In this document: one piece after another, positions 1 to 64,000 of the stretch | Position numbering within the stretch: the stretch's first letter is position 1 | How the letters are laid out: every line of letters begins with the position of its first letter | Virus record (IMG/VR): IMGVR_UViG_3300006752_000023 | Source of the DNA: an uncultured virus (IMG/VR IMGVR_UViG_3300006752_000023) | Lineage: Duplodnaviria > Heunggongvirae > Uroviricota > Caudoviricetes | Reading direction: 5' to 3' (one strand) | Length of the DNA stretch: 64,000 nt | The notes under the pieces: model-generated | Told to the model about the DNA's origin: nothing | What the model saw: the letters and a program-made list of their open reading frames with translations, nothing else | Databases searched by the model: none | Position numbers and translations under genes: made by a program

Positions 1-571
1 TATTGTGTTCTGCTTGGAATACAAGCATGTAGTTAAAAGTACCAGAGATACCAAGAGGCATAGCATCGGAGAAAGAACCTTGACCGAAAGGATAGACTAG
101 GAATACTGCACTTGCTGCAGCGACTGGAGCAGAATATGCTACACAGATCCAGGGGCGCATACCAAGGCGGTATGAGAGTTCCCATTCACGGCCCATATAG
201 GCATAAATGCCGATAAGGAAGTGAAAGACTACCAGTTGAAAAGGACCGCCGTTATACAACCACTCATCGAGTGATGCGGCTTCCCAGATGGGGTAGAAGT
301 GAAGACCAATTGCGTTGGAGGATGGGACAACTGCACCAGAGATGATGTTGTTTCCATACATGAGTGAACCAGCTACGGGTTCACGGATGCCGTCGATATC
401 GACGGGGGGTGCTGCTACGAAAGCAACGATGAAGCAGATGGTTGCCGCCAACAGAGTTGGGATCATCAGTACACCGAACCAACCGACATACAGACGGTTG
501 TTGGTGGAGGTTACCCACTCGCAGAAATCATTCCACGGGGATGTTTGTTGTCTTGTTAAAGTTGTAGCCAT
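1..571 (-). CDS. psbA: Photosystem II D1 protein, 5' part (runs off window)
   Basis: Not in ORF track. Manual translation from ATG at 571 gives [33 protein letters not shown]... ending [20 protein letters not shown], the D1 sequence. Confidence 0.99.
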
Positions 572-584
572 TGTACTTGAAAGA

Positions 585-693
585 AAGTAAGATCATCAGG
601 GAAATGATGGTTTTACTATTCCTATCTCACCCTCAGAGATAGGTATTAAAGACGCTTTTATACACCCTAGAGGTCTTGGTTTACGGGGTGTTC
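585..693 (-). ncRNA. Structured psbA 5' leader, probable PhotoRC-II cis-regulatory RNA
   Basis: Stems visible: CCTATCTC/GAGATAGG (621-643), ACACCC/GGGTGT (~662-691) and ATCATCAGG..AAATGATG (~592-609). Position upstream of cyanophage psbA is where PhotoRC-II occurs. Family identity not verified. Confidence 0.65.
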
Positions 694-722
694 TTGACTG
701 TTACATTTCGTAACTGTGTCTC

Positions 723-756
723 TATTTATATTAGCACATCCTCACATATCTGTCAA
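723..756 (-). promoter_or_regulatory. psbA promoter: sigma70-type TTGACA-N17-(TGc)TAATAT overlapped by T4 late promoter TATAAATA
   Basis: Reverse complement reads TTGACA gatatgtgaggatgtgc TAATAT AAATA. TATAAATA is at 730-723. Confidence 0.85.
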
Positions 757-1854
757 GAGGTGCGTATTGTCAATCCAGTTCTTAAAGCTGGTTCCATACC
801 AATGCCCGTAGGAATTTTCATGGTTATAGACAAGTTCATGTCTACTGTTGGATTTAGCAGAACGAATAGTATCAAAGAAAGATTCATCATAAGAATGATT
901 CCTTGCCATCGTCTCCGCTTCTGACCAGAACATTGTAGCATACTTTGACCCATTTGCGTAGTGCCAAAGGATAAAGTTCTGTACCTCTTCCACATCTGTC
1001 ACAAGCTCTTGTAGAACTGACCTCTTAGACCTCCCATCAAAAATCCATTCACAAACTAAAGAGGTCCAACGAAAATATGTCTCGACCGAACTTGCTTCCA
1101 ACGGTTCAATAAACATTAATCTATTGCCATTCAAGATAACTTTATCATTTTGAATGGGTCTTCTAGCAAGATAGTTCTTAAATTGAATATGTTCCGTACC
1201 TTGAATATCGTAGAGATCTGCTAGATTTTCTTCTGCGTCAGTCTTTGATGTGCAATTGTCATTATACAGGTAACCATAATTAGTATTTGTTTTTCCAGGT
1301 ATAGAGAACATCCAACCATCTGGTGTAGCAATACACCTCGTCCAATGCTGATGAGTATCCACATCATCACTCTTTCCAAGAAGAACACTGTTCAGTGGAT
1401 TCTTTAGCATGTTGTAGTAGGAAAAATCTTTTGGAGTTCCTCTACAGTCAAAGACATAATCACAATCAAGTTCATTGCAATCAGATACATTCTGTTCAAT
1501 AAACTTACATATATTATTTTCTATCATATACTCTCTCAATTTATTGGGAGAATAATGAATAGCCGTATAGTTCATGGGAAAGGGATGGAAGAATTTATCA
1601 TTCTTCTTTCCCCAGTCTTCATATAGAATTCCAGTTTTAAATGTTGCATCAATCGGATTGGAATACCAATCCATGCCAAGGACATCAGAAAGAATCCCAA
1701 CAAAATTTACTAGTGATCCTTGCCCTACTTTTTCAATAGGGATATTAGGATCATAGTAGATTTCAATCTCCACATCATCGCCATAAGTCTGATCCAATAA
1801 AGTTAAGGCAACAGTGAGTCCACCATTGCCACCACCAACTATACCAATTTTCAT
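742..1854 (-). CDS. Flavin-dependent (tryptophan halogenase/PrnA-like) halogenase family protein
   Basis: GxGxxG FAD motif (IVGGGNGG), VGQGS, FDCRG, DGWMFSIP (WxWxIP-like), FIEPLEAS motif. Confidence 0.85.
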   Translation of the reverse strand: MKIGIVGGGNGGLTVALTLLDQTYGDDVEIEIYYDPNIPIEKVGQGSLVNFVGILSDVLGMDWYSNPIDATFKTGILYEDWGKKNDKFFHPFPMNYTAIHYSPNKLREYMIENNICKFIEQNVSDCNELDCDYVFDCRGTPKDFSYYNMLKNPLNSVLLGKSDDVDTHQHWTRCIATPDGWMFSIPGKTNTNYGYLYNDNCTSKTDAEENLADLYDIQGTEHIQFKNYLARRPIQNDKVILNGNRLMFIEPLEASSVETYFRWTSLVCEWIFDGRSKRSVLQELVTDVEEVQNFILWHYANGSKYATMFWSEAETMARNHSYDESFFDTIRSAKSNSRHELVYNHENSYGHWYGTSFKNWIDNTHLLTDM

Positions 1855-2015
1855 CTCGTAAATTCTTGAAGAAGATCTAGGACTTTATCTAGAGAATAGT
1901 GAGCACCGTCGTGCCATTGCCCAGGACGGGTATCATAATTACCATCATAAAGTTCATTCTTTAGCTTATAGACTCTCGCAAGAATATCGTTTTTTGTCAC
2001 AGATCCATGAGGCAT
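1851..2015 (-). CDS. Small hypothetical protein (54 aa)
   Basis: Manual ORF MPHGSVTKNDILARVYKLKNELYDG...QEFTR*. Fills the gap and overlaps the halogenase start (ATGA). Confidence 0.75.
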   Translation of the reverse strand: MPHGSVTKNDILARVYKLKNELYDGNYDTRPGQWHDGAHYSLDKVLDLLQEFTR

Positions 2016-2018
2016 AAT

Positions 2019-2282
2019 TTACATTCCAGGAATAGGAAGACCAGTTGTTTTGGGAAGAGAATCAGGAACAGCACCACCAGTCATACTAGGAATCTCTGGC
2101 ATAGCACCATTGATCATACTAGGAAGTGCATCGGTTAATGCCTTTGTAATCTCTTCTGTTGCCTGTTCTTTTACCTTCTCAATCATAGCGTCTTTATTCA
2201 GATAAAGATACGCTCCGCCACCTACGATAACCGTAGATACACCGAATGAAATGAGAGATAGAACATTAATTAGTTTTTGCAT
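2019..2282 (-). CDS. Hypothetical membrane-anchored protein
   Basis: N-terminal hydrophobic helix, Pro/Gly-rich tail, GGGG RBS-like site upstream. Confidence 0.75.
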   Translation of the reverse strand: MQKLINVLSLISFGVSTVIVGGGAYLYLNKDAMIEKVKEQATEEITKALTDALPSMINGAMPEIPSMTGGAVPDSLPKTTGLPIPGM

Positions 2283-2290
2283 TCCCCTAC

Positions 2291-2320
2291 AAAAAAGGAC
2301 ACCTTATATAGGTGCCCCTT
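2291..2320 (-). terminator. Rho-independent terminator
   Basis: GGGCACCT-atata-AGGTGTCC hairpin followed by a T-run on the minus strand. Confidence 0.7.
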
Positions 2321-2327
2321 CATTATA

Positions 2328-2855
2328 CTACAGCAGATCTTTTAATTGTTTATACATGTTTTCAGGTGAAGACACTTCGTAAGGATCCTCTAGCAAATTG
2401 TTTTCTTTGCCAGGTTCTTCTAACATTAATTTAATCTCTGCATCCTCAACATAACAAGAGTATCTCCAAGAACGAATACCAAATCCTATACATTCTTTCT
2501 TGACACGCATACCCATTTTTTCAGCAAAATATGCATTGCCATCGGGGAGCATCTCTACATTTTTAATATCTAGAGACTTTGCCCAGGCTTCCATTACATA
2601 GTCGTCATTGACACTGGTGCAATAAATTGCATCAATGCCAAAGTCCTTTGCAAATTTATCAAAAAGCAAATCGTATGTAGGAAGCATTTCGTTTGAACAT
2701 GTAGGAGTAAATGCTCCTGGCACTCCAAACAAAATTACTTTCTTATTAATAAAGAAAAATGGAGAGTCTTGATACACTGGGGGTTCCAAGTTTCCATCTT
2801 CATCAGGGATAACAGATCCTTGAAGAATAAATTCAGAGAAAGGAATACGATTCAT
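2328..2855 (-). CDS. Peroxiredoxin (Prx5/type II redoxin)
   Basis: VILFGVPGAFTPTCS peroxidatic motif, SVND.YVM.AW, PDGN, RSWRY. Confidence 0.93.
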   Translation of the reverse strand: MNRIPFSEFILQGSVIPDEDGNLEPPVYQDSPFFFINKKVILFGVPGAFTPTCSNEMLPTYDLLFDKFAKDFGIDAIYCTSVNDDYVMEAWAKSLDIKNVEMLPDGNAYFAEKMGMRVKKECIGFGIRSWRYSCYVEDAEIKLMLEEPGKENNLLEDPYEVSSPENMYKQLKDLL

Positions 2856-2856
2856 G

Positions 2857-2970
2857 TTAGATAGGTTGCATTAGTCCACCACCGGGACCATCATCATCAC
2901 CGCCATCCATATCAGTGAGCACCGAGTTAATAACAAAAGCGCAAATCATACAGATAGATAGTAGAAGCAT
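2857..2970 (-). CDS. Small membrane peptide (37 aa) with DDDGPGGGLMQP tail
   Basis: Manual ORF MLLLSICMICAFVINSVLTDMDGGDDDGPGGGLMQPI*, translationally coupled to hli (TAATG). Confidence 0.75.
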   Translation of the reverse strand: MLLLSICMICAFVINSVLTDMDGGDDDGPGGGLMQPI

Positions 2971-3089
2971 TATAGTATACCAGGAATGATCTGTCCAGTG
3001 GTCAAGTAAGTGCCAACAGCAATGACAAATCCAAGCATTGCCAAACGAGAGTTGAGGAGCTCTGCCTCAGGGGTGAATCCGAATTTCAT
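2970..3089 (-). CDS. hli: High-light-inducible protein (39 aa)
   Basis: Manual ORF MKFGFTPEAELLNSRLAMLGFVIAVGTYLTTGQIIPGIL* with ExxNxRxAM chlorophyll-binding motif and TGQIIPG tail. Confidence 0.95.
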   Translation of the reverse strand: MKFGFTPEAELLNSRLAMLGFVIAVGTYLTTGQIIPGIL

Positions 3090-3322
3090 GATTGTTCCTC
3101 TAGTGTAAGATAAAATTTAGTTTGATCTACTGGCAATTTTGATGCCGGATCGTAGATAGATGAATCGCCATAAGTTTTATGGTCTTTGTATCCAACCATA
3201 CGACCTTTCGTATTTTGGAGTGCTGCCATCATAGCAATGATGAGAAAGATTGCTGGTGGTCCAATGATAAGAGCCCCACCAATCACATAGTAAGTGAGTA
3301 ATTCAATTAAAGAAGTTTCCAT
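3086..3322 (-). CDS. Hypothetical membrane protein between hli genes
   Basis: 78-aa ORF with one hydrophobic helix, tightly packed with neighbours. Confidence 0.75.
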   Translation of the reverse strand: METSLIELLTYYVIGGALIIGPPAIFLIIAMMAALQNTKGRMVGYKDHKTYGDSSIYDPASKLPVDQTKFYLTLEEQS

Positions 3323-3532
3323 TCAAAGGATACCAAAAAAGAAGTTGCCGGTGATAGCATACGAAATGAATCCTGCGACAATGCCCATCATAGCATAACG
3401 ACCGTTAAGTTTTTCAGATCTCTCTGCATATGTCTCAAGACCATAACGCTCTGCGTCTGTCTCGGAGATATACATTCTAGGTTCAGTAGCATACATGTTT
3501 GTACGACCACCATCTTCAGTTGTTACGGTCAT
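3323..3532 (-). CDS. hli: High-light-inducible protein
   Basis: EKLNGRYAMMG motif followed by a TM helix; N-terminal MYATEPRMY typical of cyanophage Hli. Confidence 0.95.
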   Translation of the reverse strand: MTVTTEDGGRTNMYATEPRMYISETDAERYGLETYAERSEKLNGRYAMMGIVAGFISYAITGNFFFGIL

Positions 3533-3588
3533 GTTACACTCCGTTATAAATCTTTACATATTATATAGGAAATATAAGATCCTGTCAA
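3533..3588 (-). promoter_or_regulatory. Consensus sigma70 promoter (TTGACA-N17-TATAAT) with HLR1-like direct repeats over the start site
   Basis: TTGACA 3588-3583, TATAAT 3565-3560. Plus strand GTTACACT-cc-GTTATAAA-tc-TTTACATA at 3533-3560. Confidence 0.85.
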
Positions 3589-3589
3589 G

Positions 3590-3799
3590 TCAATAATCCA
3601 TGTTACCACCATAACGGATGCAAGTCTTTTTGTTTTCTGCTGATGACCTACACCACTGTCTCACATAAGCATCTGCATCTCTACTCATGGAGAAGTGTGC
3701 ATGGTTGTGGAGCATCCCAATCATAATCAACACTCCAATAGACATCACATTAAAGTGTGTAGCAGGATGAGTGACGATCTTTACAAAATAATTTCGCAT
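3590..3799 (-). CDS. Hypothetical protein (TM helix, two Cys)
   Basis: ORF track 3590-3835; likely start is ATG 3799 (MRNYF), just after the terminator. Confidence 0.65.
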   Translation of the reverse strand: MRNYFVKIVTHPATHFNVMSIGVLIMIGMLHNHAHFSMSRDADAYVRQWCRSSAENKKTCIRYGGNMDY

Positions 3800-3826
3800 A
3801 AAAAAGGGGATGCCGTCGCACCCCCA
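3800..3826 (-). terminator. Rho-independent terminator
   Basis: GGGGTGC-gacg-GCATCCC hairpin plus T-run downstream of the beta-barrel gene. Confidence 0.8.
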
Positions 3827-3863
3827 GTATAACATCTAGATATTTACTTGTCTATATGAACAA

Positions 3864-4235
3864 TCAGAAGTTGTACTTGACGCCCAACTTAGCTCCATAT
3901 CCACGGTCAAGATCTTCGTCACCAGAACCGATGAACGATACTTCACCATATGCACCGAGGTTGTCGGTGACAGCGAGTCCAAGACCAGCTTTACCTGAGG
4001 GAACCGTATCGCTCTCGCCACTGTCAGGGGAGACTACACTAGCGCCGCCTTGAACATAGTACGAAGCGGACTCACCGAGTGCGCCTTCATATCCTACATG
4101 AAGATCTGTCGTGGTCGAATTGTAGTCGGATCCAGTCCAACCAGAATTAGCCTCGACATTGACATAGGGTCCTGCAAAGACAGCGCCAGCAGAAGCAAAC
4201 AGAGCAGCGGTGGCTGCGAATACAGATTTAAACAT
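3864..4235 (-). CDS. Small outer-membrane beta-barrel-like protein with signal peptide
   Basis: Signal peptide ending AVFA, alternating amphipathic strands, C-terminal GVKYNF (BAM-type terminal Phe). Confidence 0.75.
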   Translation of the reverse strand: MFKSVFAATAALFASAGAVFAGPYVNVEANSGWTGSDYNSTTTDLHVGYEGALGESASYYVQGGASVVSPDSGESDTVPSGKAGLGLAVTDNLGAYGEVSFIGSGDEDLDRGYGAKLGVKYNF

Positions 4236-4337
4236 TTGAAAATTCCTTTAAGTATATCTCGTGGAGTATCCCACGGATGATAGAGAGATCGACATTCTCT
4301 CGCTTTAGATACGAACTGTCACATGTGACAGTTGTAA

Positions 4338-4345
4338 TATTTATA
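4338..4345 (-). promoter_or_regulatory. T4-type late promoter TATAAATA
   Basis: Exact match upstream of the structured leader of 3864-4235. Confidence 0.8.
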
Positions 4346-4349
4346 CATG

Positions 4350-5138
4350 TTACTTCCCTTCAAAACCAGGAGGAAGTCTGCCAAGGTAGGGATTGAGATC
4401 AAAGAATTGATTCCAATCCTCAACCATATTAGCATCATTCTTCCAAAAGTTCCAGAGGGCATCATGACATTGACGATGATATACATCAACATGAATGTTA
4501 TGAATATCTGACCCAAGTGCAATCTTATACATGAGTATAGGCATTGCGTAGGTCATCCCGCTATTGTAGATGAGATCATCTGCAACTGCACGGGGTTTTA
4601 TTCTACCATCTAACTTGTACTTCCCTTTCCTTGTGTAAAGGTCTAGTAACTTTTGCCCGTATCTACGATTGATAACATAAGCAGCCGTTGAGAAGTCGTT
4701 AATGAACCTGTAGTGCATTTGCATTACAGGGACAGCAGGATTGATGATTGCAATTTGGAGACAGTCCCATGCAGCAGGTGCATTACGGAAGAAGTCTTTC
4801 CAAGAGAATGGCCAATGCTTGACCACATCAAGATCGCAATCATCTTCCATCATTATAGCATACTCTTCTTCAGAGTTGCTCAACCAATGATGGATAGCCT
4901 TGAGATGAGATGTGACGCATCCAATCTCGCCCGAAGACATGTTGTCGGGGTACTTCCCTGCAATGATGTCACTAAGATCATCATCACGACCATCATAAGC
5001 AGAAATCCTAGTGTTTTCTACTTCCCAATAGGCAAATTGATTCTCCATCCACTGACGGCGATCGTCTTTGCCATCAAGATTCAACCAATAGACATGGGGC
5101 AAATCTTTTAACTTGTGTACTGATTTATTTTTGTCCAT
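4350..5138 (-). CDS. Glycosyltransferase family 25
   Basis: YWLNL..RR, GEIGCVTSHL, MEDD motifs of GT25. Confidence 0.88.
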   Translation of the reverse strand: MDKNKSVHKLKDLPHVYWLNLDGKDDRRQWMENQFAYWEVENTRISAYDGRDDDLSDIIAGKYPDNMSSGEIGCVTSHLKAIHHWLSNSEEEYAIMMEDDCDLDVVKHWPFSWKDFFRNAPAAWDCLQIAIINPAVPVMQMHYRFINDFSTAAYVINRRYGQKLLDLYTRKGKYKLDGRIKPRAVADDLIYNSGMTYAMPILMYKIALGSDIHNIHVDVYHRQCHDALWNFWKNDANMVEDWNQFFDLNPYLGRLPPGFEGK

Positions 5139-6078
5139 GCTTGGCAATCACTTTCTGTACATTAGGAAGATAATGCTTCTGTAAGACTGATGTCCAGTCA
5201 AACTCTTTTGCATACTCTAGAATTTCTTCACGATGGGATACCGAGTACTCCCGATTCTTAATTATAGCATACTCTACGAATTCTACATCATCAATCTTAG
5301 ATTCTGGGATGACTGTGATGAATTCCCTATCAGTATCAAGGTTTGCTTGAGCGAACTCGCTTACTACTACACCAAGACCAGAAGCAAAGGCTTCCATAAT
5401 GACGAGAGAGTGTGCCTCACCGTCAGATAGAAGGACAAGGTTGCCATAATCAGTTAGATAATCATGAAGATACTCCTTCTTCCATTCACCAAGATAGTTC
5501 TTGTTAGGATTAAATTTCTTATCTGCAATATTACCAGCAAAGAACAAACTATCAATAGACTGAAACTTATGCTGACGCTTACGATAATCAACCTTAGCAA
5601 GGTAGATACTACGATCAGGAAACTCTGGAGTATCAGTAGTACGGAACAACTCTAAGTTGACACCATTAGGTACGATGTATAATTTATCCTTAGGGATATC
5701 CCCAAGGATATGATATGCTTTCTGAATACCTTCAGAGAGACAGAATACATTTGGTCGGGTCTTCTGAAACTGACCAAAGATCTGCCCATACCCATTCATC
5801 TTATGGGACTGCTCAAGGTAGGCGAAGTGAGTTGTACATGCACAAGGGTACTGCACATAAGGATAGAGAACAACCCAGTCATCATAATGAATATGTACGA
5901 AGTCAGGACGAAATTCATTGATCCTTTTGATGATCTCTCTAGGACTTGAGATATTAATGATGTCAACTTCATGTCCCAGTTTATTTAAGGTAAGTTTATA
6001 GTCCCAGATTAAACTTTCTACTGCACCCCAACCTACTGGAGGGATAGCAGTAGCTGGTCCAATAATAGAAAATCTCAT
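5125..6078 (-). CDS. GT-B glycosyltransferase (GT4-like)
   Basis: IPPVGWGAVE, VPNGV, EAHSLVIMEAFASGLGVV (Ex7E motif). Confidence 0.85.
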   Translation of the reverse strand: MRFSIIGPATAIPPVGWGAVESLIWDYKLTLNKLGHEVDIINISSPREIIKRINEFRPDFVHIHYDDWVVLYPYVQYPCACTTHFAYLEQSHKMNGYGQIFGQFQKTRPNVFCLSEGIQKAYHILGDIPKDKLYIVPNGVNLELFRTTDTPEFPDRSIYLAKVDYRKRQHKFQSIDSLFFAGNIADKKFNPNKNYLGEWKKEYLHDYLTDYGNLVLLSDGEAHSLVIMEAFASGLGVVVSEFAQANLDTDREFITVIPESKIDDVEFVEYAIIKNREYSVSHREEILEYAKEFDWTSVLQKHYLPNVQKVIAKHGQK

Positions 6079-7037
6079 AATAACGATTGCAACTTCGGAA
6101 TGTATTCATAAGCAAGAATGTTTTCAAGACCGAACTGGTTAATGCCGTATTCTCTGATCTCTTTTCTATGCTGCTTCGATACTTTTTTATTATTCTCAAT
6201 CACATTGAGAATGTAATCGATATTATTTATTTTACTTTCTGGGATGACATCAATCCAAGGTTTTGATGTATCAAGTTCAGGAGTAATAGCTTCTGAACAC
6301 ACAACTCCTAGTCCACAAATAAGTCCTTCCTTAATTACAAGAGGGGTTGTATTTTCAACCTCACTTAGAAGAGCAATATTTGAGTAGCAAGTAATGAAGT
6401 CGTTGAGTTTTTCTCTAACAACTTCTCCTTTATAGTTTTTATTTTTACCATCAAACTTACCACCAAACTCCATGCGACCCATGAAATCAACAGTATCTAT
6501 ACCTTCTAGAAGATACTGACGCTTACGATCTACAATTTGAGAGAAGCACAATGTTCTATCCCAACTAGCAAACTCATCGAACTTATATGGATAAGGACGA
6601 ACACCAAGTTTACTCAACCAAACACGGTTGGGATTAGCTCCAAGTTCTGTCCAAGTATCCATATCTTTCTGCGAAGAGCAGAAGATATGAAAGTTTCTAT
6701 TGGCAGCATAACTCTCAGCCACAGGTCCATAACCATCTCTACCCCACATGTGAGGAGTATTGACATATGGATAGTGACTAGAGACAATCAATGCCTTACA
6801 CAAAGGAACTAAGTCTTTAATAATGTCATGGAAGACATCGTAATGTAGGTGAACTACATCATACTTACCATGCTCTACTTCAAATTTAATTAGTTCTCTA
6901 TCTGGAGTGTTGATAATCTCAACACGATGTCCAAGTTCTCTAAGAATTACAGTGTAATCCCAGATCAACATTTCAACAGCACCCCAACCATCGGGTGGGA
7001 TTTCCATAATACCAGGACCAACTAAAGCGATCTTCAT
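6075..7037 (-). CDS. GT-B glycosyltransferase (GT4-like), paralog of neighbour
   Basis: IPPDGWGAVEMLIWDY, PLVIKEGLICGLGVV; shares motifs with 5125-6078. Confidence 0.82.
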   Translation of the reverse strand: MKIALVGPGIMEIPPDGWGAVEMLIWDYTVILRELGHRVEIINTPDRELIKFEVEHGKYDVVHLHYDVFHDIIKDLVPLCKALIVSSHYPYVNTPHMWGRDGYGPVAESYAANRNFHIFCSSQKDMDTWTELGANPNRVWLSKLGVRPYPYKFDEFASWDRTLCFSQIVDRKRQYLLEGIDTVDFMGRMEFGGKFDGKNKNYKGEVVREKLNDFITCYSNIALLSEVENTTPLVIKEGLICGLGVVCSEAITPELDTSKPWIDVIPESKINNIDYILNVIENNKKVSKQHRKEIREYGINQFGLENILAYEYIPKLQSLL

Positions 7038-7873
7038 TGGTAATCCTCCCAATACATAGTTTTTTTAATTTGATCAATGAACCCAGGACTATGAAACTTC
7101 AGTGAATCTACATTCTCACATGCACTATGGAATGCAAAGATCTTTTTATACTCATCTTCCTGTGGATTCTTTCCACAAAAAATACCGTCTTCCAATTTCA
7201 AGTCTTGCTGATCAGCTGCAGCACAATGATTAAAAGATCCATTGGTAAACTTATATCCACCAACTTCATTTAAAGTAAGACAAAGAATCAGTTCATCAGT
7301 CACCCCATTATGAGTACCAGATTTACCAAAGATGTCCTCAAAGATTTCATTGTATCTTACAAACAATTTATCATGCTTGTCTTTCTGAAACAAGAAAGCA
7401 CCTGAAGCTCCATAAACATATTCAGAATGATCATCAGGTAGATAATTTGCCATTCCGGTTCTATCTACAATTACATTTCTAAAGTAATCTTCAAGAGTAG
7501 GAACCCACCAATGACGGGTGAGTAAGAAATCATCTTCTGCTTCTTCGATTAGTTCATCAACACGGTCATTGACAATAACACAATCAGTGTCAAGGTAAAT
7601 GCAATGATCTGTTTCTACATGCTTATAAAGATTGTACCGCTCCTTCCAGATGTGTGGTTGGAACCAGTTGCGATCATCTTCATTCTCTACTTTCTCAGCC
7701 TTACCACTAACAATTTTTACTTTAGGATCGTCAATCTCCAGACGATCTTCCATGTCAATGATAAGAATTTCATGATCTTGTTTAATACGCTCAAGAGACT
7801 CACATGCTCTCATGAGATTGGTGTAATACTTATCGTCACCACCAACGATAAAACCAAAGGTTAATTTACTCAT
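7034..7873 (-). CDS. Putative GT-A fold glycosyltransferase (GT8-like)
   Basis: CIYLDTDC DxD motif, SGAFLF, TDE motif; lies in the glycan island. Confidence 0.65.
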   Translation of the reverse strand: MSKLTFGFIVGGDDKYYTNLMRACESLERIKQDHEILIIDMEDRLEIDDPKVKIVSGKAEKVENEDDRNWFQPHIWKERYNLYKHVETDHCIYLDTDCVIVNDRVDELIEEAEDDFLLTRHWWVPTLEDYFRNVIVDRTGMANYLPDDHSEYVYGASGAFLFQKDKHDKLFVRYNEIFEDIFGKSGTHNGVTDELILCLTLNEVGGYKFTNGSFNHCAAADQQDLKLEDGIFCGKNPQEDEYKKIFAFHSACENVDSLKFHSPGFIDQIKKTMYWEDYQ

Positions 7874-8802
7874 AGCAATTTAAGGAGTCCGTTTATACGA
7901 TTGACATATGTATGATGCTCTTTAGTGTAATTCATCTGCCTGAGAATAAGTTCTTTGTCGTCCTTATACTTCAGACCAGTCTCAAAAAGATCACCAATGC
8001 TTTCCCTACAGATAACTTCAGGTCCAGCAAAGGCAGCAAGTTTGGGAGAATTAGTAAGACCAAGATGACCATAACTCATAGACTTAAAAACTCTACAGGT
8101 TTTAGTACCCCATCTTTTATGAGTATCATTCCTGAGATCTGGATTCATAAAAGACTTCTGCATGAGATCTCTCATAACAGATCCATCTAAAGGATTAGTC
8201 CATGGATTAGACCATGCAGTCTTGACTCCTATTTTAGCACACAATGTTCCAAACTCTTGGATTAAGTGAGCATTCTTAAAGCGTCCTTCATGAGAGATAC
8301 TTCCAATGAAATAGAAGACATCATCTCTTGGAATGTTTATCCACTCTTCATCAAATTCTTCAGGCATAAGATCAGTTGCCCATGCAATATAGGCAATCTC
8401 ATATCCCTTATCTCTAGATGACAAACGATCAACACATACACCTGTGTCTAGCTCTTCAAAATCATTCAGGTCATGGTGAAACTCATAGTTATCCTTGTCC
8501 ATACTATCTTGATGATAGCGCATGTCAATTAGTTTCTTACAATTACCAAGATACTTTTCTGGATTAACACAGACATGCACATAATATACACAACTTGCTA
8601 GAACTGGAATGTTCTTGTCAGCATATCCTTCGGTAAAAAATACGCAATCTTCATAATCAAAGTCTGAGTGATCAGGATATTCATCATCATGAAACCAATG
8701 AACTTGATGTCCCGATCTTTCTAGGGCTTTTTTAAATCCCTCATGAACATAAGAATATGTGTCAGAGTGTAAGGGATACCCCCATAGTACACACTTCATC
8801 AT
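7870..8802 (-). CDS. Putative glycosyltransferase (CgeB/Glyco_trans_1_2-like)
   Basis: YFIGS, CRVFK, C-terminal EHHTYVNRI motif; island context. Confidence 0.65.
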   Translation of the reverse strand: MMKCVLWGYPLHSDTYSYVHEGFKKALERSGHQVHWFHDDEYPDHSDFDYEDCVFFTEGYADKNIPVLASCVYYVHVCVNPEKYLGNCKKLIDMRYHQDSMDKDNYEFHHDLNDFEELDTGVCVDRLSSRDKGYEIAYIAWATDLMPEEFDEEWINIPRDDVFYFIGSISHEGRFKNAHLIQEFGTLCAKIGVKTAWSNPWTNPLDGSVMRDLMQKSFMNPDLRNDTHKRWGTKTCRVFKSMSYGHLGLTNSPKLAAFAGPEVICRESIGDLFETGLKYKDDKELILRQMNYTKEHHTYVNRINGLLKLL

Positions 8803-9500
8803 ACCCTCCCGAGCATATAGTCTTCTGCTTTCTTAGTTTCACCAGTGACACATGTCATAGCATCAATAGTATGTGAAGGAACAAGATCGGGATGAGCCCA
8901 CCAGTCTTCAAAAGGATGATCGTTATCAACAGAGATATTGTCTGCAATCAATGTATAGCCATATGCCTGAAGATACTCACGAGAAGCATCTCTAACATCA
9001 GTACCGTCATTATACGCATCATGCTCAAATGTAATTGTAGCGAACTTATACTTCTCTAGGTTAATTTTTTTGAGTGCTTCAAAGGTAACTGATGCAGGTT
9101 CACAATCTACCTGAAGATAATCAAAGTTAGGACCAATGCCCAGCTCTTCAAAGAGTTGATCAAAATCTGCAGTAGTAGCATCACCTACAGCAATCTTTGC
9201 ACGGCGATGTTGATTGTATAGTTCTGCTTCATGCTCCTTGATTTCAAATCCAATACCATCCCATGCAAAACGAGACTCAAGAAGAGCAGTGTTGTTAGAG
9301 ATTACTGGATGTCCTGCTCCAATTTCTACAAAGGTTCCCTTAGGCATTCCATCAAGCATGCACAGGACAAACATATCCTGATAACACTGAGAGAAGTTCT
9401 GGTGACTCACCAGTTCAAGTCCATTGAATTTGTAGCGCAGTTCATTTCCTTTATCTACAGTGAAAAAGGTTGGCATTTGCCATGCATTTGGGTCACTCAT
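8799..9500 (-). CDS. FkbM-like SAM-dependent methyltransferase
   Basis: SQCYQD, FVEIGAG, SNNT, DYLQVDCE, ITFEHD, EDWW motifs. Confidence 0.82.
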   Translation of the reverse strand: MSDPNAWQMPTFFTVDKGNELRYKFNGLELVSHQNFSQCYQDMFVLCMLDGMPKGTFVEIGAGHPVISNNTALLESRFAWDGIGFEIKEHEAELYNQHRRAKIAVGDATTADFDQLFEELGIGPNFDYLQVDCEPASVTFEALKKINLEKYKFATITFEHDAYNDGTDVRDASREYLQAYGYTLIADNISVDNDHPFEDWWAHPDLVPSHTIDAMTCVTGETKKAEDYMLGRV

Positions 9501-10195
9501 GTTTGATAAGATGAATTATCTTTGGCTAGGTGTACAATTTTTCTTTGATAGGGATAGTCAGGATAGCATTCTGGGAATGCATAGTCTGGTGAGGCAGCAA
9601 ACACCCTATCGTTATGTTCAATAAAGAATCTATTGAGATGACTTTCATCATGCCATAGAGCAATTATATCATTACTATAATCTTTGTCAACTCTATCTCT
9701 CAAGAGTTTCATCATAGGAATGACTGCTTCCATTTTACCTCCCCATAGGCATCCTTGATAGTATTGAAGGGGTTGTCCTTTTATATAAGCCTCAGATTTA
9801 GGATTAGTTTCAAAGGTTCCTGTACCAGTCATGTAATGACATGGATGATGGACAGCAACAAAGTCCCTATCATCATCAAGAAGTTCTTCAGAGTAAACTA
9901 CTGACTCAACTCTCATGTCAGCATCTAGGAAAAGTAACCAATCATGCTGCTTTAAAAGTTCTTCTGCCTGTAGGATCGTATGAAAGCGTTCCAATGTAAT
10001 TGCAGGCCATTCCTTATGACTGATTTGAACATGAGTAATGTTCTCAGGTATTTCTCCCCCAAGTTCTCCATCGGTAAAGACATAATATTGTTTTTTTAAA
10101 TCAGGAAACAGGAGTTCTTCACAACTCTCATAATATTTTGGAAGAAAATCCAAATACTTATTTGTTCCGATGAAGATAATTGCTGCACTGATCAT
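9497..10195 (-). CDS. Glycosyltransferase family 6 (ABO-type alpha-1,3-Gal/GalNAc transferase)
   Basis: IGTNKY, YYVFTD, FLDAD, YYQGCLWGG, WHDESHLN hallmark motifs. Confidence 0.93.
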   Translation of the reverse strand: MISAAIIFIGTNKYLDFLPKYYESCEELLFPDLKKQYYVFTDGELGGEIPENITHVQISHKEWPAITLERFHTILQAEELLKQHDWLLFLDADMRVESVVYSEELLDDDRDFVAVHHPCHYMTGTGTFETNPKSEAYIKGQPLQYYQGCLWGGKMEAVIPMMKLLRDRVDKDYSNDIIALWHDESHLNRFFIEHNDRVFAASPDYAFPECYPDYPYQRKIVHLAKDNSSYQT

Positions 10196-11001
10196 AGAAT
10201 TTGCCATCCCTCACAATATAAATCTTTGGTATTATTAGTTTGATCCAAAGGAGGTCCAAACCATTTTGATGGAGCGACAACTTTCTTGTGTTCGTTAGTA
10301 GAAAGCCATGCTCCCCACCAACTAAAAGAACTATTAGCAATAATAAAATCACTGCAGAGAGTCATCATACAAAGATCAAGGTACTGATCATTTGTTTCAG
10401 AAACTAGGAATCTATCATTATTAAAAGTCGATTCCTGTAAACACCATTCTGGATCGTCTGAGAATATAATTACTTCCCGGTCAGAATCAAATAGTGTTAA
10501 CGCTTCCTTATAGTAATTTATATCACAAATAGGATGGTGATCATAATGATTGTAATCTGTACGACGGATGTGCAGAGCAATAGGATTTGTCACATCCTTA
10601 ATCATCCTCTTACAAGGTTCTAGATATTCGTCAGTAAATGTAAAATCTTTTAAGAGATCATCTCTAACATTATTAAAATATTTTTCTGATTGAAAAAATC
10701 CCAGCAAGCTCACAAAGTCTGGACAATTATTAAAAAGGTTTTCATCAAAGTGATAAAACTCCTCTCTAACAACAGGACGAGAAGAATCAATGTATTGAAC
10801 TTGAAGAGGGTTCAAAGAATTTAAATTAAAAGGAACAAACAACTGGTGCTCATTCCACTCATCCGCATTACTTTTGAAATTTGATGGGGGAACACAATAA
10901 TTAAACCCCCGATTAGCAGCAATACCTTTTACTGCAGCATACTGAAACATTTGATTGGCAAGACGCTCTTTCATCTTACCAACATAATTAATACCAATCA
11001 T
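10192..11001 (-). CDS. Glycosyltransferase family 11 (alpha-1,2-fucosyltransferase-like)
   Basis: RLANQMFQYA, GFFQSEKYF, HIRRTDY, FSDD, IIANSSFSWWGAWL. Confidence 0.92.
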   Translation of the reverse strand: MIGINYVGKMKERLANQMFQYAAVKGIAANRGFNYCVPPSNFKSNADEWNEHQLFVPFNLNSLNPLQVQYIDSSRPVVREEFYHFDENLFNNCPDFVSLLGFFQSEKYFNNVRDDLLKDFTFTDEYLEPCKRMIKDVTNPIALHIRRTDYNHYDHHPICDINYYKEALTLFDSDREVIIFSDDPEWCLQESTFNNDRFLVSETNDQYLDLCMMTLCSDFIIANSSFSWWGAWLSTNEHKKVVAPSKWFGPPLDQTNNTKDLYCEGWQIL

Positions 11002-11936
11002 CTTGTTTGCAAATCAGTTTGTGCAATATACCAGTCGTAAGTTTTACGAAGACCTTGTAGTAATTTATGGTTCGGCTTCCAACCTTTTTCCAGGAGTTTT
11101 GTATAGTCTAGAGGACGCTTGGGTGTACCATCTGGTTTAGAAGTATCCCATGCAATCTCTCCAGGATATCCAGTTACCTTTGCCATCATCTGTGCTAGTT
11201 CTTTGATAGAAACATCCTCGCCTGATCCTACATTGAGCAACTCTGCACAACTGTAGTTCTCCATAGCAAACATACATGCATCGGCAAGATCATCTACATG
11301 GAGAAACTCTCTACGAGGGGTGCCTGTACCCCAGCAGGTGACCGGTTTATCACCCTGCTGCCAGTTATTAAACTTCTGCATCATCGCGGGGATCACATGC
11401 CCGTTCAGAGGGTGGAAGTTATCGTTAGGACCATACAGGTTAGCAGGCATGAGACTAACACTCTTAAATCCATACTGTTTATAGTAGGACTTGAGCATAT
11501 AGATACCATGAATCTTGGCAAGAGCATATGCATCATTAGTAGGCTCAAGTTCTCCAGACATCAGAGACTCTTCTTGTACAGGAGTCTCGGCAAACTTAGG
11601 ATAGATGCATACACTTCCCAAAAACAAAAACTTTTTAACGCCACTTTTCCAGGCATTGTGAATTAAATTGTTTTGAATCTGAGTGTTCTGATAGATAAAC
11701 TCTGCTGAATAAGTATCGTTAGCGTGAATGCCACCGACACGAGCAGCAGCATCAAATACATAATCAATTTGTTCATAGTCAAAGAAACTTTCTACAGATT
11801 CTTGATCCATAAGATCAAGTTCTTGCCTAGTCCTGGTAATAACTTTAGTGTACCCTTCTTCTTTGAGACGACGAACAATAGCAGACCCAACTAGACCACG
11901 GTGTCCAGCAACAAAAATTTTTGAATCTTTATTCAT
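10998..11936 (-). CDS. fcl: GDP-L-fucose synthase (GDP-4-keto-6-deoxymannose epimerase/reductase)
   Basis: AGHRGLVGSA, AARVGGI, GSVCIYP, YALAK, NLYGPNDNF, HVIPA, REFLHVDD. Confidence 0.95.
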   Translation of the reverse strand: MNKDSKIFVAGHRGLVGSAIVRRLKEEGYTKVITRTRQELDLMDQESVESFFDYEQIDYVFDAAARVGGIHANDTYSAEFIYQNTQIQNNLIHNAWKSGVKKFLFLGSVCIYPKFAETPVQEESLMSGELEPTNDAYALAKIHGIYMLKSYYKQYGFKSVSLMPANLYGPNDNFHPLNGHVIPAMMQKFNNWQQGDKPVTCWGTGTPRREFLHVDDLADACMFAMENYSCAELLNVGSGEDVSIKELAQMMAKVTGYPGEIAWDTSKPDGTPKRPLDYTKLLEKGWKPNHKLLQGLRKTYDWYIAQTDLQTR

Positions 11937-11947
11937 TGTCCTAATCT

Positions 11948-13198
11948 TCACGGTGCAATTACAACTTCAGGTTCTGGTAGAGGGAATAAGAAACGCTTAC
12001 CTTTAAACTTAGGGTTCTTAAGGAAGAACTCTCTGAAGTGCCAAGGAAGAACAATGTGTAGATCATATTCATTCATCATGATATCTTCCTCATCTTTGAT
12101 AGGAATCCATGTACCAGGAGTAAATGATCCATCCTTATCGGGATTAACATCACCAATAGCCTCTACATCGTCAGGACCAATCTCCCATGTTTGAAGAGTC
12201 ACATTACCTTTAGTGCTAGCACCTAAGCAACAAATCTTTGCACCATTTGATTTGTAGAAGTCCATGATCTTCCAGAACTGGTCTTTGCAATCGTTAATAC
12301 GCTCTGCAAAAGCATCCCAAGGTTCTGTCGTATCCAACTTCTCCTCAATTTCCCTAGCAATAACGCCAGTGAGTTTAGTAGTACATTCTTTACGCAGTGA
12401 ATTGATAGTAGGAGTAACCACGATAGAGATGCTTCCACCATTAACAGCATTGAATTCAAAATCAACGATCTTAAATCCTGCTTTATCCATGATGTACTTG
12501 ATCTGCCGCATACCATAGTAGGACAAGTGCTCATGACACACAGTGTCAAAAGAATTTTGCCTCAACATCTCAGGCATGTAGCTCTGCTCAAGCACCCAGA
12601 TACCTTCAGCATCGAGAACTTCATGGACCTGGCGAGCAAACTCACAAGGATCCTCTAGGTCATAGAACATAGAGAACGATGTAACTACCTTAGCTTTCTG
12701 CTTACCAAAGCGATTACGATAGGTATCAGAAGAGAAAAAGTCTGCGATATAATTTACATGCTCAGGAATATAATCCTTGAACTTCTTAGAAGTAGGATCA
12801 ATAGACATGAGCTGTAGATCTGGAGGAAAGAATCCAAGGAAGGTTCCATCATTACCAGCAATATCTACAACGATATCACCAGACTCTAGATTAGTATCTC
12901 CCTTGATCTTCTCTGCCTTCTCACGCAAGTGACGAATCATAGAACCATTCAAACCAGAACGGTATCCATATTCATCACCATACATGGTAGGAAGATCAAA
13001 GGTATGCTCTAGTTGAACATGCCCACAACCACCTTTCCTCTCATCACATTTGACAAGAGCTAAAGGACCCCTGTACATTCCGAAGTCAATGGTTTTTGGA
13101 AAAATACCAGAGAGATACTGATCACCAAGATCAAGCACTGTGATTAGATGTTCGTTACCACAAACTCTACACTTTTCAATTTTGTAAAACTTATTCAT
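11948..13198 (-). CDS. NDP-hexose C-methyltransferase (Zn-binding N-terminus)
   Basis: [47 protein letters not shown]: TylC3/NovU-type C-MT motifs. Confidence 0.88.
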
Positions 13199-14187
13199 TG
13201 TCCGTAAATACACATGTCTTGTACAAGGTCAGAAAAACTATGTTCTGGTTCCCATCCTAGAACAGTTCTAGCCTTAGTATAATCCCCCAGAAGTTGTTCC
13301 ACTTCTGTCGGGCGGTAATATTTAGGGTTGACACGGATGATGTTTCTGCCCATGTTTTTGCAGTAACCAACCTCGTCTAAACCCTCTCCACGCCATTCAA
13401 TATTGAATCCATAATACTGCGAAGCCTCTTCAATAAACTGTCTGACACTACGCATCTCACCTGTAGCAAGTACGAAGTCATCAGGAGTTTCATGTTGAGA
13501 AATCATCCACATACCACGAACAAAATCCTTAGCATGTCCCCAGTCACGCTGTGCATCCAAGTTACCAAGTTCCAGGACATCCTGTAGTCCACTAGAAATC
13601 TTCGATAGTCCTATAGTAATCTTGCGAGTAACAAAGGTTTCTCCTCTCCTAGGAGACTCATGATTGAATAGGATGCCATTACTAGCATGAATACCATACG
13701 CTTCACGATAGTTTCTGACCATCCAATAAGAGTATAGTTTAGCCACGCCATAAGGAGAGCGGGGATAAAAAGGAGTTGTCTCACTCTGAGGAACTTCCTG
13801 AACAAGTCCATACAGTTCGCTAGTAGATGCCTGATAGAACTTGCAGGGATGATCTAACAGACGAATAGCCTCCAGAAGACGCAAGGTCCCTAGAGCATCA
13901 ACCTGTCCAACATATTCAGGCATCTCAAAGGATACCTTTACATGACTCATGGCACCAAGGTTGTATACCTCGGTTGGTTTAATCTTCTGAATGAGACTGA
14001 TGAGGTTACCTGCATCAGTTAGGTCTCCATAATGGAGATGAATCTTATCGTAGATGTGATCGATACGATGAGTATTAATAAGAGAAGAACGGCGTACAAT
14101 GCCATGAACTTCATATCCTTTTTCAAGGAGAAATTCTGCAAGGTACGAACCGTCCTGTCCTGTAATACCAGTTATTAATGCTATCAT
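13195..14187 (-). CDS. gmd: GDP-mannose 4,6-dehydratase
   Basis: [58 protein letters not shown]. Confidence 0.98.
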
Positions 14188-14595
14188 TTATGCAAAAGAA
14201 ATAGTGTCTTGTCCAGCACCTCCAATCAATCCTCCCATATCTACCATTCCTGCTGCACCAAAAGTAATACCATCAAGAATAGTATCACCAGTAGTGCCAG
14301 TGCTAATAACAGTGTCGTTGAAATTAAAACTAATAGTATCAGAAGATGCGGTGCCAGGGTTGCCGGTTACACTGACGCCATCATTTTCCCAAAAACTTTG
14401 ACTGGAACGAGGAGTATCATCACACTTAAGTGAATCTTTATACGCTGCATCACTCATGGATCTCATTCCAAGATAGTGACGCCAGAGTTCGCTAAGAGTA
14501 TTTGTTTCCTCGTCATTATTTAGTGCAGTAATGACTGCCTCACGAAGAGAGTCTGTTGCTGCTTGATAGTGCTTGTATGTAGAGTTGCAGGACAT
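14188..14595 (-). CDS. Hypothetical protein with low-complexity C-terminus
   Basis: 135-aa ORF abutting gmd. Confidence 0.7.
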   Translation of the reverse strand: MSCNSTYKHYQAATDSLREAVITALNNDEETNTLSELWRHYLGMRSMSDAAYKDSLKCDDTPRSSQSFWENDGVSVTGNPGTASSDTISFNFNDTVISTGTTGDTILDGITFGAAGMVDMGGLIGGAGQDTISFA

Positions 14596-14597
14596 AA

Positions 14598-14879
14598 TTA
14601 ATGATTAGATGATACAGTGTCTGTAGTATAGCATGGTACACCAGCGGGGTCTAGCCACTTAGCATACTCAAAGTCTTCTATAGCAAGGAAGCATTGGTCG
14701 GCATTATCAAAAAGATAGATGTCAGAGTATTTTTTACTGTACTCATCTGCCTTCTGAAGACGCAAGTCAGGTTTACCATTAAGTTGAATGTAACCTTTTT
14801 GCACATAGCGATAAGGATAACGCTCATGAACAACAAGCGTCTTAGTCGATGCTACAGACTTTGGATCAAGATCATTCAT
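14598..14879 (-). CDS. Conserved cyanophage hypothetical protein
   Basis: ERYPYRYV..NGKPD.R, WLDPAGVPCY; tightly packed ORF. Confidence 0.75.
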   Translation of the reverse strand: MNDLDPKSVASTKTLVVHERYPYRYVQKGYIQLNGKPDLRLQKADEYSKKYSDIYLFDNADQCFLAIEDFEYAKWLDPAGVPCYTTDTVSSNH

Positions 14880-15093
14880 TGATAATACCTTCGGTAACTA
14901 GATCAGCGTAGAGACAGTCTAGCAGAATTTCGTAATCATTACAAGGATCGTTTACGAACTTAACACCTTTCTCACGATAATACTTAGTAACTTTACGAAA
15001 TACCTTTGGATACTGATGATCTAAATCAACTTGACCCTCAACGGTATTACGAAGAAGGTTGATGTGCTTCTTGAACTTAGTGGTGACAGACAT
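14872..15093 (-). CDS. Hypothetical protein
   Basis: 73-aa ORF directly downstream of an early-type promoter. Confidence 0.75.
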   Translation of the reverse strand: MSVTTKFKKHINLLRNTVEGQVDLDHQYPKVFRKVTKYYREKGVKFVNDPCNDYEILLDCLYADLVTEGIINE

Positions 15094-15322
15094 TGCTCTG
15101 TTTGATTACCTTGTTATTATAGACCATCTGATCTAACTTGGGTAGTTCAGGTGGACGGTTGTTCCAGTGTCTCATGACACCAGATACAATAAAAGCGTTA
15201 GTGACCATGTAGCTAACAAAAATACTGGTGCGTATGATAGCAACATAATTGTCATATGGAGCTGTCTTGTCGTCACTAAAACTACCAATACTGTACTTCC
15301 ATATGTTCCACACCCTCTTCAT
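15077..15322 (-). CDS. Hypothetical membrane protein
   Basis: WKYSIGSFSDDKT motif plus hydrophobic stretch. Confidence 0.7.
   Translation of the reverse strand: MKRVWNIWKYSIGSFSDDKTAPYDNYVAIIRTSIFVSYMVTNAFIVSGVMRHWNNRPPELPKLDQMVYNNKVIKQSNVCHH
15116..15171 (-). promoter_or_regulatory. Phage early-type promoter (GACAC..AACCGTCCAC-N29-TATAAT)
   Basis: Same architecture and spacing as the element at 52710-52765. Confidence 0.7.
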
Positions 15323-15501
15323 TTAATATCGGGTCCGCGACGATCAAATTTACCAATCTGATATCCTTCACGAATCGCATGCATGATAATATTATCATAA
15401 GAATGCGAACGCAAGGGAATATTTCTATGTAAAAGAAAGTCTTCGCAGTCTTCTGACAATAGTTCTTTTTCTTCGTGAGTGAGATTGTCTAGGTCGATCA
15501 T
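15319..15501 (-). CDS. Hypothetical protein
   Basis: 60-aa ORF with ATGA overlaps on both sides. Confidence 0.65.
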   Translation of the reverse strand: MIDLDNLTHEEKELLSEDCEDFLLHRNIPLRSHSYDNIIMHAIREGYQIGKFDRRGPDIK

Positions 15502-15746
15502 CGTACTTCAAAATTTAGTTTACGAACTTTTCGTTTGCGTCGGTTCTCTTGGTATTCTAAGTCATTTCTAGTGAGAGTATGACTATTCTTAGAATTGTTT
15601 TCAGTTTTTAACAAAACAACTTCGTTAAGATCCATAGCTGTAACTTTGTCACCCAATAATGTCATCATATTTGGGCAACCGCAACTCTGACTCTTGGTTG
15701 AGCTGGTCAATTCTACATTGCAAATTTTGCATCTGACAGATAGCAT
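15498..15746 (-). CDS. Small Zn-ribbon-like protein
   Basis: CKIC..CGC motif, basic C-terminus RRKRKVRKLNFEVR. Confidence 0.72.
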   Translation of the reverse strand: MLSVRCKICNVELTSSTKSQSCGCPNMMTLLGDKVTAMDLNEVVLLKTENNSKNSHTLTRNDLEYQENRRKRKVRKLNFEVR

Positions 15747-15797
15747 GTTTCAATAACTCCTTTATTTCAGATAATTCTTCTTTGATTTTTTGCTTTT

Positions 15798-16454
15798 TCA
15801 CAGAAAGATAACCTCAGTAAATCTGGTAGTGGTTTTAAAAAAATTGTCAACAATTGTCTGTCCATGGAACCATTTTCCAGGAAATACGACTCCGCAATTA
15901 AATCTATCTAAGATACATAACTCTTCTCTAAATTGATCAGATGTTTTCCAAGGATTGTTATGCTCGGTGTCCTTCTTTAAATAAAAAGTTTTTGCTTTTG
16001 TATTAAGAGGAGTATATAATGAAGTGCCAGACTTCATATGGTGATCTGGATTTAGAAAAATAATAAAATTTAATTGACCATCACAATGAGGATGCCAATG
16101 ATAACCCTCTCCAGGTATGTCTTTTAACAATCTAAATTGATTGACAACATGAAATAAATTTTGCAAATCTACTTCAACATTGTAGCTGTTTGCTACACCT
16201 TTGAGCAAGTATTCTCTATGTAAGTCCCATCTACTATCGAATAGTATTTGACCATCCATAAAGTCAGTACCATTTAGAGAATTTTTAACAGATTTGTTAG
16301 TTCTAATACCCTGAATGGAATTTAAATAATCATAAACTCTTTCTGGTCTCTTGTATATATTATCTATAAAGAGTATTTCAGAATCTTTCCAAGGGGTTTT
16401 AGTAATAGCCCATGATTCATTATACTCAAAGTCTTTATTATTAAAAAATTTCAT
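15798..16454 (-). CDS. 2OG-Fe(II) oxygenase-like protein (DUF6445-type)
   Basis: IDNIYKRP, PHCD, SGTSLY, RFNCGVVFPGKWFH, R-x-T. Confidence 0.75.
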   Translation of the reverse strand: MKFFNNKDFEYNESWAITKTPWKDSEILFIDNIYKRPERVYDYLNSIQGIRTNKSVKNSLNGTDFMDGQILFDSRWDLHREYLLKGVANSYNVEVDLQNLFHVVNQFRLLKDIPGEGYHWHPHCDGQLNFIIFLNPDHHMKSGTSLYTPLNTKAKTFYLKKDTEHNNPWKTSDQFREELCILDRFNCGVVFPGKWFHGQTIVDNFFKTTTRFTEVIFL

Positions 16455-16525
16455 GGGAGATACAAGGATCGAACTTGTGACAATCTCGGTGTAAACGAGG
16501 TGCTCTACCGCTGAGCTAATCTCCC
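16454..16525 (-). tRNA. tRNA-Val(TAC)
   Basis: GGGAGATTAGCTCAGCGGTAGAGCACCTCGTT-TAC-ACCGAGATTGTCACAAGTTCGATCCTTGTATCTCCCA cloverleaf; no encoded CCA. Confidence 0.95.
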
Positions 16526-16528
16526 AAG

Positions 16529-16601
16529 CGACTCAGGTTGGGGTCGAACCAACGACCGACTGCTTAGAAGGCAGTTGCTCTATCCACTGAGCTACTGAGT
16601 C
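16529..16601 (-). tRNA. tRNA-Arg(TCT)
   Basis: GACTCAGTAGCTCAGTGGATAGAGCAACTGCCT-TCT-AAGCAGTCGGTCGTTGGTTCGACCCCAACCTGAGTCG. Confidence 0.95.
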
Positions 16602-17197
16602 TTGAACATAAAAGTATAATTAACTCGCCTATTATCTAGGCCGGGTTTCATCGAAACTTTATTTGTTTCATGAAAATATTTGGAGTTGAATATGAGAAGA
16701 CGATTACACGCATAAGGAATAATCGTCTTCTCTGATTTAGTGTACTCCAGATATTTCCGAATCAACTTGACATCGGTATTATACTCACGCCATGTCCATG
16801 TCGGAGGCGGTTTAATATCATAAAGAATCAAACCGTTTTTCTCTGGATCTTCTACAGAAGAGTCTGGAGTGACCCAGAGATTCACATTATAACATGCTGG
16901 ATCAGCATGTGGAGTCACACCTTCGGCATTGTTGTTGTAAACGAATGCCCATCCTCTGGAAAATTTACCAAGGAATGGAAACTTCGCTTGCAACCCTGTT
17001 ATTATAACACCTAATAAAGGAAAGCGCAAGTTGTCTTGATAGAAGTTTAGTGAGTGATAGTCTTCGTAGGTATCATCTGGATCAGAGGCTGTTAAAGCAT
17101 AGTCTCTTAACTCATCAATTACATCTTGTAGAAATATTCCGTCCTCAACTAAAAATCTTTCTTCTTCAATTATCTTCTTTGCAATATTTGAGTGCAT
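16592..17197 (-). CDS. 2OG-Fe(II) oxygenase-like protein
   Basis: HADPA..NVNLW, NRLLIFNSKYFHET, RRVNYT. Confidence 0.8.
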   Translation of the reverse strand: MHSNIAKKIIEEERFLVEDGIFLQDVIDELRDYALTASDPDDTYEDYHSLNFYQDNLRFPLLGVIITGLQAKFPFLGKFSRGWAFVYNNNAEGVTPHADPACYNVNLWVTPDSSVEDPEKNGLILYDIKPPPTWTWREYNTDVKLIRKYLEYTKSEKTIIPYACNRLLIFNSKYFHETNKVSMKPGLDNRRVNYTFMFKTQ

Positions 17198-17687
17198 AAG
17201 TAAACCTATGATCAGATAATAATGGAGTTGCTCTATGCAAAATAGAAGAAGTAAACTTTACCAGAGTATTTGGAATGGGAGGAATACCAATAATTTTTTC
17301 ATCTAAGTAAAATTCAGTACACCCTCCCTCATTCAATCCAGTATACCTAGGATTAGCATAGAAAAGAAAAGTTACTTGATCTTCATCGAGGTCACAATCA
17401 ACATGAAAGTTTGCTGCTTCTCTAGGAGCAAAACAATTGATGTATGCTCGGTATAATTTATACTCTTTTACTTCTGGGAACCTTGCATAAATTAGAGATT
17501 CAAGAATACCAACGATCGTATCATCATCGTCATCTTCTGGGTCCAACTCACAGATCATTCCTGTTGGTTTAGAATCAGAATCATCTTGTTCACCATAAGT
17601 ATACTGACAATCAAAAGCATACTCACTCACCTCCCGAAAATCATCTGGAGTTAGAGCTTTATTAATACTAAGAATACTAGGTTTCAT
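17166..17687 (-). CDS. 2OG-Fe(II) oxygenase (prolyl-hydroxylase-like)
   Basis: RAYINC, FHVD, GGCTEF, HRATP, RFTYA. Confidence 0.85.
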   Translation of the reverse strand: MKPSILSINKALTPDDFREVSEYAFDCQYTYGEQDDSDSKPTGMICELDPEDDDDDTIVGILESLIYARFPEVKEYKLYRAYINCFAPREAANFHVDCDLDEDQVTFLFYANPRYTGLNEGGCTEFYLDEKIIGIPPIPNTLVKFTSSILHRATPLLSDHRFTYALKYCKEDN

Positions 17688-18250
17688 AATACATCGTCAA
17701 GTTTTTGTACTCGCCATACAACAGTGTATCTATACACATAAGGATGCCGTGGTCCAAGACCTCTATGAGGAATTTCAGATGGGAAAACTAATACTCTACC
17801 AGGAACATATTCGTGTTCTTCAATAACATCACCATCATCACCAAACAATTGAAACTGACCTCCCCATTCTTTAGTATCCCATTCCAAGTTCGGCATATAC
17901 ATGATAGTATACTCTCCCTCTTCACCGTCTATATGTGACGAGCCATCACAGAAAGAATGCTGCAAATTAAAATCAATTCTATTAAGATATAATTTTGTTT
18001 CTAGTGCTTCTTCTACTAGATCTAACATTTCAAAGTAAATCTCACAGTCGTTCATGAGATTTACTACTTTGTTTATACTCTCTCGTTCAAATATATTCTC
18101 TCCCATTAATCTATGGGTTCCATTTTCCCCATTAGGAAAAGACTTACCGTTCGCAATATTAATAGCAGTCACTGGTAAGTGGTGGAGGTTTTTTTCCACC
18201 TTGGCCATGTATTCTATACTAAAAAGTTTATCAAAGATTGTTGCTATCAT
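17684..18250 (-). CDS. 2OG-Fe(II) oxygenase (prolyl-hydroxylase-like)
   Basis: HID, EWGGQF, PGRVLVFPSEIPHRG, RYT. Confidence 0.85.
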   Translation of the reverse strand: MIATIFDKLFSIEYMAKVEKNLHHLPVTAINIANGKSFPNGENGTHRLMGENIFERESINKVVNLMNDCEIYFEMLDLVEEALETKLYLNRIDFNLQHSFCDGSSHIDGEEGEYTIMYMPNLEWDTKEWGGQFQLFGDDGDVIEEHEYVPGRVLVFPSEIPHRGLGPRHPYVYRYTVVWRVQKLDDVL

Positions 18251-18386
18251 TTAAATTTCTATTATAAATGACGACTCTACCATTTTCATGAGTAAAAATT
18301 AATTCATCGTCAGGATGCCACATCAACTCTTCGTAAAGAGCATTAAGTTTTTCCATATCCTCATAGAGTTGATTCGGATTCGGCAT
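18231..18386 (-). CDS. Small hypothetical protein
   Basis: ORF track 18231-18416; likely start MPNPNQ at 18386. Confidence 0.65.
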   Translation of the reverse strand: MPNPNQLYEDMEKLNALYEELMWHPDDELIFTHENGRVVIYNRNLNDSNNL

Positions 18387-18594
18387 CTTCACCCTCCTTT
18401 GTTTTATTAAATCCAAATGGACCTGCTGCTTTTTCTTCTAGTGCTACCTTCAGCGCAACACTACCAACAGCTTCCATACATTTGAGAATGTCTTCTGTCT
18501 TAGCACCTTCACCAAGTTCTTTGGCAATGTACCAATACTTAGGCCAGAAAGTTTCTCCTGCCAATTGATAATCTTCAAGTGTTAGTAGTTTCAT
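18361..18594 (-). CDS. Hypothetical protein
   Basis: MKLLTLEDY..FWPKY..GPFGF, coupled to the upstream stop. Confidence 0.7.
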   Translation of the reverse strand: MKLLTLEDYQLAGETFWPKYWYIAKELGEGAKTEDILKCMEAVGSVALKVALEEKAAGPFGFNKTKEGEDAESESTL

Positions 18595-18908
18595 TAGTCT
18601 CGTTGTCTCCAATCATCAGGTTTGTCAGTATGGAACCAGTCCTTAATATCATCAGCACTGTTGAACCCCGTTCTATGATTGGATGGATCGGGGTCTCCTA
18701 AACCCATCCTATTCAGAAAATCGTCGGTACTACCTTCTTCAATGTCTTGAGAAGATTGTCGTCGTGCTTTTTGCAACCAATCCCGAGCAGTAGTATGACT
18801 CTTTGCCAACTTCTCTGCCCAGATCATGTCGTCTAGTTTTACCTCTTCACCATTAGCAATACATTTACAGATAAATTCTAGTCTTAATCGATATTGTGTA
18901 GAAAGCAT
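18594..18908 (-). CDS. Conserved cyanophage hypothetical protein
   Basis: MLSTQYRLRLEFIC..GLGDPDPSNH..DDWRQRD; late-type CTAAATA at 18934-18928. Confidence 0.78.
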   Translation of the reverse strand: MLSTQYRLRLEFICKCIANGEEVKLDDMIWAEKLAKSHTTARDWLQKARRQSSQDIEEGSTDDFLNRMGLGDPDPSNHRTGFNSADDIKDWFHTDKPDDWRQRD

Positions 18909-18935
18909 TTGAAACCCCTAGCAAACTTATTTAGT

Positions 18936-19601
18936 CTATACTTGTACCCAGTGATGTGGTGATGTGACCACATTTTCGTAGTTGTGGTCTACATTTATAG
19001 TAGAGGTTACAAAGATATCATAGACGATTGAAGCTCTAAAGTCAACCCCACTAAACTCTGTTACCCTATGCAAAATATTAGATGGAAAAATAATTAGATC
19101 ACCATCTTCTGGATCTAAATTATAAAGACAATAATCATCAAGAACATTTAATGAAAGATTATCCATGTAACTTTCTGATGCAAGAGTCAATGTTCCACCG
19201 TCGCCCTCAGTTCTTAAGTAATAGACGCCACTAAAGTGGGATCCCTTATGCAAGTGATCTGGATTACCACCATCTTCTAATCTACACACATTAGGCCAGG
19301 ACTTTTGAAAGAAAATATCATGCACATAATCCTCACCACTATCAGTTTTTCTGCATATACCAGATAGATATTGCCTAGTAGCATGTGCCATCTGAGCATT
19401 CAACCAATAAAATTCTTTAGTTTTATGTAAAAGGAAAAACTTTGGAATGTCTTGATCACCAGTAAAGTTACCAGTATCTTCAATCTCTTCCAAGTTCTTA
19501 TAGTAAAACTCCTCACAAAGATTCATCATTCCTTCCCACTCTTTTTGTGGACAAGAAACATTTGATTTGTAAATTGCTGTTGGAAAAATATGTTTTATCA
19601 T
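18936..19601 (-). CDS. Putative 2OG-Fe(II) oxygenase (TIGR02466-like)
   Basis: IFPTAIY, SWPN, HLH, SGVYYL, GDLIIFPSNILHRV. Confidence 0.82.
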   Translation of the reverse strand: MIKHIFPTAIYKSNVSCPQKEWEGMMNLCEEFYYKNLEEIEDTGNFTGDQDIPKFFLLHKTKEFYWLNAQMAHATRQYLSGICRKTDSGEDYVHDIFFQKSWPNVCRLEDGGNPDHLHKGSHFSGVYYLRTEGDGGTLTLASESYMDNLSLNVLDDYCLYNLDPEDGDLIIFPSNILHRVTEFSGVDFRASIVYDIFVTSTINVDHNYENVVTSPHHWVQV

Positions 19602-19602
19602 A

Positions 19603-19674
19603 AGCCAGTTACAGGATTTGAACCAGTGACCTGATCTTTACAAAAGACCTGCTCTACCACTGAGCTAAACTGGC
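19603..19674 (-). tRNA. tRNA-Thr(TGT)
   Basis: GCCAGTTTAGCTCAGTGGTAGAGCAGGTCTTT-TGT-AAAGATCAGGTCACTGGTTCAAATCCTGTAACTGGCT; one T-stem mismatch. Confidence 0.92.
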
Positions 19675-20306
19675 AAGGTGATTGTGATTACTGGTTTGTA
19701 AAGCCAACCAGTTTTGCAATAATTACAGTTCTTAGGGACTTCAACCTCATAAGGTTTGAAACTCATATCAAACTGCGATTTAATATTCATGGTACTTAGC
19801 ATGGCATAGTACCTATCAATGTGACCTTGCATTAGTTCACCTTGACTAGAACAATAGAAAGAGAATTTTGCGATCTCTCTCGCGTGTTCATAGACACATG
19901 TTATTATAAAATAACAAGTCTCGCAACCAGCATACTGACGAGTCACCTCTGGTTTTTCTTCCATGTAAGGATCATAAAAGAAGCAGTCATACTTACCAAG
20001 ACCAGTAGTGTCTGGCCAAGCTTGGTTTAGAATGGTGATATTGGAGTAGTCTTTTGACCATTCCACTGCTCTATTATACACCACTGGGTCTGGCTCTAGA
20101 ACAGTATATGACTTAATATTATGTTTTTGAAATTGGGTGGCAGAGTATCCCATACCAAACCCAATCTCAAGAACATCTCCATATGGTTCTAGGGCATCAA
20201 CACAATCTTCCATGTACTTCTTTTCCCACTCCATCATATATTGATGATGATCAGAAGTACCATAAAGAATATCTTGATTGTTTATGTCTCTTGTGTATTC
20301 TGCCAT
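19665..20306 (-). CDS. SAM-dependent N-methyltransferase (GAMT/Rmt2-like)
   Basis: MMEWEKKYM, DVLEIGFGMGYSA, YDCFFYD; likely start 20306. Confidence 0.8.
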   Translation of the reverse strand: MAEYTRDINNQDILYGTSDHHQYMMEWEKKYMEDCVDALEPYGDVLEIGFGMGYSATQFQKHNIKSYTVLEPDPVVYNRAVEWSKDYSNITILNQAWPDTTGLGKYDCFFYDPYMEEKPEVTRQYAGCETCYFIITCVYEHAREIAKFSFYCSSQGELMQGHIDRYYAMLSTMNIKSQFDMSFKPYEVEVPKNCNYCKTGWLYKPVITITLPV

Positions 20307-20313
20307 AACTAAT

Positions 20314-20811
20314 TTAAACTGGCGTAAACCATATCTGTAGACTATATCTAAAGTCATCAGAGTACGGAGAAACTGTGGTTACCATATGATCCTCGTTCTC
20401 TGCATTAAGAACCATCATATTATATGTGGGGTTAAGTGCTCTCAACTCTTCTCCATCATTCCATATAAAGATACCTCCCCAATTGATATCCCACTCTTTG
20501 TTTAAGTATATAGTACACCCATACCGACCGTTATCGTCATGCATAGATATACCAGAATTTTTATGCCAAACATAAAGTTGTACCTCAGCGTCATCATATG
20601 GTAGAACATATGGATCTATACATCTTAACACAGAATGCCTAAGTTCTATAGGTAAGTTAGTCATGGTGACATTTCCTGTCACACCAACCTTTAACGAGTC
20701 ATTCCAAAATAACTCACTAACAGCCCAAACATTTTCTCCTAAAGAATCCTCAAGAAATTTTTCACAGTTAAGTAAAACTTCTTCAGTCAGCACCCCATAT
20801 TTTATAATCAT
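20314..20811 (-). CDS. 2OG-Fe(II) oxygenase (prolyl-4-hydroxylase-like)
   Basis: MHDD, TIYLNKEWDINWGG, HMVTTV, RYSLQIW; likely start 20811. Confidence 0.85.
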   Translation of the reverse strand: MIIKYGVLTEEVLLNCEKFLEDSLGENVWAVSELFWNDSLKVGVTGNVTMTNLPIELRHSVLRCIDPYVLPYDDAEVQLYVWHKNSGISMHDDNGRYGCTIYLNKEWDINWGGIFIWNDGEELRALNPTYNMMVLNAENEDHMVTTVSPYSDDFRYSLQIWFTPV

Positions 20812-21229
20812 AATAATCTTTTTTATAATAACGACCCAAGATATTACTGTTGTAATACTTGGGGTCACCGTTTTCAAGAGATTCTGTTAGGACAGAATGG
20901 ACAAATAATTGTTTGGTTTCTTCGTAGTTAACTTTACCCTTTGTTAATTGTAACGAAAGTATTTCTCGTCTGAAGGAACTATTTCCAAGTCCACGGCGGT
21001 CCTGATTAAGTTCGTCAGAACTTCCGTAGTATCTTTTCCAGTCGCTCTCACTTTTAACTCTCCTACCTCCACCTCTAGGCTTTCGTAGTTGGTAAAAGTA
21101 TTTCCTACCGATGTATTGTCTACCTGATTCAAGATTAGTAATCCGGTAGACAAAACCGACAAACTCACCAATGTTCTCAGATAAAAAAGGTTGTCCTTCA
21201 AAAATCCAGGGGTTTTCATAATCAACCAT
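20783..21229 (-). CDS. GIY-YIG endonuclease (Seg-like)
   Basis: GFVYRITN..RQYIGRK, YYGSS, REIL, YYN. Confidence 0.85.
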   Translation of the reverse strand: MVDYENPWIFEGQPFLSENIGEFVGFVYRITNLESGRQYIGRKYFYQLRKPRGGGRRVKSESDWKRYYGSSDELNQDRRGLGNSSFRREILSLQLTKGKVNYEETKQLFVHSVLTESLENGDPKYYNSNILGRYYKKDYYDYKIWGAD

Positions 21230-21264
21230 GATGTATTTAAACTATATTATATAGTTGTGGAATA

Positions 21265-22896
21265 TCAGACTCCTTTAACTAACATAGCACCACGCTTTTC
21301 ACCAAACTTTTTCATTCTTTTTTGTCTGTCAGACAGTCCATCATTGGCGTAATCGCGGTATGTATTACCGTGACCATCAACAGCAGTTGCTTTTACACCA
21401 GCTTGTTCTGCGACAGATGAATCATTCATAAACTCATCAATGATCTCAACAATCTGAGCACCAGTGAGTTGCATCATAATCTCTTCTGCTTCCTCTACAC
21501 TCTCAATAAGGTTGTTCTCACTAAGAAAAGCAAGAATTACATCATAGTGGCTAACATCTTCAAAGTGAGGGTTTTTCTGACCCTTCACTTTTTCCATATC
21601 TTTACGAGCCTTCTCATTATTTTCCTGACGCTTCTTCATATTAGTCTCAAGATACTCAGGATGGTCATCCACCTTCATCCCACGCTTCTTCTCAAGGCGT
21701 TCCTTTCTCTCCTTAGTACCCTTTTCAGAATCCTTATCCCGGATACCTTCTAACAATCCACCTTCCTTTACACAGTTAGGAACTTCCTTACCGTTCTTTT
21801 TCTTAGTACCCTTTGCCGTGTAACCGTCCCAGCAAGTAGAAGCACCAACATTCTTACGAGCTTTCTTCAAACTTTCAAAGAAATTGCCCTTAGACTCAAT
21901 CTCTTCCTTCGTTACTTTCTTAGCCTTGTTAGCAGCAACAGCAGCACGATGTTGTGCAAGGGTTTTATAACGACCTACCTTTGTCTTATCATTGGCACCA
22001 GTGTAGGTACTAGCAGCAGACTTAGGACCTTGACCTTCTTTACTACCACCAGCAATAGCTGCTCTACTTGTAATAGGACCAGTAGGTTTTGGCTTTGGTT
22101 TAGGTGTTGGACTAGGTGTAGGTGATGGAGTTGGTGTTGGGGAAGGTGTAGGACTTGGTGTGGGTGATGGTGTTGGACTTGGAGTAGGAGTAGGAGTTTT
22201 ACCTGGATCTCCATAGACCTTACCTTTAGTCATTCCGATATGGTCAGGAACTGTAGGTTTAGTTTTTGTAGGAGGATCAATAGGAGCAGCACCCTTAGTT
22301 TTCAGTTCTGGTGGAACACCTTTACCACCTTTGTTACGATAGTCTTGTGCTCTCATAACTTCTGGAGAAACAGATCTACTACTCTGAGGGTTTCCTGAGA
22401 AGAAATTGCCTGCGTTTCTCTTCACATCACGAAGTTTCTGCATCAAATCAAATTCCACAATGATAGCTCTTGCCTGCCGCTTCTCTGCAGTGTCAAGATT
22501 CTCATTGATCCTAGGGTTAACTGCCTTTAATGCAGCACGAAACTCATACCCAACCACCTCAGGAGGAAATGCTTCTACAATATTATCAATAAGTCTAGAG
22601 TTCTCATATCCATCTTCGACCAGAATCTCTGCAATAGCAAAGTACTGTTCAGCAAATACAGGATTCATAGCCTGTAGTCTCTTCAGATAGAAGGACTCAC
22701 ATGTACACTTATCAGTTTTCTTCTTCTTACTGCCAGGAGAATACTTACCTAACATTAAACGCTTGTTAGTTTCATCTTCAGTTTCTGCCGTCTCACCCTT
22801 AGAGGCATCCATGCGAGCTGCACCTTTTGGGTCAATCGCTTCAGAAGCAATCTGAGCATAAGAGTCCGCAAGTTTTTTAAGATCAGAGGAAAGCAT
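21265..22896 (-). CDS. Large late K/E-rich mosaic protein with Pro-Thr/Pro-Ser repeat (putative internal virion protein)
   Basis: 543-aa ORF, (PTPS)n tract, CWDGY..GTKKKNGKEVPNCV module, late promoter upstream. Confidence 0.7.
   Translation of the reverse strand: MLSSDLKKLADSYAQIASEAIDPKGAARMDASKGETAETEDETNKRLMLGKYSPGSKKKKTDKCTCESFYLKRLQAMNPVFAEQYFAIAEILVEDGYENSRLIDNIVEAFPPEVVGYEFRAALKAVNPRINENLDTAEKRQARAIIVEFDLMQKLRDVKRNAGNFFSGNPQSSRSVSPEVMRAQDYRNKGGKGVPPELKTKGAAPIDPPTKTKPTVPDHIGMTKGKVYGDPGKTPTPTPSPTPSPTPSPTPSPTPTPSPTPSPTPKPKPKPTGPITSRAAIAGGSKEGQGPKSAASTYTGANDKTKVGRYKTLAQHRAAVAANKAKKVTKEEIESKGNFFESLKKARKNVGASTCWDGYTAKGTKKKNGKEVPNCVKEGGLLEGIRDKDSEKGTKERKERLEKKRGMKVDDHPEYLETNMKKRQENNEKARKDMEKVKGQKNPHFEDVSHYDVILAFLSENNLIESVEEAEEIMMQLTGAQIVEIIDEFMNDSSVAEQAGVKATAVDGHGNTYRDYANDGLSDRQKRMKKFGEKRGAMLVKGV
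22084..22198 (-). repeat. Coding tandem repeat encoding TPTPTPSPTPSPTPSPTPSPTPTPSPTPSPTPKPKPKP
   Basis: Degenerate 6/12-bp periodicity inside 21265-22896. Confidence 0.9.
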
Positions 22897-22922
22897 TTCT
22901 CTTCAACATATTCCAGTAGAAT

Positions 22923-22930
22923 TATTTATA
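22923..22930 (-). promoter_or_regulatory. T4-type late promoter TATAAATA
   Basis: Exact match 26 nt upstream of ATG 22896. Confidence 0.82.
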
Positions 22931-22935
22931 AGCAT

Positions 22936-22972
22936 AAAAAAAGAGGGTTACCTGACTGTGACCAGGACCCTC
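22936..22972 (-). terminator. Terminator after nrdB (also the end of a candidate sRNA)
   Basis: AGAGGGT-CCTG..CAGG-TA-ACCCTCT stem followed by a T-run. Confidence 0.8.
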
Positions 22973-22993
22973 TGCGGCGACGATATACTGTAT

Positions 22994-24184
22994 TTATAGT
23001 TGGAACCCAGCAAAGGTATCCTTTTTCACATCCTGCTTAATACCACCAACGATATAAGACTCAACCTCTGTCTCCTGAGGTGCTACCTGGAGACCCTTAG
23101 AGGATGTCCAATGCGTAGTCCAGGGCAGTGGGTTGTTCTTAGCAGCAATATCATAGATAGGATCAAGACCAATCGCTTTCATACGACGGTTAGCTACCCA
23201 CTCAACATACTGGGATAAAAGTTTTTCATTCAAACCAATCATAGATCCGTCTTTGAACAAATACTCTGCCCATTGCTTCTCTTGTCCGACAGCTTCCTTA
23301 AAGGTATCAATCAACCACGATTGTTCCTCTTTAGCAATCTGTTGCATGTCTGGGTCATCGCCCTTCTTCCAGTTGTTGAGGATGTTTTGAGTAATGACAA
23401 GATGGAGGTTTTCGTCTCTTGCGATGAGAGAGATAATTTTAGCGGATCCTTCCATAAGCTTGAGTTCACCAAACGCAAACGAGCAAGCGAACGAGACATA
23501 AAACCTGATGCCTTCGAGAATATTGACATTGGCAACAGCGCGAAATAGTTTTCTCTTTAATTCATATCTAGTACTTCTAAAGGTTCCTGCACCTTCTTGA
23601 GCATGAATCCAATCATCAGTATTACCATACTGTTGGGCAGCATTGATAAACTCATCATAAGCATGTGTGATTGATCTAGCCCTTTCTAGAATCCTTTCAT
23701 CATGAATGATAGTGTCAAAGATCTCTGAAGGATCACTATAAACATTTTTAATAATGTAAGTATAGGATCTACTATGAATCATCTCCATAAACTGCCAAGC
23801 ATTCATACATGCTTCTAGTTCAGGAAGAGAACAGTACGGGCTGAATGCCATGCCAGGACCACGACCTTGAATAGAATCAAGCATGATCTGGTACTTCAGA
23901 TTAGAAGTATAGATATGCTTTTGTTCTGGGCGAAGTAGTTGATAATCGCCCCGATCCTTCTGTAGAGAGACCTCTTCTGGTCTCCAGAAATATCCCAACT
24001 GCTGAGTCGTTAACCTATCAAAGACAGGATACTTATAGGAATCATATCTTTGAACTCCAAGTGGAGCACCGAAAAACATTGGTTGTTTCATTGTACTATG
24101 ATCACTCGTATTAAAAACTGTCATCCCACGAACACTAGTTTTAGGCATGGGATCAGCGTTGATTTTAAATTGCACAGGCGTCAC
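22994..24184 (-). CDS. nrdB: Ribonucleotide reductase class Ia beta subunit
   Basis: FWRPEE, DSIQGR, EMIHSRSY, LEGIRFYVSF, RDENLH, VAPQETEVESY. Confidence 0.98.
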   Translation of the reverse strand: MTPVQFKINADPMPKTSVRGMTVFNTSDHSTMKQPMFFGAPLGVQRYDSYKYPVFDRLTTQQLGYFWRPEEVSLQKDRGDYQLLRPEQKHIYTSNLKYQIMLDSIQGRGPGMAFSPYCSLPELEACMNAWQFMEMIHSRSYTYIIKNVYSDPSEIFDTIIHDERILERARSITHAYDEFINAAQQYGNTDDWIHAQEGAGTFRSTRYELKRKLFRAVANVNILEGIRFYVSFACSFAFGELKLMEGSAKIISLIARDENLHLVITQNILNNWKKGDDPDMQQIAKEEQSWLIDTFKEAVGQEKQWAEYLFKDGSMIGLNEKLLSQYVEWVANRRMKAIGLDPIYDIAAKNNPLPWTTHWTSSKGLQVAPQETEVESYIVGGIKQDVKKDTFAGFQL

Positions 24185-26453
24185 ACTCGTCTTCTTTACT
24201 TAGGTTGGTTAGTAGGGTATTTAGATCTGGCGTTTCTTCTTCTATCTCATCATTTTTATTATCATAAGTGTTCTGATAATAGCTAGTCTTCCAACCGTAC
24301 TTATATGTAGTAAGTAGATCATTTGCCATCTGAGACACAGGAACTTCATTGTCAGGGTAGTTCTCTGGATTGTAACTCCAGTTACCAGATATAGCCTGAT
24401 CAAAGAACTTTTGCATTACAGCAACGATCTTAATGTAACCATCATTTGATGGCATATCCCAGAGAAGAGTGTAGTGACTCTTGTGAGTATTATACTGTGG
24501 AACGATTTGCTTGAGTGGTCCTTTTTTAGACTTCTTAACGGACAGGTATCCACGAGGAGGTTCAATTCCATTGGTTGCGTTTGACACAACGGAGCTGCTC
24601 TCTGAAGGCATTTGTGCGGACAGTGTTGAGTTCCTAAGACCGTTGGATACGATAGATTCTCTAAGACCTTCCCAATCATATTTCAGAGTATGAGGTACGA
24701 TGCCGTCAACATCTTTCTTGTATGTATCAATTGGCAACATGCCAGTGGAATATTTAGTCCTATCAAAATATCCACAAGGTCCATACTCTTTAGCAAGCTG
24801 ATTAGATGACTTCAATAAGTAATATTGAAACGCCTCTGTAAGGTCGTGTACCAGTTGATGTGCCGCAGGATCATCATATCCCACCTTATGCTTAGCCAGA
24901 TAGTGTGCAAGACCGATATAACCTACACCGAGAGACCTACGATTCTTAGTACCAATCTCAGCAGCCTTAACAGGATATCCTTGGAAGTCGATCAAGGCAT
25001 CAAGTCCACGAACAGAAAGATCACAAAGTTCCTCCAGTTCATCTAGACTACGAAGTTTACCCACATTGATAGCAGAAAGAATGCACAGTGCAATCTCACC
25101 TTCACCATCAATATGTTGGAGAGGTTTAGTTGGAAGAGTAATTTCCTGACATAGATTACTCATTTCTACCTTATCCCTAAAGGATGAGTGAGAATTGCAA
25201 TGATCAATGTTCATGATATAGATACGACCAGTCTCTGCCCGTTCCTTAAGAAGACTTAAGAATAGCTCCTGAGCTGATACAGTTTGTCTCGGAATAGATC
25301 TATCTGATTCATAGTCCACATAGCGAGCGTCAAATGCATCAGTCCCAAAAGCATCATAGAGACCCGGCACATCGTGAGGACTGAAGAGTGTGATTTGCCC
25401 ATTTGAAATAAACCTCTCATAAAAGAGTTTACTAAGTTGAATACTATAATCTAACTTACGGACACGATTGTCTTCAGTTCCCTTATTGTTCTTCAGAACA
25501 ATTATGTCTTGGATTTCTTTGTGCCAGATAGGAAAGTGAACTGTAGCAGAACCACCTCTGATGCCGTTCTGAGTGCAGCATCTGACAGTGCTCTCAAACT
25601 TTTTAAGGAAGGGGATAATGCCTGTGTGTTGTACCTCACCGCCTCTAATTTTAGAATTGATCCCACGAATTCTGCCTGCGTTAATACCAATACCAGCCCT
25701 TTGTGCGACATATTTACCAATAGCCATATCGCTGCTAAAGATACTATCGAGGGAGTCATCAACATCAACGAGAACACAAGATGCAAATTGACGCAAGGGT
25801 GTTCTGACCCCTCCCATGATTGGCGTTGGGATGTTGACTTTGTGCTTGCTGATTGCTTCGTAGTATTTTCTGACATATTCTAGCCTAGTATCTTTGGGAT
25901 ATTCCGCAAAAATAGTAGCGGCAATCATCAGGTACATGAATTGTGGAGTCTCGTAGACTTCACCACTACTGCGATCCTGGACTAGGTATTTATCTGCAAC
26001 CTGTCGCAATCCAGCATAAGTGAATAAGAAATCGCGATCATGATCAATGAGCAAGTTTAGATCTTCCCATTCCTCAGAAGAATACTTAGAAATAATCTCA
26101 GCATCATAGACTCCACGGGCGACACAATTATCAATATGTAATTGTAGAGATGGAGACTCATGCATACGACCCCATAGTTGCTTCCTGAGAGCGAACAGAA
26201 GGAGTCTTGCAGCAACGAATTGATAGTTGGGGTTATCTAGATCGATAAGGTCGGAAGCAGAGCGAATTAGAATCTCCTGAATTTCAACTGTTGTAACTCC
26301 ATCATAAAATTGAATTCCAGAATTAATTTCAATTTGAGAGGCTGAAACACCAGCAAGATCTTTGCATGCCTCTTCTACCATTTTGTGCATCTTGTTTAGA
26401 TCAAGAATCTCTAACGATCCTGATCTCTTACGAACCTTAGTCCCGTTTGTCAT
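24165..26453 (-). CDS. nrdA: Ribonucleotide reductase class Ia alpha subunit
   Basis: ATP cone, PTPIM, SCVL, SNLCQEI, MPSESSS..NATNGIEP, KTSYY, C-terminal CDAC. Confidence 0.98.
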   Translation of the reverse strand: MTNGTKVRKRSGSLEILDLNKMHKMVEEACKDLAGVSASQIEINSGIQFYDGVTTVEIQEILIRSASDLIDLDNPNYQFVAARLLLFALRKQLWGRMHESPSLQLHIDNCVARGVYDAEIISKYSSEEWEDLNLLIDHDRDFLFTYAGLRQVADKYLVQDRSSGEVYETPQFMYLMIAATIFAEYPKDTRLEYVRKYYEAISKHKVNIPTPIMGGVRTPLRQFASCVLVDVDDSLDSIFSSDMAIGKYVAQRAGIGINAGRIRGINSKIRGGEVQHTGIIPFLKKFESTVRCCTQNGIRGGSATVHFPIWHKEIQDIIVLKNNKGTEDNRVRKLDYSIQLSKLFYERFISNGQITLFSPHDVPGLYDAFGTDAFDARYVDYESDRSIPRQTVSAQELFLSLLKERAETGRIYIMNIDHCNSHSSFRDKVEMSNLCQEITLPTKPLQHIDGEGEIALCILSAINVGKLRSLDELEELCDLSVRGLDALIDFQGYPVKAAEIGTKNRRSLGVGYIGLAHYLAKHKVGYDDPAAHQLVHDLTEAFQYYLLKSSNQLAKEYGPCGYFDRTKYSTGMLPIDTYKKDVDGIVPHTLKYDWEGLRESIVSNGLRNSTLSAQMPSESSSVVSNATNGIEPPRGYLSVKKSKKGPLKQIVPQYNTHKSHYTLLWDMPSNDGYIKIVAVMQKFFDQAISGNWSYNPENYPDNEVPVSQMANDLLTTYKYGWKTSYYQNTYDNKNDEIEEETPDLNTLLTNLSKEDECDACAI

Positions 26454-27418
26454 ACCTTCTTCCACTCTGTGAATTTTACTTGTGCTTCAAGACCTGAGTA
26501 TGTATGTGATTCTACCACATCATTTACATTAATGCCACTCAATACCATATCGTTCAGGTCTTTTTCTTGGATACTGCTTGGCCAGATGACGACTTTCTCG
26601 CCTCTAGATATAGTTCTTCCGATGCGTCCAACAATCTCGCCATTACGGGGCTCGTTATCAAAAGTATAAACGCAATCGCCTCCCTCAAGACAACGAAGGT
26701 CACCGTCAGCGCCACACAAAGCCACGCTATTGTTGAGGAAAGTGCTGTCAAAGGGTCCTTCGACCACATAGATTGGTAAGTTCTTATTGGTTGTGTCAAA
26801 TCCATAAATTTTTGGTGCGTTGTCATCAAGCATTACAGTGATGTATTTAACCTTACTACGACCCAGAGCTCTGCCCTGGAATCCAATTAGGTTTTTATTA
26901 TAAAACAAAGGAATTACGATCCTAGACTCTTCAAAAGATGTGCTTGCAAAAACTTTCTTATATGAATTAGCAAAGGTTTTAAACTTCTCTGCAAAATAGA
27001 ATTTGGTGGGGTCGATTCCACGATTCTGTAAATAGGCTCTACCAACTTCCACCTCACTGCATAGAGGGAGAAGGATCTTGGATTGGAATACAGGTTTTTC
27101 AAAAACGAATGTAGGTTCATCAGTTGTAAATGTTTTACCAGTAAATCCACCTTTAAATTTTTCCATAACATACTTCTTATGCAGTGTCGTATCAATCTTC
27201 TTTAGAAGATTGTTAAGCGACATTGAAGCACCACAGTTATGGCACTTAAAATTAGTATTGTTTTTTACCGAATAGATGTACCCTCTAGCCTTATTCTTAT
27301 ACCGCTGAGAGTCGCCACATATAGGGCAACGAAAGTTGTAAAGGTCTGCTTTGACCCTTTTAAATTTTTGAAGTCTAGCAGAAACTAGACCAATATACTT
27401 AGAATCTATTAGATCCAT
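26450..27418 (-). CDS. gp61: DNA primase (T4 gp61)
   Basis: NFRCPICGDS..KARG, CHNC, VVEGPFDS, DNEPRN, KDLND. Confidence 0.96.
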   Translation of the reverse strand: MDLIDSKYIGLVSARLQKFKRVKADLYNFRCPICGDSQRYKNKARGYIYSVKNNTNFKCHNCGASMSLNNLLKKIDTTLHKKYVMEKFKGGFTGKTFTTDEPTFVFEKPVFQSKILLPLCSEVEVGRAYLQNRGIDPTKFYFAEKFKTFANSYKKVFASTSFEESRIVIPLFYNKNLIGFQGRALGRSKVKYITVMLDDNAPKIYGFDTTNKNLPIYVVEGPFDSTFLNNSVALCGADGDLRCLEGGDCVYTFDNEPRNGEIVGRIGRTISRGEKVVIWPSSIQEKDLNDMVLSGINVNDVVESHTYSGLEAQVKFTEWKKV

Positions 27419-27803
27419 TAACCAGTCCAGTGCCTGGTGCTATCATACTGGTTTTTTGTGGCGATGTCAATCCCCTCATCAATGCTTGACCGGGAACGCT
27501 GACCAATAATGAGATCACAGCGAGACCACCGAAGATGGACCACATTTTTTTCTCCATCATCCTGAGTCTGTCATCTACATGACGGATATCTCTCTCACAT
27601 CCTTTCTTGATTGTGTCACATTCTTTGTTCAGATCCGCGTGAAGTCTATCTACTTTTTCAAATAGAATTCCATCAACTTCACCCTGTGTAGATAGTTTTT
27701 CGTTATGTACTGCAAGTAGTTGACCCATCTTTACAGAATTATCCTGTAATGAATCAACTACTTTTTCCAATCTTTCTAGAATCGCTGAGTTAATGTCCGC
27801 CAT
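27399..27803 (-). CDS. Hypothetical coiled-coil protein with C-terminal TM helix
   Basis: LAVHNEKL coiled coil, then WSIFGGLAVISLLVSV. Confidence 0.72.
   Translation of the reverse strand: MADINSAILERLEKVVDSLQDNSVKMGQLLAVHNEKLSTQGEVDGILFEKVDRLHADLNKECDTIKKGCERDIRHVDDRLRMMEKKMWSIFGGLAVISLLVSVPGQALMRGLTSPQKTSMIAPGTGLVNGSNRF
27442..27470 (-). promoter_or_regulatory. sigma70-type promoter for gp61-nrdA-nrdB
   Basis: TTGACA-N17-TATGAT ending 24 nt upstream of the primase ATG. Confidence 0.8.
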
Positions 27804-27804
27804 A

Positions 27805-28365
27805 TTACTTAGTTAGATCTCTTCGGAATTGTTGCTGACCATACCATGCTGTACCAGAAGGACCTTTCTGAGACCACCAACTAGGATGAGATTTTTTTGT
27901 ACTCATCTGAGCTGAACGATTAATTGTGTCTAGTGCAGGATCATTCTGAACTTTTAATTTAACTGCACCTTTATTATCAGCTTTAGTTCCTACACCATGA
28001 AGTCCACCAGTAGCACGGCGACCATCATTAGACGATGTAGAAGGAGAAGAATCAGATTTTGGAAGTCTGTCTTTAATAAACCTAGTCGCTGGTTGAACTA
28101 CACTCCGATTTAGACGCTCACCAGCAGACTTGATGCCATCTTTAAACTCACCAAAACTCTTAAGTCGGATTCCTTCATCAACAGTCTCCTCTTTCATTGA
28201 CCAACGCTTCCTAGCACCAGGCATACGACCTCTTGCAAGTATAGTAGGTTTCTTTAATTTCTTATCATATCCAGCAACAGGACCGGCAGCGTCAGATTTG
28301 CTACTAAATCCCCCAGATTGACCCACAGCATTGCCAGTCATCATTTCATTTAAAGGATCGTCCAT
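27805..28365 (-). CDS. Hypothetical K/G-rich protein
   Basis: 186-aa ORF; AAGPVAGYD motif. Confidence 0.7.
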   Translation of the reverse strand: MDDPLNEMMTGNAVGQSGGFSSKSDAAGPVAGYDKKLKKPTILARGRMPGARKRWSMKEETVDEGIRLKSFGEFKDGIKSAGERLNRSVVQPATRFIKDRLPKSDSSPSTSSNDGRRATGGLHGVGTKADNKGAVKLKVQNDPALDTINRSAQMSTKKSHPSWWSQKGPSGTAWYGQQQFRRDLTK

Positions 28366-28736
28366 TAGACTTCTCTAAGTTGCGTTAAACAATACTCATC
28401 ATCAATAATATTATTTAGTTCCGTGCGAGGAAATTCAGGAACTCTTCCGAGGTATGTCAAAAAACTCTTAGTACAGGACCAAAGTTCTTTATCCAATTTA
28501 AAATATAAAAGGGGAACTCCAGCATCACCAAAAACATTAAAAAGGACTATAAAGTGGTTTAGAATAAGATGAGTTCTCAACTCACCACTATTCTTATACC
28601 TCTTTAGTAGTCTTTTAATGTACTTAATTCTTTTAAGATCATCATAGAAGTCATCCTCAGTAACTGCTTGAGGATTCTCATAATTCTTAATTGCAAAAAG
28701 GAGATAGTTGCTATCGTTCAATTCATGGAATTTCAT
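28365..28736 (-). CDS. Conserved T4-like phage hypothetical protein
   Basis: AIKNYENP..DLKRIKYIKRLL..LILNH..NVFG. Confidence 0.8.
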   Translation of the reverse strand: MKFHELNDSNYLLFAIKNYENPQAVTEDDFYDDLKRIKYIKRLLKRYKNSGELRTHLILNHFIVLFNVFGDAGVPLLYFKLDKELWSCTKSFLTYLGRVPEFPRTELNNIIDDEYCLTQLREV

Positions 28737-28744
28737 TCACTCAA

Positions 28745-29248
28745 TTACTCATCTGTAGGATAAGCAATTCCGTTAGCACCAGTTTGAATACCAGAGGCAG
28801 CAACAAGAACTTCACTCTTGACTCTCAGATTGCCATGCATATCCATGTAAGTGGTAACACCAACCCATCCATGATGAGCAACACCGTATTGACCAGCAGT
28901 ATCTGTGGAAATACCGTAGACTAAAGAATCTGCCTCATCTCTTTCTTCTTGATATACACTGTCCTTAACAGTGTACATTGGCAGTTCGCTGATACCATAA
29001 GCAGTAGCAGCAATACTAACTGCACTAAGTCCAGCAGTAGAATCGATGGTAAGAATTCGGTCACTGGTGATACCACTGATAACAGCGTCACCATAATATG
29101 TACCAACACCACCACGGGTTCCAACCCGAATTACTTGACCAACTTCAACATCGGTTGTAAAAGTGGTCCCCGTGCCAGTTACAGTATTACCACTAACTGC
29201 AACAGTACCAAAGGTTTGAATATTGTCGTTAAGACCCCAGAGAGCCAT
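28745..29248 (-). CDS. Putative virion structural protein
   Basis: MALWG start, Thr/Gly-rich beta region, HHGWV..RVKSEVLVA; late promoter upstream. Confidence 0.7.
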   Translation of the reverse strand: MALWGLNDNIQTFGTVAVSGNTVTGTGTTFTTDVEVGQVIRVGTRGGVGTYYGDAVISGITSDRILTIDSTAGLSAVSIAATAYGISELPMYTVKDSVYQEERDEADSLVYGISTDTAGQYGVAHHGWVGVTTYMDMHGNLRVKSEVLVAASGIQTGANGIAYPTDE

Positions 29249-29281
29249 GTTCTTACACCCGAACTACAGTTTTCATACAAT

Positions 29282-29289
29282 TATTTATA
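29282..29289 (-). promoter_or_regulatory. T4-type late promoter TATAAATA
   Basis: Exact match upstream of 28745-29248. Confidence 0.8.
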
Positions 29290-29291
29290 AC

Positions 29292-29495
29292 CTACGCATC
29301 CTCGCGGGTTTTGATAGCCTTGGTGACAACTTCAAGAAGTTGATCATCCATATCAGTCTTGGTTAACTTAACCGCCTTAGCAAGAATAACAAGACAGATC
29401 TCAACCATCTTCTCACCCAGTTCTTCATTCTCAGGAATTTTAGAAATGGCATCGGTGATGATTTTTGATGCTAATGGAAGTAAAAAAGCAAGCAT
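29292..29495 (-). CDS. Hypothetical protein
   Basis: 67-aa ORF, LTKTDMDD motif. Confidence 0.72.
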   Translation of the reverse strand: MLAFLLPLASKIITDAISKIPENEELGEKMVEICLVILAKAVKLTKTDMDDQLLEVVTKAIKTREDA

Positions 29496-29526
29496 TATTA
29501 AAGAAGCGAACTTCTTTTATATAGGC

Positions 29527-30207
29527 TCAATCTTTTTCCTTTTTCTTCTTAGTATCCACGATTGCTTTATCACCATACTTAGCACGGATCTTTGCTTTCA
29601 CAACATCCATGGCAGAAGGTCCATCAGAAGAACGCTTCTTCTTGCCAAAGGTATTAGGTTTACCTGGTGCCTTATTGTAACGGTTGTTGCCGTCAACTCC
29701 GCCACGCTCCATGCGACGGTCTCTCAAAGAATCTTCAGTTTCCTCAACATTCAATGTTTTAGGATAATCCTTATCACCTTTCTTAGCAGGTTTTTCGCCA
29801 CGCTTACGCTTGGCATGGATATTATCCCAGAGACCTTTCTTACCTTCTTGAATGTCAGGGTTAATAGTTACTTTATTTTTTACAGACTTCTCGGTAATCT
29901 CTACTTCTTTTTCGTCTGAGTTGGTAGCTTTCTCAGACTTGTAGAGCTTTTTTTCAGTTAATTCTCCAACTTTTCCACGAAGAGAAACTTCAATCTCTTC
30001 CTTCTTTACTTTCTTAGCCTTGTCAGCAGCAATAGCAGCGCCAACATTTTTGCGACGATTTCTCAAATAAGAATCAGACTTATCAGAATCCCCATCATTG
30101 TCAATATCAGAATCTTCTTTACCGACAGGATCAAGTTTTTCCATAAAAACATTTGCCATGCTATTAAGCACGATCTGGTCGGCGCTATCTGCAATAAAAT
30201 TTGTCAT
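29527..30207 (-). CDS. Late K/E-rich protein (putative internal virion protein)
   Basis: LDPVGKEDSDIDNDGD, GLWDNIHAKRKRGEKPAKKGDKDYP modules; late promoter upstream. Confidence 0.7.
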   Translation of the reverse strand: MTNFIADSADQIVLNSMANVFMEKLDPVGKEDSDIDNDGDSDKSDSYLRNRRKNVGAAIAADKAKKVKKEEIEVSLRGKVGELTEKKLYKSEKATNSDEKEVEITEKSVKNKVTINPDIQEGKKGLWDNIHAKRKRGEKPAKKGDKDYPKTLNVEETEDSLRDRRMERGGVDGNNRYNKAPGKPNTFGKKKRSSDGPSAMDVVKAKIRAKYGDKAIVDTKKKKEKD

Positions 30208-30231
30208 CGATCCTGAATACTCAGCGGTCTC

Positions 30232-31428
30232 CTAACTTCTATTTATAAATGACTTTACCTTCTCTAAAGGAGTAAGTTTTTGAACATACTCTCTATAGGA
30301 ATCTGTACCGATTTCTCTTTTACTTGCGGGAACACCAGAAGGAATACGAGAAACATATTCAGTCAAATCTCTAATCCAAGATTTGAACATAATGCCTTCA
30401 GATGTAACAGCGATTACATGATTTGCACCGCGTCTAATAATTCTACCAACTAGTCCGGTATTTAAAGACTCTACAAGGGATCCCATACCAAACAGTCTAC
30501 CATTAACATAATTCTCTCTAAGAGTTTTTACATCATACTTAGGAGCAATTTGCCACATTTCTATGCCTTCTGTTACAGCTGCAGCACTCATAGATCTCTG
30601 AACGGTATTAAACAGTTCCCGAGCAATCATTCCTTTAGCAGCCTTAGGTAATCCTTTCTTAAAAGAATCAAAGTCACCATCAGCAGCTAAGGCTCGTAAT
30701 TTGGAAGCAGACATGCCCTCCACCCCTTCAGCATCGGGATCCCGTTCTCCTGCAGAGATGACATTAATCGCATCAAAATTATAGAGTTGCCCGTTGTATT
30801 TGTTCGCGAGCCCCTCAAACTCTTTTTGTCTATCAGCACCAACCACGATGTTGACGCTACTATATCCTTCGACATCAGCTTGCTTCATTGCATCTAGTAT
30901 AGTACGAACGGCAGGATCGTATATGATTGCGTTCGCATGCACAGGGAACATCTTCTTCATAAAGAGAACTTTAGTCTCAGAATCAAGAGGATTTTTCTGT
31001 GGATCTACTGAGTGAGATGGGTATACCATGTACTGCCCATTCTCTGCAGTATCTTTAATAGTATCAAGTAATTTTTCGTGACCTGCTGTAGGAGGATTGA
31101 ATCTACCAAATCCAATAGTAACAGTACCGCGAGTTTTTTCTACCTCTTCCTGCTCTTCAGGTTCACCAACTCCACCACTTTGTTGTGCTGAAGGAGGAGG
31201 ATTTTCTGGAGGTAAAGCTCTTGCGGCTCTTCCAGGTCTTTCTGGATCAGATTCTTGTGATGGTTTCCTACCACTAGAGAAAACTAACTCACCTTCTATA
31301 GTTCTACCAACAATCTTTCCAGCTGGATCAATCCATGATCCATGTCCATCACCTTTTAATCCAAGCTTCTTAGCTTGCTTTGCTGCGTTAGTCTGTGCTT
31401 CAGTTAAGAATTGAAAAAAATTCTTCAT
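30232..31428 (-). CDS. Cytidylyltransferase-like (HxGH) nucleotidyltransferase
   Basis: FGRFNPPTAGHEKL, KNPL, VVGADR, SAGERDPD, MSASKLR. Confidence 0.85.
   Translation of the reverse strand: MKNFFQFLTEAQTNAAKQAKKLGLKGDGHGSWIDPAGKIVGRTIEGELVFSSGRKPSQESDPERPGRAARALPPENPPPSAQQSGGVGEPEEQEEVEKTRGTVTIGFGRFNPPTAGHEKLLDTIKDTAENGQYMVYPSHSVDPQKNPLDSETKVLFMKKMFPVHANAIIYDPAVRTILDAMKQADVEGYSSVNIVVGADRQKEFEGLANKYNGQLYNFDAINVISAGERDPDAEGVEGMSASKLRALAADGDFDSFKKGLPKAAKGMIARELFNTVQRSMSAAAVTEGIEMWQIAPKYDVKTLRENYVNGRLFGMGSLVESLNTGLVGRIIRRGANHVIAVTSEGIMFKSWIRDLTEYVSRIPSGVPASKREIGTDSYREYVQKLTPLEKVKSFINRS
30240..30247 (-). promoter_or_regulatory. T4-type late promoter TATAAATA
   Basis: Exact match upstream of 29527-30207. 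Confidence 0.75.
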
Positions 31429-31430
31429 TA

Positions 31431-32036
31431 TTACGCAAACACCCGTCGTGTAGACTCAGCAATTCTATTTATGTTAAAGGATATAGTCATACGAAGTTTT
31501 TTACTATTATTTCTTTTAACAAAATGCTTCAGATGAGATGGAAATAAAATAATATCACCCTCTACAACTTTAGGAGTATGGTTTTCGTGTAGGTATTCGT
31601 TAATATCTTTATCTAGAAAACTTTCATCGAACATAAAAGAATGAATATTGTCTTGTGGGTTTTGAAATGTAGTAGCTTCATGCTCTTCGGAATCAAACAT
31701 TATGTAATGAATCCCGGAAAAGAATCCTGGCAAATGAGTATGAGATTCTTGAAACTGCTGTTGCTCATATGCATTCATCCAGATCTCATCGATGTAGGGA
31801 CGATCAAGTAGTCCCATTTCTCTTGACCATTCTCTCAAAATTTGAGTATAATGATCCCTATTTTCGAGAGGGAATGCACCCTGAAACTCTGTTCTACAAT
31901 CACAACTCCAACCATCAGGAGTCTCATTTGATGAATGATTAGACCAGGAGTTATACCTGTCTAACATATTTTGTCTCAGGTCAGGAAGATCTAAATGATA
32001 TTTAAAAATTCTACTGGGAAATAAATCAGTGTACAT
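31431..32036 (-). CDS. Putative 2OG-Fe(II) oxygenase (TIGR02466-like)
   Basis: LFPSRI, WMNAY, QESHTH, FSGIHY, EGDIILFPSHLKH, RMTISFN. Confidence 0.83.
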   Translation of the reverse strand: MYTDLFPSRIFKYHLDLPDLRQNMLDRYNSWSNHSSNETPDGWSCDCRTEFQGAFPLENRDHYTQILREWSREMGLLDRPYIDEIWMNAYEQQQFQESHTHLPGFFSGIHYIMFDSEEHEATTFQNPQDNIHSFMFDESFLDKDINEYLHENHTPKVVEGDIILFPSHLKHFVKRNNSKKLRMTISFNINRIAESTRRVFA

Positions 32037-33371
32037 TTAACCAAAAATAATGTTTCGTGCGTTTCCAAAATCACCCTTAAGTAAGGATTTAAATTGGGGG
32101 GAAAGAAATGCTTGGAACTGAGGTTGAGATTTAAAGTCACCCTTATATCTTAACTCAAGTTCTAAGAGATCTAGTGTACCTGCTCTAACTTTGAAAAATA
32201 ACTTAGCCGCATTTGATGACTCTGTTTTCGCAGTATCTATATCAATAGTTTTAGGTTGTCTTCTAAGATAAGCAAGAGCAAGTGCAACACTGTCAATACC
32301 AATACAAGTACCACTACCTTCCTGAATATTCATACCGTTGGACTTAGATATCGTAACCTGTCCCACTCCAGTAGTCAAGATAAATTCAAAGTCACTTCTA
32401 GTATACTCACTCATCTCATCCATCAGTTGTTTCTTAAGGATAAGATTGATTAAAGTATCAGCAAACAATTGCTGGTTTCTCTTAATAATAGTTAGAAACT
32501 GTTTATATAAACTGTTGGGTTGATTACCAACTTTACCAAGCCTCGCGTTTACATAATCACGCATGGCATTTGTGGTCTTTCTATCAACTTCTTTACTATT
32601 CAATAGAGTTGGATCACCAACAGCAGAAACATCTTTCAGATTAATTAATGGAACTGTTTGTATCTTACCATTTTTATAGATACCAATTCTAGTGCTCCAA
32701 AGTTTTTCTGGTGCAGCATTTCTAGGATTAGATCCATCAGGAAGTTGAGCAAGTCCAACTAAAGGACCGGTAGTTAATGCATCCCTAATTACTCCAGCAA
32801 AAAACTGCTGTCTGGCTTGCTGCAACTGTGCCTTGATAGGAGCAAATTGAGATCCATTCAATACAGTATCAAATGCTTTATTAATTAGAGTCGGGTCCGG
32901 TGCAGTTCCTTTTGGTTTTTTCTTTAGAGATACCCCAACATAATTAGATCCATACTGAAGAATCAAATCAGAAGAGTTAAAGTCTGCCATACCAAAAGCA
33001 GCAAACTTAAATTGCTGAACTTCTTTAGGCCATTGTGTACCTGTTAAGTATACCGCATTAGGAGTTGCATTCCCAGATATACCCTTCATTGCAGAATTTG
33101 TAGCAAGAAAAGATCTTACTGCTTTTACTGCAGAGATACCTACAACAAGATCAGAATAAAACTTATCTTTTTTTACAGAAGGTCCCAGAGTAACTGCTTT
33201 CTCAAAATCTTTTTTTACATTACCGGCACCAATAACTCCATTACTCATGTACCTCTGGTACATCGTATTGTAAAAGTTTTGGAGACTGGTCTCATCTTTG
33301 ACAGCAGCATCCATTTCTTGATTAGTGCATAAAGCACAACCTGCAAAAAATCCTTCAGACGGTTCAGCCAT
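32037..33371 (-). CDS. Hypothetical protein, possible PD-(D/E)xK-type nuclease
   Basis: 444-aa ORF; SSDLIL...GVSLKK resembles the D...SxK variant of the restriction-like fold. Confidence 0.55.
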   Translation of the reverse strand: MAEPSEGFFAGCALCTNQEMDAAVKDETSLQNFYNTMYQRYMSNGVIGAGNVKKDFEKAVTLGPSVKKDKFYSDLVVGISAVKAVRSFLATNSAMKGISGNATPNAVYLTGTQWPKEVQQFKFAAFGMADFNSSDLILQYGSNYVGVSLKKKPKGTAPDPTLINKAFDTVLNGSQFAPIKAQLQQARQQFFAGVIRDALTTGPLVGLAQLPDGSNPRNAAPEKLWSTRIGIYKNGKIQTVPLINLKDVSAVGDPTLLNSKEVDRKTTNAMRDYVNARLGKVGNQPNSLYKQFLTIIKRNQQLFADTLINLILKKQLMDEMSEYTRSDFEFILTTGVGQVTISKSNGMNIQEGSGTCIGIDSVALALAYLRRQPKTIDIDTAKTESSNAAKLFFKVRAGTLDLLELELRYKGDFKSQPQFQAFLSPQFKSLLKGDFGNARNIIFG

Positions 33372-33372
33372 T

Positions 33373-33405
33373 AAAAAAAGGGAGTACTACTCCCTCTTAT
33401 TTAGA
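33373..33405 (-). promoter_or_regulatory. Late promoter TCTAAATA overlapping a terminator-like hairpin directly before an ATG
   Basis: TCTAAATA ag AGGGAGT-agt-ACTCCCT TTTTTT a ATG. Confidence 0.7.
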
Positions 33406-33581
33406 TAGTCCTTTTCAGATTGGTACGGGATTGTCTTCCCTGTCCACAATTCGTATCCTTGTTTAAGTTCTGGCAAAAGCCACTGGTCCACACGAACACA
33501 CTGCTCCCAGTTGACAGGGTGAGCACAACTCACCACTACAACAGAAAAGAATGCTCGTAGGTGGATCCAGAGACTATACAT
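33387..33581 (-). CDS. Hypothetical protein
   Basis: 64-aa ORF, hydrophobic N-terminus with C..P.NW.QC. Confidence 0.68.
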   Translation of the reverse strand: MYSLWIHLRAFFSVVVVSCAHPVNWEQCVRVDQWLLPELKQGYELWTGKTIPYQSEKDYLNKRE

Positions 33582-33739
33582 TATTTGCCACTAGTATCGT
33601 AACCTAGTTTATCATCCTCTTCTTTTAATTTGCGAGAACGAATGCTTTGATGAAGAGCAGCAATTGCAGCTGCTACTTCAGGAGTTTCTTCCCACTCCCA
33701 AGTTTGTCCACCCTTATTGTTAAAGGTTCTCTTAGACAT
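33581..33739 (-). CDS. Small hypothetical protein (52 aa)
   Basis: Manual ORF MSKRTFNNKGGQTWEWEETPE...GYDTSGK*, coupled on both sides (TAATG). Confidence 0.72.
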   Translation of the reverse strand: MSKRTFNNKGGQTWEWEETPEVAAAIAALHQSIRSRKLKEEDDKLGYDTSGK

Positions 33740-34404
33740 TACCGGTCACCTTTCTGACGATTTTCTGAATAGTAAGCATCAAAAGTTCCTGATGGATAAC
33801 GCTTCGACAGTTTATCAATATTACGGTCGAGAACTTCTTCCAAAGAAATATCAAGTGCCATGCATGCCTGAGCAACATACCACATAACATCACCCAGTTC
33901 AATCTTCAGGTGCTCAATATTATCTTCTTCCCAGGGCTTGCCTTGAAAAATAATCTTCTTAACAATCTCCATGAACTCACCACCTTCAGCAGAGATACCT
34001 ACAGCAGCAGTTAGAAGACGCTGGATCTCACATCCACCTGCTTGAAGTGCAGCAACACGAGCAATAAACTGTGCAGGATCCTTAGATGGAGCACTAGTTA
34101 CTTGATTAACAAACTCAAGATAACCATCTTTAGGAGTATTTTGAGGAGAAGTCAAAACTACTGGCATGACTGGTGCTGCTGGTGGAGCAGGAGGAGTAGC
34201 AACAACTGGTGGTTGAGGATTAGTAGGATTACCTAGCTGGGGTCCAGTACGATCTTCTGGGTTATCAGACCATCCTTCAGTACCAGGATCGCCGGGTTCT
34301 GCTTCCCAAAACTCTTTAGCCCTAGGACGGCGAGGGGGAGTAGCAGTAGTAGGACGCTGAGGATCCGGTGTCGCATCAGCGATTGCGCTTGAATAAGTAG
34401 GCAT
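33739..34404 (-). CDS. mazG: MazG-like nucleotide pyrophosphohydrolase with Pro-rich N-terminal extension
   Basis: RLLTAAVGISAEGGEFMEIVKK, ELGDVMWYVAQAC, KLSKRYP. Confidence 0.93.
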   Translation of the reverse strand: MPTYSSAIADATPDPQRPTTATPPRRPRAKEFWEAEPGDPGTEGWSDNPEDRTGPQLGNPTNPQPPVVATPPAPPAAPVMPVVLTSPQNTPKDGYLEFVNQVTSAPSKDPAQFIARVAALQAGGCEIQRLLTAAVGISAEGGEFMEIVKKIIFQGKPWEEDNIEHLKIELGDVMWYVAQACMALDISLEEVLDRNIDKLSKRYPSGTFDAYYSENRQKGDR

Positions 34405-34406
34405 GA

Positions 34407-35267
34407 TTAAAATTGCGGTGCTGTTTGTTGTGGGTGATAGTTGAATAGTGTATCTAGCTTGAAATGTTCCCATGTGTAGGAAACAACATCGACATCTTTT
34501 TCTTCAAAGTTTAATCTCTCTGGATCTACAGAGAAAAAAGTTGATAACACTAACCTATCATTATCAGCAAACCAATTAGGTTTGATGTACGGATTGTGAA
34601 TTGTTCCCGTACTATAGACTACAAGACTATTATACATCATTTCAATAGAACTTTCAAATTTAAAGTCTTCGTAATCCTGAATTTGAAACCATTCGGAAGT
34701 AGTCACATCTTCATGCCGATCATAAAAATTATTGAATGCATTCTTATCGTCTCTATTAAACTCTAGAACATTACTCTTACCCCTAAAGGACCAGAATCCG
34801 GTCTTTACAGGATCAGAACTTTTTGAAAGATTGAGGTTTGAAACAATATGAGGAAGATCTTCTTCATTAGAATCCATTACTGCCGAATCAATATGCGGAT
34901 AGCAGCATAATCCGCCAGTAACATCTAAAGTCATATCACCTTTCGTGGATTGAATGTACATATCTAATGTACTCAATTCAGAAACTCCAAAGATTTTTTT
35001 CATTCTTTGGTTAAAACCACTACCAAGCATACTGAAAAGTCCAGGAGCAAACTGATGAGTTAGTCCAGGACGAATGATATCAGTATCACTAAAGTGCTGA
35101 GTTTCCCAGTAATCTAACTCAGAAATAAAATCATAAACTTTATCAGGATACTGGAAGACATCTCTTGCAGTAAGGATTGCAACCCCACCAGGCAAGAGAT
35201 GGTATTCAAATTCAAGATTATTGATTTGAGAAATATCATTCCATATTTTTGTTGCTGATTTAATCAA
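34407..35267 (-). CDS. 2OG-Fe(II) oxygenase-like protein (DUF6445-type)
   Basis: DVFQYPD, RPG, YPHID, KTGFW, YNSLVVY..IHNP, DRL. Confidence 0.7.
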   Translation of the reverse strand: MIKSATKIWNDISQINNLEFEYHLLPGGVAILTARDVFQYPDKVYDFISELDYWETQHFSDTDIIRPGLTHQFAPGLFSMLGSGFNQRMKKIFGVSELSTLDMYIQSTKGDMTLDVTGGLCCYPHIDSAVMDSNEEDLPHIVSNLNLSKSSDPVKTGFWSFRGKSNVLEFNRDDKNAFNNFYDRHEDVTTSEWFQIQDYEDFKFESSIEMMYNSLVVYSTGTIHNPYIKPNWFADNDRLVLSTFFSVDPERLNFEEKDVDVVSYTWEHFKLDTLFNYHPQQTAPQF

Positions 35268-36639
35268 ATTTAAACCCCTGAAATTTGTTTTCTTTTACAA
35301 AAGTTTCTTCTTTAGTATCATCGCCATCGCCATGGAGAGATCCACCTTCGCTTTGTTCACAATCATACAGCCTCATCTTCGATCTGTCAATACCAATAAC
35401 AAATCTCTTATTCATAGTCGGATCACCGTATCTATTCTTCAATTGCTTCACCATGATCTGCCCGAGTCCTTCAAGATCTTCAGATGAAATAAGGGCAAAC
35501 ATAAGATCAGCAGTAGCAGGGAGGCCAAAGGACTCGCTAGTGTCAGTAATGTCAACATCACTGCTACTATAACCAGAACGAGTGGTCTGGGTGGCAGAAA
35601 CGATAGGGACCTGGGCTTCGACAGCCAATCCTCTAAGTTCTTCAGCAATAGCCTTGATATAGCTATAAGAGTTGACGCCGATAGCTCCGCGATACCTAGC
35701 GGAAGCACAAATATTAAGGTAGTCAATGAAAATAATATCAGGGCGAAAAGATTTCTTAAGTGCCAGATCGTTGAGCAGAGATTTAAAATGTCCACTGTGG
35801 GCACTAGCTGTTGGATACTCTTTAATTATAAGAGTGCCCTGAGTTTTTGCAGCAACTTTAGATACTTTTGTCTCGAATAACTGACGAGGTAACTCTGTCA
35901 AGTCTCTGATATTAACATCTAAAAGGTTAGCGTCAATTCTTTCAGCAATTTTTTCCTCTGACATCTCCATTGTAATGTATAAAACATTTTTGCCCTGCAA
36001 TAAAACTGAACTTGCTAAATGACACATAAAAAGAGATTTACCAACACCAGTACCAGCTAGAGCAATGGTAAGTGTCTTATTGGGCATACCTCCTTTCGTA
36101 ATCTTATTAAAATATTCAAGATCGAATGGGATCTTTGATTCGTCTTTATGATAAAAGTCGTATCTTGCTTCATAATCTTGGAGATAATCATGACCAATAT
36201 GATTATCAAAAGAAACCGCAAGGGCATCTTGCATAATACCAGGGATAGAATCTCTGGTCTTTTCAGTATCTTTACCGTCTGCAATCTGAATAGACTCCAT
36301 CAGTGCCAAATAAATTGCCCGGTCGCGACACCACTTTTCAGTAGCATCTAACAACCACTGAGTATGAGTTTCACTCTCAGTCAATACTTCCACTAAGGTT
36401 AGAGCATCTTTACATTCAGATTCAGAGATATCACTACGATTTTGTACTTCAATATTAAGGATTTCTGGTGTTAGAATCCTATCGTATAGATTGACAAAGG
36501 AACTGATCTCCTCAAAAACAAGTCTTTCATTGCGCTCATCAAAATAATCAGGTTCTATAAATGGTAGAACCTTTCTAAGAAACTCTTCATCGTGAATGAG
36601 GTTTCTTAGAATAGTCAGTTCAATCCTGTCACTCATCAT
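35260..36639 (-). CDS. gp41: Replicative DNA helicase (T4 gp41)
   Basis: AGTGVGKS, ITMEM, IKEYPT, DYLNIC, SESFGLPATAD, QLKNRY. Confidence 0.97.
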   Translation of the reverse strand: MMSDRIELTILRNLIHDEEFLRKVLPFIEPDYFDERNERLVFEEISSFVNLYDRILTPEILNIEVQNRSDISESECKDALTLVEVLTESETHTQWLLDATEKWCRDRAIYLALMESIQIADGKDTEKTRDSIPGIMQDALAVSFDNHIGHDYLQDYEARYDFYHKDESKIPFDLEYFNKITKGGMPNKTLTIALAGTGVGKSLFMCHLASSVLLQGKNVLYITMEMSEEKIAERIDANLLDVNIRDLTELPRQLFETKVSKVAAKTQGTLIIKEYPTASAHSGHFKSLLNDLALKKSFRPDIIFIDYLNICASARYRGAIGVNSYSYIKAIAEELRGLAVEAQVPIVSATQTTRSGYSSSDVDITDTSESFGLPATADLMFALISSEDLEGLGQIMVKQLKNRYGDPTMNKRFVIGIDRSKMRLYDCEQSEGGSLHGDGDDTKEETFVKENKFQGFKFD

Positions 36640-37640
36640 TCACCATAGCTAAATTCTTTACGAGCAATCTCGTCAAGTTGTTGCATCACTTCTTCAGTAA
36701 AATACTTCTCAGGTTCCTTGTAAACTTGCTTGGCATAGACTTTCTTACCATCGATCTCATAACGACCTGCAACATTCTTCCAGAGACCTCCAAGTTCTCC
36801 TAATTCAAGCAATCCATAATGACGATCAAGTCCACGCTCATCATAGTATAAACGAATAGTGGCGTCCTTGTTCTCCTTGCTTAAACGAGACTTGTGAGTC
36901 TTAGCCTTGATAAGGTTTCCGATGACTTCTGTTCCATCCTTCTCTTTCTTCTTGCTGAGATAGATGATTGTACTTGCTGCATACTTGAGTCCACTACCTC
37001 CTCCCATTTCTTTTGTAGGTACATATGCGCCAATGACATCGTAAGTATGGTTGGTAACAATCATAGGTATTTTAGCCTGTCCTAGTTTCAATGTCAACAT
37101 TCTGAAGGCACCTTTAACCAGTTGTGATTTTGTCATATCACGAACTTGCTTTTCATCCAAAGCATCACGGATCTCTTTCTCAGTTGAAAGCATACCGAGA
37201 GAATCTAATACAAACATACATGGTTTGCGCTCTCCTTCAGGTTTCTTTAGATACAAATCAACTGCTCTCAATGCTTTACTACGAAACTCTTCGATAGTTA
37301 CAACATTGACAACTACCAAGCGATCAAGAGGTAGTCCACGGCTCTCAAGAAGAGACTTATTAATTGCTGCCTCAGTGTCAAAATAGAGACAATACCCATC
37401 AGGATTAGTGTCAAGGAAATTTTGAACGACAGCGAGGCTAAAGAAAGTCTTCCCAGTAGAAGACTCACCAGCAATGGCAGTAATCTTATTCCCAGAAACA
37501 CCACCAAATACGCTACCTGAGACCAGTGAATTAAAAATGTAAGAACCCGTGTCCACATAAGTTTCAGAATCGTCAATATCTTTGGCAAGCTGAGTATAGT
37601 CATCTCCAATTTCTTTGATGATCTCTTTAAGAAAATCCAT
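36636..37640 (-). CDS. uvsX: RecA-like recombinase
   Basis: AGESSTGKT, FDTE, DSLGML, NHTY, MGGGSG. Confidence 0.96.
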   Translation of the reverse strand: MDFLKEIIKEIGDDYTQLAKDIDDSETYVDTGSYIFNSLVSGSVFGGVSGNKITAIAGESSTGKTFFSLAVVQNFLDTNPDGYCLYFDTEAAINKSLLESRGLPLDRLVVVNVVTIEEFRSKALRAVDLYLKKPEGERKPCMFVLDSLGMLSTEKEIRDALDEKQVRDMTKSQLVKGAFRMLTLKLGQAKIPMIVTNHTYDVIGAYVPTKEMGGGSGLKYAASTIIYLSKKKEKDGTEVIGNLIKAKTHKSRLSKENKDATIRLYYDERGLDRHYGLLELGELGGLWKNVAGRYEIDGKKVYAKQVYKEPEKYFTEEVMQQLDEIARKEFSYGE

Positions 37641-37808
37641 TCAACTCCATCTCAAGGTTTTCAAGTATTCTAGCACATTTTCGCGCATTGACATCAGTTC
37701 ATTAAAACATTTTTGGTTATGAGCACAGGATCTAAGTTCCTGATCCGGTTTATGAACGGACTCGATAAAAAGATCAAGCCCTCTATTCCATTTTTCTTGA
37801 TCTGTCAT
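37641..37808 (-). CDS. Small conserved hypothetical protein
   Basis: MTDQEKWNRGLDLFIESVHKPD..CAHNQKC; overlaps the gp43 stop. Confidence 0.72.
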   Translation of the reverse strand: MTDQEKWNRGLDLFIESVHKPDQELRSCAHNQKCFNELMSMRENVLEYLKTLRWS

Positions 37809-40300
37809 GAGAAGAAGTCCTCTAAGTTTGCGGTTTTTTCTACGGACCATCCAATAGCAGTAAGAATGGTCTTTAACGGTTCTAAAAATGCCTTGCTAAA
37901 TTGCAAATCATAATCAATATACTTATTAAGATTTAGTTCTTTGGGAAAGTCCTGAATAAAGGAAATAACATTCTCATGAATGGTATTTGGTATCTTCAAA
38001 TAACAGAATTTAATCTTTTCTCCATTCTTAATTAGAGAATACTTGTTAGTAAGATTCGCTTTCTTAATATAATGATTGTATAGAAGAGCTCCACGACAAT
38101 GAATAGGAGTTCTTTCAGCGTAAATTTCTGACGGAGATTTATACTTCACTACATCACTGACGGATCTTGGGAAAGAGATCTCTTCAGGAGTTAGTTCATT
38201 AAATTTCTTACGACAGTCACCTATGTAGTCAATCATATCATCTTCAGATCCAGTCATCATAATTTTGAAAGAGTCCTTCAACATTTGACGACAAGGTGCA
38301 GGTGTGGAAGACTTTACAGCCTCGATACCCATCACTTTTAATTTAGGTTCTGTGTATTGAACACCTTCACTATTCCAAACATTAAGAATGTACCTCTTCT
38401 TTGCAGTCCAGATGCCACGATCAGCGATATTCTCTCTCTTCATTTGCATCTTTTGTTCGTATGCCGAAACATAGTCTGCAAGATCTTGATACGAGTTATC
38501 AATAAACGGTTCTAATTTATCTTCGCAGATCCTATCAAGTAGTGCAACAATTGCTGCCTTATCATCAGACTTATTACCAAGAAACTTAGTAACAAGAGGT
38601 CCAAGGTTAAGATAGATTGAGTCAGTGTCAGATGCAATAACATAATCTTCACCCTCAGTAGATAAGAGTTTGTTTAGATATTGATTCATCTTGTTCTCAA
38701 TCCAACGAATTGAAACCTGACCAGATAAAGTAATAGCCTCCGCATTTGCTAGTTTAAAATATCTGAAATATTGATTACCAATAGCACCATAAGCAGAGTT
38801 AAGAGAAATCTTCTTCGCCATTTGAATGTTGTTACATCTGGAGATTTCTTTCTTAAGTGCATCAGTAGGAGTCTTCTCAAACTCTTGCTTGGCTTTAAGC
38901 ATGCGCTTCTTGAAGATAACTCTCTCACCATACATCTTCTCCATCAACTCAGGCAAGAACCCTTTCTTATCTTTACGGAACATGGCACCATTCGGACAAA
39001 CAGCATTGTCCTTATACATCTCAAAACTTATTTGCTCAGAAAGTATCTTATCAACTGTTGCTGTTGGATGCTTTTCATCCAAGAGGGTTTCTGGTGAGAT
39101 ATTGTACTGCATAATAAGATGAGGGTACAGACTGTTGAGGTCAAAAGAAACCACCCAATCATAGACTCCCGGAATCGGTTCCTTAACATAGGCTCCTGCA
39201 TACTTTTCATCCTTATCAGTTTTTTCCTTAGGGGGAATGACTATGCCTTTCTTCTTCAAATAATTATAGATGATGGTGTCCCACATCCTTACTTGATAAA
39301 ATACATCGCTATAGTTAACTTTAGCATCGTATGCCATAGTTAAAGCAAGCTCGATCAACTTCATCTTATCTTCAAGACGGTCTACGAGCTCCACATCGAT
39401 AATGTTATATTCTACAAATTTTTGCCACCCGTGAGTATAGAAGTCCTTAAATGTATCAAACTCAGAGTGGTCAAGTTTCTTCTGACCGAGTTCTACATTG
39501 GCAATATGATCAAGACGATATGATTCCTGATTGGTATATGTAAACTTTTTATAAAGATCAAGATAATCTAACTGTGAAATACCGCCAATATCGTAGAAAA
39601 TTTGTCTACGACCTTTGATAAAGACTTCTTTTTGGGATACTAATCCCCAAGGCGATAATCTCTTAGCAAGTTTTTCGCCAAGAACACGATCAATACGCTT
39701 TGCAATGAATGGCATATCGAACAACTGAATGTTCCAACCAGTCACAACATCAGGAGTATTCTCCATCCACCAGTTGATAAAACTGTTGAGTAGATCCCGC
39801 TCATTGTTGAACTGAATGTAGCGAACATTGTCCTGTTTAATCTTGAACGGACCCTGACCCCAGGTTGTAATCTCTTTTGTATTATAATCCTGAATAGTAA
39901 TCAGCAGGATCTCTTGATCAGCTGTCTCAACATCAGGAAATCCATTCTCAGCACGAGTTTCGATATCGACTGTGATGAGGCGAATCTTACTAGCGTCAAA
40001 TTTAATCTCATCTTGAGGATACTTATCAGAAATATACTGATAGATGTACCTCTCATTACCATACACTTTAAAATTATCTACCTCACCATAACTTTTTAAG
40101 AAGTCGCGACAGTCTGATACAAAACCAGGTTTAATTGGTTCGACATACTCCCCATCAAGAGTTTTATGAAAAGTTTCTTTCTTGGCAGGAACAAATAATG
40201 TAGGTTTGTATTTTTCTCTAAACTGAATGTACTCACCATTTTCATAACCACGAACGAGGAACTGATCCCCAATCATTTGTACATTAGTATAGAATTTCAT
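37805..40300 (-). CDS. gp43: Family B DNA polymerase (T4 gp43)
   Basis: DIET exonuclease, SFDLNSLYP, KISLNSAYG, SDTDS, KKRY. Confidence 0.99.
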   Translation of the reverse strand: MKFYTNVQMIGDQFLVRGYENGEYIQFREKYKPTLFVPAKKETFHKTLDGEYVEPIKPGFVSDCRDFLKSYGEVDNFKVYGNERYIYQYISDKYPQDEIKFDASKIRLITVDIETRAENGFPDVETADQEILLITIQDYNTKEITTWGQGPFKIKQDNVRYIQFNNERDLLNSFINWWMENTPDVVTGWNIQLFDMPFIAKRIDRVLGEKLAKRLSPWGLVSQKEVFIKGRRQIFYDIGGISQLDYLDLYKKFTYTNQESYRLDHIANVELGQKKLDHSEFDTFKDFYTHGWQKFVEYNIIDVELVDRLEDKMKLIELALTMAYDAKVNYSDVFYQVRMWDTIIYNYLKKKGIVIPPKEKTDKDEKYAGAYVKEPIPGVYDWVVSFDLNSLYPHLIMQYNISPETLLDEKHPTATVDKILSEQISFEMYKDNAVCPNGAMFRKDKKGFLPELMEKMYGERVIFKKRMLKAKQEFEKTPTDALKKEISRCNNIQMAKKISLNSAYGAIGNQYFRYFKLANAEAITLSGQVSIRWIENKMNQYLNKLLSTEGEDYVIASDTDSIYLNLGPLVTKFLGNKSDDKAAIVALLDRICEDKLEPFIDNSYQDLADYVSAYEQKMQMKRENIADRGIWTAKKRYILNVWNSEGVQYTEPKLKVMGIEAVKSSTPAPCRQMLKDSFKIMMTGSEDDMIDYIGDCRKKFNELTPEEISFPRSVSDVVKYKSPSEIYAERTPIHCRGALLYNHYIKKANLTNKYSLIKNGEKIKFCYLKIPNTIHENVISFIQDFPKELNLNKYIDYDLQFSKAFLEPLKTILTAIGWSVEKTANLEDFFS

Positions 40301-40587
40301 TCAGAAAGCAGTTCGTTGTATGCTTGAAGGATATGTGACTCAGGATCAACTAGAGTCAGAATAGTATCACTTTGAATTCTGCATTTCTTATCAGAAGAAA
40401 TGTTCAGTACTTTCCAAGGTACAAGACGATCTTTATACGGACCCTTGAACCCATCCTCTTGAGGAATAAACTCATAGGGGTTGTCTAACTCACAATCGGG
40501 TTCTCCAATGTCAGCACCAACTTCCTTAATACCTGCAATAATACAGAGGTAGTCTTCCTTGAATACGATTACTTTAATTGGATCCAT
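40297..40587 (-). CDS. Hypothetical protein (Sm-like fold suspected)
   Basis: GEPDCELDNPY..LVPW..ILTLVDP. Confidence 0.72.
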   Translation of the reverse strand: MDPIKVIVFKEDYLCIIAGIKEVGADIGEPDCELDNPYEFIPQEDGFKGPYKDRLVPWKVLNISSDKKCRIQSDTILTLVDPESHILQAYNELLSE

Positions 40588-40885
40588 CAGTTACCTCTTG
40601 ATACATTTTTTTGAGATCAGCGACTGGTTCAAAGATAGTTTGAACCGAATTTGGATTTACAATGAAGGTAGTCTCTTGAGTAAGAGGTTGCCAAGTAGCA
40701 AGAGATACTTGAGATGTATTCTCTGCGGTTTCATTATTATCTTCTGATAGCAGCATGGTTGGCTGCATGATAACACGAAATGGTTTAGTGAACATGTATT
40801 GACGAGCCTTATCTTCAGGGTCAATCAACTCTTTAATGTCAGCAATGATGGAGTCATTGCCGATGATAGCAATTCTAACGGACAT
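40574..40885 (-). CDS. Hypothetical protein (Sm-like fold suspected)
   Basis: IIADIKE..KPF..WQPL..VQTIFEP; AGAGG RBS and extended -10 (TGgTATAAT, 40916-40908) upstream. Confidence 0.72.
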   Translation of the reverse strand: MSVRIAIIGNDSIIADIKELIDPEDKARQYMFTKPFRVIMQPTMLLSEDNNETAENTSQVSLATWQPLTQETTFIVNPNSVQTIFEPVADLKKMYQEVTDGSN

Positions 40886-40917
40886 AATGCAGTTTTTACC
40901 TCTTCCTATTATACCAT

Positions 40918-40942
40918 AAAAAAGGGGGGCATACACCCCCCT
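40918..40942 (-). terminator. Terminator after hsp20
   Basis: GGGGG..CCCCC stem with T-run. Confidence 0.75.
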
Positions 40943-40950
40943 GCCGATAT

Positions 40951-41385
40951 TTAGAACCAATCTTTCCGTTGATGATGCTCTGGAACTATCCTAGCCAAAC
41001 ATATTGAAAGGAGTCCATCCTCAAATTCTACACTCTTCACTTCTACATCCTCAGAGAGCGTCCATACCCTCGTAAAGGACCTCTGTGCTAGTCCCTTATG
41101 CTGATAAGTAGTTTCGGTCTCCTTGTCCTCTTTCTGACCCTCTACAAAGAGTTTGCCATCCTGTGTATAGACAAATAACTCTGCTTTTTTAAACCCTGCC
41201 AGGGCGATCTCTAGCCTGGACTCTACAGAATTTATGGATACTAGATTGTAGGGAGGATAATTAGTAGTGGTCTCATGTAGTGAGTATAAACGATCAAAGT
41301 ATTCGTTCATACCAATGCTATTGCGGTGAACACGATCCAAAAATTGGTCGATGTTAGACGCACCATACTTAGTAAGGTCGGTCAT
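40951..41385 (-). CDS. hsp20: Small heat shock protein
   Basis: NYPPYNL, LEIALAGF, HKGLAQRSF, FEDGLL; AAGGAG RBS before ATG 41385. Confidence 0.96.
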   Translation of the reverse strand: MTDLTKYGASNIDQFLDRVHRNSIGMNEYFDRLYSLHETTTNYPPYNLVSINSVESRLEIALAGFKKAELFVYTQDGKLFVEGQKEDKETETTYQHKGLAQRSFTRVWTLSEDVEVKSVEFEDGLLSICLARIVPEHHQRKDWF

Positions 41386-41417
41386 TTTTAGCTCCTTTAA
41401 AAGCGAGTTTGTATTGT

Positions 41418-41448
41418 GTGGACCCCGAAGGCATCCACTAATATTTAT
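41418..41448 (-). promoter_or_regulatory. Late promoter ATAAATA plus UUCG-capped leader hairpin of hsp20
   Basis: ATAAATA 41448-41442, then GTGGA-TGCC-TTCG-GGG-TCCAC. Confidence 0.7.
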
Positions 41449-41590
41449 CAAACAACATTAAAAAACGGGGTAGAGAACCCCGTATTTTTTTATTCGGTTT
41501 ACATTAATTGGGAAGGGGGCGTGAATCCCCCTATCTACTTTGGTAGCGAATCCGTCGTAGAGAGTCGCGCACGAAAGAGCGACGATTTAT

Positions 41591-42034
41591 TTATGAATTC
41601 TCTTCACTTTCAACTTTAACTTTACGACCAATATTGTACTTAGTCTCCAAGGTCCAATTTCCTTTATCTTTATATGCTAAGACTTTGATCTGATTGAGGG
41701 GAGCAATATCTTGAATCCTTTCTGCATTAACAACAGAAATAAGTCCCCAGTCAGCAAGCAATTGAGTAATTCTATTGCGTCTTTGAACATCATTTAAAGT
41801 AAGATTTGCTTTCTTACCATCAAGAGCAAACAACTCTTTAAAATGTACGATGAAATACCTTCCTTGCTTATGCAAGATATGGCATGACTGATAAAGTTTT
41901 TTTTCTTTTCTAGATGCTACGCCAATTCTAGTTAGCGTTTCTCTCACTTTTAAGAAATCATCCGGTTCACTGAGAGAAACTTCTACCATTTCTTCAGACG
42001 ACCACTCAACGGTCGGTTCAATAACGACGCTCAT
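41591..42034 (-). CDS. regA: Translational repressor RegA
   Basis: PDDFLKVRETLTRIGVAS, LYQSCHILHKQGRYFIVHFKELF. Confidence 0.97.
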   Translation of the reverse strand: MSVVIEPTVEWSSEEMVEVSLSEPDDFLKVRETLTRIGVASRKEKKLYQSCHILHKQGRYFIVHFKELFALDGKKANLTLNDVQRRNRITQLLADWGLISVVNAERIQDIAPLNQIKVLAYKDKGNWTLETKYNIGRKVKVESEENS

Positions 42035-42055
42035 GTCAAAAACAAAAACTTTTTA

Positions 42056-42898
42056 TTATTTAGCTAAACTCCTCTTGACATTCTCTAACGATGGTTTAAG
42101 TATTTCATAGGTTTCCTTATAAGCCATTTTATTGATCCATCGCTTATCCCAAAACTCTTCTAATTTGCAATCTTTGCCTGTGTGATCTTCATATATTCCC
42201 ATGAATACACTCAGTAAATCCCAGTGGCAGTTTGGAAAATACTGAGGTGACAAACAAACAAAGATATGATCGTAATCATACTCCCCATGATCATACTCTT
42301 CTGCAGTTGCAAACCCCCAGTCAGCATACTCTCCGACATGATTGCAAATAAATCTATTTACAGGACTCCTAGTATCTTCTTCAGATTTATCTCCATTATG
42401 AATCCATACCATTCTCTTCAGTTTACCTAAGGTGTGTAGATAAGCTCCCCAACTTCCCTCGTCAACTTTACCATAAGCCTTTGTCAGGTGATACTCTAAG
42501 AGGTGAAGTGCTAGAAAAGTTTCATTACTGTAGTCACCGGTATCAGTTTCAATCTTATCGATGTAGCATCCTGCTAGAAAGTCATCATGATGATCGATAT
42601 TAATTATTTCCAGATCATCTTTATCTAGAACAGAGTCGAGAATATAATCATGATCCAATCCAAAGGCAACAGTTATATTTGGATTAGCTGTCAATGCTTT
42701 TGTAAAGGTGTCTAACATATAGTCTAGACACTTTTCATCAATAATTTTTTCTCTCTGCTTAAGATCAGGATATTTTTTAAAGTATAGATTCCATTTTGTA
42801 GTCGGATGCCACTCATCCCAGAGTTCATCATCTTCATTGGGCCAGTCTTCAACATTAGGAAAACAATAATCAATATCAATGCTAAGAACTTTTGTCAT
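42056..42898 (-). CDS. UPF0489-like (arginase/deacetylase-fold) metal-binding protein
   Basis: LSIDIDY, DHDYI, INIDHHDD, EGSW, FVCLSPQY. Confidence 0.6.
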   Translation of the reverse strand: MTKVLSIDIDYCFPNVEDWPNEDDELWDEWHPTTKWNLYFKKYPDLKQREKIIDEKCLDYMLDTFTKALTANPNITVAFGLDHDYILDSVLDKDDLEIINIDHHDDFLAGCYIDKIETDTGDYSNETFLALHLLEYHLTKAYGKVDEGSWGAYLHTLGKLKRMVWIHNGDKSEEDTRSPVNRFICNHVGEYADWGFATAEEYDHGEYDYDHIFVCLSPQYFPNCHWDLLSVFMGIYEDHTGKDCKLEEFWDKRWINKMAYKETYEILKPSLENVKRSLAK

Positions 42899-43272
42899 TT
42901 AATTCCACCTGTGTCGAGTTTTTTACGAATATACTCTAGTTGTTCTGGCATAAGAATCTTCAGAGCTTGCTGAGCTTTCTCATTGTTATACTTATAATAT
43001 TTTTTTACAAGTTCCAAATCTGCAATCTTTTCTTGGCGCAACCAAGGAGAGAATCTTTTCTTCTTTCTAATGCTATGTAGCAGGAATTGGTACTGCATAT
43101 CTTTTGACAAATGATTGTTCTTATTCATCTCATTCGCAAACAGAATTGCATCCAAATGTCCAGAGAGGCAGCGGTTTATAATGTAAGGAGGATACTTTTT
43201 AATATCTTCAGGATCCTCACTTAGATCTTCTTTAGTGAGGTTAATAGAATTAAGCCAGTCTTTTAATTCCAT
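42895..43272 (-). CDS. gp62: Clamp loader small subunit (T4 gp62)
   Basis: LKDWLNSIN, YPPYIINRCLS, ANEMN, RKKKRFSPW. Confidence 0.95.
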   Translation of the reverse strand: MELKDWLNSINLTKEDLSEDPEDIKKYPPYIINRCLSGHLDAILFANEMNKNNHLSKDMQYQFLLHSIRKKKRFSPWLRQEKIADLELVKKYYKYNNEKAQQALKILMPEQLEYIRKKLDTGGIK

Positions 43273-44963
43273 AACAAATAATTTCCAATAACAAGATAAT
43301 CAATATCCATTTTTGTAAAAGAGGAGATGGCATCCTCTGGAGTTTCAATGATTGGTTCTCCACTCTGATTGAATGAAGTATTCAATAATACTGGTGGTTG
43401 AAGTTTAGAAAGGAGTCGATACATCCTAGCATTCTGTTGCTCATTTACAGTTTGAATTCTACACGACATATCCTTGTGAGTAATTGCCGGAAGTTTCTTA
43501 GTGATAGAAGTTTGAGAATACAACATATACGGACTCACAAAACCAGGATCAAAGTACTCACCAACTTTTTCTTCTAACATTATACCAGCAAAAGGACGCC
43601 AGGTCTCTCTCTTTTTAACCCTATCATTCAGAATATCTTTGTTTTCAGATCTCTTAGGACTCATCAACAATGATCTAGATCCCAAAGACCTAGGACCATA
43701 TTCTGACCTGCCTTGGAACCAACCAACGATCTTATTATCATCCAATTCTTTTGCTAGGAATTCGCAGAGATCATCAAAATTATCATAATACTTACAATTT
43801 TTTTCTTCTGGAACAAAGTCATCATAAGATTTACCTAGTAGTGCAATATTATGTGGCAATTCAATAGTTTCTTTAGATCTATAAGCACCCCAAGCTGCTG
43901 CACCAAAATGAATTCCAGAGTCATTAGTAAATGGAGGAATATGAATGTTACGGAACAATGGTCTCAATATAGTATTTGCACATACATTAAGGAAAGTTCC
44001 TCCAGCAAAACAATTATCTTCTTCTAGATAGTCTTTTTTTAATTCATGTATAAAATACTCAAGACTTTTTTCAAACCAATACTGAACATAGTATGCTTTA
44101 TCTTCTACAGTTCCCTTCAGATTATTATACAACATTTCATAGTCATAGAAATGCACTTCTGGCATTCCAGTTTCCCAACGATCAATACCAAAATGAGATG
44201 TAGGAAACAAAGTAGATATGCATGTAGGAGGTCCTTGACCTTCTAACAATTTACCATAAGCGGACAACCCCATGATCTTACCTTCTTTTGGAGTTACATC
44301 AAAGTTTTGAGCAAACTGAAGATTTTCTACTACATCAGGTTTTAATTTAGACTCTTGCCGCATTGATTCTTTATGCTTATCATCATAAATCATCTGAGAC
44401 ATATTACAATAGTACTCACCAAATGAGTTCATACCTAGATCACCAGTTCCCCTAAAGAATCGGAAGATGCGTTTACTCTTATCAAAATATCCAATACTAT
44501 TACTTTCACCACCACGAGTATGACCACTAGCAAAATCCCAAATCCCACTACCAAGTCCATCAAGAGTTAAGAAACTACCACTATTGAAAGGTGAAGTAAA
44601 GACTGTAGATGCTGCATGGCAAAGATGATGTGACAATAACCAAATCTCAGCATTAGGAAACTGTTCCTTAATGATCCTACTTGCAGTACCATCTACAAGT
44701 TGTTTCTGAAATATATCAGGATAAGATGTAGGGTAACAAACAACATCAATTTCTTCTTTTGTATATCCACCAAGAACATATTCAATAGACTTATATGGAA
44801 AATTACCCTCATCTTTAATACGAGTCAATCTTTCTTCATTAATGCTTCTAATATGAATTCCATTAATGAACAGAGTTGCTCCTGCATCATGAATATAAGT
44901 ATCAGGTGTGTCAAAAAGATTTGCATCCCAATCTAAAGCACCATAGATTCCAATAATTTTCAT
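43263..44963 (-). CDS. Carbamoyltransferase (NodU/CmcH family)
   Basis: HDAGA, EERLTRIK, HHLCHA, TLDGLG, EGKIMGLSAYG, AGGTFLNV, EYGPRSLGSRS, RPFA, LNTSFN. Confidence 0.95.
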   Translation of the reverse strand: MKIIGIYGALDWDANLFDTPDTYIHDAGATLFINGIHIRSINEERLTRIKDEGNFPYKSIEYVLGGYTKEEIDVVCYPTSYPDIFQKQLVDGTASRIIKEQFPNAEIWLLSHHLCHAASTVFTSPFNSGSFLTLDGLGSGIWDFASGHTRGGESNSIGYFDKSKRIFRFFRGTGDLGMNSFGEYYCNMSQMIYDDKHKESMRQESKLKPDVVENLQFAQNFDVTPKEGKIMGLSAYGKLLEGQGPPTCISTLFPTSHFGIDRWETGMPEVHFYDYEMLYNNLKGTVEDKAYYVQYWFEKSLEYFIHELKKDYLEEDNCFAGGTFLNVCANTILRPLFRNIHIPPFTNDSGIHFGAAAWGAYRSKETIELPHNIALLGKSYDDFVPEEKNCKYYDNFDDLCEFLAKELDDNKIVGWFQGRSEYGPRSLGSRSLLMSPKRSENKDILNDRVKKRETWRPFAGIMLEEKVGEYFDPGFVSPYMLYSQTSITKKLPAITHKDMSCRIQTVNEQQNARMYRLLSKLQPPVLLNTSFNQSGEPIIETPEDAISSFTKMDIDYLVIGNYLLWN

Positions 44964-45790
44964 TACTCTACCTCATAATTCATAAGAACTAATTCTTTAC
45001 GATCTTGCTGCTCCTGCATATATTGACCAACAGATCTCATAGTGTATGTAAGGTCGAACTCAGATGCTTTCCAGTTTTTAAACCTATCCTTTACAAGTTG
45101 AGATGAATTATAAGATATTAATTGATGCCCTTTACACTGATCACAATCAATAGCAAACTTATCGTGACCAAACCTCTTATGCATATCACCCTTATTCCCA
45201 TAAAGATTATCTTTGATATCATATGGAGGATCTAGATATGTAAAAACTTCTGGATCATCAGTAAGGAGTTCATCGTAGGAAAGGTTTGTGATCTTCCAAT
45301 TCTTAATGATCGATGAATATCCAGGAATTCTATCAATGCCTCGCATTGAGAAGTTACTTTCGGATGCTTGTTTTGAAAAAGAACTAGATTCAGTAAGACC
45401 AGAGAAAGAACATTTGTTGACAACATAAAAAGCAACAGCACGAATTAAGTTACTCCTCTCAAGATCATTAACTTTCTCCTTTGAGAACAAAAACAAATCC
45501 TTTGCCCTATCTGGATTAGGATGAAGATTCTTGAGTTTTACTAACTCATCTCGTAACACGATACCATTACTCTGGATCTGTTCCCAAAAGTTAACTAAGG
45601 GTTCATATAAATCACTTACCCATACTCTAGAGTCTGGATATCTTTTAGACCACTCTATAGCAAATGAACCACCTCCTAGAAAAGGTTCACGAAGTTCATC
45701 GTATTTCCTGTTAGGCAAATACGCAAATAACTTTTGCACTGCTCTAGACTTACCACCAGGATAACGAAGAGGGGTTTTATAAGCTTTCAT
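44963..45790 (-). CDS. dam: DNA adenine methyltransferase (D12 class)
   Basis: LRYPGGKSR, EPFLGGGS, YLDPPY. Confidence 0.93.
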   Translation of the reverse strand: MKAYKTPLRYPGGKSRAVQKLFAYLPNRKYDELREPFLGGGSFAIEWSKRYPDSRVWVSDLYEPLVNFWEQIQSNGIVLRDELVKLKNLHPNPDRAKDLFLFSKEKVNDLERSNLIRAVAFYVVNKCSFSGLTESSSFSKQASESNFSMRGIDRIPGYSSIIKNWKITNLSYDELLTDDPEVFTYLDPPYDIKDNLYGNKGDMHKRFGHDKFAIDCDQCKGHQLISYNSSQLVKDRFKNWKASEFDLTYTMRSVGQYMQEQQDRKELVLMNYEVE

Positions 45791-46731
45791 TTAAATTTAC
45801 ACTCCACCATAATTTCTGTCAATGCTGCTAGAAGATTGATCTCTTGATCTGCTACGAACGCAATTTGATATTGATACTTAGCAATAATGAGCACAGCAGC
45901 AGCAATGCTAGGACCGTCCAAGGATGTAACAAGAGCATCGTAAACACGACGAAGAAGTACACTAGAATCGTTGTCCAAATTAGAAACGACCCACTTCCTA
46001 ACCGCCTGAAAATCTTTGTTCTTGAGTTTTTGAATAAGATCATTTACTTTTATATCTCCAAATTCAGCAAGAATAGCTGAATCTATTTTACCACCGACAG
46101 AATATCTTTGACACTCATTTAATACACGACGCCAATCAGGGAAGTGTTTATTGATAAGTTCTAGAAGGACCTTGTTATCATATTCAACACCCTCTGCACC
46201 CAAGATTTCTTGGAGACGCTTGAAGAACTCTGCTGCGATTGCTGGTTTTTTACTTCCGGTGATTCCAAACTCAATGACTGCACATCTGGAGTGGAGTGGT
46301 TCGATGAGTTTGTTTTTGTAGTTGCAGGTGAAGATGAATCTGCAATTGTTATAAAATGCCTCAATGTTTGCCCTAAGGAGGAGCTGTACATCATGGGTTG
46401 TGTTGTCAGCTTCGTCAATGATGATGACTTTGTGGTTAGCATCTGATGAAAGCGAAACGGTCGAAGCAAAGTTCTTTGCTTGATTCCGCACCGTGTCAAG
46501 AAATCTTCCTTCATCTGATCCATTTATAATTATATAGTCGCAGTTAAGTTGCTCACACATGGCACGAGCAATGGTAGTTTTACCACAACCTGCAGGACCA
46601 GCAAGGAGCATGTTAGGGATCTCACCCTGCTTCAAAAATTCTTTAAATGTATTCTTAGTAGACTCTGGAAGAATACATTCATCAATAGTTTTGGGACGAT
46701 ACTTTTCGACCCAAAGGAACTCATTACGCAT
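45787..46731 (-). CDS. gp44: Clamp loader large subunit (T4 gp44)
   Basis: LWVEKYRP, GPAGCGKTT, IIDEAD, HSRC, VADQEIN. Confidence 0.97.
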   Translation of the reverse strand: MRNEFLWVEKYRPKTIDECILPESTKNTFKEFLKQGEIPNMLLAGPAGCGKTTIARAMCEQLNCDYIIINGSDEGRFLDTVRNQAKNFASTVSLSSDANHKVIIIDEADNTTHDVQLLLRANIEAFYNNCRFIFTCNYKNKLIEPLHSRCAVIEFGITGSKKPAIAAEFFKRLQEILGAEGVEYDNKVLLELINKHFPDWRRVLNECQRYSVGGKIDSAILAEFGDIKVNDLIQKLKNKDFQAVRKWVVSNLDNDSSVLLRRVYDALVTSLDGPSIAAAVLIIAKYQYQIAFVADQEINLLAALTEIMVECKFK

Positions 46732-46888
46732 AGATGCCATCATAATCAATAATAAATTTGTCCTTTAAGTGCCAGTGAATGTCATCATGCACTTGTTGCA
46801 TTGCGTTGTGTTTGATTGCCCAGTAATCATCATCATCGTCGATGAGGACATTGACTTGGGTTTTCACATCAACTCTAATTGCTTTCAT
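46724..46888 (-). CDS. Small hypothetical protein (54 aa)
   Basis: Manual ORF MKAIRVDVKTQVNVLIDDDDDYWAIK...GIYA*. Confidence 0.65.
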   Translation of the reverse strand: MKAIRVDVKTQVNVLIDDDDDYWAIKHNAMQQVHDDIHWHLKDKFIIDYDGIYA

Positions 46889-47400
46889 CACACCCACTCA
46901 GGTTTACGATCTGGAATACGAAGGTAATTATCACATACCCAAGGCTTAGAAGCAATATACATCTTATAAGCAGTTATAGTATCGATACTGTCATCAAATT
47001 TATACTCCTCAGGCATTGCACGAACGAAAGGAGTATGGTCATCATAACTCACTGTTGGGATAATTGCATCAGCAGCGAGAAGAGTCTTGTAGCAGGTATG
47101 ATTTTTTCCATACCGATTATAATACTCGTCACATAATGCTATACCATGAGCGAGCAACCATCTAGTGTTTGCTACAGTCTCGTTTGCCCAGATAGTGCAA
47201 GGGTGATTACGGAACGCTCCCTTGTCCGTAGCATAGGGGTTACCGTCTTTCTTAGGCAATGTACCATAACCATGTCCCCACTTGTCTGAGGCGACTATAG
47301 AGAGCATCTGGCAGGTCTCCAGGGGCATCTTGACGATGTGCTTGTCTGGTAGGACAGCAGCAGATTTCCATGGAGACTCATCAGTGACAAAGATATTCAT
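46888..47400 (-). CDS. Pyrimidine-dimer DNA glycosylase-like protein
   Basis: MNIFVTD..DKHIVKMPLETCQML, NHPCTIWA, EYYNRYGKNH, AMPEEYK. Confidence 0.72.
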   Translation of the reverse strand: MNIFVTDESPWKSAAVLPDKHIVKMPLETCQMLSIVASDKWGHGYGTLPKKDGNPYATDKGAFRNHPCTIWANETVANTRWLLAHGIALCDEYYNRYGKNHTCYKTLLAADAIIPTVSYDDHTPFVRAMPEEYKFDDSIDTITAYKMYIASKPWVCDNYLRIPDRKPEWV

Positions 47401-47540
47401 TCAAATACTGCCGTTACACCCATAATAGTTGCTGAAGGGTTTCTTGCCAATGCAATTTTCCTAGCATCTTGATAATCTGTAGCAATCACAACTTCTTCAA
47501 AGACTGTGCCTGCTTTGTATAGTTGCACTTTGCACTTCAT
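47397..47540 (-). CDS. Small hypothetical protein (47 aa)
   Basis: Manual ORF MKCKVQLYKAGTVFEEVVIATDYQDARKIALARNPSATIMGVTAVFE*. Confidence 0.75.
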   Translation of the reverse strand: MKCKVQLYKAGTVFEEVVIATDYQDARKIALARNPSATIMGVTAVFE

Positions 47541-47543
47541 TTA

Positions 47544-48221
47544 TCAACCTTCATAAGTTGAATCTGGCTCGAGTGCGATGTAGTAATCAAGATTATAATC
47601 ACCACTAGAGTTGGTAAATTTAGAAAGAAGTTTCTTAGAGATTACAACATCATAAGATCCGTCAATCAGTTTCAGGTTCTCAATTTTAAAGTTGAAATCA
47701 AATGTCTTATCAGTCTTACCAACAATCAAAGCATACTCATTGGAGTTACTATTCTTCTTATCACGAACAGTGAGCGTGATATTTGCACCGTCACCAACAG
47801 CAGCAAGATCGGGCAACTGATACACTGATGCGGCTTTCAGTATGTTTGATAGTTGTGATGACTCCAATTGAAATTGAACATCAATACTAGGAAGTTTGAT
47901 TTCTTTTTCTGGAGGAGCGATAATAACATCAGGATCAGCAAAAGCAAACTTAACTTTTGTACTCTTACCTTCACGGAGGATCATGTAGGCATCATGCTTC
48001 AGATCAATGTCTGGATCCCTCATGAGGTCCACACCATTCAAGAATTGAGGAAGATCATAGATGCCAAAGTCTTTCTCAAAGTCCTCACCAACCTCTGCCT
48101 CAGCAAGGATATTCTTCATTACCGAAATGGTACGAAGTTTGGAACCTTTCTTTACCAGAATTGACTGGTTGATAGAAGAAAAGTTTTCCAATAAATTAAT
48201 AGTTTCTTTAGAAAGTTTCAT
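47544..48221 (-). CDS. gp45: Sliding clamp (T4 gp45)
   Basis: MKLS..NFSSINQSI, FGIYDLPQFL, YYIALEPDS. Confidence 0.96.
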   Translation of the reverse strand: MKLSKETINLLENFSSINQSILVKKGSKLRTISVMKNILAEAEVGEDFEKDFGIYDLPQFLNGVDLMRDPDIDLKHDAYMILREGKSTKVKFAFADPDVIIAPPEKEIKLPSIDVQFQLESSQLSNILKAASVYQLPDLAAVGDGANITLTVRDKKNSNSNEYALIVGKTDKTFDFNFKIENLKLIDGSYDVVISKKLLSKFTNSSGDYNLDYYIALEPDSTYEG

Positions 48222-48693
48222 ATCCACGCTCGATAGTCTCCTGGTCTAAGCCATAAAAGTGATAGAGAAGAACAGCATAATGGATGATCTTCTTGATGTC
48301 CATTCTAGCAGATCCCTTCTTGTTGTAACGGGATGCATACTTAAGAATGTTGCCACGACAAAACGCAGCACCGTCTCCACAGGATTCAATCAGATCAAGT
48401 GTCTGAATGCCGTTGGAAGCATTGTAATGAGCACGATATGTGCCGGAAATATATTCTTTTACCTCTTCAAGAATTTTGTCTTCGTTATACTTATAAACAT
48501 TCTTATACGGTTTGGGTTTTTCAACCTCATCGTTTTGCCTAGGCCAAACAAATCCATCCGCAGTCAATTCATAATCATTTGACTTCTGTTCCGTTTTTTC
48601 TGGAGTGTATTCAAACCCACCATTTTGCTTTACCCATTCAAGTTCGTCTTCAGGACCGTACATTTCGTCATATAAAAGAGACCATGAATTCAT
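48208..48693 (-). CDS. DUF3310-like conserved phage protein
   Basis: KYNEDKIL..TYRAHY, FCRGNILKYASRYNKKG..DIKKIIHYA. Confidence 0.75.
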   Translation of the reverse strand: MNSWSLLYDEMYGPEDELEWVKQNGGFEYTPEKTEQKSNDYELTADGFVWPRQNDEVEKPKPYKNVYKYNEDKILEEVKEYISGTYRAHYNASNGIQTLDLIESCGDGAAFCRGNILKYASRYNKKGSARMDIKKIIHYAVLLYHFYGLDQETIERGYETF

Positions 48694-48705
48694 TGTAGCA
48701 CTTCC

Positions 48706-49296
48706 TCAGTTGAATTGCAAGTCAAATATATTAAAACTCATCGAGATTCTAGTCACATCACTTTTGAATGGATAGACGCAATGAGCAAGATCACCAGGAA
48801 ACATGTATAGATCTCCTGTTTTCGGTGTTACCTTAGCATATCCAGGGCTAAAGAATGATTTGGCATGGATAAACTCCAGCATACCAGCAGAAAATGTATT
48901 AGTTTTATCAACCCACTGTTCCCGCTCTTTATCAATCTCCTCAGGAACATCAATAAATGCCACCACACTCAGAGTACCGTCATGAACATGCAGAGGATTA
49001 AACTCATGCTGTTTCATATAATTAATCCAAGGACCAGGACCTAGATGATAACTGAACTCTCCACTGCCCTTTTTAACCTGGGTACAGAATTGTATGATGT
49101 GGTGTTCAACAAAACTGTTGAACGCAGGTTTGTCGTCTACAACTGCCTCATTTTGAATTTGAATATTGCCAGCAAGACCATAACCGACAGATTCACTATC
49201 TACAGATTTACTAGCAATATCCTTGAGCATTGAAAGATGTTCCTCCAATATAGCAGTGTGATATATCGGAGGACCAAAAAAATTAAGAATTGTCAT
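48706..49296 (-). CDS. Putative 2OG-Fe(II) oxygenase (TIGR02466-like)
   Basis: WINYMKQHEFNPLHVH, GDLYMFP..HCVYPF, RISMSFN. Confidence 0.82.
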   Translation of the reverse strand: MTILNFFGPPIYHTAILEEHLSMLKDIASKSVDSESVGYGLAGNIQIQNEAVVDDKPAFNSFVEHHIIQFCTQVKKGSGEFSYHLGPGPWINYMKQHEFNPLHVHDGTLSVVAFIDVPEEIDKEREQWVDKTNTFSAGMLEFIHAKSFFSPGYAKVTPKTGDLYMFPGDLAHCVYPFKSDVTRISMSFNIFDLQFN

Positions 49297-50350
49297 CGGA
49301 GTTGTTAATAGTAAAATCTACATCAGCATCAACTTTATCATAGAGATCAAGGAATGCAATCTTAGTCTCATCATCGAAACGATTCAAACAAACCTCAATG
49401 GCTTTCTGCTTATCATTCCAGATAGAGTAAGCACGAGCAATGTGAACAAGACGGCGGGTAGAAATAATCTCATCAACTCCACCATCATAAAAAGTCTTAC
49501 GAATAATATCTGCCCAGTCTACAAGACGCTTACAGAACTCAATCTCATTACAGTATGACTCAAGAATTTTTTGCTCAAGTTTAGGAGTTGGATATGCCTG
49601 CTCAAAGGTTACAGGGAACCTCTCAAGGAAAGCTTCATTGAGAACATTGGTTCCAATAAACCGACCATCTTCAGAACCCTTACCCTTAGTATTAGCAGTG
49701 GCAATGACATTGAATCCGTCTGTGGGTGTTACATACTTACCAATCTTCTTCAAGAACACACCCTTGCCTTCAAGGATGGATTGGAGACAGAGGATTTTAT
49801 TGCTAGCAAGGTCAACTTCATCGAGTAACAGGATTGCTCCCCTTTCAAGTGCTTCCACGACAGGTCCGTTATGCCAAACAGTTGACCCATCAACAAGACG
49901 GAAGCCACCAATAAGATCGTCTTCATCAGTTTCAATAGTAATGTTTACACGAATCAATTCACGACCAACTTGAGCACATGCTTGTTCAACAGATACGGTT
50001 TTACCATTACCTGACAACCCGGTAATGAAGCAAGGATAAAAAATACTAGACTTAATAATCTTTTTAATATCAGAGAAGTTACCAAAGGGAATATAGTTAG
50101 AATCTCTAGATGGAATCAAATTATTATTGACTGCTGGTACAGCAGAAGGAGAAACATATGTCTCTTCTAGTTTTTCTTGCAATGTTAGTTCCCATTTCCC
50201 ACGAGCAGTCTTGTATTCACCAAGTTTGTTAGCAACGGTTTGATAATTTGCGCCATTCATCTGACACCATGCACGAATATCTGCTGAAAGAATAGACTCC
50301 CCATATAAGGACTGTAGTGAAGAGCGGATAAATTCTGTTGAGAGAGCCAT
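49283..50350 (-). CDS. cobS: MoxR-type AAA+ ATPase (phage 'CobS')
   Basis: GLSGNGKT Walker A, LLLDEVD Walker B, ATANTKGKG, NEAFLERF. Confidence 0.92.
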   Translation of the reverse strand: MALSTEFIRSSLQSLYGESILSADIRAWCQMNGANYQTVANKLGEYKTARGKWELTLQEKLEETYVSPSAVPAVNNNLIPSRDSNYIPFGNFSDIKKIIKSSIFYPCFITGLSGNGKTVSVEQACAQVGRELIRVNITIETDEDDLIGGFRLVDGSTVWHNGPVVEALERGAILLLDEVDLASNKILCLQSILEGKGVFLKKIGKYVTPTDGFNVIATANTKGKGSEDGRFIGTNVLNEAFLERFPVTFEQAYPTPKLEQKILESYCNEIEFCKRLVDWADIIRKTFYDGGVDEIISTRRLVHIARAYSIWNDKQKAIEVCLNRFDDETKIAFLDLYDKVDADVDFTINNSDDNS

Positions 50351-50372
50351 GTCGTTTGTTTGGTATGTACCT

Positions 50373-50420
50373 ATTATAGAGCAGAGTGAGGCAGAGTCAG
50401 GGTAGAGTGTTCACTTTTCA
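50373..50420 (-). promoter_or_regulatory. Phage early-type promoter (AAGTGAACAC-N28-TATAATAGGTACATAC)
   Basis: Shares TATAATAGGTACATAC and the upstream box with 52710-52765. Confidence 0.72.
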
Positions 50421-50548
50421 AACCGACCATACTTAAATTTCATTGCAGCTAGCATCCATGCATCTGTTAGTTTCTTAGGACCCTCTAAAAGGACCTTACG
50501 GACCTTAGGGTCAGTTTCACTTTGAAGTGCGATTTCTTTCCAGTTCAT
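50411..50548 (-). CDS. Small hypothetical protein (45 aa)
   Basis: Manual ORF MNWKEIALQSETDPKVRKVLLEGPKKLTDAWMLAAMKFKYGRFEK*. Confidence 0.7.
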   Translation of the reverse strand: MNWKEIALQSETDPKVRKVLLEGPKKLTDAWMLAAMKFKYGRFEK

Positions 50549-52686
50549 GCCACCATAGAAATAAATTCATTCAAGACCCTCTTGTTCATTTTCTTACTAG
50601 ATAACGACTTCCTGAAAGCATTTTTAATTTGAGATTTTGATGCATCTTCTTTTACTTCAAACAATGTTTCATTAGAAAGTATTGATCCACCAAGAACAAA
50701 GTAAGAATCATATCCACAATTTTTTAATGAGAATGATTTAGTCTTCCTCCAAGATACTCTTGCATCTGCTGCTTCATCATAACTATTAGTATACTGATTA
50801 ATCATGTTAGAGGACCCAGTTCCAGATGCGATAATACGAAATCCAAGAATGTTAATATCAGGATAGGTTTCTTTAAGATCATCCAACATACATTTTGTGA
50901 ATGTATTGTAAATATATGATAGACGCCTAACAGTTCCAGTCTTCAAATTACGGAGAAAGGTGTTATCGCTAATCCTACGATGACGAATAGATTCTTCATG
51001 CTCCCAGTTACGGCGCAATACTACTGTACGGGAAGGGATTGGAGCTTCTCCATCAGTAAGAATAACGCAATTTAATTTTTCAACACCGTATCTTTTCTTG
51101 AAGTCAGGGATAATCTCATGAAGGGTGATAATAGCTTCGTTTAATGGTGTGCCAGAGAGGTACATACGAGGAGGAGTAACACCAGAGTGATCGGTAAACG
51201 AAGATGCAATCTTCCAAATGTTTCTCATCTGAATATCTGCAGTAGAGTTATTTACCTTACTAGTCAAAATGTTGAGCATTGAGAACTCATCATTTATCCA
51301 AATAGTTCCTTCTTTCTTTTCAAGAGAAGAAAATCTACCAGCCTTATAGTTCCACTCTTGAGTAAAAGCATATACATCGTATGGAATACCAACTTTACGG
51401 CAGAACCAAATCAAGCTGTACAACTGTTTAATAGTAGAGAGAAGCACATCTGCCATAGATCCAGACCAATCTAAAACAAAGATAAGTCCATGATTTTTTC
51501 CATCAGGAATTACAGTTACTTTTTTGAAAAGATCATCATTATACTTATATGAATGCAGTTTAGTGCAATCAAGTACACCAGTACGACTAGTAGTTGCACG
51601 AGCATAAGATGATGCAGATTTTTTACACTCAAATTCCTTTACAAGATAGTTAACTTCCTTTGCAGATTCTCTCTTAAATTTATTAAAATCAATATCTTGA
51701 ACTTGCATTCTGGATTCTGCATGATGTTTATACCAAGAATGAACATTTTCTTCCATTGCCTCTTGAGCCCATTCTGACCAACAGTTCTGAATATACTCAT
51801 GGATTTCTTTGGCAGACACAACACTATGCTTGATATTAATTTCAGGTATTGTTACATAATTGAATTCTTCCTCAGTCATCTTGGCAAGACTTTTCAACTT
51901 CTCTTTTAGAGAGTCCGCTGTTTTAGATTCCGTTTCATCAGTAGCAGTTTCTGCACCATCAGAATCTTCATCTTCTCCCTTTTCAGCAACATTATCAGTG
52001 TCTTGCTCACTATCTTGCTCGGTGCTGTCTTCAGATTCCCCTTCCTGAGAAGTAGGAGGTGCTGGTTCTGTTGATTGCTGCTCAGACTCTTGAGTAATTC
52101 CAGATTGTTGATTGTCTTCGGGAATATTAGTAACACTTTCGTCATTCACAAGAGTATTAAGAATCTTAGCAGCCATCAAGGCATCATCAAAAGTCTCAGC
52201 GTTTGTTGTTGCATTAACAACTACCATCTCTTCTTCAGAGAATTTTATATTGATATGGGTGCCAAGTTTAAAATGTAAATTAATTCTATCTGCAAGAGAA
52301 AACTTATCTAAATCTGCATCTTCAATATCAAAGAAGTCACTATCGTTTAGATCACTATATCCACGGTAAAATGTTTTGGATAGACCAGCATACTTACGCT
52401 TCATCAATTTCTCAATGCGAGCATCCTCAGTAATGTTAACAAATGTCTGAGGGACATCACACCACTCTGGTTCCAGAGACCAGTCTCTAGGGTCCGTGAA
52501 CAAGGCATGTCCTACTTCGTGAGCAACTAGGAGGTCATATACATCCATCGACGATATCTGCCAATTGGGGAGGGTTAGGACCCGGCGAACAACATCAAAC
52601 TGAGCCGTCTCAACAGTGCGATGCTCAACGATCAAATTTTCAGTAGCGAGTAGTTTAGCAACTTTACCTTTGATCTCTTGAAGCAT
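50545..52686 (-). CDS. Metallopeptidase-like plus vWA domain protein (CobT-like partner of the MoxR ATPase)
   Basis: AHEVGHAL (HExxH), EDARIE, acidic linker, DWSGSM MIDAS, GTPL, LTDGE. Confidence 0.88.
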   Translation of the reverse strand: MLQEIKGKVAKLLATENLIVEHRTVETAQFDVVRRVLTLPNWQISSMDVYDLLVAHEVGHALFTDPRDWSLEPEWCDVPQTFVNITEDARIEKLMKRKYAGLSKTFYRGYSDLNDSDFFDIEDADLDKFSLADRINLHFKLGTHINIKFSEEEMVVVNATTNAETFDDALMAAKILNTLVNDESVTNIPEDNQQSGITQESEQQSTEPAPPTSQEGESEDSTEQDSEQDTDNVAEKGEDEDSDGAETATDETESKTADSLKEKLKSLAKMTEEEFNYVTIPEINIKHSVVSAKEIHEYIQNCWSEWAQEAMEENVHSWYKHHAESRMQVQDIDFNKFKRESAKEVNYLVKEFECKKSASSYARATTSRTGVLDCTKLHSYKYNDDLFKKVTVIPDGKNHGLIFVLDWSGSMADVLLSTIKQLYSLIWFCRKVGIPYDVYAFTQEWNYKAGRFSSLEKKEGTIWINDEFSMLNILTSKVNNSTADIQMRNIWKIASSFTDHSGVTPPRMYLSGTPLNEAIITLHEIIPDFKKRYGVEKLNCVILTDGEAPIPSRTVVLRRNWEHEESIRHRRISDNTFLRNLKTGTVRRLSYIYNTFTKCMLDDLKETYPDINILGFRIIASGTGSSNMINQYTNSYDEAADARVSWRKTKSFSLKNCGYDSYFVLGGSILSNETLFEVKEDASKSQIKNAFRKSLSSKKMNKRVLNEFISMVA

Positions 52687-52709
52687 GGTTCTGTCTCTCG
52701 TATGTACCT

Positions 52710-52765
52710 ATTATAAAACCCCTGACAGTAGTCAGAGGTCTTTAGTGGACAGTTTGTAATGTGTC
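52710..52765 (-). promoter_or_regulatory. Phage early-type promoter (GACAC..AACTGTCCAC-N29-TATAAT) with internal hairpin
   Basis: Spacer contains the CTGAC-tact-GTCAG inverted repeat; architecture repeated at 15116-15171. Confidence 0.75.
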
Positions 52766-53298
52766 TACCTACCCATCATACAAGCAACACTAACTCTCCA
52801 GAAGGGAGTATCTACTTTGATAGGAAGAGCGTCATGAAGTTCGTTTGATCTGAAGACAACAAAATCTCCAGGTTCAAAGGTATAAGTACGATCCTCTATT
52901 TGCAGTTCACCTCCCCATGAAGGATCCCATTGAGGAGTAAGAAATCCAACAACGCTCCAAATATATTTACCTTTAGCATCACCGTCTGTATGGAAGACAG
53001 AAATATTTCCTTTTCTTTGTGCGTTGAATCCAATCGCACCTAGTCCACCGACTGGTAAAGTAAACCCATACTCTTCTTGTACTCTATCACGAAGGACACT
53101 CATCAAACAAATAAAGTATCCAGATAAGAAAGGACTGTGCATACCATTAGCATCCATAGCCATTGTTCTTGGATAATGCGTAAGTGGATCATCAACACCG
53201 CCATAAGCGCCACCAATTTTCCAAGTCGCTTCTCCCATCAAGTGCCCATATATTTGTTCAACATCGGGTTTAGATAAAAGGTTTTTTACAATATACAT
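52765..53298 (-). CDS. 2OG-Fe(II) oxygenase (prolyl-hydroxylase-like)
   Basis: FHTDG, WDPSWGGEL, PGDFVVF..LHDALP, RVSVA. Confidence 0.85.
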   Translation of the reverse strand: MYIVKNLLSKPDVEQIYGHLMGEATWKIGGAYGGVDDPLTHYPRTMAMDANGMHSPFLSGYFICLMSVLRDRVQEEYGFTLPVGGLGAIGFNAQRKGNISVFHTDGDAKGKYIWSVVGFLTPQWDPSWGGELQIEDRTYTFEPGDFVVFRSNELHDALPIKVDTPFWRVSVACMMGR

Positions 53299-55028
53299 TA
53301 TCCTTCCACCGATGACTTTTCTTCCATATATGAAAATCCAGCTTTCTTAGAAAACTCAATTACATTATTAAACTTATCAAGCATATCGCTCTTATGAGAA
53401 ATCACAAAAGTATTTGCATCTTTAATAACAAATCTAATGATCTTGCTAAACTCATCTGTACCAACAGTATCAAGAGAACTGTCAAACACTTCATCTAAAA
53501 TTAAAAGATTAGTATTAGCAGAGTTTTTAAATCTAGCAACTTCTCTCCAAGCAAAAAGAAGTGCTAGATCAATTCTCATTTTCTCCCCCTCAGAAAATGA
53601 AGAGTAAGTAAACTTGTCGTGGATAGGGCTCTGAATAGTTTCTACAAATTCTTCATCCAGATTAAAATTGATATAGAAATCCATCATCTGGAGATAACGA
53701 TTAACTTGCTTATTAATAAGGGGAAGATACTTTTTGATTATCTTGGACTTTACTCCACCATCTTTAAGAAGAGAGTATGCAAAATCGTTGTACCTGACTT
53801 CCTCGCTTTTTTCAGCAAGCTTTCCGAATACTACTTGTAGAGAATCTTTGAACCCGTCTAACTTCTCATGTTCAGAATTTCTGTTTTGCAACTGACTGGT
53901 AAGAGTTTGAATTTCCGATTGTAAATCTCTGACCTGTCTCTGATATCCAGCAATTCTAACATTGTTTTGAGAAATGTCATGTGTAAGTTCAATAATCTCC
54001 GTTGAGAGTTTTTTAAAGTGACGCTCTTTATCTTCTTCTAATTGTATCGACTCCTCCAGTTTAAGAAAACCTTCTTGGAGTTCCTTTGCTTTATATTGAG
54101 CGTCACTAATTTTATTTAGTCTAAGATCTTCTTGAATAGGTTGTGTGCATGTAGGGCATACCGTATTCTCAGTAAAGAACTTATGCTCCTTCGTAATCGT
54201 TGATACCTTCTGAGAAATCTTACCCTTAAGACTACCAAGTTTACGAAGTTGTTGTGTAGAATTTGCTACATCTTTGAGAGATTCATTGAGCAATTCAATA
54301 TTTTTAGAGATGTCTTCATTCCGAAGATTAAGAATACCAGAGTCAAAAGATAACTTTTCAATTTTAAGGATATCTGCATCTATTCTATTTTTATGACGGT
54401 CTTCTAAATCACCAATAAAGCATGATTGCATTTCAATTTTATCTTTGATATTACTTTTCTTCAAAGTAAGACTCTTAATCATCTCCTTAGACTGCCTAAT
54501 ATCCTCCTTCAAGAAGTTATTCATAGCAGAGAAGATACGAATATCTAAAAGGTCTTCAATAACTTCTCTACGATGTGCCTGAGTCAATTGCATGAAGGGC
54601 ACAAAGTTACTACTACCCAAGATAACAATTTGAGTAAAAGATTTATAGTTTAATTTAAGAATTTGATCTTCTACAATCTTCTGATTAGTTCTATCATCAG
54701 CTTCTTTATTTTTCATCTCACCATCGACTAAGATATCAAACACATTTGGTTTGATACCACGACGGATTAGATATTTTTTAGGTCCAACAGAAAACTCAAC
54801 CTCTACCAAGCAACCTTTATCATTAGAAGTGTTAACAAGTTGAGGTTTATTTATTTTACGATATGGTTTATTGAACAAAGCAAAACACAATGCATCAAGC
54901 ATCGTAGATTTGCCAGCACCATTAGTACCTACGATTAATGTTGTGGAAACTTTATTAAGACATATCTCTGTCCATTGATCACCGGTAGATAGAAAATTTT
55001 TCCATCTAATTTTTTCAAATGTTATCAT
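53298..55028 (-). CDS. gp46: Recombination endonuclease ATPase subunit (T4 gp46)
   Basis: WKNFLSTG, GTNGAGKST, CPTC hook, FSEGEKMRIDLALL, LDEVFDSSLD. Confidence 0.97.
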   Translation of the reverse strand: MITFEKIRWKNFLSTGDQWTEICLNKVSTTLIVGTNGAGKSTMLDALCFALFNKPYRKINKPQLVNTSNDKGCLVEVEFSVGPKKYLIRRGIKPNVFDILVDGEMKNKEADDRTNQKIVEDQILKLNYKSFTQIVILGSSNFVPFMQLTQAHRREVIEDLLDIRIFSAMNNFLKEDIRQSKEMIKSLTLKKSNIKDKIEMQSCFIGDLEDRHKNRIDADILKIEKLSFDSGILNLRNEDISKNIELLNESLKDVANSTQQLRKLGSLKGKISQKVSTITKEHKFFTENTVCPTCTQPIQEDLRLNKISDAQYKAKELQEGFLKLEESIQLEEDKERHFKKLSTEIIELTHDISQNNVRIAGYQRQVRDLQSEIQTLTSQLQNRNSEHEKLDGFKDSLQVVFGKLAEKSEEVRYNDFAYSLLKDGGVKSKIIKKYLPLINKQVNRYLQMMDFYINFNLDEEFVETIQSPIHDKFTYSSFSEGEKMRIDLALLFAWREVARFKNSANTNLLILDEVFDSSLDTVGTDEFSKIIRFVIKDANTFVISHKSDMLDKFNNVIEFSKKAGFSYMEEKSSVEG

Positions 55029-55284
55029 CTTGTGTAGGTGGAATTACGATGTCTTCGGAAGTGATTACTGAATACTTATAATTATACACCTCACACGCCT
55101 TTATTGCAAGGTCTTCTTCAATTTCAATTGTAGACATCTCAACCCCATGATCTTCTTCTAGCTGTAAAGCATATCTAATAGCATCGTCTTCTTCTTCAAA
55201 GATAAAGAGAACTTTATTACCACGCCGATCCTTTACAGCGTAGGCACCTTCTTCTTTTTTATCTTTTTCCGTTAACAAGAACAT
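55015..55284 (-). CDS. Conserved hypothetical protein
   Basis: EGAYAV..FEEEDDAIRYA..DIVIPP. Confidence 0.75.
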   Translation of the reverse strand: MFLLTEKDKKEEGAYAVKDRRGNKVLFIFEEEDDAIRYALQLEEDHGVEMSTIEIEEDLAIKACEVYNYKYSVITSEDIVIPPTQDDNI

Positions 55285-56336
55285 TACTCAACTTCACAAG
55301 CCTTTGAATATAACGAACCAAATAAAGTTTTGATTCTAGATTTATCAATATCAGTTTCAGTTTCTTCAATGTATCTATTCAATATAGACATAGTGTTTTC
55401 TTCTTCACTAATTTCTAAATCTTCTCCATGCAACCAACCTTGATTATAGTCAAAGTTTTCAATAACTTTTAACTCTTCTACACCAACAGTATAAAGTTTA
55501 TCAATAAATTTTTCAAAGTCTTTTGGTTTTGTTTTTTTACGAACTATAACTTTAACAATTTTACCAGCATATTCAGAGGCATTGAACATCTGATGGGGAG
55601 TATCCTCATAATAGATGTTATAAAACATCTTATTTGGATTATCAATATTAGTTAGATCGTATGTCTCAGTATCAAAGAGATGGAAGCCTCTAGGGTCATT
55701 AACATCGTTCCAATACAGTTCATAAGGATTTCCCAAATAAAAGATTTGACCGTCGTTACTGCGTGTATGATAATGTCCACTAAACACCCTATCAAATTTT
55801 CTCAGATACTCTGCTTCGTCTCCACGATCTTGCATGAATCCACGATAAGCAGCAAACCCATTAAGTTCTAAATGACCAACGGCAAGTTTTGCATCACTAT
55901 TATTAATTAACTCTATAGTATCCTTTTCATTCTCAGCATTGATCCAAGAGATAAAAGCAAACTTAGTACCGCCGATTAAATGTTCAGCATAATCAGTGAT
56001 AGGGATGATATTATCGTACTCTCGTAATAGTAAATCAATTGTATTGATTGAGTTATTGTTTTTGTAATACGCTGTGTGATTCCCAACAACAGTATATACA
56101 GTAATCCCCATATCACGGAGACGATCGTAGTAATTTTCTTTAGCCCATTTAAGAGACCAGAAGTCAATGCTCCTACGATTGTCGAAAGTATCCCCCATAT
56201 CGATAAGAGTTGTGATACCTTCAGCAAGAAGAGTAGGAAAAAAAGTTTCATTATAAAATTTTAAAAAATAATCATGAAACAACTTACTACCCTTACGAGC
56301 ACCGAAGTGCTGATCAGTAATAATGCCAATTTTCAT
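55284..56336 (-). CDS. gp47: Recombination endonuclease nuclease subunit (T4 gp47)
   Basis: ITDQHFG, GDTFD, GNH, GHLE, SGHYH. Confidence 0.97.
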   Translation of the reverse strand: MKIGIITDQHFGARKGSKLFHDYFLKFYNETFFPTLLAEGITTLIDMGDTFDNRRSIDFWSLKWAKENYYDRLRDMGITVYTVVGNHTAYYKNNNSINTIDLLLREYDNIIPITDYAEHLIGGTKFAFISWINAENEKDTIELINNSDAKLAVGHLELNGFAAYRGFMQDRGDEAEYLRKFDRVFSGHYHTRSNDGQIFYLGNPYELYWNDVNDPRGFHLFDTETYDLTNIDNPNKMFYNIYYEDTPHQMFNASEYAGKIVKVIVRKKTKPKDFEKFIDKLYTVGVEELKVIENFDYNQGWLHGEDLEISEEENTMSILNRYIEETETDIDKSRIKTLFGSLYSKACEVE

Positions 56337-56551
56337 TTTGAATGATGTGGTTTGTGTTCTCTATCCATAGGTAAGGATGAAATTACTGGAGATTTAGTTT
56401 TGTTCTTAAGGACAATAAATTTATCTGCAGCAAATGTACCAGCTATTTCAACTCTAACTTCATCACCATCTTCCCATACTGGATCACCATTTTTTTTACG
56501 CATGTCCATAGCACATGCTATTTCATCAATTAGATCTTGAGTCAATTTCAT
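56333..56551 (-). CDS. Hypothetical protein
   Basis: 72-aa ORF between gp55 and gp47. Confidence 0.7.
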   Translation of the reverse strand: MKLTQDLIDEIACAMDMRKKNGDPVWEDGDEVRVEIAGTFAADKFIVLKNKTKSPVISSLPMDREHKPHHSK

Positions 56552-56556
56552 TTTAA

Positions 56557-57030
56557 TTATCTAGATGTTCTATACTGGATGTTATCTTTAATAGTATTAT
56601 AGTCGCTTGTGGATCCATTTGCACCCTCTTCAATGACCATAACTTGATCATATCCAGTTCTTTCAATAATTTTTGTTTTAATCTCTAATTGTTTTTTCTC
56701 TTTTTGAATTCTGCGAAGAAATGCATAGTAAATAATCTGAGTAAAATAAGCAAATGGATTAGTAGATTTTTCTGGATTAAAGTTGTGAATGTATTGTACA
56801 CAATTCTCAATTCCATCGCCAATCATATCCTCTCGGAACATGTAGTTGACAAAGTTTGGTTTATAAGAAAGATGTGTTGCGATCTTAAGAAAACAATCTC
56901 CTAAGTAATTACTAATAGCTGGAGGTTTAGTTCCATTCTCTTTAGCAAGTTTTGCTGCAATACGATATTCAACCATCGCATCTAACAATTCTTTATTATT
57001 TACATAATGTTCAGATCTTTTTTTAGGCAT
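56557..57030 (-). CDS. gp55: Late transcription sigma factor (T4 gp55)
   Basis: HYVNNKE, LSYKPNFVNYMFREDMI.DGIENC, NPFAYFTQI..AFLRRIQKEKKQ. Confidence 0.97.
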   Translation of the reverse strand: MPKKRSEHYVNNKELLDAMVEYRIAAKLAKENGTKPPAISNYLGDCFLKIATHLSYKPNFVNYMFREDMIGDGIENCVQYIHNFNPEKSTNPFAYFTQIIYYAFLRRIQKEKKQLEIKTKIIERTGYDQVMVIEEGANGSTSDYNTIKDNIQYRTSR

Positions 57031-57053
57031 ATCTATGCTAAGTTCGTGTTTAT

Positions 57054-57095
57054 ATTATAGCACAGCTTGACAATCTATGCTTTTGTCTGTAGAAT
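57054..57095. promoter_or_regulatory. Divergent promoter pair: extended -10 for gp55 (minus) and TTGACA-N17-TAGAAT (plus)
   Basis: Minus TGcTATAAT 57062-57054; plus TTGACA 57067-57072 and TAGAAT 57090-57095. Confidence 0.72.
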
Positions 57096-57138
57096 AACTT
57101 TGTCGAAGTTCAGAAGCACTGTATCTAAGCTTCTTAGC

Positions 57139-57570
57139 TTAAGCATGAGTTGCAATACCAGCTCTAGGGTCTGCTTCTAATTTAAATAGATCCTCTAGAT
57201 TTTTACGAGCAGACTTAACATTTCCTAGATATCCCATTTTTTCTGATGGTTTAACTTTACCAGTTGATCTTGTATTGATACCCATCCGATCTTCAGCAGC
57301 GTCAATAATATAATTTGTATAGTATTCGACCATTTCATGATCGCATTCTACTTCTGTCATCGTAATAATTTGTGTCTTATCAATAAAATAAAACTGATCA
57401 TTTGGAACATGCATCCAAGGTTCTATTCTTACAAAAGAACCTCTTGGTCCATGTACAGTTTCAATACAGACAGGATCTTGAACTATTAATGTATCATTTT
57501 CTGAAGAAGTTATAGCGAAGAGTTCTTCGCCAGATACTAATTTGATACTTGCGTAAAAGTCATCGTTCAT
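57139..57570 (-). CDS. Conserved cyanophage hypothetical protein (Sm-like fold suspected)
   Basis: FYASIKLVSGEEL, EPWM, MGYLGNV..AR..LE. Confidence 0.78.
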   Translation of the reverse strand: MNDDFYASIKLVSGEELFAITSSENDTLIVQDPVCIETVHGPRGSFVRIEPWMHVPNDQFYFIDKTQIITMTEVECDHEMVEYYTNYIIDAAEDRMGINTRSTGKVKPSEKMGYLGNVKSARKNLEDLFKLEADPRAGIATHA

Positions 57571-59035
57571 TCTTTTCTCTTAGATTAATGGTTACCATGT
57601 CATAAGTAAATTTTTCTTCCTTATAAATTTTAATTCTCTCAATGAGATGGTTTAATGTGTAATTTCGTTTTGAACGAAAGGTACAATCATCAGCAATGTC
57701 GTACAGAGTCGCACTAAATTTGTTAGTACCTTTTCTCAGTACTCTACCAATTGATTGTAAATTCCTAATTCTTGATTTTGAAGGAGAAGCAAAGATAACA
57801 TTATGTAAGTTTTTAATGTTAATTCCAGTAGAGAAAGTTCCGTATGAAGCAACAATAATAGAGTTGGTTTCATTCTCGATGATTGAACGGGCTAGTTCTC
57901 TATCCTCAACATCTACTCCACCATGAATAAAGAAGACTTTTCGATCTTCTCCTATGTTTTTATTTATCATATCAAAAAGAACCCTCCCATGATCTTCAAC
58001 TCTTGCAAAAAGAACTAGAGTATTTCCTTTAAGATCTATACTTAAATTTTTTATAAAATTATTCCTTTTCTCATGAGAAATTAAATAATTAATTTCATCT
58101 AGATAAGAATCAAATACTCTCTCATCATGTTTTAACAAAAGAATCTTAGCATTTAGTTTTGCCAGATACCCTTTGGTCATTAGTTCCTCGGTACGAACTA
58201 ACTTGTAAGATGGTCCAAACAATCCTTCTAGCACCCACTTGTGAGTTTGTGTTCCGTCTAGAGTTCCAGTAAAACCAAAACGATATTTTGCTTGATGTAA
58301 CTTAGTCATGATGCTGGTAAGAGACTTTGCTTTGAACAAATGTGCCTCATCACCAATTACTACATTGAAACGCTCAAAATAACTCTTCTCTAGTTTATAG
58401 ATAGATTGCCATGTAGTAATGATAACGGGTGCTTTAGCTTCTCGTTCTTTACCTGCATATATTTTGTGACAATATGAAGAAGCATCCCATCCATATTCCT
58501 CAAAGTCCTTATGCATCTGCTCTACCAGAGATGTCGTTGGAACAACTAGGAGGATATTTTGTTTGCGCTCTGTATAGTACCTCACGATTGAGTAAATCAT
58601 CAAAGATTTGCCGGAGGCTGTTGGGCTTATCACTAACCTTCTATTGTGTCTTAGAGCATCGTATACTCCCTCTACTTGATAGTCACGAGGTTGACGATTA
58701 CAAATAGACAACATATAATCTTTTATTCCCTCCTTAGATATAAATTCATTTTCTTCATAAGGAGTTCCATAAAATTTATTGTTTGTAAATTCAAATTCAT
58801 ATCCTTGCCTTTTACAGAAAGATACTAACTTATCTAATAACCCAGCATATAGTTCTCTTGTATGCGTAGAAAATAAACGAATCTTTCCATCCCAGTACCT
58901 TCTACGGTACTGATTCATATACTTAGCACCCTCTATATCAAAAGAGAAGTGGTCAGACAACTCCTGATATACATGAGGCTCAGATTCAATTTTTAAAAAA
59001 ACTTCGTTTTTCTTGGATACTATAAGTTTGGTCAT
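57560..59035 (-). CDS. uvsW: DNA helicase UvsW
   Basis: WDGKIRLF, PRDYQ, SPTASGKS, GDEAH, GFTGT, QSIGRVLR. Confidence 0.96.
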   Translation of the reverse strand: MTKLIVSKKNEVFLKIESEPHVYQELSDHFSFDIEGAKYMNQYRRRYWDGKIRLFSTHTRELYAGLLDKLVSFCKRQGYEFEFTNNKFYGTPYEENEFISKEGIKDYMLSICNRQPRDYQVEGVYDALRHNRRLVISPTASGKSLMIYSIVRYYTERKQNILLVVPTTSLVEQMHKDFEEYGWDASSYCHKIYAGKEREAKAPVIITTWQSIYKLEKSYFERFNVVIGDEAHLFKAKSLTSIMTKLHQAKYRFGFTGTLDGTQTHKWVLEGLFGPSYKLVRTEELMTKGYLAKLNAKILLLKHDERVFDSYLDEINYLISHEKRNNFIKNLSIDLKGNTLVLFARVEDHGRVLFDMINKNIGEDRKVFFIHGGVDVEDRELARSIIENETNSIIVASYGTFSTGINIKNLHNVIFASPSKSRIRNLQSIGRVLRKGTNKFSATLYDIADDCTFRSKRNYTLNHLIERIKIYKEEKFTYDMVTINLREKNER

Positions 59036-59037
59036 GC

Positions 59038-59463
59038 TCACCCTGCACGGAAATTATGCCAATCGATAATATTTTTAATTAGATATCCTCTATTACTTAC
59101 CTGCTTAATAATATCTTCCAGGTATGTCAACATGACATCATAGTATTTAATTTTTAAAGTTGCTGACTGCACTTTCTCATCAGCCAACATATATCTTTGT
59201 ACAGCATCCTTTTCCCTAACTTTATATGGGAAGGGATCCTTTGCATAAACTTCAGGGTCTGCTTTACCTGTGTAATACAGATGCCTATCTAATTTAATTT
59301 TATTTTCTAATGTTGTTGATCTTTCCCTGAGCAACTTAATGTTGTTGTAGATGTCAAAATACTTGGCATGTAAAGATGGAATCTTTGCTGCCTCATCATG
59401 TAAATTATCTTGATCAATCTGTGTGTCTTTGACCCACATACTTTGTATAGTTTCAAGATCCAT
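59038..59463 (-). CDS. uvsY: Recombination mediator UvsY
   Basis: IPSLHAKY, YYTGKA, PFPYKV, NRGYLIKNIIDW; position between gp3 and uvsW. Confidence 0.9.
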   Translation of the reverse strand: MDLETIQSMWVKDTQIDQDNLHDEAAKIPSLHAKYFDIYNNIKLLRERSTTLENKIKLDRHLYYTGKADPEVYAKDPFPYKVREKDAVQRYMLADEKVQSATLKIKYYDVMLTYLEDIIKQVSNRGYLIKNIIDWHNFRAG

Positions 59464-59466
59464 AAG

Positions 59467-59997
59467 TTAGTTTGCAACTTCAATCGTATAGAACAGATAC
59501 TTAAATGTCACTGTTGCTGTAAAGTATGTATAATCAGTATCTGTGGCAGTAAAATCTAAAGAACTTAGTGAGACTGGGAATAAATCTCTAAATTTTATTC
59601 TTGCACTTACATTAAAATTACTGTTTAGGATCGCAAGAGTTCCATCACTAAATTGTTCTTTAACATCTTTAGATCCATCTGCAGCAGTAATAAGTTGTTG
59701 AAACTCATTAACACTTTCTGGATACCCAAGACCATAGATCCAGTTATGAATCTCTAGATAATTTTCTAAATCCTCATCTACAATAAACTGCAGAGTGAGA
59801 TCTTCAAATTGAATATTATCACCAGGAAGATCAATAGCCTTCAGGTAGTTTCCAACCTTTATATTCCCTAATTGGATACCAGGAATCTTTGTACTATTAG
59901 AAAAGAAATCTACTTTGGGAGTTTTTACAATATTGAATTTAAATCCTGTAGGCGACAAATAATTCTTGTTTGTTATCTGCTTGCTAAGGAATGTCAT
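59467..59997 (-). CDS. gp3: Tail completion / sheath stabilizer (T4 gp3)
   Basis: NYLSPTGFKF, PGD..F..L.L.FIVDEDLENY.EIHNW, FPVSLSSLDF; late CTAAATA upstream. Confidence 0.9.
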   Translation of the reverse strand: MTFLSKQITNKNYLSPTGFKFNIVKTPKVDFFSNSTKIPGIQLGNIKVGNYLKAIDLPGDNIQFEDLTLQFIVDEDLENYLEIHNWIYGLGYPESVNEFQQLITAADGSKDVKEQFSDGTLAILNSNFNVSARIKFRDLFPVSLSSLDFTATDTDYTYFTATVTFKYLFYTIEVAN

Positions 59998-60015
59998 TTT
60001 TATTTTTATTTAGAC

Positions 60016-60040
60016 AAAAAAAGAGACCCTTTCGGGTCTC
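60016..60040 (-). terminator. Rho-independent terminator
   Basis: GAGACCC-gaaa-GGGTCTC plus T7. Confidence 0.88.
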
Positions 60041-60070
60041 TCACTTCCTTCACACGGAAATTATATTATA

Positions 60071-60247
60071 TCACATAAGGACTTCCTTACAAATTCTTTT
60101 GCATTCTGGAGCACTTAGTGAACTGCATTCAATTAGACACTCATAATAATCATTTAATCTTTCTTGTTCCTCTACGGCGAAATCGTCAACTGGGGTTTCT
60201 GTAATTTTCCATTCGTTAAGTTGAGCCATTGATAGTAGATTGTGCAT
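60071..60247 (-). CDS. Small Cys-rich protein (58 aa)
   Basis: Manual ORF MHNLLSMAQLNEW...NDYYECLIECSSLSAPECKRICKEVLM*; AAGGTG RBS and CTAAATA (60321-60315) upstream. Confidence 0.8.
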   Translation of the reverse strand: MHNLLSMAQLNEWKITETPVDDFAVEEQERLNDYYECLIECSSLSAPECKRICKEVLM

Positions 60248-60361
60248 TTAAATCACCTTGGTTATTGAATATAATATAGAGATCTCAGATCATAGTAGTA
60301 GTTAATTCTGTTTCTATTTAGTCAGCGTATGCTAACTTAATGAAGTAAATTAAATGTATAC

Positions 60362-60386
60362 AAAAAAAAGACCCTTGCGGGTCTCT
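60362..60386 (-). terminator. Rho-independent terminator
   Basis: AGACCC-gcaa-GGGTCT plus T-run. Confidence 0.85.
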
Positions 60387-60389
60387 TGA

Positions 60390-60722
60390 TCAATTTAGAC
60401 GAGTGCATTGATATCCGTATTGATTTAGATATCCATTATAGATCCTACGAGTAGTCCACTTGAGTCCTAGTTTCTTGAGATTAGGAGTAAGTGCAGGGCG
60501 ACCTTTATCAGCATCTAGATCTTTCTTTGATACTTCTTTGAAAAAAGATCTTCCAACAGGAATTCTATCCCATGGATACCTGTGTGTTGAACCTCCCCTG
60601 CCGCTCAGTACCCTTACTGAATCTTCCTCTTCCTTAGACATCACGGTGAACATCGGACGGACTTTCAAACTCTTATTCAAATCTTGAAAGTCTTCTTCGT
60701 GGAATAGTGAGTAGTTTGACAT
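60390..60722 (-). CDS. Hypothetical basic protein in its own transcription unit
   Basis: 110 aa, RYPWDRIPVGRSFF motif; flanked by its own promoter and terminator. Confidence 0.75.
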   Translation of the reverse strand: MSNYSLFHEEDFQDLNKSLKVRPMFTVMSKEEEDSVRVLSGRGGSTHRYPWDRIPVGRSFFKEVSKKDLDADKGRPALTPNLKKLGLKWTTRRIYNGYLNQYGYQCTRLN

Positions 60723-60755
60723 GCGGTTTTCTAAACGCTTTGATTAACTGAAGAT

Positions 60756-60784
60756 ATTCTACCACCAAACAAACCCGATGTCAA
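60756..60784 (-). promoter_or_regulatory. sigma70-type promoter TTGACA-N17-TAGAAT
   Basis: TTGACA tcgggtttgtttggtgg TAGAAT, immediately after the gp23 terminator. Confidence 0.8.
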
Positions 60785-60787
60785 CAC

Positions 60788-60816
60788 AAAAAAAGACCCC
60801 CCTTTGAGGGAGGTCT
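60788..60816 (-). terminator. gp23 terminator
   Basis: AGACCTCCC-tcaaa-GGGGGGTCT plus T-run. Confidence 0.85.
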
Positions 60817-60862
60817 GAAAGAGATCCGATGGGATACTCTGGGAAACATATGGACCGATCGA

Positions 60863-62308
60863 TCACATAAGGTTCTTAACAACAGTACGCTGGTAGTAGC
60901 GGTTGCTGTTGGAGGTGATACGACCAAGACCTTGTGCAGTGCCTTCAGCATAAGGGTTAGAAACAAGACCGTAACGGGTCTTGAATCCAATTTTGGGCTG
61001 GAAGGTGTTTTCTCCAACGGCGCGAACCATCTGGAGGGGAACATAAGGACAGTAGAAGAGACCAGCATCATAAGGGGAAGAACCCTTATAGCCGACAACA
61101 TAGTACTGGTTAGCAGCAGAGTTAGCAGCGAAAGGATCGATGAATACTCTGTACTTACCGTTAATAGTACCAGCGAAGGTGTTGCCAGTATCGTCAACCT
61201 GAAGGTTTGCGTTCAGTGCAGGGGTGTAGTCAAGTACACCAGCCATGGTGAGTGCAGAAGCAACATCAGCAGATGTCATGATGATGTTACCCTTCCCTCT
61301 ACGAGTTCTTTGGGCGATTCTGTTAGCATCTCTTTCGATGTTAAACAGAAGACCTTTGAACTTCTCAACTGACCAACGACCGTTGGAGTCAACATCGAGA
61401 TCGAAGAAACCAGCATTGGCAACATTTGCCTGTGAACCAGCTTCAGCAGTCTTATAGATGGTACGAATAACTTCGCGGTTAATTTCAGCAAGAATTTCGC
61501 TAGACAGGATGTTAGCGAGTTCTGCTTCAGCGTTAAGACCGTGGATAGCACGAAGGTCTTGTGCCAATTCCATGCTGTACTCTGCTTTCAGAGCGCGGGA
61601 CTTAGCGGTGACCGTGACTTTCTCGATCGAGAATGCCATCTCGTTGAAGTCGCCGTTGCTGCCGTCTCCGAGTGCCTCAGAGTCGCCAGTTGCCATACCT
61701 TGACCCAGTGAATACTGAGCTTGTACAGCGTCGGAAGCAGCGCCTTCCAGGATTGCGGGGTTAGTACCACGCTGAGTTCCAGTAGAACCGAAACCAACAG
61801 TACCGTCGTCATCACCAGCAGCGGTGTAATCACCCTGAGTTGACTGACCAATGTTTGTGCCTGCCTTGTTAGCAGAGAATGCGGAATCAGGCTCGTTGAA
61901 GAACGACTCAGTACCAGACTGATTGGTGTAGCGTGAACGCATTGCGAAGATCAGTCCAGTAGGACCGTTCATCGGCTGAACGCCAGCGAGTTCATAAGCA
62001 ACCAGATTCGGCATTGAGCGGCGAATCAGGCTGATCAGAACGGGATCGAAACCGGCGGTAGGACCAGCAGCAGTAGAACCGCCACTGAAAGCACCAGAGG
62101 CACCTACAGCGTTGCCACTGTTAGTAGGGGCAGCTTCTGAAAGCATACCATTGCCGTTTTCAAAAGCAGATTGCTCTTTGAGGAAACGCTCTTGGTTCTC
62201 AAGGAGAACAGCAGTTGTAGACCGGCGATGCGCGTCCTTAATAGGATCTACGCCTTCGGCGTCGAGAAGTGGACCCCACTTCTCCATTAATGATTCTTGA
62301 TTGTACAT
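60863..62308 (-). CDS. gp23: Major capsid protein (T4 gp23)
   Basis: LLENQ, DPVLISLIRRSMPNL, GVQPMNGPTGLIFAMR, KSRALKAEY, FQPKIGFKTRYG. Confidence 0.99.
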   Translation of the reverse strand: MYNQESLMEKWGPLLDAEGVDPIKDAHRRSTTAVLLENQERFLKEQSAFENGNGMLSEAAPTNSGNAVGASGAFSGGSTAAGPTAGFDPVLISLIRRSMPNLVAYELAGVQPMNGPTGLIFAMRSRYTNQSGTESFFNEPDSAFSANKAGTNIGQSTQGDYTAAGDDDGTVGFGSTGTQRGTNPAILEGAASDAVQAQYSLGQGMATGDSEALGDGSNGDFNEMAFSIEKVTVTAKSRALKAEYSMELAQDLRAIHGLNAEAELANILSSEILAEINREVIRTIYKTAEAGSQANVANAGFFDLDVDSNGRWSVEKFKGLLFNIERDANRIAQRTRRGKGNIIMTSADVASALTMAGVLDYTPALNANLQVDDTGNTFAGTINGKYRVFIDPFAANSAANQYYVVGYKGSSPYDAGLFYCPYVPLQMVRAVGENTFQPKIGFKTRYGLVSNPYAEGTAQGLGRITSNSNRYYQRTVVKNLM

Positions 62309-62339
62309 TAGATTTTTGTGTTTAAATTTGCGGAGTTGT

Positions 62340-63383
62340 TTACTTCATCCCAAGGGCTTTCAAATACTGGGTCATTGAAGCAGATGCCTCAACACCAGTC
62401 TCTGAGGTCACGCCCTCAGACAGTGTTTCCACTTTATTAGAAACTGACCTTTGCTCACTGGGGAAATACGATTCCTTCAGTGTAACCAGCTTCTCACGAT
62501 AAGATTCTTCACCCTCAAACTCAACACCTTCAGACAGTGCGACCAGTTTTTCTCTTTGTGTAACAGCAAGTCCCTCGGTTACTTCACGGAAAATTCCATC
62601 AGCTGTAGATTCGCCAAGGCGCTTGTTAAGAAAAATGTTAGCTTCGATCTGTTCGTTAAGTCTGCCTTCCATTTCATCTAGCTTGGAGACCATACTCTCC
62701 AAAACATCATATTTGTCGTCAGCGATTGTTACATAATGATCTTCAAATAGACTCTTCATTCCAGAAAGGAATGATTCAGTCATTTCGGTCTTAAGACCGT
62801 GCTCTACTTCGATCTTGTTCTCGGAGATCCACTCTTCTGAAACATACTCAAGGTATGCATCAACGCGCTCTACAAGCTCAGACTTTACAGTCTCAAGATG
62901 CTCAGTCAAAGATGCTTCATATTGTGCAGCCATTTCTTCTTGAACTTCAGTTACTTTAGCAGTAACTACAGCCTCAAAAATAGTGCGTGCTTTTACTTGA
63001 AACTCTTCAGAAAGTTCTTCACCACCAAAAAGGGCAGAAAGATCTTCTTCAATATCAACAGCAGGAGCTGCTGCTTCAGTGGACTCATCTTCAGCTACAA
63101 CCTCTTGCTCACCTTCTACTTCGGCGGTATCGCCAGCAGAAAGACTTTGCATAGGCTCAGCAGCTTTAGCGCCACGAGTTACGACATCTTTAACAGTTTT
63201 AACTTTGGGTTCTGCGAGTTTCGCTGAATCATCGTCAGCCTTGTAGTTCTCGGGGGTAGGCCCACCAAGATCTTCTACAGCAGCTAAACCAGTTCCAGGA
63301 TCAGACAACTTAGGCATAGCCTCAGCGCCTTTCGCACCCCTTGTTACGGGATTTTCCATTTCTTGTAATTCCTTAGCGGACAT
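62340..63383 (-). CDS. gp22: Prohead core scaffolding protein (T4 gp22)
   Basis: EDLGGPTPENY, ELSEEF..KARTIFEA, YLEYV..EW, LKESYF; position between gp21 and gp23. Confidence 0.93.
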   Translation of the reverse strand: MSAKELQEMENPVTRGAKGAEAMPKLSDPGTGLAAVEDLGGPTPENYKADDDSAKLAEPKVKTVKDVVTRGAKAAEPMQSLSAGDTAEVEGEQEVVAEDESTEAAAPAVDIEEDLSALFGGEELSEEFQVKARTIFEAVVTAKVTEVQEEMAAQYEASLTEHLETVKSELVERVDAYLEYVSEEWISENKIEVEHGLKTEMTESFLSGMKSLFEDHYVTIADDKYDVLESMVSKLDEMEGRLNEQIEANIFLNKRLGESTADGIFREVTEGLAVTQREKLVALSEGVEFEGEESYREKLVTLKESYFPSEQRSVSNKVETLSEGVTSETGVEASASMTQYLKALGMK

Positions 63384-63428
63384 TGGTGAACTCTCCGATT
63401 AGATCGATTTTTAGATATAATCTATATT

Positions 63429-63436
63429 TATTTATA
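63429..63436 (-). promoter_or_regulatory. T4-type late promoter TATAAATA
   Basis: Exact match between gp21 and gp22. Confidence 0.85.
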
Positions 63437-63438
63437 AA

Positions 63439-64000
63439 TCAAAGACTTGACAGGAACTTGTTGAACAATGCCAACTTGTTCTCCTGCAATGCTCTTTCAT
63501 CTACTAGGGTATTAATTTGCTTGTATGTCTTCTCCACGAGTTTTTCGCGGACAATACTACCATCCATTACCCAATCTTTTCCTTCCATAATTCCTGATAC
63601 AAATGCATCAGGTGCGGAGGGGTCTGCTACAATATCAGCAGCAGTTGCAAGCATAAAATCGTTAGAAACGATCTTAATACCATTCTCATTTACTGCTAAA
63701 GTTCCAAGACCACGGGAAGAAACTCCCAACTTGACACCTTCATCGATAAGATTTTGTGCAATCTTACCCATAGGGGTGTTGAGAATTTTAGCCTTACCTA
63801 CAAAATTAGTTCCCTCTTCTCTGAGAGATGTAATTTTATGAGATACGCGATCCAGGTTGAGTGTAGGTCCTTCAGGATGTCCAAGTTCTCCAAGAGCTCT
63901 GCCTTTACCGACAAAACTTTCGTTGTAACGACTGACTTCTCTGCGGAGAGTTTCCATAGGATACATCCGACCATTACGGTTCTGGATATCACCCTGTAGG
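63439..64000 (-). CDS. gp21: Prohead protease (T4 gp21), 5'-truncated by window edge
   Basis: Frame open to 64000 (LQGDIQNRNGRMYP); ALGELGHP, GVSSRGLG, DIVADPSAPDAFV. Confidence 0.97.
   Translation of the reverse strand, partial: LQGDIQNRNGRMYPMETLRREVSRYNESFVGKGRALGELGHPEGPTLNLDRVSHKITSLREEGTNFVGKAKILNTPMGKIAQNLIDEGVKLGVSSRGLGTLAVNENGIKIVSNDFMLATAADIVADPSAPDAFVSGIMEGKDWVMDGSIVREKLVEKTYKQINTLVDERALQENKLALFNKFLSSL

Follow-up and report, generated by a model that had tools for sequence, protein, structure and literature searches.

Gene order and tRNA junctions in the window

The window is a stretch of 64,000 nucleotides from an uncultured marine cyanobacterial virus of the Caudoviricetes. All tRNAs and junction genes of the region described here lie on the minus strand, and the features are listed from upstream to downstream.

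20783..21229, minus strand: GIY-YIG (SegE-like) protein (PF19835, E=1e-50), upstream in all haplotypes
20314..20811, minus strand: 2OG-Fe(II) oxygenase OG_A, 165 aa from the ATG at 20811 (PF13640)
20308..20323, minus strand: relic of tRNA-Thr nt 1-16 (13/16 match), giving OG_A its final codons and stop
19665..20306, minus strand: SAM-dependent methyltransferase-like gene, 213 aa, whose stop is T8-A9-G10 of tRNA-Thr
19603..19674, minus strand: tRNA-Thr(UGU), no encoded CCA
18936..19601, minus strand: 2OG-Fe(II) oxygenase OG_B, TIGR02466 family, with its ATG 1 nt past the tRNA-Thr discriminator
17166..18250, minus strand: two more 2OG-Fe(II) oxygenase genes with an ATGA overlap between them, in the same operon-like run
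16592..17197, minus strand: 201-aa gene, phrog_1644-like, without its own stop, using T8-A9-G10 of tRNA-Arg
16529..16601, minus strand: tRNA-Arg(UCU), no encoded CCA
16454..16525, minus strand: tRNA-Val(UAC), no encoded CCA, with A73 as the A of the next ATG
15798..16454, minus strand: 218-aa gene, phrog_1644, joined to the 201-aa gene by a GTGA overlap in tRNA-free relatives

The methyltransferase-like gene matches PF00398 weakly (24.1 bits, cut-off 24). Upstream of the variable interval, the GIY-YIG gene is a constant neighbour.

The first-pass annotation had proposed that two ORFs end on TAG at nt 8-10 of CCA-less tRNAs and that the next start codons touch or nearly touch the discriminators, and each of these junctions was confirmed. 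ORF 16592-17197 (C-terminus F-K-T-Q) stops at TAG 16594-16592, nt 8-10 of tRNA-Arg (G1 16601, discriminator 16529), and ORF 19665-20306 (C-terminus T-L-P-V) stops at TAG 19667-19665, nt 8-10 of tRNA-Thr (G1 19674). Downstream, A73 of tRNA-Val (G1 16525; the ARAGORN call, 16453-16526, is one base too wide at either end) is 16454, the A of the ATG of ORF 15798-16454, while the tRNA-Thr discriminator T at 19603 is followed by one T and then by ATG 19601 of ORF 18936-19601. CCA is encoded by 0/3 window tRNAs. Both downstream starts are borne out by alignment: residue 4 of OG_B aligns with TIGR02466 profile position 2, and residue 7 of the 218-aa protein aligns with phrog_1644 position 3, its next Met being residue 66. 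The tRNA genes abut or overlap coding regions on the same strand, as in mitochondrial-type punctuation. By sequence, tRNA nt 8-10 are the sole in-frame stop of both fused genes, and an endonucleolytic cut at the tRNA 5′ end, if made, would strip them of it.

tRNA-free relatives and turnover of the junctions

The alternative offered in the first-pass annotation, a scar of gene insertion under compaction, proved the better supported, as ATGA or GTGA overlaps were found at both junctions in tRNA-free relatives. The 201-aa and 218-aa genes are joined by GTGA in 8/33 loci of the 201-aa gene, the methyltransferase and OG_B genes by ATGA at 6 distinct tRNA-free junctions, and OG_A and OG_B by ATGA in loci L662 and L694; no other kind of gene junction is as frequent in the surveyed loci as the ATGA-type overlap (245/984). 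In these 4-nt overlaps the upstream stop sits within the downstream start. Where a tRNA block is present, the last sense codon has G1 as its third base. Reading then runs in frame through nt 2-4 and nt 5-7 to the near-universal T8-A9-G10, the stop, and the next ATG stays within 0-3 nt of the discriminator. In the methyltransferase gene, the 201-aa gene and cpeT, the codon at the fusion lines up with the final native one. The 3′ spacing at the Thr site (+2) differs from a clean insertion into ATGA, so that later adjustment is needed there. Because tRNA-free and own-stop alleles were found for every junction, the flanking genes do not require the layout for their expression.

Stop positions among relatives vary (+2, +6, +10, +21/23 and +38). 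Of the alleles of the 201-aa gene that carry a tRNA, 23 in all, 12 stop at +10, 9 at +23 and 2 at +2, and every one relies on the tRNA for its stop; relatives of the methyltransferase-like gene with their own stop exist. Three gene orders occur upstream of tRNA-Thr among relatives, and OG_A ends directly on tRNA-Thr nt 8-10 in loci L202, L205, L206 and L698-L700. tRNA identity is swapped in register behind the same gene (Arg/Val; Thr/Asp/Val), and a T-arm relic serves as stop in L695 and L696. Judged from these alleles, tRNA-Thr was probably lost at least twice, two Thr-site alleles looking like losses. Gain of tRNAs at both sites was considered and not established, since the Arg/Val tree is unrooted and those two Thr-site alleles look like losses.

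A displaced 5′ relic of tRNA-Thr (15/16 match) is present in L157, L200 and L201. Among 836 tRNA contexts this was the only clean type of displaced 5′ relic: 7 matches reached at least 12/16, and the other 6 look like chance. On this survey we rejected the idea that such tRNA sites generally carry att-like 5′ or 3′ relics.

Frequency of the layout and transcription evidence

Two such cases in one window would arise by chance about once in 9, because most tRNAs have a stop at nt 8-10. Across T4-like cyanophage loci, however, nt 8-10 is the most frequent stop position among 311 dereplicated genes preceding a tRNA (53/311), compared with 1/64 in host cyanobacteria (p=3e-4 for enrichment over hosts) and 0/27 in streamlined low-GC hosts, which are likewise compact. 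The question raised at first pass, whether tRNA TAGs are used more often than chance, is answered by the 69 ORFs that extend beyond nt 7 of a tRNA containing a stop: 53 of them end at nt 8-10, against a null of 1/3 (p=2e-13); counted by protein family, the figure is 14/17 (p=5e-5). The overlap is conserved among relatives and is seen again with genes unrelated to one another and with eight different anticodons. With 15 protein families involved, varying stop positions and reversions, the layout is not tied to one gene or function. A tRNA-internal stop co-occurs with an ATG within 5 nt (23/79 blocks vs 16/181, p=1e-4). Of 10 downstream ATGs at A73, at least 2 (L129, transaldolase-like, and L238) extend the ORF by chance, the true start being a later Met. 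The pattern is visible in the GenBank coordinates of Syn9, S-RSM4, S-CAM4 and S-PM2. Our literature search found no description of phage genes ending on tRNA stops, and the extracts of PMC3152331, PMC2984593, PMC10976474 and PMC10194205 held nothing on gene-tRNA overlaps of this kind.

The auxiliary gene cpeT stops on tRNA nt 8-10 in Syn9, S-RSM4 and S-CAM4, and the +10 fusion is kept in 16/22 cpeT clusters, spanning three tRNA identities. Fused cpeT alleles lie on both sides of the midpoint-rooted tree. Own-stop alleles are nested within fused ones, the own stop having been regained several times, and one own-stop allele is the sister of a fused allele on very short branches.

Promoter scanning of 15000-21500 gave 31 sites vs 23.9 ± 4.2 in shuffles, and terminator scanning 2 vs 3.4, neither a signal. 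Neither the sequence before the window's tRNAs nor the gene families of the window showed promoter-like sites, and there were 0/16 in the cpeT 3′ end. Their absence before the window tRNAs, in scans for sigma-70-like sites, makes co-transcription with the upstream gene likely, rather than the separate short tRNA transcripts that the first-pass annotation had considered. In one metatranscriptome, 5% of words matched, as contigs of relatives (57/95 less than 90% alike); among the pieces shown, no contig bridged the junctions, and the contigs carry no start or end sites. Minimum free energy folds of the junctions gave no consistent alternative structure, and the method misfolded two tRNAs. Cognate codons make up 2.15% of fused genes vs 1.86% (permutation p=0.022, on related rows), with p=0.086, not significant, in the last 30 codons and only 3 cognate codons per window gene; attenuation by cognate codons was set aside on this weak signal.

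Interpretation and comparison with known systems

We consider it probable that the tRNA genes are mobile passengers that enter and leave translationally coupled junctions of a compact cyanophage operon. The stop inside the tRNA and the adjoining ATG would then share a single geometry that arose through recombination or deletion at the ends of genes and was filtered for an intact protein, an intact acceptor stem and a short extension. Gene and tRNA would share a transcript, open to translation until its cleavage at G1 by host RNase P. That cut would take away only tRNA-derived residues, one partial codon plus two. Stop-codon rebuilding by polyadenylation is not known in bacteria. Stalled ribosomes might be cleared by ArfB, yielding a near-native untagged protein, or by tmRNA; ArfB and SmpB are each present in 5/5 host-family genomes. 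Because the hosts encode ArfB, tmRNA tagging is not the sole possible outcome, and the layout may be tolerated because the cut removes tRNA-derived residues only and the hosts carry both factors. The uncut precursor would serve for translation of the downstream genes; those with +2/+3 starts could instead be read from near-leaderless mRNAs after RNase Z. Gene shuffling seems to have produced the layout largely as a side effect, one that would set up a conflict between protein and tRNA production. Several sequence patterns count against the passenger reading: the +10 fusion in cpeT has persisted long for a neutral accident, every tRNA-bearing 201-aa allele depends on the tRNA stop, the +2 spacing at the Thr site needs a later adjustment, and the compact low-GC hosts lack such fusions.

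A selected form of tRNA-punctuation control, with deliberate coupling of protein output to tRNA release, is doubtful in our judgement. RNase P would yield non-stop mRNA for tmRNA tagging, RNase Z would destroy or expose the downstream start and, conversely, terminating ribosomes would delay tRNA folding. Deep persistence in cpeT, and in OG_A at 62% identity, agrees with this, as do the enrichment over hosts, the lack of promoter-like sites in cpeT 3′ ends and in the window's families, the slight excess of cognate codons and, from extracts of the sources, two precedents: RNase P cuts the E. coli secG leuU transcript, whose upstream mRNA decays fast (PMC2241853), and programmed non-stop control is known for arfA (PMC4235212). 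Against it, the stop falls at varying positions, cpeT alleles with their own stop sit inside groups of fused ones, the fused genes have no common function, the codon signal is weak, and the tRNA-free ATGA/GTGA alleles explain the geometry without selection. From the control device envisaged at first pass, the conserved overlap and the true starts stand, whereas a fixed layout does not.

It is improbable that there is no real conflict, with tRNAs made mostly from short transcripts begun inside the upstream gene while long mRNAs are translated and degraded unprocessed. Sigma-70-like sites do occur in the 3′ end of GC61-like genes (7/17) and family 1010 (4/5), and host tRNA genes have a -35 element near the tRNA, according to extracts of PMC11726456; but a site lies within 65 nt in only 8/52 +10 cases, like control windows (17/156) and far below well-spaced tRNAs (39/77), cpeT and the window's families have none, and the tRNA is present in every full-length mRNA regardless. 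Very improbable is a site-specific system, with an integrase-like att at the tRNA 5′ end or GIY-YIG homing, that inserts cassettes before tRNAs and duplicates the tRNA 5′ end. The 16-nt copy of tRNA-Thr nt 1-16 that brackets the methyltransferase gene, the fixed GIY-YIG neighbour and the location of T4 segB in the T4 tRNA cluster all fit it, against which stand the single clean relic type, the lack of an integrase among 64 window proteins by Pfam scan, and an insert that is a single methyltransferase-like gene.

We think it unlikely that host tRNA processing serves T4-like cyanophages as a timer of gene expression, a tRNA punctuation of bacterial viruses. If they did, about one in six pre-tRNA genes would be concerned, including cpeT of Syn9, and ribosomes and RNase P would compete for the same ten bases at the acceptor/D-stem junction. 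Dense translation would retard tRNA release; release would leave non-stop mRNA whose output is set by the host's ArfB-to-tmRNA balance; and RNase Z would turn A73-start genes off and make +2/+3 starts leaderless. In a cultured phage-host pair, competition between RNase P, terminating ribosomes and ribosome rescue could be tested directly on one RNA, as could a link between the supply of phage tRNAs and the expression of cpeT and other auxiliary metabolic genes. The passenger reading, even if neutral, still explains how tRNA genes enter and exit compact phage operons with their neighbours unbroken. For annotators, a 10-nt CDS-tRNA overlap is genuine in these cyanophage genomes.

The following comparisons draw on extracts of the cited papers. 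The likeness to E. coli secG leuU is RNase P separating a tRNA from upstream mRNA, which would also apply to the phage; in secG, however, an own stop and a spacer of 14 nt precede the tRNA, so that the cut leaves no non-stop mRNA (PMC2241853). With arfA the likeness is a protein from truncated mRNA whose fate is set by tmRNA or alternative rescue (PMC4235212, PMC10107115), but arfA is a dedicated, tested feedback loop, while the phage genes are unrelated and their putative cutter is RNase P. In the coliphage T5 tRNA region, ORFs of 172-194 aa end inside tRNAs at +14, +23 and +24; no +10 fusion occurs among the 22 tRNAs of T5, KVP40 and Aeh1 that come first in their cluster and have an upstream ORF, and nearly all of these tRNAs encode CCA, unlike the window tRNAs. 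T4-like cyanophage recombination hot spots are alike in that tRNAs mark variable gene islands: Sullivan 2010 linked these tRNAs to non-syntenic, variable regions (PMC3037559), in extracts that make no mention of genes ending in tRNAs or of tRNAs in stop-start overlaps. In mitochondria, tRNAs abut or overlap their neighbours on one polycistronic strand, a discriminator A can be shared, and some mRNAs have UAA stops completed by an activity; in E. coli, the upstream tRNA was reportedly released complete, and the downstream tRNA overlapping it was degraded (PMC4284800). The phage junctions resemble mitochondrial punctuation in tRNAs abutting or overlapping same-strand neighbours and in the shared discriminator A, and differ from it in that the phage stop lies inside the tRNA and the layout is optional and labile.

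Stop positions of genes in front of cyanophage tRNAs

tRNA loci were collected from viral contigs (416 in total), and 296 were called cyanophage-like via shared proteins. Of the 1164 tRNA calls in these loci, 534 followed a gene accepted as valid on the basis of a homolog at <70% identity or a length of ≥120 aa. Collapsing entries that shared an 80% protein cluster, an anticodon and a stop position left 311. Stop positions are given relative to the first tRNA base (G1), +10 denoting a stop on tRNA nt 8–10. The commonest position was +10 (53/311), followed by −1 (25/311), with nt 8–10 forming part of two locus-collecting patterns and absent from the remaining patterns. Stops fell anywhere inside the tRNA in 95/311, including a few probably spurious ORFs, and genes of ≥120 aa stopped at +10 in 23/133 cases. 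ORFs running beyond nt 7 of a stop-bearing tRNA stopped at +10 in 53/69, but survey rows are related to one another and the count per protein family, 14/17, is the fairer figure. The same reading phase was likewise commonest at tRNAs without a stop at nt 8–10 (6/11; small numbers).

The +10 layout is real and widespread in T4-like cyanophages. It is apparently not previously described: among titles and abstracts searched, a coverage that most subscription papers fall outside, there was no description of phage genes ending on tRNA nt 8–10. Sullivan 2010 (PMC3037559) places tRNAs at non-syntenic regions in T4-like cyanophages.

Among cultured phages, cpeT overlaps tRNA-Thr in S-CAM4, tRNA-Val in Syn9 and tRNA-Asp in S-RSM4 by exactly 10 nt, and in S-PM2 ends on a TGA within the acceptor stem (+6). 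In the survey, 16/22 cpeT clusters were at +10. A cpeT tree of 31 rows has +10 alleles either side of the midpoint root, which serves drawing only, and own-stop alleles nested within fused ones (stop supplied by the tRNA); several branches are long. The model phage Syn9 has further overlaps at L415 3485–3687 and L636 7818–8075: gp203 overlaps tRNA-Arg by 39 nt and gp25 overlaps tRNA-Thr by 23 nt.

Window junctions and their relatives

The window belongs to a T4-like cyanophage, with Synechococcus phages as top DNA matches, and encodes psbA, gp23, family B DNA polymerase and clamp-loader genes. Its tRNA junctions lie on the minus strand, in a series of 2OG-Fe(II) oxygenase genes that also includes a methyltransferase-like gene; the series is flanked by a GIY-YIG gene on one side and a glycosyltransferase island on the other.

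Features of the window
1–14187: psbA fragment, genes for tryptophan halogenase and redoxin, and an extended island of glycosyltransferase and sugar-nucleotide genes, as is usual in such phages
15649–15801: 50-aa ORF, GTG start, GTGA overlap with the 218-aa gene stop, conserved in relatives
15798–16454 (−): 218-aa gene
16592–17197 (−): 201-aa gene, separated from the 218-aa gene by tRNA-Arg(UCU) and tRNA-Val(UAC)
18936–19601 (−): OG_B, 2OG-Fe(II) oxygenase gene
19603–19674 (−): tRNA-Thr(UGU)
19665–20306 (−): methyltransferase-like gene
20314–20811 (−): OG_A, 2OG-Fe(II) oxygenase gene
20783–20811: C-terminal end of the GIY-YIG gene, which spans 20783–21229 (−)
21265–22896: 543-aa protein, Pro-Thr/Pro-Ser repeat, without Pfam match

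The first-pass annotation had put the stops of the 201-aa and methyltransferase-like genes on a TAG at nt 8–10 of tRNA-Arg and tRNA-Thr, respectively, the 218-aa gene start on the tRNA-Val discriminator (A73), and the OG_B start 1 nt past tRNA-Thr. All four placements were confirmed in the sequence, and family profile alignments exclude a later start for the 218-aa gene and OG_B.

The 218-aa and 201-aa proteins both match phrog_1644 ("minor coat protein"), have no Pfam family matches, and show HxD...H-like motifs resembling those of 2OG-Fe(II) oxygenases; the coat label may be wrong. The 50-aa ORF starts directly at the tRNA-Val discriminator in several relatives. The GIY-YIG C-terminus is not fixed, its last residues and stop being drawn from whichever gene comes next or, in locus L414, from tRNA-Arg nt 8–10, and the 543-aa protein ranges from 543 to 953 aa across relatives.

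Among 33 loci of the 201-aa gene, one of them identical to the window and so no independent case, the stop is at +10 in 12, at +23 in 9 and at +2 in 2; 8 are tRNA-free and 2 are cut off. All eight tRNA-free loci join the 201-aa and 218-aa genes by a GTGA overlap, in which the G of the next start is the final base of the last sense codon. In the window the Arg-Val block takes the place of that one purine: G1 completes the codon and A73 begins the start. The same tRNA-free lineage joins the methyltransferase to OG_B via ATGA, and its last native methyltransferase codon aligns with the window's fusion codon; in two closer relatives OG_A is joined to OG_B through ATGA and tRNA-Thr is absent. Four-base overlaps are the commonest gene junction in these loci (245/984), and a tRNA placed at one is automatically in phase to have nt 8–10 read as a stop. 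A counter-example to fusion is the tRNA-Gly of L667, L668, L672 and L674, between the two oxygenase genes that are ATGA-overlapped in the window, where the upstream gene has its own stop (−11).

Three gene orders precede tRNA-Thr: methyltransferase-OG_A-Thr with OG_A at +10; the window's OG_A-relic-methyltransferase-Thr; and a methyltransferase whose own stop lies 6 nt ahead of a different Thr. At its end the window's OG_A carries a degenerate copy of tRNA-Thr nt 1–16 and was therefore formerly fused to the tRNA; an OG_A at 62% identity is fused in the same manner. L695 and L696 have lost tRNA-Thr except for a T-arm/acceptor relic, 20 nt ahead of OG_B, that supplies the methyltransferase stop. 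In L378, OG_A extends into what looks like a tRNA promoter. The tree has three clades, the tRNA-free lineage being one, and its root may lie so as to imply either gain or loss of the Arg/Val block.

Junction turnover and tRNA processing

The +10 layout is probably best explained by tRNA genes being gained and lost where neighbouring genes are coupled. Deliberate control through tRNA processing is unlikely. RNase P and RNase Z are present in cyanobacteria (PMC10989914), encoded CCA is rare (45/664 phage tRNA sequences), and the E. coli secG leuU transcript undergoes quick RNase P cleavage (PMC2241853). Cleavage at G1 would yield a non-stop mRNA that retains every complete native codon except the last. 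Host-family genomes encode both ArfB and SmpB, and ArfB frees non-stop ribosomes through peptidyl-tRNA hydrolysis (PMC4235212); with native codons nearly all kept, the cost of fusion may thus be small.

In cpeT and in the window's families, the 95 nt next to the tRNA contain no promoter-like site. A sigma-70-like promoter lies within conserved C-terminal codons in 7/17 GC61-like and 4/5 family 1010 +10 cases, two families of small conserved pre-tRNA genes (L059, L129, L249, L259 and others; L184, L187, L217, L261), where it may be dual-coding DNA driving the tRNA. Late-promoter-like TAAATA motifs, as described in PMC2984593, occur at 21240 and 18934.

On the 3′ side, distances from the last tRNA of a cluster to the first ATG were bimodal (n = 304). 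The ATG lay at the discriminator in 10 cases, at +2 in 11 and at +3 in 8, with none at +1; 12 altogether fell between +6 and +13, and 93 between +16 and +22. Homolog alignments back most close starts; at least 2 of the 10 discriminator starts were rejected as chance extensions. Tight 5′ and 3′ sides co-occur (23/79 vs 16/181).

Comparison with hosts and other phages

Host-family cyanobacteria had a +10 stop in 1/64 upstream genes (vs phage, Fisher p = 3e-4), from 134 first-in-cluster tRNAs that in four genomes were mainly the best 30 of 37–42. The sole case, L504, is a 457-aa ORF stopping on nt 8–10 of tRNA-Gly. On the 3′ side, none of 29 host starts lay at 0–3. Other viral loci had +10 in 4/39, two of the four being cyanophage-type genes. 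KVP40, Aeh1 and T5 had +10 stops in 0/22; seven of their ORFs stop inside tRNAs at other positions, and T4 segB stops at −6.
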